Positions 1 through 53,799 are shown, counted from the first letter of the whole stretch. The stretch is 53,799 nucleotides of DNA, filler included, from Sluysia triapertura (GCA_046118255.1; 4 parts of 4 records of this genome joined end to end with filler, not necessarily neighbours in it), one strand, 5' to 3'. Numbers and translations are program-made. The notes: generated from the sequence alone by a model not told the origin.

Positions 1-404
1 TGTTTTCAATTTTAATTATTTTTCGAAATAAAATTAATACAATAAAAATTTAGTAATAATTAATTTATACATAAATACATAATGCTTAAAAATACATAAA
101 ATAATAATTTTTACTTTAAGATAATGATTAAAATAATGCTTCTACATAGTGATTATAAACAGTTTTGATTCATGCAATTATTTTTCCAATTTGATTGATA
201 AAATGAGCAATATATCGCAGTCGTGATACGACAACTTGAAAATCGGGTACTTAATATTTTATTCATGATTGATTTAATGCATATGTTTATAAAAGATTTA
301 TGACCTCGTAAGGTCAAATGAATCACTTTATTCAAGAGTATTGTTATTAATTTATAATTCAAAAGTTATCATCAATATTTATTAATTCTTATTTAAAATT
401 TAAA

Positions 405-407
<3 letters not shown>

Positions 408-460
<53 letters not shown>
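408..460. repeat. (ATT)n microsatellite; a second tract at 611-650 flanks the other side of the tRNA-like element
   Basis: Direct reading of the sequence. Confidence 0.95.
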
Positions 461-609
461 GACTTCATAATATGGACTGACCGGGTATCGAACCCGGGAC
501 CTTTCGCTGTGCAGTTGCATGCTCTACAACTGAGATATCCGCCCCGTCTAACAATTTTAGATTATTATAGTCAATATTACCATCATGGCACCTTAGGCCC
601 ATATCCCAA

Positions 610-610
<1 letters not shown>
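461..610 (-). mobile_element. Full copy of a SINE-like repeat: ~65-nt leader followed by a tRNA-Cys-like module (544-473)
   Basis: Minus strand reads GGGCGGATATCTCAGTTGTAGAGC...CTGCACA...CCGGGTTCGATACCCGGTCAGTCCA, with A box, B box and GCA at the anticodon position, but the anticodon stem does not pair. The leader (TGTTGGG..GGCCTAAGGTGCCA..TTGACTATAATAATCTAAAATTGTTAGAC) is shared with four other copies. Confidence 0.8.
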
Positions 611-653
<43 letters not shown>

Positions 654-2814
654 TTTGAAATTTATTTCTCGTATATATTAAAATTTATTTATTATTATTA
701 AAATTTATTGATAAAACATTGAATTCATTTATTTTTAGATTATTTTATGCATATTCTAGATAATGTTTGTTAATTTGAACTTTGAATTTTGACATTGTTT
801 AATAAGTTCGTATTGTTAAATGATTTGTATTGACATTATTTTTATTATTATTATTGTTATTGTAGTTACAATTATAATTATAATTATTATCTTACCGCCT
901 ATTATATTTCGAGGACTTACCATTTCTCTTACAGTTTTGCAAATCATTACTTTTGGAATTATCATATCTATCTTAATTATTACAATTATTTTTATTCTCA
1001 TTTCTTATAAATTTTGGACTTATATCGTTTATAATTATCTTCATTGTCACTTCCATAATAAAGCTATTACTATCATCATTAAGGAATTTTTCTGTACTTC
1101 TTAATTTTTGTAGTCCTTAAAAGGATTTTTTGACATGTATAATTACTGTATAATTACAGTTAAATTGTGTAAAGGTGTAAAAAATTTTATTTTTATATTT
1201 TTTATTTTTATGATTTTTGTATGAAAAATGAAATTATAAAAATATTATAAGTAATTATTAAAATTTATATTATTTAAAAAATTATTAAATTAATTATATC
1301 AAAATTAAAATTATTATTATAAATTAATAAACATTACTAAAGAAACTTCTCGAAAGAAGTTTGTTTAAAATAAAAATTTTAAAAATGTCTTTATGACTAT
1401 ATAAAGACAAAAACAAAGAAAATTTAATTCACAATTAAATTATAAACAAAGAAAATCGCCATTATTCCAAACAAAGATAATTATAAATCAGAAGACTCCA
1501 TTTTGGTTATAGCGTGAATTCATGATCGGCTTGTGGCACATTCTATCAACTCTTTGATTCAATTTATACATTATCCCGCATCTACGATTAAAGGGATAGC
1601 GATCTCCAAACGTCAACATCACCACAGATCAAGTCAATCTTCAACAAATACTTCCAGCAGCCGAGCTCCGATTTTTATTATTGATTAATCCGTAAGTTAA
1701 TTTTACATAGCTGAACACTCACTTATTGAGTTAAAAGTTAAACGTAAAATACTATTTTTCACGGTTGGTCATTAAGGCCAATCACAAAATCCATTTAAAA
1801 TATAAAATCTTAGACCTTTATTTTTGTCGTATTAATAATTATCTGTTATTGAATTTTGTGTATTTATAACAATTTTACTTTATTTTAGTTCAAATTTTTA
1901 TATAATAAAATTATTAAAAAACTGTACATTTTGTTAATTATTCTAATATTAATCTCATAACTTAGACCTAACTGTGAGAAAAGTTAAGTGAATAGAATAA
2001 AAGTTGATTTAAGATTGTGAGTTCACCATCGTACTCGGACTTATCGGTTAGGGCCAGCCGTTGGATTTCGTGTAATGAAAGTCTCGAAAAATCTAAGAGA
2101 ATTTTTGTTTTCTAACTGTGTATTTTAATCGTCTGGAGGTTTAATGATTTTAGCGAATTTTTGCGTAAAATCCTTTTGACAAGGATCCTTTAAAAATTTT
2201 ATTTCGTAGTGAAAAAATTTAACTAGGGCAATCTTTACCAGGTGAAAATTTTTTATTTTTGAAAATATTTAAATTTAATATTAATAAAGACAATAATGAT
2301 TTTTTGTGAAAAATTTATTAGCTACACAGGATAAATAAGATTCTACAACACAAAATAATAATAATAATAAAATAGTTTACTAGGAATTATCCTTTGTAAT
2401 TCCAATTAATAAAATTTTATCAATGAGTTTACAATGATCTGATACAAGATCAAAATTATTTCATTAAAGGATTTTAAGTATATTTTACACTGATATTTAA
2501 TAATATCTTTTCCTAAATAAAATAAACTAACGTATACAGATTAGTTCGTGAAAGTTTTTTCAAATTTTTTGCTCTTCCAAAAAATTGATCCAGAAAATAT
2601 GTAAAAATTTTTTGTGAGTTTCGTGTGATTTTTTATTAATATTTATACTCTCACAAATTAACCTTGAGGGTTAATATTTAAACAAAATTATCAAATTAAA
2701 ATTTCAATTTTTTAAGCAAAATTATTAAATTAAATAATTAAAAGTTAATAATAAAATTAAAACTAACTAAAATGATAATAAATAAAATTTCCAGCAGTAA
2801 TTCAAAATAAATTA

Positions 2815-2975
2815 ATAAAATTTCCAATAAATCAATAATTTATTCAGTCAATATAAAATTTCCAATAAATCAATAATTCATTCAGTCAATAAATTATAAC
2901 ATTAATAATAAATCATTTGATTTGTTTTCAATAATAATGTAAATATTGATTTGTTTTCAATAATAATGTAAATAA
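2815..2975. repeat. Two adjacent local tandem duplications (~37 bp x2 and ~29 bp x2)
   Basis: taaaatttccaataaatcaataat(t/c)attcagtcaata occurs twice; ttgatttgttttcaataataatgtaaata occurs twice. Confidence 0.85.
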
Positions 2976-3499
2976 GTTTATTGACTTTTGTTGACTTTTG
3001 ACCTTGACAGTATCATGTAATTATTATTGTCGGTTTAATTATTTGTGTGAGAGATGGTTTGATTGTGAGACTTGGGATTAATTAGATGATGAGAGTATAA
3101 AATAAAAATTTTTAAAATTTCACAACACAATCACACCATTGCACAGGCATCGAGTAGAAGATCCATGGATGTGGTAATACTTTTTATTATTTTAAATAAA
3201 ATAAAGTAAAATAAATAAGATTTTTAAGGAAAATCTTATATAATAGTAATTTCGTAATAATAAATAAATTTAATTTTATGGGAATTATTATTATTATTAT
3301 CAATTATATTTTTATTACATTTTTATTTTTACATTCAATTATTATTTTAGTAACTTTTTAGATATTCAAAAATTCGATTTTTGGGAAGAACCCTGCCCAA
3401 TTTATTTTCAAAATATTTTTAGGTTTTCATCACAACCCTACAAAATAATTGTAAGATGTCATAATGACACCTTATATTATTTAAAATCATAAAAAATAT

Positions 3500-3700
3500 T
3501 CTAAAATCATTTAAATTAATTAAGAAACAATTATTTTTCAAAAAAGAAATTACTTTTTCTAAAAAAGAAAATTAGCTTCTATAAATAACATAGAACATTC
3601 CATCGATTTTCATTGGATGATGACTAGTATATAAACTAGCATCAATACAGTGAAAATCACCATTTAAAAATTTAGCTATTTGCAACATTATCAGATACCA
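3500..3700 (+). repeat. Dispersed repeat; inverted copy at ~41010-41240
   Basis: Shared blocks aaaaaagaaaattagcttcta, catagaacatt, gatgacta..ta..taaactagcatca and gaaaatc.ccattt. Confidence 0.7.
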
Positions 3701-4214
3701 CTTTATTAAATATTTTGCACGTGATACAACTGTCTACATTTTTATCAAACGGATCTAAATTTTCATCCATTCTACGCGGATTAAACTTTCAAGAAACATC
3801 GGGAGTCATCTGCTCGGAACTATTTTCAATCCGTGCAACAAGTAATATGTTTTTATTAAGACTGATATTTGTTTTTCCTAAGAAAACAAATATCATAAAA
3901 TCTAAGTAAAATCATCTTTCGTTTATTTTAACCTTAAGGTTCCCCGATATATTGAGGGGTAAAATCTAGTGTAAACTGATATTTATTAATTATTAAAGAC
4001 TCATAGAAGTTTTAATAATAAATTTCATAATTCATTTTATTCTTTCATCTTTATTCTGTTGTATGAATAATTCAAGTTGTATGAATTTTTAATTCTTTAA
4101 TAAAAAGTTTTGTTAGTTGTTTGTGAATTTATTAGACAGTCTAGTTATAAGTGTATAAATTTAATTTACTATATTTAGTTTACCTTAGTTTACCTTAATT
4201 TACCTTATTTTGCC

Positions 4215-4310
4215 TTCTTTACGACGTAAGACGCTTACTGTAACCGGACCCTGCTCTATTTTCCATTTTGCCGTAGGTTTAAACTTAAATTTTAATAAAA
4301 ACCACAGTAA
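4215..4310 (+). repeat. Dispersed repeat with core TGTAACCG(G/A)ACCCTGCT; inverted copies ending near 40568 and 53044
   Basis: tgtaaccggaccctgctctattttccattttgccg matches the reverse complement of 53010-53044 (tgtaaccgaaccctgctatatttttattttgccg), and more weakly 40545-40590. Confidence 0.7.
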
Positions 4311-4786
4311 TATTTTAAGTTAATAATTTGATTTTTAGCCATGTGTAAAATAATTTTGTGGGAAACACTCTGCCAAATTTATTTTTAAAATATTTAACCA
4401 ACATTACTATTTTAAACTTTCTGGATATTGATATTTTTAGTGTTTGTTGCATCACTCCTGGTTTCTTTAGATAGATTGTTATATCTTTGATACTATTATA
4501 AATGTTATTGTCAATCTCATCACTTTAGTCACTTTTAGTATCGTTTAGTGGAGATTTATGATAATAACAATTTGTTTTTGATTTTTGTTTAAGCAGTAAG
4601 TTTTTGTGTTGTTGTTATTGATTTGATTTTCAAAAACTTAATTTTGGGGTGAATAATTATTATTATCAAAATAAGGAAATTACTGAAAATTTATACTTGA
4701 TATAGTTAATACCTAAATTATTGAGATTCGTTTTAAGCTAATTAAACTGATATTGATTTATCGTAGCTAATAACTTTCAAAGACGC

Positions 4787-4829
<43 letters not shown>

Positions 4830-7800
4830 TACAAAGCTCATTTTTAATTTATACTCTCATTCTAATCATTTTGATTTCACAAAATCACATTAATAAAAAT
4901 CATTTTTAAAATTATAAAAATTATTATTGAGATCACAATGCTTTTATATTAATTTAAAGTGAGATTATAAAGAATTAATATGAATTCAAAATTTAGTAAC
5001 AAATATTAATTATATAAAAATAATCATTTTAAAATGGGATTCAATAAAGACAACATGAAACAAAATTTATAAACATCAAACCTTACTATTAGTCAATAAA
5101 ATCTTTTTAAAATAAGAATTAATAATAATATAAAATCAAACTTTAAGAAAATAATATCTGATCAAAACATGATCTAGAAAATTATGATAAATAAAATAAA
5201 ATCATATTAAATTAAATTTAAATAGAATCAAAATTTAATAACATTATATTAAAGATAGAATAGATGGAAGTTAAATGTAATAAAAATGTAAAAGCATTGT
5301 AATCGACTAAAATCATTTTAAATTGAAATTACCTAGAAATAATATAAAATTAAAATTTAGTAAAATATAAAATATAAAATTTTATTTGTAAATTTATTAA
5401 ACCTCCATAATTTCATGTAACTGTGTGTATAATACAAAAATGATCTGATATAATATTAACGTCATTATAAATTTGAATTTTTAGATATAAATAATTCTAC
5501 ATATATAATTCGATATAATACTAATATAATTATAGAAGAGATTTGATATAATATTGATTTGTAATTTTTATGGTTATAACAACCGAAAATTAATATAAAA
5601 GAGCGATGTACAAGCTCTAAGAATCCCAAAAACAAATCTTGATTTTATCGAAGTTTTACCGATTTTAATTCTGTTGGCGTTTTATCAGTCTAAAGAACAA
5701 ATCAAATCGATAGTGATTTTATTTACATTTTACTGACGCTTAGGGAAACAAAGTAACACCAACAACTGTTATGGTAAGTGATCAACATAAGTGGGCAATC
5801 AGCATCATCTATATCAAGAAGGAACTCAATCATTATTGGTAAGATTATTAATTTTCTGTTCAATTAATAATTTTTAAATTTATTGTAAATTTATGAAATT
5901 TCTTTTCAGAGAAATTTCAATTTCTTTTCGCTGTCGATAGTGTCATTATAAAGAATAAAATTATTAATTGGAAATTTATTTTAAATTAATAACATTTCTC
6001 TAATATTAAAATTATCATTGTTAGCTATCATCATTTATTGTTATACTTAAATAAATTGTTATTTGAATTTATTTTCAGTTTTAACGAGAGTTACCACATG
6101 AGAAAAGAATAAGATTACAGTTTTGTAAAATAAAGTTTCACAAAGTGAAAGAAAACTCTGTAACATGCAGTAAATTTGTATATTCTGTATGAAATGGTAA
6201 ATTTTGTTTTACCCGGGGCACTCGAAACCCTAGATCCGGTCCATCTTCCATTTCAGGATATCTGAGACGAGTATTGTAAATTACACTTCATAATTAAGGT
6301 CTTAGGTAACTAGAGTCAGTTAATATACAAATTTTAATGTTTTAACCATAAAATAAACAGAATATACGTACATATATCTGATTATACTGCATAATCTAAT
6401 TGTGTTATAGTCCAGATGTTGGTGCCGTCAGACAATTATCTAATTCTATCTATGTATTACTTCTTAGAGAACAAATAATTTGAAAAAATGTATGACACGA
6501 AATTCGTATTGACCGAATATTAGGAACGAGCTTTTTGTAAAGAGAAATTTGTCAATAAAATATTTGATTTAAGTTATTAGGAGTGTAATCAATTCAATGT
6601 CTCATTGAAAATTTATATCTTTTCTTCTATTTTCTCTTCTAATCGCGTGGCTGTACGAAAATGTGGATATAAGAAGTATTTTCTTTAGAGATATAAGACG
6701 AACAATGAAATTGGAGGTATTAAATTGATTAAAAACAACACTTTATTGATAAAATAACGCATTTTCTTAAGATAATTGCTAATATGCATGTTTATGCGGT
6801 CCGTTCCGTAAGGCAGTGAAATGAAGTTCTCAATGAGATAACAAAATATATTTTCTGCATTAAAAATTAAATAATGATTATAGTTTAAATATTTACAATC
6901 GTCTTCATAATAGTATGTAAGTCATATTATCTGTTATTATTATATCATTATCATAAAATTTTTATTAAACGCTTATAAATTGTATAAATATTATTATTAT
7001 AATAAAAATGCAATTAATGGAATAAATAATGGAATAATAATAGAAAAATCAGGACCGTAACTAGGCCCTTTAGCAAAGGTCCGCAAACTAGGAGGCGAGT
7101 TCCCGATTGCCCAAGTGTATATCAGGAGATGAGTGAGAACTATAAAATCAAGGAATAACTGATACAAATTGATGGATTGAACATTATAAACATTGTTGAA
7201 ATAAGAATCATGAAAAAGAAAGCATTTGTAATGACCTTAACAGCTAAAGAATATCTTAATGTTCAGAAGACCTACATAAAAGTTTGAGACTTTATGGAAG
7301 CTCGAGATGGACTTGAAAAACCTTTAGAAGTATTAAGGTACCTTTGAACTTTTAAACCTTTAGATCATTTAAGACCATATTAATTTTAAGTATTCTTGAA
7401 GCATCTATAAAAATTTGAGATCCTTTAGTAATCTTATAAAGTATTTAAAATCTTTGAAATAGTTGAGAAATAAAATTATTGTTATTGGTATTAAGAATAA
7501 ATCTAGTATAGTAATAATTAACATGAAGATGTAGTAAAAGGAATCAGAGAGGTGAAGGTGAAAACATCTAGAGCCTCATGAATGCCTTATAAACTACTAA
7601 ATAGCCTTGGAACCTTAATAAAGCCTTTAAACAAAATAAAATTAAGTCTAAAAATAGATTAAGTAATTAAAATCTTAACTTAATTAAGAAAAAGTACGTT
7701 TTTGTAAATAACTATTGAATGCCGAATGCTATGTTGAATTTTAAACTATGTATTTGTTTTGAAAAGACCTTTAAATCAAGGTTCATGCAAGAAAAGCTTA

Positions 7801-8724
7801 ATATTAGCAAAGTCAAATTTTAATTAATTTTTAAGTTGCGACTTTAAAAATTATTAGTTATGATAACTCAATATTATGTTATGACTAATATGGTGCTTGT
7901 GCTAAACATTCATTTTCTGCCATTCATAAATATTGTGCTATTGATTTTTATGACTAATATAGTGCTATTTTATGAACATTAATTGTGCCAAACATACATT
8001 TATTATTAACACATATATATATTTAACTGCGAATTAATATTGATTTTTTAATTTGTATTATTTAATTAATTTAATATTTTGGAAATATTTTTGGAATTAG
8101 TCAATTATTTTTAAGATTATAATTTCTTTTAATTATTTTAATTAGCTTGAAAAGAATCTTACTAATTTAGTAGTCATTATATCAAGTATTATTTTCCAGC
8201 AATTCTCTTACTTAATATCGATAACTACTCAGCCCAAAAGTGAGCTCTTCGAAATCAAATCAAAAGTAACACAATAATTTACTATTTAACAAAAACCTCT
8301 ACTAAACAATAATGCTAGATTTTCACTTATTTTTCTGTTTATACTGTTTATTAAGTAGACGTATCCACAGAAAATAGCTACAAAAGAAATTGCCTTAATC
8401 TTGCTAACGAAAGTCACTTAATACAGGATTTTTTGCAATTTTTCGACTAAAGTAACTAATCTGAACGATCCTATTAAGAAGTTTGCTCCTAAATATTCTT
8501 TATATCAATTTATACGCGAATTTAAATAGGTTTATTATCGTATTCCTGTTATCCTATTAACAATTTTAAGTTTAAAGATCCCTTAAAATTTGTAATTCAA
8601 ACAATTTATTTTATTTTATATTCTACAATTAACGAACGAACAATACATTAATTTATTAACAATGTAATTAACGAACGAAGAGTAAAATAAATTTATTAAG
8701 GAAGTTACAATTTCTATGGTAAAC

Positions 8725-8785
<61 letters not shown>
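8725..8785. repeat. (AAT)n microsatellite (similar tracts at ~4788-4828 and ~13663-13730)
   Basis: Direct reading; these tracts explain the poly-Ile ORFs in the track. Confidence 0.95.
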
Positions 8786-8788
<3 letters not shown>

Positions 8789-9668
8789 TCAACAAGAGAA
8801 AACAATGTTCTCTGATTGTAAATATAAAATTTTGGTCTAGAGTTTAATCCAGGTTTAATACTTGGGTGCAAAGTTAAATAATTTTACGTATGATTTTGAG
8901 GCTAAATTTATTAAAGCCTAACTTAACAAGTATTATCTTACTTAATGCTGATAAAAATCCGAGAAAATATTGTTCTTCAAATCAATACGATTAGTAGTAC
9001 CTGATTCTCCAAATCACTTCTGAAAATCCAAATAAATTCTTCTTAATGAAAACTGATAAATTTGGTTATGTTAGCCGCATTATAACCAAATTTCGAAAAT
9101 CCAAATATCACGACAGTAACTTTAAAACGTTTATAAAAATTTCTCGGCTGATTAATGTTGTTTTCCGAATCTTCTTGTATTTTTGTATGTATATTTATTG
9201 ATGATAGATAATAAATATTTTTATTCTTCTTAGTGCCATAAAAATGTTTTTTATTTATCGGAATTTAGTAATTTGCTCATAAAATTTTATAGAATTATTT
9301 TTTAATATTATTTTTATTATTTTTCTCACAGTTATTAAAATCAAATAAATTTTTTATAATGATCTATAGTTTTATTTACAATTTAAATTTACAAATTAAA
9401 ATTTTAGAATAAAATAATAATATTTACAATCAAATGATTTTTAATACAATTTTTCTAAAATCAATATACAAATTTTTTAATATTTACAAAACTGATTCAT
9501 ATTTAAAAAGGTTCGTAATTGATTTATCTGTTTTGAATATTTGACTTTATTATTGGTAATTTATAGCTGTAAAATTAGTTAGTCTCATTTGTTTTAATAT
9601 TTTGATATTTTTATCATTATACAGAATTTAATTGAGGTTGATTTATTGAATTTTTGATTTTAAAGTTA

Positions 9669-9776
9669 TGATGAGATAAAGGCCTAAGGTGGCACTTGGT
9701 ATGGTTGACTATTCTAATCTAAAAATTGTTAGATGGGGCTGATAGCTCAGTGGGTAGAGCACCGAACTGCACAGCA
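9669..9776 (+). mobile_element. 3'-truncated copy of the leader + tRNA-Cys-like repeat
   Basis: gataaaggcctaaggtggca...ttgactattctaatctaaaaattgttagatggggctgatagctcagtgggtagagcaccgaactgcacagc; stops just after the anticodon loop. Confidence 0.8.
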
Positions 9777-10579
9777 ATTTTCCATAATAAATACAGTTAT
9801 ATCTTACCAAAAGCACAAAAGAACCCTGTTTTGCAGATAGCAACTTTTAGGAGTCATTTCACTTGTTTAACTTCTAGAAATTCTCTGATCTTTCAACTTT
9901 TATTAGCACATAACACCAATTTTTCTTTCTTAACATTTCAGTCCAGAAAAGGTTCAATTCTTCATTTTCGTATTTAAGACATTAAAAGTGAGTATCTTGG
10001 AACCCAAAAATATTTCATGACTATTTTTGCTGGAAAATCAGGGATTTTATTTAATTTTCAAGTTCTTACAGGTGTCAAATTTTAAGACTATTCACTCGCA
10101 GTTTCCTTATTTAAATTTCTGGAACCACTTTTTGCTTGAAATTTTATTAAAGCTGCCAATAACTTTAGAACTAGTGTTATACCTGAAAAGGATACAATGT
10201 CGAATATGACTCTTTCATGAAATAAATTTGTCTTTGAAAGTTCAATCAACATTTATATGTTTTCAATTTCGATTTTAAATCTGCATAAAAATTTTCAGTA
10301 AAGACTTTCTTTCACTCGAATAGCACATATTCTCGGAAATGAAGCGAATCATTTGAGGATGTGAAAATGATAAATAAATGCTTAATTGAGGTTCTTCATT
10401 TCTTAAATTCAGACAGTATGTTTAAATGAAAACAATTAATGTGGTGGCCAGCACCGTTACTCAAAATTTCAAACACTTCATACACATTACTACACAACCA
10501 AAGAACAACTAAATAACTTAAAACATTAAATATTAATAACTTAAAATCTTTTTAGTTAAAAATTCAAAATTTTGTAAAA

Positions 10580-11750
10580 AAATGAAATTTCTATAAAACT
10601 AATCAATCGACTTTATGACAATTAACAAAGAAATTTGAAAAATTAAAAGAATTGTATCGCAAGCATGTTAACTAATCGAAAAGTAATGAACATATTAAAT
10701 GAAAGGAATATTCATCAAACTAAATTAAACTTTAAAGCAAGATTTAATGATCGTGCTATAATGAAAAGATCGCTTAAAGATATTCAGTTTTATCATTCCG
10801 TAATGAAAACTACAATGACGATGATTTTAGAACCTATTTTGTGCAAAAGGGATAGTATTGATCGAATTATTGCTGAAAATATCATTAATGCAAAATTAGA
10901 AGCTTTTACCAATCAGCCGGAACTATTAATTATGCAAATGAGCGTTTAACTGTTGAAGTTTTCAAAGTATTCCTTAAATTGAAATACAAAGCACCAGATT
11001 CTTTTATCAAATAATCCTATAGAAGTTCCTGAACAACATAACTTTCGTATCGAAGGAGTGATTAATAAGTACTTTGTTGATTAAAATTTTATGCTTAAAG
11101 TAACAATTAGTTTGATTTCAAATTGTCTAATAATGAACACCGATTTCGAAGTGTATACGACTTACAGAGTTTGGGTCAGCGGAAGCCTTCCTAGTGTAAC
11201 CAGATGATTTAACATATATTACATTAAAAAGTATTAGACAGAACTGCTCTGATTATGACTTGATAGACGTATTAATGATCTACTTACCTAATAGTAGGTG
11301 TTCTACTGATTTAATGATCGAATTAACTAATTTAAATCACAAAGAGATGTTAATTATGTTTAGTCATGATAAATATTTTAAACTTAACCATTTATCCAAA
11401 GATATTATACCAACGTATGATCTAGTATTTTACGTAGTTGATGTAAACATAGTACCAAATAAACTGCCTTTAAAAAATTATACAGTTATTATAGTGACCC
11501 AATGGAACAAGAATGCGTGTTAGAATTAATTAATTTTGAAAATATCGATGAGCTCTACGAATATTGTCTTATACGGAACCATTCTGTAATTGAAGTCATG
11601 CAATACTTCTCTCAAACCACACGCACAATTGGCATTGTAGTATGGGTAAATATAATTATACGTACTCGAGAATATTCCAGTTAGTTCTTCCATTTCTGAC
11701 ATAACATTAGACATATTAGTTGCAAATGTTCCGTTTAAAACTAAAACTAT
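10580..11750 (+). pseudogene. Decayed intronless orphan coding region of unknown family (probably mobile-element cargo)
   Basis: Run of same-strand ORF fragments (10665-10949, 11260-11523, 11502-11684) with protein-like composition, linked by stops and frameshifts; no motif recognised. Confidence 0.4.
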
Positions 11751-11838
11751 GTACCAAAGAAAAAGATTATATTCATCATATTTATGTAATTTTCTGATAT
11801 TTTTAATATTTTGTTATCATTATAAAATTTTTACTTGT

Positions 11839-12060
11839 TGTGAAAGAGATGAAATAAGTTTTTATTTTGTTATTTGCTGTTCATTTAAAGAATTAATCGT
11901 AGGCCTTAAGCTTACTGTACATTTCGAGTCTAAAACAATGAGTACGGGCTTTAAGTCCCACTTTAGCAAATTAATTGTAATTATTTTAAAAAATTTCTTT
12001 TTATTACGAATTTTTCATTTAATAAAACCTCGACCATCACAGTGGTGTCAGGAGTGGGAT
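11839..12060 (+). mobile_element. 5' LTR (~11839-12041) followed by a tRNA-Leu primer-binding site (12043-12060); internal region truncated
   Basis: TGTGA...TCACA termini, AATAAA at 12021, then TGGTGTCAGGAGTGGGAT, the complement of the 3' 18 nt of tRNA-Leu(CAG) including CCA. The LTR start is inferred from the inverted terminus only. Confidence 0.75.
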
Positions 12061-13223
12061 TTAACGTCCATTTATTTCTTTATAAAACTGAGTGAACCAA
12101 CAATAAAATATATTAGCTAATAAACAATGAAAAATATAAATTATTATTATCAAAGTCTGTAAATATCAATCATCAAATAATTATTTATTTTAAATATAAA
12201 CATAAATTGGAAGTACAATTTATTCAATTCGTTGAACAAAGTTCATAGATTATAACGACATAAAAAGGCAGCAAAAATTAAGGCGTCGTCGACTTTAATT
12301 GGAAATAATTATGTGGGATATCTGTTCAGAGCTTATTTCAATTGAAAACTTCGAATAATTCATCTCAGGATTAAAATCATTGTCTGTAATAATCAAAGTA
12401 AGATAATAATTTTTAAGTATTGCTTCGATAGGTAGCATTAAAATATGACTCAAAATTTAATACATTAAACCCAAGAATAACTCCTGGGTTAAAATATTCT
12501 CTAAAATCACTATATTTATGAAGAACAGAAAATCTTCGAGTTTTAAATTGTATATATTATTATTATTTGGTTGTTGTAGTAATTTTTCTTTGAAGTATAT
12601 TTTAATCTTACGGTTTGAGTTCATTATTTAAAGTTTGTAAGTAATTTACTAAATTAGAGAATCCTTGTAAAAGTTATAATACATTTTAGATAAGTTTAGA
12701 GAAATATATATATTGTTTTTAAGTTTATTGAAGTTTACACGTAATTTGCTTTTTAGATAAGTTTAAATTGAGGATACATATTGTTATTTGATTAATAGTT
12801 ATTTGCTGAACGATAAATTAAAGGATTTTGTGTTTACGGATACATATACAATACAGTTATTGAAAGCGTAAGAGAAAACTTTTGCATTAATAAGAAGATT
12901 ATTTATTCGGTAGCTACGTCTACTGTACGTTCTAAATCGTAGACTACAGACAAACACGCTTAAATTTTATAATTGTTATAAGACATTTTACTTAAAATTA
13001 TAACACATTAAATTATCACGATTTAAGGAATAAATGTAATGATAAAATTTAAACATCTTTTATTTTATTATATGTAAATATGAATGTGTAACTACGAATG
13101 AATAAAAGTTATATCACTCAAATAAAAAATGTCTCAATATTTTAATAAATTTTTAATACCTTTTTTATAATATCAAGTATTTATAATTTAACTTCATCTT
13201 TATTAATGGGAAAGAAATATAAC

Positions 13224-26689: not shown

Positions 26690-27700
26690 TCAATGAAGTT
26701 AAATGAAAAATCAAGTATTTTATCAACTATGTTTCCTCAAAGATCTATAACTGAAACAAATTTTTCATTATTGCTTGAAGATAATGTCGAAGGATCGTTT
26801 AGAAAGGAAGTCATGAAACTATTGATACAATCAATGTCTATCCGAAATATAGTTATGATTTTTATTAATGAAGTATGTAGACAACAAGGCGTTGCAATTG
26901 ACATAAATGATAATGTATTTCAACCTATTAGTCACCACAACAATATTAAAAATCATGTTCAAAATTTAAAGACAGAAGAACATCGCATTTTATATTCCAA
27001 TTACGATCTTTTAATTTTAATTTCTTTTCTTTAGTTAATCATGACGTTAACATTGGTTCTTCTGAAGTCAGTCCTCCAATATGTGCAGGGATGTATCAGT
27101 ATTTTAACAAACTTATGTATAATATATTGATAGCATGCATTTGTTTAAAAACAATTAGACTTAATTTAGATTATATATTTAATAAATCTCCTTTAGTTTA
27201 TTTTTACTATTATATTTTTTCTATTAAGTATAATTCATTCTATAAAAGAATTTCTTTAATAATAAATTTTGATAAATATTTATTAATTATTAATTTCAAT
27301 AAATGCTATCTAAATAAACTTCTACAAAAGAACCATTATAAAGTACTAAATTTTAATGTATTGTTCATCTTGTCCATCATCTGGTGTACAACACAAACTG
27401 TAAGCGAAAAACGGGAGTATTGTGATTATACAGAAATGGATATACTTGATATTGAAACTGATTTACTAGACGAGAACAGCAATGTTACCATGAATTTGTA
27501 TGAATTCACTTTGATTTTTTTATAAATTCATATACTAAAGGTTAAAGAAAATCGAACAGAAACATAATTCGAAAGTGCTGATAAATGATCTGTTGTCGAA
27601 ACAAGAATTGCCAGATACTTCTTGAGAATTAATTAAAAGTAATGCTACAATTCTTCTGTACCAGATAATTTAAATCATGAGATTTCTTTCATGGGATATC
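26690..27700 (+). pseudogene. Decayed orphan coding region with upstream CCAAT-like boxes
   Basis: ORF fragments 26672-27034 and 27091-27525; ATTGG at ~26507 and ~26527. Confidence 0.35.
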
Positions 27701-27779
27701 AAATCTGAGATAAATTGTGTTATAAATATTAACATAATTTATAATATAAATTATAAATATTAATATAATTTAAAATTAA

Positions 27780-27963
27780 TTTGCTTGTGCACTTAAGAGT
27801 TTAGTCGCAAAAATTCCTAAGGATAAAAAGGAAATAACTCTAATTAGATAAATTTAAGAGTGGTTTAAGTCCAGAATTAAGAATTTACATAAGTTTAATA
27901 GATATACAATCCCTTAATGTAGTAGTCAGGAAACTAAGAGGTATTGAAAGATCCCGGAACTAA
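27780..27963 (+). mobile_element. gag: Ty3/gypsy gag (capsid C-terminal) fragment
   Basis: FACALKSLVAKI../DKFKSGLSPELRIYISLIDIQSLNVVVRKLRGIE matches the gag pattern F..GL..E.R......P.TL..AV..AR.IE; one frameshift. Confidence 0.6.
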
Positions 27964-29436
27964 AGCCCAGGGTATAATTTAAAAGATGAATCATTTAAGT
28001 ATAGAAACTATTAACTATTAACAAATTAAAATTCTGTTTGTGTTTCTTATTTGTGACAAAAATTCGTAACTGTAATTTCAACTAAACTTGTATTTTGCAA
28101 AAAGCATGTCCTTCGAATTATATCGTTTGGTGTTTTGGCTGTGAAAACTTTATTTTTTTTACCGATACTACACTATGGCTAATGATTTTCAAGTTTATTT
28201 CGTATATATAACCAAATTCTTTAATATAAGAATTTTAAGTCATTTTTTGAATATACCGAGATTACTAAAATGCTTTAATTTTATTATAAATTATAAATTC
28301 TCACAACTAATGAATTTAACCCTACTGCATTATAACTTCACAAAATATGACATAGTAGAAAATATAATAGATAAATTAAATGTTTGTTTAACTAAATAAG
28401 TCATAAGATATTTCAGTAAATTTATGTATATATCAGGGGTGGCCAAGCTCATAATTTTTCAAAATTTGAAATTTTTCGCTAGCCGCAATTAAATACGTAT
28501 TAAAAAAGTATTCAAAAAAGTATTAAAAATTTTTTTTCGATGACTTTATCATTCTTAACTTGGACGAAACTGAAATTTGTTACAACGTTACACTTAGTCT
28601 TTCATATTTGTTGTCAGTAATTTAATTAATTAATTAAACTTAACTTAGAGGGTCTCTTCTAAACTTAAATTAATCTTCGATTTTTTTGCTTGAACTCAAA
28701 TAGTTTTCTAATATTAAAAGACAATAAAAAATGTTAACGACTATAATTTAAGTATTAAATAAATTAATGATAGAGTGTTGATAGACCTTGCAGATGCTTC
28801 AGATAAGTTTGGAAAACCGCGGAAGGCATTAAAGTAGAATTTGTGAACCTTGAGATCATCTAAGACTTCACTAAACTTTATAAATCTTTGAGACTCTGAT
28901 AAGCGTTTTAGATATTTTGCTAATGTTTTTTCTTAAATTAACTACCGGCAATTTAAATTATAATAATCAGGTTCGCCTACCGTTAACGGTTTATGCCTAG
29001 CGCGACGTTACGCAGGATTTTATATGTATTTTAATGAAGCTCTATAAACTTCTGATCAACTTAATTTATTAACGCGTCTTTTTTGGCCTAACGTAAGTAA
29101 TCTTCTGATGTGTTAATAAACTTTCTAAGAGTGTCTAAAGATTTTCCTTTCTTAAGTGGGTGTAATTTAATGTTTATAAAACTTATAAAATTGTTTTTAT
29201 CTTCTTATTCTTACTGTACTTTGATTACGTTACAGGGTTAGAATCTATCAGTTATTATTATACTTAAACAATTCCGTATTATCCTGACTTTTAGTCACTC
29301 TAAATTTTTTGATAAAAAATTAATTCTTTATTAAACCAATTAATGAAGCAACTCTAAATTCTTAATAACAGTGATGCTGTAAAACTGAATAATTGATACT
29401 TTACAATACGGCGGATTTTAAAATGGCGATTCGCAT

Positions 29437-29515
29437 TGTAGGGAAATCATATCAAAATATCCATCACATAAAAACATCAATTAAACGAACTACTAGACTC
29501 ATTCAAAAAATAAAC
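29437..29515 (+). repeat. Dispersed repeat; direct copy at ~41546-41650
   Basis: tgtagggaaatcatat..catcacataaaaacat..attaaac.aactacta.actcattcaaaaaa in both; both copies lie next to or near contig ends. Confidence 0.75.
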
Positions 29516-29726
29516 AACCATTGTACATAATTATCATGAACTATAGCTATTGTTGTTATAATTCCAGTCGTATTAAAATATATTAGGATTATTGTCGTAT
29601 AATATAATTGCCAGGATTGTCACATAATAACTGTCATATCAATATCATCAATACCATTATTTTATTATTTCGTCATTATTATTTCTTTATCCTTATTATC
29701 AACCTTTCTTTTTATTCTTTTGTTTT

Positions 29727-29826
29727 NNNNNNNNNNNNNNNNNNNNNNNNNNNNNNNNNNNNNNNNNNNNTTAATTAATTAANNNNNNNNNNNNNNNNNN
29801 NNNNNNNNNNNNNNNNNNNNNNNNNN
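29727..29826. other. Assembly join with TTAATTAATTAA linker
   Basis: 44 N + 12-mer + 44 N. Confidence 0.95.
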
Positions 29827-30077
29827 TTATTGTTATTAATTACATCTTTGTTTTATTACTGTTTGTTTTTTTTAATGAAATAACGAGTTTTGTTAAGATT
29901 TTAAATTCCTTATTTATTTCAGGCCTTACGTCTATTTTGTTAAATTTAATAAAAATATGTTTGAGTTTAGGTTTAATTGTAGTTAATTTAATTCAGATAG
30001 TTTATGATAAAAAGTTAAGAATAAACAAAATTAGTCCATTGATTCATAATTTCAAATATTTCTTGCCCTCCACAGTA

Positions 30078-31563
30078 AGAACTGCAGATAATGTATTATT
30101 AAGTAGTACTTGCGAAAGGGGTTCAATAGAATACGAAGGCAAAATTTATAACAATGTAGTAGCACAAGAAACATACGTTGTATATCTAAGATCTTTCAAT
30201 GAAAGTTTCGATTTAGAAAAAGGAACTATGATGTCATGACCATAATGTAATAGTGACCAAACTAGCTATGATACTGGTGAGCCAAACTAATATATGAATT
30301 AGAAAAATTCCAATGTCCTCTATATTTCTAAAACAAATCAAATTTAATTTAGTTTCTTGATTTATGTATTAGGATGATGACGAGTTAGCAGTAGAAGAAA
30401 TAAATAAAAAACAATTTTACAAAGACAATTTAGATTAAACACAAAGAAAACGAATTAATGAAGTAGAAACACCTTTGTTACTAATTGTGAATAAAGAAAA
30501 AGATGAATTAATATTTGTTTCAAAAAGTCACTAGGAAATTCCAGAAACAAATTACCAAAGTATTTATTTGTCTGAAAACAAGATAATACAAGCCAAAAAA
30601 GTCATAGATACAAAGAATTTGAAACTAAATACGTATTTCAATAATAAACTAGACTTTTATTGCCATTTAGGATTGATATCGCTTGAAAAAGTTTATCAAG
30701 CAATGATAACAAGATATTGTCAATGAAATAAAGAAATCTTAAGGACTAAATTAGCAGTAACAATTACTAACACAGATCTTGTAGCACCACTACTTCCTTT
30801 AGAAGAAGAAGTATTTGGTAGATTAATGGGTGAAGTCTTATATACTTATAAATGTAAAACATTTGAAGTACAAATCAGACAAGAAAATCATTTTACCAAC
30901 GAATTACCAGTTACATACAAAAATCAGCCAACTTACCTAGAACCAGTGCCAAGAATAATAATACCAAATAATAAACTGAAACAGAAAATATTACATTATT
31001 CTAACGTGATGGCACCAGAATGCAAAATTGATGATAATTTATGGATATCATTGCCTCACCGTAGTCAAGTAAAGAGATAATTTGATTAATAGAATTAAAA
31101 TCAAAATTAACATTCTCAGCTAAAAAGAATATTCCAAGATCGGGAATATATTCAAATGAAGATATTCAAGCAGCTTGATATGAAATATTATTTCCTATCA
31201 AAAATTGTTAACAGAAATTGTTGATAAAGCAGTAGTAAAAACAAATGGCAAAATAAATTTTGAATTACTACTAGGACCAGATCATTAAAAAAAGCTGCAT
31301 ATAATACATTAAAACAGATATGTGGAAGTTTCTTGTTATTAGGAAAAAATATCATGCTTTACTTGGAAACTAATATAGGATGTTTTCTTTTTTGGCTAAA
31401 TTTATCTTACATCATCATGCACATTCTCATTTAAATGCTCTTAAAACGAAAGAAAACAAACAGAAGAAATAGCATTTCAAACAATTAACGTTGAAACAAT
31501 AGAAAAAATAAATGAGCTAAAACAAAATTTATCCATCAAAAAATGTGATTTACATGATCTGTG
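30078..31563 (+). pseudogene. env: Chuvirus-like envelope glycoprotein (N-terminus missing)
   Basis: CERGSIEYEGKIYNNVVAQETY..; LNTYFNNKLDFY..LEKVYQAMITRYCQ*NKEILRTKLA..DLVAPLL..GRLMGEVLYTYKCKTFEVQIRQ..NELPVTYKNQPTYLEP..RII..W. This matches the recalled chuvirus G pattern (NVVVQ; Y.NSK..Y; LY......C..E...L; GEV....KC..VEV; ELPV; L.P.TRI). Confidence 0.7.
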
Positions 31564-31583
31564 AAAATAATAATTATAATAGT

Positions 31584-31900
31584 GCGGGAAGACAAATGGT
31601 AGATATGAAAATTAATGGAAGAATGTTATAAGCATTGGCAGATACCGGAGCAGTTGATTCTTTAATAAGTGAATCAAAATTAACTACAAAAGAACTTAAT
31701 AATCTATCTAAACAACAATCTTATTTAACAGGAGTAACTGGAGATGAAATTGAAATTCTTGGAGTATTAAAAGTACTGTGAAATTAGAAAAAATACCATT
31801 GAAATTAAATGCAGATTAATGAGAAAATGTCCTGAAGATATGATAATTTGAATGGATGTGTTGTCACAATTAAAAGGAGTCTTATTAGACTTTAATAAAT
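31584..31900 (+). pseudogene. Retropepsin aspartic protease 1
   Basis: VDMKINGRML*ALADTGAVDSLIS..LTGVTGDEIEILG..CPEDMII*MDVL; DTG at 31641. Confidence 0.85.
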
Positions 31901-32419
31901 CAAGATTAGTGAATAGCTATATTGATCGACCAGTTGATGACGATGATGTTGTATTAAAGGAACCTCATTGGATATTGAGTCGAACTGAATATATTATACC
32001 GGGTAAAACAAATAGTCTCAGGAACGGCCCAATAATGTTTATTTCTTCAAAGAATAATCAAGAAAAGTTGCATAGTGGAATAGCAGACTTCCTCTGAAGA
32101 ATCCGCGATGGAAATATTCCAATATGAATAATAAATTATACAGAAGAAAATAAATGGTTTTATGCAGGAAAAAAATTAGGAAATAAAGTAAGTTATAAGT
32201 TAGATACTCAAATAAATTTAATATCAAATAGTAATAGTGATAACCAAAAAAGTAAAAATATCAAATTACAAAGAAATATAGATACCGACCTTGATGATTA
32301 TGAAGAGATAAAAATCGAAAACAAAAATGTAACAAAAATCAAAAGGAATTATTATATAAAGTTATTTATCCATATCCTTGGGCAATAGCCAGAAATAAAT
32401 ATGATATAGGTAATTCGGT

Positions 32420-33059
32420 AATAATAAAGCATGAAATTCCATTACTAGAAGATATAGAAAGAAACCATATCATATACCTTTGTGCAATCAACAAGAAATG
32501 AAAATCAAATTGAAACAACGAAAAAAGCGAGAGTTATTCGACAAAGTTTGTTACAATTCTCTTCGCTAGTATTATTAGTTAAAAAAGAAGGAACTATGAG
32601 ATTTTGTATCGATTTTAGAGAATTAAATAAAATCACAAGGAAAGATGTATTTCAATTGCCACAAATGGATGAAATGTTGGATAAATTAGGAAATTCTAAA
32701 TATTTCACTACTTTAGATCTTCAAAGTGGTTATTGGCAAATTGAAATAGCAGAAAATGACAAACATAGAACAACTTTTCATGTGGAGATGAATTATACGA
32801 ATGTGAAAAAATGGCATTTGGATTAACTGGCGCGCCAGCAACATTTCAAAGATGTATGAATTTTGTTGTAAAAATGTAATAGTATAAATTGACGATATAA
32901 TAATATTTTCAAAAGATTTTAACGCAGACGTAGTAGATATCAACAATACTTAAAAACGATTAGAAGTAGCAAGATTAAAAATAAAGTCAACAAAATGTGT
33001 TCGGGCATAAGAACAAGTAGAATTTTTGGGAAATGTAGTTTCAAAAGAAGGTATAAAAC
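32420..33059 (+). pseudogene. pol: Gypsy reverse transcriptase, N-terminal part
   Basis: LVKKEGTMRFCIDFRELN..YFTTLDLQSGYWQI..MAFGLTGAPATFQRCM..V*IDDIIIFS..KC..VEFLGNVVSKEGIK. Confidence 0.95.
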
Positions 33060-34248
33060 TATTCAGCTTTTTAAATAAAACTATAACAATTATGATATTA
33101 TCATTTATCTGGATCCTCCTGTGATATACGATTGACATCTCACGGAAAACGTATTCACAGGATGTCAAATGTCATATAAACTACGTTTAAAGTTCCTTAA
33201 CTCCTTTAATGCAACTTATTCTAATATTCTTTGTAAATTAAATAATCGTTTAACGCAATTCTTTATTTATGAAAAGGATTAATTATGCAATTTAAAATTT
33301 TTTTAAAGTTTAATTCTTAAGAGACAGTAAAATCACACGATAAAAACAAATTTTACTATAAATTTTACTATTTATTATAACTTATCAAAATACTAGAGAT
33401 ATAAAACTGTAAAATCTATACAAATATTTATATATATAAATAAATTCAGGATTACTCCTTAAACAAAATTTTCAGATTTTGAATTAGATTTTAACTCAGG
33501 CGAATGTCTGAGTGTAATATAAATGATTTTGAGTCGATTTTGATGAAAAAAATATCAATGCAAAACCTTAAAGAAAAATAGCATACTTATTCATGGGATT
33601 ATGGTATGAATTATTTCTGCGACAAGCCAAATACTGATCTAATCCTCTAGTAGCAAACTGACGATTTCTTCGAAAAAATTATTTCTTGGAGTAATACGAA
33701 TAATCTCTTCCAAAAGATTTGAATATCAAAATTTTCTTTAAATAACGTGTAACGATTAATCCTTCGGCGTATATAAATGTCAAAACGTTCTAAGTTTTTT
33801 AACTTTTGTTTTTGATTTATATATGTATTTCAATTTACTTTGCCGACTAGTAATAAAATTGTTTGTATTTTAATTTTTTAGCGATAAAATTATTTATGTT
33901 AATTTTATTTTCGTCTTTAGCGATAAAATGAAAATAAATTATTTAATAAAAATGGAATAAAAATAAATCAGTGTTCTTTCTTTATTAATTATTTTCTAAA
34001 TTAATCATTTCATAATCTTTTTTAAATTAAACAATTTTACGAAAATAATAACAGACTTATTTTAACTATTCTTACAAATTTTATCATTTAATGTATTTAC
34101 AATAATAATAATTATTTACGTTATTTACAAAAAATCAATTAATTAATTTATAAAAATAATGAAATTAATAAAATTAACGTTATTTACAGTTTCAGTGATT
34201 AATTATTGAAAATGACAAATAATGAATAACATAAATTTACATATTTAC
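33060..34248. mobile_element. 1.19-kb nested insertion splitting RT, with target-site duplication
   Basis: AAAAC at 33055-33059 and 34249-34253; removing the insert and one copy restores GGT ATA AAA CCG AAT CCA (GIKPNP). Confidence 0.85.
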
Positions 34249-34860
34249 AAAACCGAATCCAAGAAATATAAAAAAGGTTGTAAAGTTTCCACAACTCGTT
34301 AACATTAAAAAGACACAAAGTTTTCTAGGATTGTCAAATTACTACAAGAGATTCGTAAAAGATTTTGCAAAAATTGCTTGACCAAATGCTCACAAAAAAA
34401 AACGTAACATTTAAATGGACTGAAGAACAAACTAAAGCATTCAAAAAATTAAAAGAAAAGTTAACAACAGCTCCAATTTTAATGTTTCTGGATATAAGCA
34501 AACCATTCATATTAACAACGGATGCAAGTAATTTTGCTGTAAGAGCAATATTGGGACAGAAAAGTAAAGATAACTTAGAAGGAGTAATGGCATATGCAAG
34601 TAGAAGATTAAATAAGGCAGAGTTGAATTACTCAACAATAGAAATAGAATGAGTATGCTTGTAAAGTACGTGCTTGTAAATTATTTAGACATTATCTATT
34701 AGGTCAAAAGTATATTTATATACAGATCATAAGCCATTGACCTACTTGTACAACCACAGAGATGAAGTAAATCGTTTAAATAGATGGTTCACCAAGTTAG
34801 CAGAATTTTATCTACAAATAATATATAAACCTGGTGCAGATTGCATGTCTTGTCTAACTA
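34249..34860 (+). pseudogene. pol: RT thumb/connection and RNase H
   Basis: QSFLGLSNYYKRFVKDFAKIA..FKWTEEQTKAF..PFILTTDASNFAVRAIL..AYASRRLNKAELNYSTIE..YTDHKPL..RLNRW. Confidence 0.95.
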
Positions 34861-35029
34861 ATATAGACGAACAAAGAAATGTAAACTTTATTCAAATAAT
34901 GGCTATATCAGGTAAAATTGAAGAACCGAAAGAAATCATTAAAAATCAAAGAAAAGACGAGGAAATGACAATATATATTTGAAGCAATAGCCAAGGGATT
35001 ATTAAGTGAAGAGCAAGCTAAGAAATTAG

Positions 35030-36140
35030 CAATAACTAACGGAATACTACGTTTTAAAGATTCTAAAGATGATTGGAAAACAGTAATACCTAAATCGTTG
35101 ATAACTCCTTTATTAATTCAATTTCACGATGGCCAATTAGGTGGACATTTATTCACAAGAAAAACGTAAACAAGAATTAAGAATAAATATTATTGGGATA
35201 ATGTGGATGAAGATATAAAAATTAGTGTAAGAATTATGCAGTTCGTTGCAGAAGAAAGAATACTGGAACGAAAACCAAGGTACCATTGAAACCAATGTCG
35301 ATTCAACTCTCTCCAATGGAATTTACTGTAGTGGATATAATGGAACCATTGCCAGAAACAATTAATGGAAATAAATATATAATTGAATGTGAGGATTATT
35401 TAATAAAATGGCCTGAAGCTCATCCAATATCAAATCAGAAAGCTGAAACAGTAGCTGAAACAGTAGATATATTAGTTGAGAAAATAATATATCTATATGG
35501 AATGCCTAGAAAATTATTAACCGATCAAGGAACTAATTTCACTAGTGATGTATTAAAGGCAGTCACTAAAATATTTAATATTCTGAAAATATATACTTCA
35601 CCATACCACACACAGACATATGGAATGGTAGAAAGATTTAACAGAACTTTAATAAATGTGCTTCAATCGTATGTGAATGAAAGACACAAATATTGGGATC
35701 TTTATATGGCTCCGTGTTTATTTGCATATAAATGTGAATATTCCTGATGATTTAGAATGGATATCACCATCATCTCAATGCCTAGAAACACCTGAATATG
35801 TAACTATTATGAGAGAAAACTTACAAGAATCATGTAAACGCGCACGTTTACAAATACGCTATGTTCAAGAAACTTATAAGGATAATTATGACAAAAAAGC
35901 GAAAGCACATAATTTTGAAATAGGAGATATAGTATTAGTGGATTATCCAATAGTGAAACCAGGATATTCTCCAAAATTACTTGAACAATTCAAGGGACCA
36001 TATGAAGTAATGAAAATAACGTCTACTAAATGCTGAAAATTTTGTAATACATGTAAATCGGTGTAAGTTAGCACCAAAAGATGAATATAATCTAAGAAAT
36101 AGAAAAGTTACAAAACGTATCTTAAAATTAAAGCTAAGAT
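35030..36140 (+). pseudogene. pol: Integrase (zinc-binding region, core, GPY/F tail)
   Basis: FHDGQLGGH..YYW; VDIMEPLPET..KWPEAHPI..YGMPRKLLTDQGTNFTS..TSPYHTQTYGMVERFNRTL; FKGPYEV..VIHVNR..YNLRNR. Confidence 0.95.
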
Positions 36141-36206
36141 AGAGTCAAACCAACTCAACTATATGTAGATTAACCAACAAAGAAAATCACAGAAAGTGAA
36201 ATAAAA

Positions 36207-36578
36207 ATGATACCTTCTTCATTCAATTTACAAAGTCACCTAATGCAAAGTGTAAAATTTAATCAAAGTTGGATGATAGCAGTTATAGACACTGGCTCTA
36301 ATAATACAATGATAAATTATTATAAGTTAAACGCTTTGGAAGTACTAATGATTCAAGATGTTGGATTAAGATTATTCACAGTAGATGGATCAATTATAAG
36401 ATTTAATGGAATGCTACAATGCCAATTAACTATTTTAGATTTAGATGTATTTATACTAATAGTAGTTTGGGATGTTTGCCCTTATGAAATAATAATAGGT
36501 ATGGACGTTATAAGTAAATTAGAAAATATTGTCAGTCATGGTAGATTAGGATTTCTAAAGATGCCAACAAATGCATAA
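36207..36578 (+). pseudogene. Second retropepsin-like aspartic protease, downstream of integrase
   Basis: MIAVIDTGSNNTMIN..RLFTVDGSII..G..CPYEIIIGMDVISKL; both the DTG and IIGMD motifs are intact. Confidence 0.85.
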
Positions 36579-37375
36579 ATATCTTTACCACAAATCGTAT
36601 TACCATCAACATTGAACGGAATATCAAAACATAGTAATTATTCACCAAGACCACCTACACCTAGACTGGTGGGATAGGGACATCAACATCTGGATCATCA
36701 GATACATCAGGAATAGAAACTAATAATGGTAATGGTGATTACAGTAATAGTGATAGTAACAGTAATATAATGTTAATGACAGGAATATGGAATAATGAAT
36801 CTTTATATTATTACTCTAATATTATTATTTATGCAATTAATAACAATGATAACTTCGTATCCACTAATGTAGTATACACTAATACTACACAAGGACTATT
36901 TGTAGAAAATACTTTTAATCGATATTGGTCAATAGAGTTGGTTATAAAAAACGAAATCCCAAAATAGTACTTAATAAAACCACCTTCAGACATAAACAAT
37001 ATTTACTACTGCGAACACTCAATGTATTATAATACGATTTTAGCAATTTCATTACATAATAATAAGTCTCAAATGGAATATTTTAAAGATGTGTTTAAAA
37101 ATGTTAAATACCATAATATTATTATTGAAGAATGCAGTCCACCATTAATGAGTCAACCAATAATAATCGAAACAAAGAGTAACACTATCAATGCAAATAA
37201 TACTACATCAATTAAACAGAAAGGAGATAATAATTATAACTTTTTAATAATACTTGCAATATTTACTTTCCTTTATTTAATGTCTTCAATTTATTATATA
37301 ATTATTTGTAAAAAGACATTAAAAACCTCAAATATGAGAAAAGATATAATGTTATTAGTGTTGTTATCAATAATG
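36579..37375 (+). pseudogene. Continuation of the PR2 frame: Pro/Ser/Thr linker, unknown domain, transmembrane helix, second hydrophobic stretch; truncated at a SINE-like copy
   Basis: Reads on through TAA (36578), one frameshift (~36675) and TAG (36967); FLIILAIFTFLYLMSSIYYIIIC-KK, then IMLLVLLSIM. Confidence 0.6.
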
Positions 37376-37425
37376 ACCCACTGAGCTATCAGCCCCGTCT
37401 AACAATTTTATTTTATTATAGTCAA
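37376..37425 (-). mobile_element. Fragment of the leader + tRNA-like repeat
   Basis: Reverse complement reads ttgactataataaaataaaattgttagacggggctgatagctcagtgggt. Confidence 0.8.
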
Positions 37426-37808
37426 AATTTAAACATCGTGTGTTAATAATATTATGTTTTGATAAATTATATTGAAATTTGACTCGAAATTGTTACATTT
37501 AGACAAATTTATTAAAAGAGTTTATTTATTTGAGTTTGATAACCTTAAGAAATTTTGCACTATAAAAATGTAATCATATTTAATTAAATTAATCTCAACT
37601 TTATTATTTACCAAGGAAATACAAAAATAGACACTTAATTGATTTATTTTACAAAAATTTGTAATAGTCATTTAAATTTTGCTGTGGCCTAATCATTTTC
37701 TGAGCATGCCTCACCATATCGAAAATTGAGGTTCTAAAAAAATATAAACAGTATAAATATACAATTTAATTTATATAAGAATGAGTTAAACTGAAATCTA
37801 GTGTTGCT

Positions 37809-38360
37809 TTAAAATTCTTTTGGTTCCTCCAGTCTAATGGTGATGATGTCACCATTAATAGTAAGGCACAGATGATCATTGGAATTCGATGTTAAACTAA
37901 AAAGATCCTTAATTTCAAAAGTTTCGTGATCATAGACACAGTTTCTGCCATATCTGGAAAACTCATCATTCTCCATTCTACCATGCAAGCATAAACCATG
38001 TTTATAATATTTGCATTGATGGACAACAGATTGTAAATTTTTACGCGAAGATATGTTGTCAGTCATTGTTTCTACTTTTGTCATGTTTATTACTAATGGT
38101 ATGATTTTACTTGTGATCACATAAGAGTCGACGTCAATAGGGACATGCATACTTTATCTACTTTCATCATGATATACATTGAAGTATTAAGATGATGTAT
38201 CTATTTGTTTTATTTGAAAGTCATGAGATATTTCAGTGAATTTTAATTCTATAATTGGTTCTTTAACGAATTCTAATATTTTAAACTCTAAGCCACCAAA
38301 TTGTATGATTAACAAGAATCTTAACGATATATTATCCAAAAGTTCATGTTTAGATAGCAT
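37809..38360 (-). pseudogene. Orphan intronless ORF with a CCCH-like zinc finger; two in-frame stops upstream of the tracked ORF
   Basis: ATG at 38360 is in frame with ORF 38150-37809; CKYYKHGLC-x16-CVYDH. Confidence 0.45.
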
Positions 38361-38629
38361 GGTTTCGATGAATAATTAATTTATACGAAAATCGATTTGA
38401 AAAAATTGATATAAATTCTACAAACAATAAATCGGATTAAATTATATCGAAATATAAATTAAATTGATTTGTTTTATAAACTGAACTTATAAATTTGTTT
38501 ATACCACAATGTTTTTTACGTCACTCTTAAAATTATAGTGTATATAATTATAGGTCTCGATCACATGTGGTAAATTTATTTTTAACACTGATTGGTCGAG
38601 ATTGAATAGCTAATCAGGTAATCAATATA

Positions 38630-38900
38630 CAAGGCAAGTTTCATTCTGCACACTATGCTGTAAAAATAAATAATGAAAAATAAGTCTGTCGATGATTGGG
38701 CGTCCAACTAGATGAGACAAAACATAAAACAGAAAGACAATTAATTGGACATCCAGTCAACTGAAGTAAACGACGCTGACAGTTTAATACAATATCATGA
38801 TTTAGTTTAATGCACTGACGACTAGTGAAGACCTGACTAATTAAATTAATCAATAAACAGATAGTAATGTATAATAATAATGATAGTAATGAATAATATT
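38630..38900 (+). mobile_element. Possible 3' end of an RTE-like LINE
   Basis: Decayed IGRPTR*..NIK..D...LDI (GRP..RW motif) followed by a (TAA)-rich tail. Confidence 0.3.
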
Positions 38901-39644
38901 AACTAATAATAATTATAATAAAATTAAGTAATAATAATTATAATAAAATAATATAATGAAACTTAAGAACATAAATCCTTTCTATGTTTAATACACGAAC
39001 TTTCTATAATTTTATTTACTATTTTCTTAACATTTTATGAAAAAAATCCTTTAAAATCATAAATGATGTTCTTATATCTTTGTTTTCTTATACTTTTATA
39101 GATAAAATTTTGCAATACTAGTTTTGACTCTTGTTTCTTTTGAAAAAGAATGTGAATTTAGAAAGTGCTGATAAGAGAATGTTTGAAAGAAATGATGGAT
39201 ACTAAAGTGTTTCCAGAATGTTATTTTGATTACGTCTAATGTGGTTTTAAAGTGTTAATTTAATGTTTTCAGTGATATTAGAGATTGGGTGTTGAGGATT
39301 GTCAACTTGAAATATTTTAGATTGATTTTAAAGTTTATGTTTGATAGTTTGAGATGTAATTGTGATTCTAACGTTATACGATCGTGAGTAAATCTTTTAA
39401 AAGAGTTTTTAGATATAGATTGATAGTTTTGAATGTAATTAAGATTTGGATGTTGACAGGTTATTAATTTAAATGTTTTAATTTGATTTTTAAGTGTATG
39501 ACTGATGACTTACGATGTCAAATATGATTTTTATGTTATAAAATTCAGTGTTCACAGTGTTTGCAAGTATTAAGAGTTGTGAATGTTGTGAAGAGTGATT
39601 TTGTTATGTCATCATAAAATAAAATTTGTTAAAGTAATAAGTTG

Positions 39645-39681
39645 GTCACCACACATGGCACTTTAGGCCTTTACCCAAACA
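39645..39681 (-). mobile_element. Leader-only fragment of the tRNA-like repeat
   Basis: Reverse complement reads tgtttgggtaaaggcctaaagtgccatg. Confidence 0.7.
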
Positions 39682-41651
39682 ATACATGCCAAATAAAATT
39701 ACACAACAAAGTATAAAATTCAGAAACAAATGATTAATATATGTAACTATATGAATATTATAATTAGAGCAAAACGTCTAAATTCAGTATAAAATTTTAG
39801 ATTTAAGATTGTCTCTAACTTAAAATTAGAGATGTGCAAATTACTAAATAAATTAAGGAAAAATGTATTGCTTATGAAAATATGTTAAACTTATAATTAT
39901 CAACTTACAAAATTTCAGGAAACTGGAATCATTAATATTTGTTCAATTAATAAGATGGATCAGGAACAGCTTTACCAAGAAATTCTCAAAATTTAGTTTA
40001 ACATTTCGTGCCAACAATCAATCGTGAAGAAACCAATTAAGTGTACTCAGGTTAATTAGAAGGCATTTCAATCCTTCGATCCAATTTGATTTTCTAACGG
40101 ATAAATCACGAGCATAAAATTATTTCGAAATCACAATGGATTTAACCACGAGAAATATAAAAAACTGTAACAATGCTTTTTGGTTCAATCTTATATAGTA
40201 GTTTGTTATTTACTAAAACATACAATTTATTTTCCATTTATTTTTAATTAAAAGTAAACGGTATTTGTTTATTTATTAATTAAATTTTCCATTTTCAGAT
40301 TAGAAATTATTAATATAAATGGTTAGCACTCTACATTATTTCTTTAAGTAATTAATGTTTATTTACGAAATTTCGTCCAAGTAATATTCATTTTTATTTT
40401 TATTTTATTATTATTTTCTGGTTATTATTCTTATTATTGTTATTATTTAACTTCAAAATTTAACACCTAATACTGGATAAATGCATTTTAACTGAAAAAT
40501 GTTGGTTCCAATTGAGGCGCCAAATTTTTCCGTAATTTTTCTAATTTTTTGAGCAGAATTCGGTTACACTAAACGTCTTATAAAGAGAGCGTTTCCGTAA
40601 CTAAGTAAGCTAATAGTTTATCTAAGTGTTATGTGGATATGGTCTTAACAATATATAAGTTTCTCAAAAAGCTTTAGTAATTTGTATTTAAATAATGCAA
40701 AAAGCGTTGATTTTATTTATAAAATACAAAAGTCTAAATAATGATAAGAGAATATAAATACAATTTTTTATAGATTAAATACAATACTTAAATATTTTAA
40801 GTTAATATTACCCTTTAATATATTGGAGACTTCAAAAATTTACAAATGATATGAAATTTACTTATATTTTAAATTTTCAACTTCTAAAGTTGAAAGTGAC
40901 CCTATAAATATATATTTTACGGATAAATGGATTTAATGTTGACCAGTAAATATTTTCTAATTTTTTATTAACTTCTAAATGCGAACAGTTATTAAAAATT
41001 CACAAATCCCCAACAAAGACACTGCAAATTGAATCAAATTAAACTGATTTTTCAAAATGGCGATTTTCTTTAAACTGATGCTAGTTTACATAATAGTCAT
41101 CAGCCACTGACTGAGAATCCATCAAATGTTCTATGACATACTAAAATCTGTTATTCTATTTAGAAGCTAATTTTCTTTTTTCGAAAAATGATTTACTTTT
41201 TGGAAAATAAGATTTATAATTGATTTTTAAATAGTTTTAAATAATTGTTGGGTTATGGAATGTTTATGTTTTTGACAAAATTTAATTTTATTATATTGTT
41301 AAGACAAAGTAATTTTAAAAATTGTAATGAGAAAACATATTTGATAATTTTATTTGAATCAAAAAGAATTTTAGTAATATTTGAGAACACAAAGTTATGA
41401 TTTTGTTTGTCATTTCCAGACTGTTTTGAATTCACTTGGTAGGAGGTTCTAAAAAGATTAAAATAATGTGAATAAGTTATAATGTTACAAATAAAATTAA
41501 TGATCAAGTTAAGTTCAATAATTACTTTTAAATAGCCAAGGCCGTGTAGGGAAATCATATAAAATTCATCACACTTCATCACATAAAAACATTTCACATG
41601 TACACAGATCATTAAACAAACTACTAAACTCATTCAAAAAACAAACATAAT

Positions 41652-41751
41652 NNNNNNNNNNNNNNNNNNNNNNNNNNNNNNNNNNNNNNNNNNNNTTAAT
41701 TAATTAANNNNNNNNNNNNNNNNNNNNNNNNNNNNNNNNNNNNNNNNNNNN
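41652..41751. other. Assembly join with TTAATTAATTAA linker
   Basis: 44 N + 12-mer + 44 N. Confidence 0.95.
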
Positions 41752-42688
41752 CATGGCCATAAGTTATTAGCCAATTAAGTTAATATTATAAAATTGGACC
41801 AAAAAAGGTTTGGTAGTGAAAGGGTTAAAATTTTATATTCATTTGTATTTAAATTTGAACATTCTGCAAATCAAGACATTCTTTTTTTAAAATTAACATT
41901 CTTTGATAATTCAGACATTCTACAAACATTCTTTTTCAATGTTATACAATGCGCTGGATCGTCATAATGAGTGTATAATTAAAATTTTTTTGTTGATTTA
42001 AAATTTTAGGAATATAATAAATCAAATCAAAAGTTTTGTTATTTTGCAATACTAATTGATATTCCGATCACTAATAAATATTTGCAAATTAATCAGACTG
42101 ACAAGAATTAAAGATTCTCATGATGTATTGAAGACCAGAAAGAAAATTTGTAAAACTCTGCAAAAAATAAAAATATTGAAAGGTGATTGTATAAAAAGGG
42201 ATAAATCAAAAAAATCAAGAGGCGAATTTTTTATTTAAAGATTAAAATATTCGAAAGTAGAAAATTAATGATTAAAAAGGATTTGTGATTCTGAAATTAG
42301 TAAATGAGTAATTAAGTTGAATTGTATTTAAATTTTGTTAATATTAAAATTTTACTTATTTCATTATAATGTAACATATTTTTGAGTATCTTGAGACTGA
42401 TTATTGGCCGAATTCAGTGTCTTTAGTAAATTTTAAATGTAAACATGACTGAATTACAAATAAGTAAATTTGAAACCCATAACGAATCATCTGAAATGAA
42501 TGCATCATTCTAAATAGTATATTAATTAAATAATAATTATATAATTAAATAGTATATTACCGAATGTCAACGTATCACAAATCGAAACACTGTCACTAAA
42601 GAAATAGTGAAGTATTTTTTAAAAACTATTTTAAAACAATCATAGAAATAAATATCTAAAATATCATTATTTTATCATTAAAACTAAC

Positions 42689-43006
42689 TTGTGCAGTTGA
42701 TGTATACAAACGAATTGCTAGATCAGATTGAGTGATGCTTGCAATTGTAATGTAACTGAATGCCAAACAAGCACGCACAAAAGAGCCACTACTTGAATTA
42801 TGAACCTGGTTTGGTCGTAACGATCGTACACGCATGGCTAAACTATTAGCACGTTGTGTTACAGCTTGCATTAGGTGTTCATTGGAACTACCAAGATAAC
42901 CTCGGAACTGTGTTAATAGCTCTAATTCTGGCTCTACTTGACGACCGGTCGATCGAATTCGGTCAAGAAGTTGAAGAGAAAGTTTCGATACACAACGCCT
43001 ATTATC
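42689..43006 (-). CDS. VPS35L: VPS35L exon 7 (last visible exon)
   Basis: DNRRCVSKL..ANSLAMRVR..HNSSSGSFVRACLAFSYITIASI..RLYTSTAQ resembles human NRLAM..[23 protein letters not shown]; ttag acceptor and gttagt donor. Confidence 0.9.
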
Positions 43007-43637
43007 CTAATTATATAAAACTATAATATAAAAATAACGAAAATCAAAAATTAAATTGGTTAGATAGTGAAATATTAAATTAAAAGAAAGATGATCATAA
43101 TGAAGATGTTGTGTGATGGAAATTGAACAATTATTTCAATTATTTACCATAATTTTTGCAGAAAAATAGTGCATAAACATCAGAATTTTGTATAAATCCC
43201 ACATTTTATTTACTTAAATATTCTGGATCTTATTTACTATTTGAGATTGGGATTCTACTTAATATTTTTAATTATAATAAGTGCAATATTTTTAAAATGA
43301 AAATTAAAAGAAATAATTTGCTTTAAAAAATTTAAACAATTTTTCAGATCTAAGTGAAGCGTTATAACTTGTATTTTATCTCATTAACATAAATTATTGA
43401 ATGAATAGGAGTTAATTACGTTTATATTTGTATTGTGTATAAAATGGTAAATGAATAAAAAACTTGAAATCATACTTACAATTTCGAGTCAAAGAAATCA
43501 CGATAAGTTATAAGTAATTCAAATTTTTCGCAAGATATTAATATAGAAATGCTACGAACTAAAATAAAATTGAGTCAAGATTAGTAAACATTAAATTTTT
43601 TAATTAAATATTAAAAATAAATATGAATTATATATTA

Positions 43638-43845
43638 CTAGCTGCATCCTGCTAAAAGTTGCTGCGGCTCATTATGATTAAATGGAAAAGAAAGAACAGC
43701 GAAAGCGCACATTTATAATGTTTAATTTCACAATGTTTGTGGATATACAATATTTTTGTTCCACTGCCTGTGTAGATATAGAGATTGTTTAGTTTACCGA
43801 CTCTAAAATACACAATATATAATTGCCCATGTGAGAAGTAGTACA
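43638..43845 (-). mobile_element. Helitron 3' end (Pif1 helicase C-terminus and terminal CTAG) inside a VPS35L intron
   Basis: FSHGQLYIV..RVGKLNNLYIY and, after a frameshift, KNIVYPQ; terminus gcagcaacttttagcaggatgcagCTAG followed by T. Confidence 0.85.
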
Positions 43846-44139
43846 ACTCCCACTTAGGGCCAAATTTTGTACAACTTAATAGTAATTCCCATGAAACGGA
43901 AGACTTTTTGAATGAATAAAACCACATTTGGGTAAAAATTATTTACGAATGAAAAAAATTAATAAAGATTTTTCCTAGTTTCTAAATAAATAACTGTTCA
44001 AAAAATTTCGAAAACCATTTTGTTTGAAATAAATTATTCAAGTAAATTTCAATCCGATAAAAGTTTATTATTCCTATTTTTTCAATTTATTTATAAGGGT
44101 TAACGAATATGGCAAGAAAGTTAATTTATAATCAAAAGA

Positions 44140-45099
44140 TCAGAATATGTAAGAACACTGAGGCTTATATCTATAAAGGTGCATATATTGGTGAAAAATC
44201 TCTCATTTCTAAAGGAAGTCTACACCGTCTAAAATTGAAAAGGAAATCTTAGCTCAAGCGCAAATATGGATGTTCACTAAACTTTTTATCATCTTAGATT
44301 CAATGGTCCAACTTTGAAATCGCAGATAAGCATTCCAATAAAGACTTTGTCGCTTCAAATGGCTCTCTTCACAAATTCAAAACACAATTTGACATCAAAT
44401 TCGAAACTCTTCGAGGCGCATCTTAATCAGCAGAAAACTTTCAATCACTAGTGAATAATTTAATTGAGTAATATGGTCAATAAAATGTTTTTAATTGTGA
44501 TGAAACAGCAGTTTTTAAGACACTCAAGCAGAAAAGTTTTGTTTAAAAATTAAAAATTAATTAACAGACAAAATTAGAAAACGTCCCGCGAAACTTTTAC
44601 GCCTTAGTTATCGTGGTAAAAATGAGGACAGATGAAGTCATCAAGAATATTAAGAGTGGATCTGAAAGAGTGGATGACAAAATATTTTTGAAAATTGGTT
44701 ATCTCGTTTAAAGGAAGATGAGATAAAAATAGCTCTGTTAATGGATAATGCATCTCACACTTCTCCTTTGAGCAAAATCGACATAGTGGAAAACATCAAA
44801 AGAAATAATGTCTGATCGATCAGGATATTGTGTAGGATGCATTTTCAGAGACCATAGATGATGATACTGATAGTAATGAAGACAAGATGTATAATCTGCT
44901 TTCACGATGCTCCACTATATATTAACCAGATGATGTCCTTAACCTATACAAATTCAAAGCTGACATTATGGATTCACTGCGAAAAAAACAAAGTAACTTA
45001 TTCTTTTATTAAAAAATAATAACGCTAATGATTTATCTTGGTTTTTGATTATAAATTCTTTTTGCCACATTTCTGTACTAAGATTTCGAGGTCTCACTG
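44140..45099 (+). mobile_element. pogo/Tigger-like transposase remnant with right terminus
   Basis: FVASNGSLHKFK..I..LRGAS; NVFNCDETA; WMT..FENWL; KIALLMDNA; ends tcgaggtctcACTG followed by TA. Confidence 0.75.
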
Positions 45100-45262
45100 T
45101 ATTAAGGAAAGTTTAATTTTTTAATGAATCATATCACAAGGAAACTTTTTATTTCTTATGTAAAGTAATCATAAATATCTAAAATAAACAATTTTTACAA
45201 TCAACTGAAACAAATGACAAAGTTTAAGAAATATTTGTTGATTTAGCAATTATTACACTAAC

Positions 45263-45463
45263 ACTAGTGGACAAAGAATGTAATGAATCGTGCATTTCTC
45301 TTAACATTCTTAAGCACGATTGTATGATAACATGATCTGACAAAAACTCATTTTGTTGACTTGCAAAGAATGTTTCTAATACCAAATTACGTGCTTCAAT
45401 AATACTAGGTTCTCGATCAAATAAACTAATTAGCTGAATGAATTCTTGGCTTGGAAGTATATT
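45263..45463 (-). CDS. VPS35L: VPS35L exon 6
   Basis: NILPSQEFIQLISLF..DHVIIQSCLRMLREMHDSLHSLST resembles DPVIL..KTMHDSVNALT; phase-0 AG and GT junctions. Confidence 0.85.
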
Positions 45464-47259
45464 CTGAATTTTAATTATATTATTTAATTATTTTAATTTA
45501 TATTAATTTTATTTTATAAGAAACTATCAAATAATATTTTGTATAATTTTATTTTATTTGACATTTCAAAACGTAACAGGTCATAATTTAAACATTGCAT
45601 TTTGATTATTAAAATGAAAAATAGAGAAAAATGAAAAATCCAAAAAGGTCGGGAAATAATAATAATAAAACTTATAATAAAATGCTAGTTAAATAGTTAT
45701 AATAATAAAATACAATAATGAAATAATTTTAGAGGCATTTATTACACAATATAAAAATTTTAACACTATGGGATACAGTTTTATAATTTAAAATCTTAAT
45801 AAAATAAAAAATACCTTTTTTGTAGCTTCAAAATAAACAGCTTAAAAGTTCTGAAATTAAGAAAGAAATATCTCAAAAGTGCACTTAATTTAAATAAATA
45901 AAATGAAACTAAAATAGAATGTAATAAACACAGAATGAAACTTACCACACTTATCAGCAAATAAATAAAGTTACGCAATACTGCTGCTAAAAGGAAATAA
46001 AAATACTAATACTAACACAAACTAACACATTATCACCAATACATGAAAGAATAAATTACACGTCCAAACCAATATTGTGAAAGAAAATTAGAAAATATAT
46101 GTAATTGACCGTGTATAAAAATCACTAATGATATTAACTAGCCAAAGAAATTAACCATATAATAAAAAGTAATTATAGAATAAAAGAATGACTATAGTTT
46201 AATGTCAGTGAAAAGTAATATATAAAGTAGAGATTCTTATATTATTTCAGAGTAACAATCTCTGGTTGAATTATTTTTAACATCATTTTATTTGTTGGTA
46301 AATATAGTAAATGATAATAATTTTAGTTAAAAATGTGTAACAAAATCTTTATTATTACATGTGGTCCATTTTAAAGTATAATTGTATTCATTTGAATTTG
46401 TTTTATTGTTATAAAATGTATCTTTGTGTGTTGAAAATTTAATTCGTTTTGTGACTTAGAATTATTTAATTGTAGAACTTGTACTTTCACCTCTGCTATC
46501 AAAGACAAGTTCAGGACTAATCTCTACATTATAGAGACCGATTACAAATCAATTTGATTGACTGAATTTATATAAAATAAAAATATCATTTATTAAAGGT
46601 AAAAGTTCGTAATACTTAAGATAATTTGACGATAGTAATATAACCATAAAATATATCAAAATGAATGTAAAATGATTATTTTTAGAATAAAATAATCAAA
46701 CACTGAAATAAACTATTGCATATAAATAGAACCATACACCCTATCTCAAACTGAGGTTTCAAATTCAAAGTTTTAATGATTTTCGAAACACTGGTCTCAA
46801 TTATTTTATACAATAACTTTATACAAAGACATTTAATCTAATATAGGAAAAACATTGAATTATTATTTTTTATACTGACAGTATGTTATATTCTATTTTA
46901 TAAGTGATTTGCATATGATAATTGAATCTTAGGCGAGATTCTTAAAGAGCGCCGCCACTACTACCTAAACATAAACGACGTCAGAAAAGTGTGCAAAATG
47001 TAAGATTATTTCAGTTAATCTATGTGCTTATAATACTATATATTGTTTAGTCTACTAGTTGAAAGATTGAAGTATGCATTCGGCAACCTATAATGTAGGT
47101 ACATTAATCAATTAAGCAAATGAATTTCTTTTAAATTTATTTTATTGTCACGTTAGTGTGCCTCTAAATTTTTTTATTAAAAGTATGCCCCGTCAGAAAA
47201 ATGTTAAGAATCACTACTTTAAGTTATTATACATTAAAAACTAAAACAAAAAATAATAC

Positions 47260-47462
47260 CTGAAAATCGCAATTACTGCTGACAATCTTATTGAGAATTG
47301 ATTGTAAATTATTATAATAAATTCTATAATCTGAATCCCGTTGCATTTCTTTCACAATACATCTTATATATCTGCAAACCTGAGTGTGATCGAAATTTAA
47401 AGCAACGAATTCAGCCCAAGCATCAACACATTCAAGGAAATGCCGAATTTCTGTTAATTTAA
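47260..47462 (-). CDS. VPS35L: VPS35L exon 5
   Basis: KLTEIRHFLECVDAWAEFV..YNNLQSILNKIV resembles KLKNPQDYINCAEVWVEY..YPQLQLIIKKV; tttcag acceptor and cag|gt donor; phases agree with neighbouring exons. Confidence 0.88.
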
Positions 47463-50400
47463 CTGAAATAAATAATAAAATATTTTCACATAATAATTAA
47501 TAATTATTATTAATAAGTTTATTTAGACTTAGGATTTCACAAAAATGCACTAATTTCACTAATATCTAAATATCTTTTTTAGTATAAAGCAGAGATCCTA
47601 GCCTTTCACAACTTAAGACTTTCTAAATTCATGAAGGTACGTTTTGTTAATGCATGCTTCCTTATTGACATCCTAGGTGCATAACTCATAACATAATTAA
47701 AATTCCAAGTTTAAATTACCTAATCTTTAAACACTTCGTTAGCCTTAAAACAATCTACGTCATTCAAACTTTAAATCATTTAACAATAACATTAAACAAA
47801 AAAATTCACCCTACAAATCATTTACCAACTCAACCAATTCATATCTGTACAATATTAAAACATTACTGCAACCTAATTCAGCAAATTATACTAATCCTAC
47901 GCTTAAAAATCATTTAATAATTCCTTAAACATCATGCACAATATATTTTAATACGCAATTTAGAAGAGTATTCCTTTAATCATTCATACACTAGTCATTC
48001 AAACGATACCCAAACATCAAATAATATGTTAAATTATGTATTGAGAATGAAAAAATAGATACAAAAATCATAATTAAAATCATAATTGGTGTTTATTATT
48101 GTTATATACATTATTATATTTTTTAACATACTATTACAAAAATATCAGCATCCATTAGAGTTCATACATATTTTTATTAATTTGGTGGCTCACCATTTAT
48201 TCAAACATTAATTATCGTTGGCTCACTATTTTATTATTGCTAAATAGTTTAATATCCATCATTCAGTATTATTTTATTATATTTACAATAAATAATACAA
48301 TATCTTTTAAAAGTTCGAACCACTAAAATGCTGCGTAATACTTAAAACGAAATCTATTTAAAAATTTAGAAAATATAAAACCAATGAGAAAGTGATTAGA
48401 TATTACTATGTACCAAAAATAAAAATGGACGCCAAAAGTTAGAGACAATTAAAAAGAAATTGGCAACAGCAAAAATTAATATTAATTAAAAACAAAAGTG
48501 CGATTAATAATTACAAGCAAAGTTGAAAAGATTAAAAATTGTCCGATAAAAATCGGAATAAGGTATTACAGAAATTGTATTTTTTAATTTTAAAAAATAA
48601 TACAGCTAATGATACTAAAGAGGTCAATACAAAATGAATGTTCGATTGCCATTATTTGTTAAATAATGCAGTATCTAAGTATGATATTGATGTCTCCAAA
48701 AGACGTAGAATGTCAGTTTGCCAACTTATACAGATGAAGTCTAACAATACGAAAACTCTAGATAATTCCTCTATTATTTATAATCGATTGACAATCAATT
48801 TCTAAATGATCAAAGATTTTTAAAGTTTTTGGAACTTCAAACTCAAAACGTTATACAACATCAGTGTAATTCATTAATGGAATTGCGACAAACAGACGTA
48901 TGTTAGGTAAAAATTGAAAAACACAACAATCTAGAGGTGACATGAATTAATGTTTTAGGACAAAGAAATTACAATGAAACTGCGGAAGTAGAAATCTAAT
49001 TAGGTAGCTAAAAGAAATATAGAAAGAATTTAAAAACATGTTTACTTTAAGTACGTGTGTGGTGTCCCAGCCATTTGCCGTATCTTTGTTATCACCCACA
49101 CTCTTAAATTTACATAAAATTCATTCACTACATCCTAAAACCTAAAATAGAATCATTAATATACAAACTGTAAAAATATTAATATTAAAATTGCTCTTTT
49201 TCCAGCATCGTCTTCCTCATTCTCATCAACACCATTCCAAAGAGCATCTTGAAACTCTTAACGTTACATTCTCTTTTGTTAAAATATTTATTAAGCTGTA
49301 TATTAAAAAAATTTATATTGTATTTACAAATTCATATTTTTAATTCTTATGTATTAATGTTCGTAACCTCAAAATTGATAACATTATCACAACTTATTAT
49401 ATTGATAACTCAGAAAGAAATAAAAAGAAATCTAGTAATATGATAAGTTTAGAAGAAAAATCAAAAATATATTTTATGCTCATTTTTTTGGTTTTAATAT
49501 TAAAAATTTTCACATTAAAAAGATAATTTGGATTCTTCATAATTTTGTTAATAAAATTTGATTAATGTGTTTTCTTAGTTGTTCATATCATCAAAACGTT
49601 AACCATATGTTGTATGAAGACTTCGGTATTTGTTATTAAACACTTTTGGCTGATTGGGCGCGAGATGAATGCATGCTTGTTTAAATAAAAAGATAATGTT
49701 CTGTTGTATAAATTGCTATTGTTCAATTATTAAATAAGTGTGTAACGGATTTACATCTAGAGCAATATTTTTATAACAATTAAATAAAAAATAGCAATAT
49801 TTTATTCTTATTATTATAAAGTAATAGAAATGATTTTTTACGTTTGTTTAAGTTGACCTTGAAGATTATATCACATTTTAACTTTGTATTACATATTTTG
49901 TGTTTAATTTTTAAATTTTTTTGAATATCTTAATTTATTGGAGTTGAAGTTAATCCTAATGTAACTCAAATACGAACGTATTCAAATATATCTTGTATAG
50001 AAAAAATTATTAAAAATAAACTGTTGAGTTATATTTTATAGTTTATTGTTGAATTTTATTTTTATAATTTACATTTTATTGTCAAGTTTAAATTTTATTA
50101 AAATCATTATTTTTATTATAAAATAGTATTAAATAACTTTTTCAAAAATAATAAATTGGTACTTTAAATAAAATAAGTAAATTTTATTTTCTAAAATAAG
50201 TTAATAATAAATTTTAAGCTAATAAAATATTTTTTTATTTTTTTGTTTAAACAAAGCAATTATAAAGAAATTGTTTAAATGAAGTACTTTATAAGCAGAT
50301 AAGATAGCAATTTAAAAATTTTATTATAATTATTTTAATCTCATCGTAAGACTAGAGATTTAAATTTTTTACTTAAATTTTATTAAATTTGATTCTAGAC

Positions 50401-51071
50401 CGTAACATTGTAGATTAATTTTTATCTAATCTTTTTACCAAACTCTAATAGATGTAATATCTTTTAAGTATTACATAAAATAATTATAATTTTTACTACA
50501 AAGTGTATAATTTTTATTTTAAGTATATAAAATTATCTAAAATATAAGTTCTTATTGTTTTTTAGAATTCATTAAATATTTTAAAAATTAAAATCATTAG
50601 TGTGTAAACTAGACCGTAAAAGGCTAGTTCAAATTGATTTCACACACTAGATCGTAATGAAGCTAGTTTAACCTATATTAAAATATATTGTGATAAATTT
50701 ATTAAATTATTCGTCATTTCCTCTTCTTCTTTTCAGAAGCAGAAACACAAGATTAATGATACTTCTTTATTTCATGGTAAAAAGTACAACTCACATTCCT
50801 GATAAATATAAATTATTTAACACATTCTTAACACATAGAAGATGATATGTGATGAAAAGCGTATAGCCCGAATTGTGATAATTTCTAAAACACAGTTTTA
50901 TATTTTATATACTCATAATTGCAGTTTTTATACGATGTTGCTTCAAATTCCATTTAACGTGAATTCCTTAGTTCCATCCTCAATGTGTTAAGAATGAGAT
51001 CGCAACTAGAATAAAATACTTTTATTGTAACTACATATTTAAATATAATTAACAATCAATGAAATACAAAC

Positions 51072-51664
51072 CAATAAATTTCCAAACTGTTTTAAGAAGA
51101 TTTAAAGCTTCATCACTAGTTAACAAAGAGCTTTTTCTATCACTTCCTGATCTACTCAACATACTTACACAAATACCTAATTGTCTGTACAAGGTGTATC
51201 TTGGATAAGCACTATTCGGTAAATTTTGTACAAGATTAGCAAAATAAATCGCTTTACCTTTTATATATTCTGTATCTAATGAACAAATAGCTGCATGTAC
51301 CAATAAGGGATTATTAATAGTTTCGATTTGGGACATTATTTTATCTAAATTGATATTAGTACAACCAACACTTAAACATTGCAACAACCAGTCTACTGCT
51401 GGTACAAACAATTGTAAATAAGGCATATTAGTATCGCTAGATTTAATTATATCAACATTTGAATATTTTTGATTCATTAATTTAAGACTTTCTAAAACAT
51501 CTTCAAATGCAACTTCAAGATAATCTTTTCGATGCGGATATATAGAAATACCAATACGAGCTACATATGCTCGAGCATATGTTGCAAGAAGAGGATCGCC
51601 AATACCTCTAGTCATTTTCATTAAACGATTTAATGATGGCCCAATAGAGTCACTTTGAAAGAAT
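51072..51664 (-). CDS. VPS35L: VPS35L exon 4
   Basis: RLMKMTRGIGDPLLATYARAYVARIG..PAVDWLLQC..LLKTVWKFI. Confidence 0.93.
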
Positions 51665-51702
51665 CTGAAAATAAATAATTACATACATAAAATTAAACTT
51701 AC

Positions 51703-52159
51703 TTATAGCATGGCAAAAGAACAGCTTCCACATAAAGTCTAGCAACTAATTCTCGAATTGATGCTACTTTATAGAACCAATTTTTAGCTGTTTCTTTAGC
51801 TACTTCAGGTACTTGATTTTCTTTAAAATTTTCCGGTAACGTAATAGGTACTTTAGATCCTCTCTGAGTATAAGTAGATTTACTTTTTAACCTTTCGTAA
51901 ACCAGATTACCAAAATTATCTATTAAATCGGTTACTAGAACAAATTTGCTGGGAAAAAATTGTACTACATTTACTTCTGAAAGTAATTTTGTGGTTTGTA
52001 TTACGATTTGTAGTGATTTTACACGTTGACCTTCATTCCAAGATTCTTTTAAAGCATGATTTAATTCATTAATTTTTTCCGTAAATTGATGGGAATTTAA
52101 ATTCGACGTTTCACGAATTTCTTCGTCGAATAAATCTAATTGTTCTATTTTGTTTTTAA
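51703..52159 (-). CDS. VPS35L: VPS35L exon 3
   Basis: WNEGQRVKSLQIVIQTTKLLSE..QFFPSKFVLVTDLIDNFGNLVYERL..AKETAKNWFYKVASIRELVARLYVEA. Confidence 0.93.
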
Positions 52160-52191
52160 CTAAACCTCAGTTAAAGCACAAAATGTATTAC

Positions 52192-52430
52192 TTTTATTAG
52201 ATGCAGAATTTGTATTAATTTTGGATATAACTTTAATTTCTTCATTTGGTTTTGCTGATAAAAAACTACTAATAATACTGAGTTTTTCAGAAGTAGTGTA
52301 CATTGCAAGTATATTTAATCTTTTAGACGACCATGGTTCAATATTAAGCGTTTCAGTTTTATTATCTTTATTTTCTTGTAACGTATTATCAACAATTGAC
52401 AAAGGATCTAAAGGATCAATAAACCTTTCC
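52192..52430 (-). CDS. VPS35L: VPS35L exon 2
   Basis: DPLDPLS..EPWSSKRLNILAMYTTSEKLSI resembles human [22 protein letters not shown]. Confidence 0.9.
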
Positions 52431-52463
52431 CTTAAGAATATTACATTATTAAGTCAATATTAC

Positions 52464-52603
52464 TTTGCGGTAGACGTAGTATTTTTTCCAGCAGATTTTA
52501 ATTTCAAATGAGCAGGTATAGATTTTTCAAGAGGATTATTTTCAACTGGTCTACTTCTAGTAACTTTTTCTAATTTATAAAATCGTTCCTTAAATACCAA
52601 CAT
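52464..52603 (-). CDS. VPS35L: VPS35L (C16orf62, Retriever complex subunit) exon 1
   Basis: ATG at 52603: MLVFKERFY..ENNPLE..; donor aa|gtaata keeps frame with exon 2. Confidence 0.8.
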
Positions 52604-53725
52604 TTATAATTTAATTAAAATGATTAATTTTTTTTCAATAAAAATGAAACTGTAAAACATAAACAATATGATAACACTAGTAAACTTATTTTTTAATAAT
52701 AATTTTACATATACTACATGAAATAAAAGTTATATAAATAAGATATTCAAAAATAATATTCCAAGTTATCTCTAATTGATTTAGTATAACAAGGCTACAG
52801 ATTAACGGTAAAGAAAATAAAATCACAGAATAAAATTTTACTCGCGCATAAAATTTATTAGATGCCAAATTTGGCAATGTAACAAAAAATAATATAATTT
52901 AAATAATTTGCTTTTACTTAAAAATTTAGTAACTTAGGAAGTGATATTATCAATTAAACTTTAATATAAATCAATTTCTTTACACTACTGTGGGTATTTT
53001 TCTTAATATCCGGCAAAATAAAAATATAGCAGGGTTCGGTTACATTATAAGGTATATGATGTAGAGTAGACGTACCTGTAACTAAAAGTAATAATTCTTA
53101 ACGTGAATTTAACTTCTAATATCTTATTCTTCAAGTTTGCTTTTTAAATTAAATGCGTACAATAACTTTTACTTATGTGTTATCTACCTTAGCAGGAATC
53201 AGTACTGAATTTTTGAAATAATTTTACACAATTATTTATATTTGTAACCTTTCACTAAGTCACATTCAAACTCCAAACATTCTTTTTAAATTATATTAAA
53301 CAAAATCAATTACAAAATTAGTAGAAGAATCAGAATAAAGAATTAAATAAAAATAGTTTAATAATTTAAAAAATAAAAACCTCTAAGGTCTTTAATTTAT
53401 ATTCTACTTTTTAATATTTTAATTATAAAATTTTACCCTAATTAAATATCGGTATGAAAATGAAATTAATAAACGAACTTAAGTAGATATTAATATTTTC
53501 GCTGCTGAAACCAAAACTCCTTATAATTAAACAACCTACCGACCTAAATTTTTCTTTTTTTGATAAAAATTTTCAAAAAATATGAATAAATCAAAGTAAC
53601 AAAAAATCATTATAATGTGTATTAAATCAAAATTATCAACTCCAAATTTTTAATGTATCTTCGGTGATCGTGAAATGGTTACTAATTATTAATTATTCTC
53701 TAACTTTCAATGTTCACAGAATAAA

Positions 53726-53799
53726 TGTTGGGGTAAAAGGCCTAAAAAGTGCCAAGTAGTATAATTGAATATATTAAAAATGAAATTGTTAGACGGGGC
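53726..53799 (+). mobile_element. Leader + start of the tRNA-like repeat (runs off the window)
   Basis: tgttggggtaaaaggcctaaaaagtgcca...aaattgttagacggggc. Confidence 0.8.

Follow-up and report, generated by a model that had tools for sequence, protein, structure and literature searches.

The locus analyzed here raises the question of whether a chuvirus-type glycoprotein (G) lying directly ahead of a Ty3/gypsy Pol is the natural order of an element, and a new one, or an accident of a single copy. It lies in a 53,799-nucleotide stretch of DNA from Sluysia triapertura (the window), for which a preliminary description had proposed an independent env capture and a candidate new type of infectious retroelement. 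Our analysis indicates that the locus is very probably a dead, 5'-truncated Ty3/gypsy copy with intact relatives that encode Gag, a G of gB/chuvirus type, one or more proteases (PR), reverse transcriptase (RT), RNase H (RH), integrase (IN) and a predicted membrane protein in a single frame, and that it belongs to the Burro-like GAG-ENV-POL errantiviruses. The latter placement, which is based on architecture and on a by-eye ENV match, is likely.

A decayed glycoprotein running into a gypsy-type Pol

On the plus strand of the window the domains follow the order G-PR-RT-RH-IN, with the glycoprotein running straight into Pol (Table 1). As described before, G directly precedes PR-RT-RH-IN in the window with no polypurine tract, LTR or gag between them; a search for purine tracts of at least 11 nt with at least 4 G between G and PR returned none. 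The PR-RT-RH-IN order and the gypsy-type integrase place the element in Ty3/gypsy: all 26 integrase matches at E<=1e-30 were gypsy-like Pols (26/26), and in the closest Pols Pfam recognizes RT_RNaseH, Integrase_H2C2 and rve domains of gypsy type, next to which they carry the GPY/F tail. An assignment to BEL/Pao was rejected on these gypsy-type Pol domains, the tree containing no BEL/Pao reference. In the Pol tree, the window formed a long branch and joined 5 of the 7 Pols that carry G (94/92; the group is not starred), and the G carriers P0047 and P0053 fell on a separate branch.

Table 1. Features of the element and of the adjoining scaffold gap in the window
Feature	Coordinates	Strand	Evidence
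5'-truncated decayed class III (gB/chuvirus-type) glycoprotein, from within domain I/II to the membrane-anchor region, in several frames	30075-31430	+	PF24664, hhalign, tblastn
Env-to-protease linker with IYP motif	31431-31600	+	Motif at same place in single-ORF relatives
Aspartic protease 1, DTG 31641-31649, in-frame stop just ahead of motif	31587-31775	+	Weak Pfam match, E 0.08; 26-37% to relatives
PR-RT spacer, homologous to relatives' spacer	31780-32320	+	29-31% across spacer and RT start
RT N-terminal part, decayed	32320-33058	+	RVT_1 E 8.9e-11
1,191-base non-element insert within RT	33059-34249	+	Relatives contiguous across; low summed contig depth vs flanks
RT thumb/connection and RNase H	34250-34970	+	RT_RNaseH_2 E 1.9e-26
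Integrase: zinc-binding part, core, C-terminal GPY/F part	35000-36112	+	rve E 4.9e-6; 53-60% to 8 closest Pols
Second aspartic protease, DTG 36288-36296, 3' of integrase	36249-36572	+	gag-asp_proteas E 0.0025; P0035 protease 37%, E 8e-11
Membrane-protein-like ORF	36665-37378	+	Composition, sequons, hydrophobic helix
Scaffold gap, 44 N + 12 bases + 44 N	29727-29826	.	About 250 bases 5' of G

The copy is heavily decayed, with 25-47 in-frame stops and 7-12 frame switches when compared with three intact relatives, and because of this decay it would not count among intact errantiviruses. Residue 425 of the relative P0009 aligns on both flanks of the RT insert. The window contains no long repeat pair of LTR type and no gag, ubiquitin-like or BCL2-like piece; the copy is truncated and begins near a scaffold gap, and its absent 5' part may have been deleted or may lie unassembled next to this gap, the pattern of which recurs at 15984-16083 and 41652-41751. 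A three-row profile of the PR-RT spacer, which sits where Burro has a dUTPase-like domain, gave no PDB match. The element family is multicopy, since 17,039 contigs of sequencing run X1 could be placed on it, 5,809 of them less than 90% alike; 2 of the contigs listed were identical to the window, from whose own source X1 may derive, and summed contig depth is not equal to copy number. No RNA run carrying the element was among those listed in the run search, and Rfam found nothing in 28000-40000. The GC content of the window is 19-32%, and a host-gene search with the window returned only a cnidarian VPS35L (35%). A flatworm host, as the preliminary description had supposed, is plausible.

The proposal that the upstream region is a decayed glycoprotein of the chuvirus G type was borne out. 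The Monjiviricetes_fusion family (PF24664) matched the stop-free stretch 30727-31077 (E 1.9e-11, 43 bits, with a cut-off of 27 bits), a glycoprotein profile matched 30075-30236 (hhalign probability 91, E 1e-6), and tblastn with the relatives P0001 and P0002 covered 30075-31428 at 31-36%, weak similarity reaching back to 30012. The window G is missing the signal and the first ~120-130 ectodomain residues; a signal-like stretch was present ahead of G in all 12 relatives inspected. A PDB sequence search with G returned nothing significant. The G of P0002 is predicted to fold like herpes gB (pLDDT 83; top PDB match HSV-1 gB, E 8.7e-14; top viral match Tacheng tick virus 4 G, E 5e-44), in a model for which the alignment included stand-alone chuvirus-like G.

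Env and Pol in a single frame among the relatives

Env before Pol within one frame is the natural arrangement of these elements, as the preliminary description had supposed. Among the 11 best hits (E<=1e-30), G is followed by a protease within one ORF in 8 (recognized by Pfam in 7 and by motif only in 1), and in each of the seven proteins in which G and RT share a single ORF, G comes first. The same fusion is found in 2 metagenome contigs, L001 and L002, of 12.9 and 16.6 kb, both truncated and neither with an LTR that could be found. L002, the ORF of which is complete, encodes a single 3,703-aa ORF with a zf-CCHC, a weak ubiquitin-like match, PF24664, 2 proteases, RT, RH and IN, thus reading Gag-...-G-PR-PR-RT-RH-IN; the 5'-open ORF of L001 (3,426 aa) contains G, 3 proteases, RT, RH and IN. 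CCHC-type Gag is present in L002, P0038 and P0042, and a Bcl-2 match was weak in P0002 (E 0.001; Bcl-xL rows E 0.3-0.9). The order of P0033 equals that of the window, including the post-integrase protease and membrane module described below. The fusion of G to Pol may not be universal because 3 of the 11 best hits have no protease in their ORF; among these the P0002 ORF ends soon past the anchor, although a Pol, P0009, is recorded from a contig of equal length. IMG/VR scans found nothing.

Three details of the earlier reading had to be revised. The protease frame, thought to be open from 31521 into PR, is interrupted by an in-frame stop at 31629-31631, just before the DTG; the G tail has several breaks, so that a single small indel would not join G and PR; and the element does not end at 36140, since a second protease and the membrane-protein-like ORF follow, up to 37378.

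The possibility that the G-PR junction is a one-off, produced by a deletion between tandem gag-pol-env copies that put the env of one beside the Pol of the other, was weighed against the arrangement in the relatives. It could draw on the signal-like hydrophobic stretch cut at ~37378, which could begin an env, on an element that lacks a defining LTR or flank, and on the linker, which is the shortest measured (~107 codons from anchor to DTG in the window vs 131-391 aa in 10 relatives). Against this stand the single-ORF fusions just described in 8 of the 11 closest proteins and in both contigs; none of the relatives scanned has RT or IN ahead of G. Moreover, a diverged X1 contig (~81% alike) spans the G tail to the protease (31443-31821), as another (~80%) spans IN to the second protease (36027-36337), and the window linker retains the IYP motif of the fused relatives; of 13 relatives examined, 10 had both a membrane anchor and a first protease that could be located, and 7 of these have [ILM]YP between the two. 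We therefore regard a one-off junction as very improbable.

That the lineage took its glycoprotein from a chuvirus in an event separate from the known GAG-ENV-POL elements, and is a new type, is improbable too, if somewhat less so. Identity of the window G core is 39-57% with G embedded in polyproteins of the close group (51% and 54% for the two contigs) and at most 36% with stand-alone G, a class defined here as a 600-720 aa ORF beginning with Met and not as a named virus. In the G trees, from which rows with <200 aligned residues were excluded and which took in 22 (first tree) or 16 (second tree) of 61 stand-alone G, the window and all 13 proteins in which PR follows G were separated from stand-alone G (SH-aLRT 97; second tree 97/94). 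Similarity to a published Schmidtea ENV was also seen by eye: in the Smed_errantivirus_5 ENV as printed in a supplement, 14 of 42 ungapped positions match the window (30114-30239) and 23 of 37 match a stretch of P0001. In favor of independent capture, the top viral matches of the fold are chuvirus G, an AU test did not reject trees in which the window falls outside the embedded G of the 13 proteins (p 0.41), the GAG-ENV-POL elements are described as non-monophyletic in Pol in PMC13524379, and P0047 and P0053 bear G on their separate Pol branch. The grouping with polyprotein-embedded G speaks for common descent with these elements; together with the attached retroelement Pol, it also led us to reject a non-retroviral chuvirus endogenous element, and no nucleoprotein or L polymerase fragments were noticed near G in the ORF list of the window.

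A protease and a predicted membrane protein behind integrase

The region past integrase (36249-37378) holds the second protease, also found in P0007, P0008 and P0033, and then the membrane-protein-like ORF. This ORF consists of a Ser/Gly/Asn-rich linker, an Asn-rich segment with N-glycosylation sequons, a hydrophobic helix (37241-37291), a basic loop and the start of a second hydrophobic stretch, which is cut at ~37378 by a dispersed repeat with copies at 529-578 and 9705-9755. An ESM Atlas search with it gave no usable match. Hydrophobic stretches in another frame (36717 and 36801) could be a signal peptide but were set aside, since the score of the stronger one was reached by 10 of 120 random 1.3-kb window frames.

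A signal or transmembrane module behind integrase was found in 9 of the 11 close Pol relatives vs none of 15 ordinary gypsy Pols, and a hydrophobic module is present in the G-carrying P0047 as well. In 7-8 relatives, weak but convergent evidence points to FN3-like repeats in this module. Leave-one-out tests, the scores of which are partly circular because the repeats were chosen by motif, gave 0 of 300 shuffles as high for 7 elements and 1 of 300 for P0005, with no signal for P0012 and P0047. The FN3-like profile did not match the window ectodomain (386 of 500 shuffles scored as high; hhalign probability 0.07), either in its 6-repeat or its 13-repeat form; the best six-frame match of the latter (49263-49406, minus strand) is AT-rich non-coding noise. 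Profile matches of the module are host receptors and fibronectin. It is also variable, being absent from P0006, replaced by 2 proteases in P0008, duplicated ahead of Pol in L001, and unrecognizable as FN3-like in P0012, P0047 and the window. A predicted complex of the L002 G with its FN3-like module, run without alignments, scored 0.00 and was uninformative.

These observations can be read in two ways. The relatives could be two-glycoprotein retroviruses built from one membrane-threading polyprotein, in which a fusogen of the gB class precedes Pol, a protein with FN3 repeats behind IN serves in attachment or triggering, and Pol is packaged on the fusogen tail and freed by several proteases, a reading that we find unlikely. 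We lean instead towards the same element with a post-integrase protein unrelated to entry, that is, fast-evolving cargo such as a membrane anchor for Pol, an adhesion or cytokine-receptor mimic or a superinfection block, in an element spreading perhaps only within or between touching cells. The wide variation of the module, its matches to host receptors and fibronectin, and the abundance of other cargo in these elements (BCL2-like, ubiquitin-like, exonuclease) agree with cargo. Its recurrence in close Pols and P0047 and not in ordinary gypsy Pols argues against it, as does the fact that herpesvirus gB-type fusogens require partner glycoproteins, for which reason PMC13524379 describes the way in which gB-carrying errantiviruses enter cells as unknown.

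In the mechanism that we infer for the intact relatives, the polyprotein would thread the ER membrane in the style of flavivirus and alphavirus polyproteins. Gag, with its ubiquitin-like and BCL2-like parts, would remain cytosolic; an internal signal would direct G to the lumen, and the G anchor would bring the chain back to the cytosol, leaving Pol hanging from the G tail. A second internal signal past integrase would then put the FN3-like ectodomain in the lumen, with the last helix as its anchor, and the parts would be released by signal peptidase and the several aspartic proteases of the element. Capsid, enzymes and both surface proteins would thus be made jointly at one membrane, which would favor the budding of enveloped particles. 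G would perform membrane fusion, and binding to the cell surface would be the likeliest single task of the FN3-like protein, albeit with a minor share of the probability, the others being those of an anchor, adhesion or decoy protein. The window copy itself is capable of none of these steps.

Relation to known elements and meaning for the group

The arrangement is not a new type because Burro and flatworm gB-type errantiviruses have already been described, as the available parts of two papers indicate (PMC6431247 and PMC13524379). Burro/GYPSM1 of planarians (2019), an element of >30 kb with long LTRs, was described as the first element with an env lying in frame between its gag and pol parts, at a position between BCL2 and PR, and has a dUTPase-like domain between PR and RT (PMC6431247). 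Its long ORF runs from Gag with CCHC knuckles through ubiquitin-like and BCL2-like parts and an in-frame env to the protease, a PR-RT spacer and RT-RH-IN, an order that L002 reproduces, and decaying fragments that resemble the window copy are noted in Dugesia japonica. Burro differs in the length of its ORF (4,873-5,140 aa vs 3,703 aa in L002) and in its MATH, BIR and ankyrin domains, which Pfam did not recognize in L001 or L002; extra proteases and a post-integrase signal-FN3-transmembrane module go unmentioned in the accessible part of PMC6431247. Its env was likened there to gypsy Env (F-type) as well as to mononegavirus glycoproteins, so that its identity with the window G is presumptive. 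In the literature searched, we found no account of an FN3 module in elements of this kind. Grohme 2018 may mention a single-pass transmembrane protein in Burro, in which case the post-integrase module would be less novel.

The preliminary description had also invoked mosquito BEL/Pao elements with a chuvirus-like glycoprotein (Anakin). The mosquito elements (Dezordi 2020, via PMC13524379) share the glycoprotein class, whereas the Pol here is of gypsy type. With chuvirus-like baits, GAG-ENV-POL elements that bear a gB-type env were found in flatworms, nematodes and bryozoans (eLife 2026, PMC13524379). Smed_errantivirus_1-6 and Pcro_1-2 share with ours a Ty3/gypsy Pol, a gB/chuvirus-type env before pol and an internal signal ahead of the ectodomain; they are intact and the window copy is decayed, and the excerpt available does not discuss in-frame fusion or a post-integrase module. 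The window element shares with this group the class III type of its env and the position of env upstream of pol. The nematode non-canonical metaviruses (Sacco 2022, PMID 35550022, as cited in PMC13524379) are alike in ENV-POL order, RNA-virus-type glycoprotein and Ty3/gypsy affiliation, and differ in hosts and Pol clades. The G of Chuviridae/Monjiviricetes and herpesvirus gB share the PF24664 match and the predicted fold, whereas the window G is embedded in a retroelement.

As one more dead member of a known group, the window element changes little. The more useful by-product is the second surface protein predicted within the single ORF of its close relatives; it could be a candidate attachment partner in gB-type entry. 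If the two-glycoprotein reading were true, it would name the absent partner for gB-type errantivirus entry and reveal a retroelement in which a single chain threaded through the membrane yields capsid, enzymes and a pair of surface proteins, binding and fusion being divided as in herpesviruses or paramyxoviruses. BURRO1 is strongly derepressed under smedwi-2 RNAi in planarians, according to PMC8532177, and should the module serve in attachment or triggering, the route of entry would become testable in these animals.

Glycoprotein and Pol in the window copy

Three-frame translation and Pfam bore out the glycoprotein (G) of the preliminary description as one of Monjiviricetes type: the PF24664 profile was matched on a stop-free stretch, and a further glycoprotein profile match lay upstream of it (see the table below). 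After G, on the same strand, came the protease, then RT, RNase H and integrase. Pol had been placed directly after G with neither polypurine tract, LTR nor gag, and this also stands: no purine tract was found between G and the protease, and the whole window yielded neither a pair of LTRs nor any gag or BCL2-like piece. The window G lacks the signal and about the first 120-130 residues of the ectodomain; because it starts approximately 250 bases past a scaffold gap, the 5' part of the element may have been deleted or left unassembled. Compared with three intact relatives, this copy has 25-47 in-frame stops and 7-12 frame switches, a stop codon immediately before the protease motif, and a 1,191-base insert that interrupts the RT. 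Therefore, the window copy is dead.

An Rfam search of positions 28000-40000 gave no match. The VPS35L-like gene is just 35% identical to its best match, which points to a fast-evolving animal lineage as the host.

Positions of features in the window and in metagenome contigs L001 and L002
Sequence	Feature	Positions	Strand	Remarks
Window	Glycoprotein profile match	30075-30236		E 1e-6
Window	Stop-free PF24664 stretch	30727-31077		43 bits (cut-off 27 bits), E 1.9e-11
Window	G aligned with relatives	30075-31428		31-36% identity
Window	Protease motif DTG	31641		
Window	RT insert	33059-34249		1.19 kb, AT-rich; terminal inverted repeat not seen, weak 5-base flanking repeat
Window	Short dispersed repeat	37376-37429, 506-612, 9668-9775		very abundant in sequencing run X1, 539 loose ends at 37378
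Window	Asn-rich ORF with C2H2 zinc fingers	18604-22716	+	1,370 codons; presumably resembles teashirt
Window	VPS35L-like host gene	51049-52166	-	best match cnidarian VPS35L
Window	C2-domain exon	13165-13620	-	E 8e-12; we take it to be synaptotagmin-like
Window	Assembly gaps	15984-16083, 29727-29826, 41652-41751		44 N + 12-base all-frame stop linker + 44 N; yields false repeats in repeat scans
L001	RNase T/DEDD exonuclease ORF	10617-12107		E 1.4e-5
L001	Second signal-repeat-anchor module	~4750-5300		between proteases
L002	RNase T/DEDD exonuclease ORF	12085-13473		E 0.001
L002	Coiled-coil-like ORF	11375-12043		222 aa

The junction of G and Pol in relatives

Of 96 candidates from a word-based search, 2 were relatives, and a full HMMER search returned 243 matches, 11 of them at E<=1e-30. 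In 8 of these 11 best matches G and a protease behind it share one ORF (identified by Pfam in 7 and by motif in protein P0036), as in P0001, a single ORF with G and then three protease motifs; the G-Pol junction is thus real, as first described. In the remaining three (P0002, P0037 and P0040) the ORF ends within or just past G. A metagenome scan confirmed 2 of 100 candidate stretches. Contig L002 has one 3,703-aa ORF for Gag (two CCHC knuckles), a weak ubiquitin-like domain, G, two proteases, RT, RH, IN and a membrane module, and the 5'-open 3,426-aa ORF of contig L001 follows this order, with one more signal-repeat-anchor module and one more protease, its third, ahead of Pol. Seven proteins carry G and RT in one ORF, with G ahead of RT in all of them. 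The limits of the G-protease linker could be set in 10 relatives, 7 of which keep an [ILM]YP motif in it; the window linker has this motif where the protease frame begins. That G is fused to Pol in every such element is argued against by the window linker, whose approximately 107 codons fall below the range of 131-391 aa measured in other elements, and by P0002, which stops after the anchor while the Pol protein P0009 is from a contig of equal length. From run X1, which may derive from the same sample as the window and whose contig depth gives no copy number, 17,039 contigs aligned to 29830-38500, 5,809 of them less than 90% alike. A contig approximately 81% alike spans the G tail to the protease, and one approximately 80% alike spans the integrase to a second protease.

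The polyproteins of P0001, P0008, P0038 and L001 each contain two to four aspartic protease domains, located ahead of Pol and behind the integrase; these domains appear at membrane-module borders. Because the second signal-repeat-anchor module of L001 lies upstream of Pol, three surface proteins would come from one ORF. P0002 showed a weak Bcl-2 match ahead of G, and in P0001, P0002, L001 and L002 the signal-like stretch of G is preceded, at a distance of 50-90 residues, by a weak BCL2-like helical domain; after cleavage, the signal-like stretch could serve as the kind of tail anchor found in cellular BCL2 proteins. The exonuclease ORFs of both contigs are separate and downstream, and PMC5408684 describes DEDDy ORF3s in LTR elements of rotifers. 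A Pfam search of the 222-aa ORF, located between the L002 polyprotein and its exonuclease ORF, gave no match.

Glycoprotein class and relation to known elements

An AlphaFold model of P0002 (pLDDT 83, 81-row alignment) matched herpes gB in the PDB (E 8.7e-14) and chuvirus G (Tacheng tick virus 4) in BFVD (E 5e-44), the latter not independently because the alignment included chuvirus-like rows. Against embedded G from the close group, the window G core shows 39-57% identity; against stand-alone G, the identity does not exceed 36%. Trees placed the window and 13 G-then-protease proteins apart from stand-alone G (support 97; 97/94 in a second tree), and an AU test was compatible with a position of the window at the base of the group (p 0.41). 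The Pol tree grouped the window, a long branch, with 8 close Pols and 5 of the 7 G-carrying Pols (94/92), and the integrase-only tree supported the grouping of the window at 91/91. P0047 and P0053, G-carrying single ORFs, lie on a separate Pol branch; the post-integrase tail of P0047 has 979 residues and three hydrophobic segments and does not match the FN3-like repeat profile. The closest integrase, P0005, comes from a record labelled as a Turicibacter MAG, likely a binning contaminant because its Pol is that of an animal-type retroelement.

A new type of retroelement had been proposed, but this arrangement is already known: the accessible text of PMC13524379, in which chuvirus-like baits were used, reports GAG-ENV-POL elements with gB-type env from Platyhelminthes, Nematoda and Bryozoa, and lists 9 flatworm elements, 6 of them from Schmidtea. 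By eye, the ENV of its Smed_errantivirus_5 matches the window at 14 of 42 ungapped positions and P0001 at 23 of 37. Altogether, the flagged feature is real, its anatomy was described correctly and its kind is known, the window holding a newly found decayed member.

A possible role for the post-integrase protein

By-eye inspection found a signal-like stretch before G in all 12 relatives examined, and hydrophobic segments were observed after the integrase. By analogy with viral polyproteins, the topology would alternate across the membrane, with Gag cytosolic, G lumenal, Pol cytosolic on the G tail, and the FN3-like domain lumenal, followed by a final anchor. The parts would be cut free by signal peptidase together with several proteases of the element, and budding would yield enveloped particles that use G as their fusogen. 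The post-integrase module is worth testing because, according to PMC13524379, herpes gB requires gD, gH and gL, and the way in which gB errantiviruses enter cells is unknown. This second protein is probably an anchor, adhesion or decoy protein; that it serves as an entry partner is doubtful, and it would be rather unlikely that the relatives of the window element represent a two-glycoprotein retroelement.
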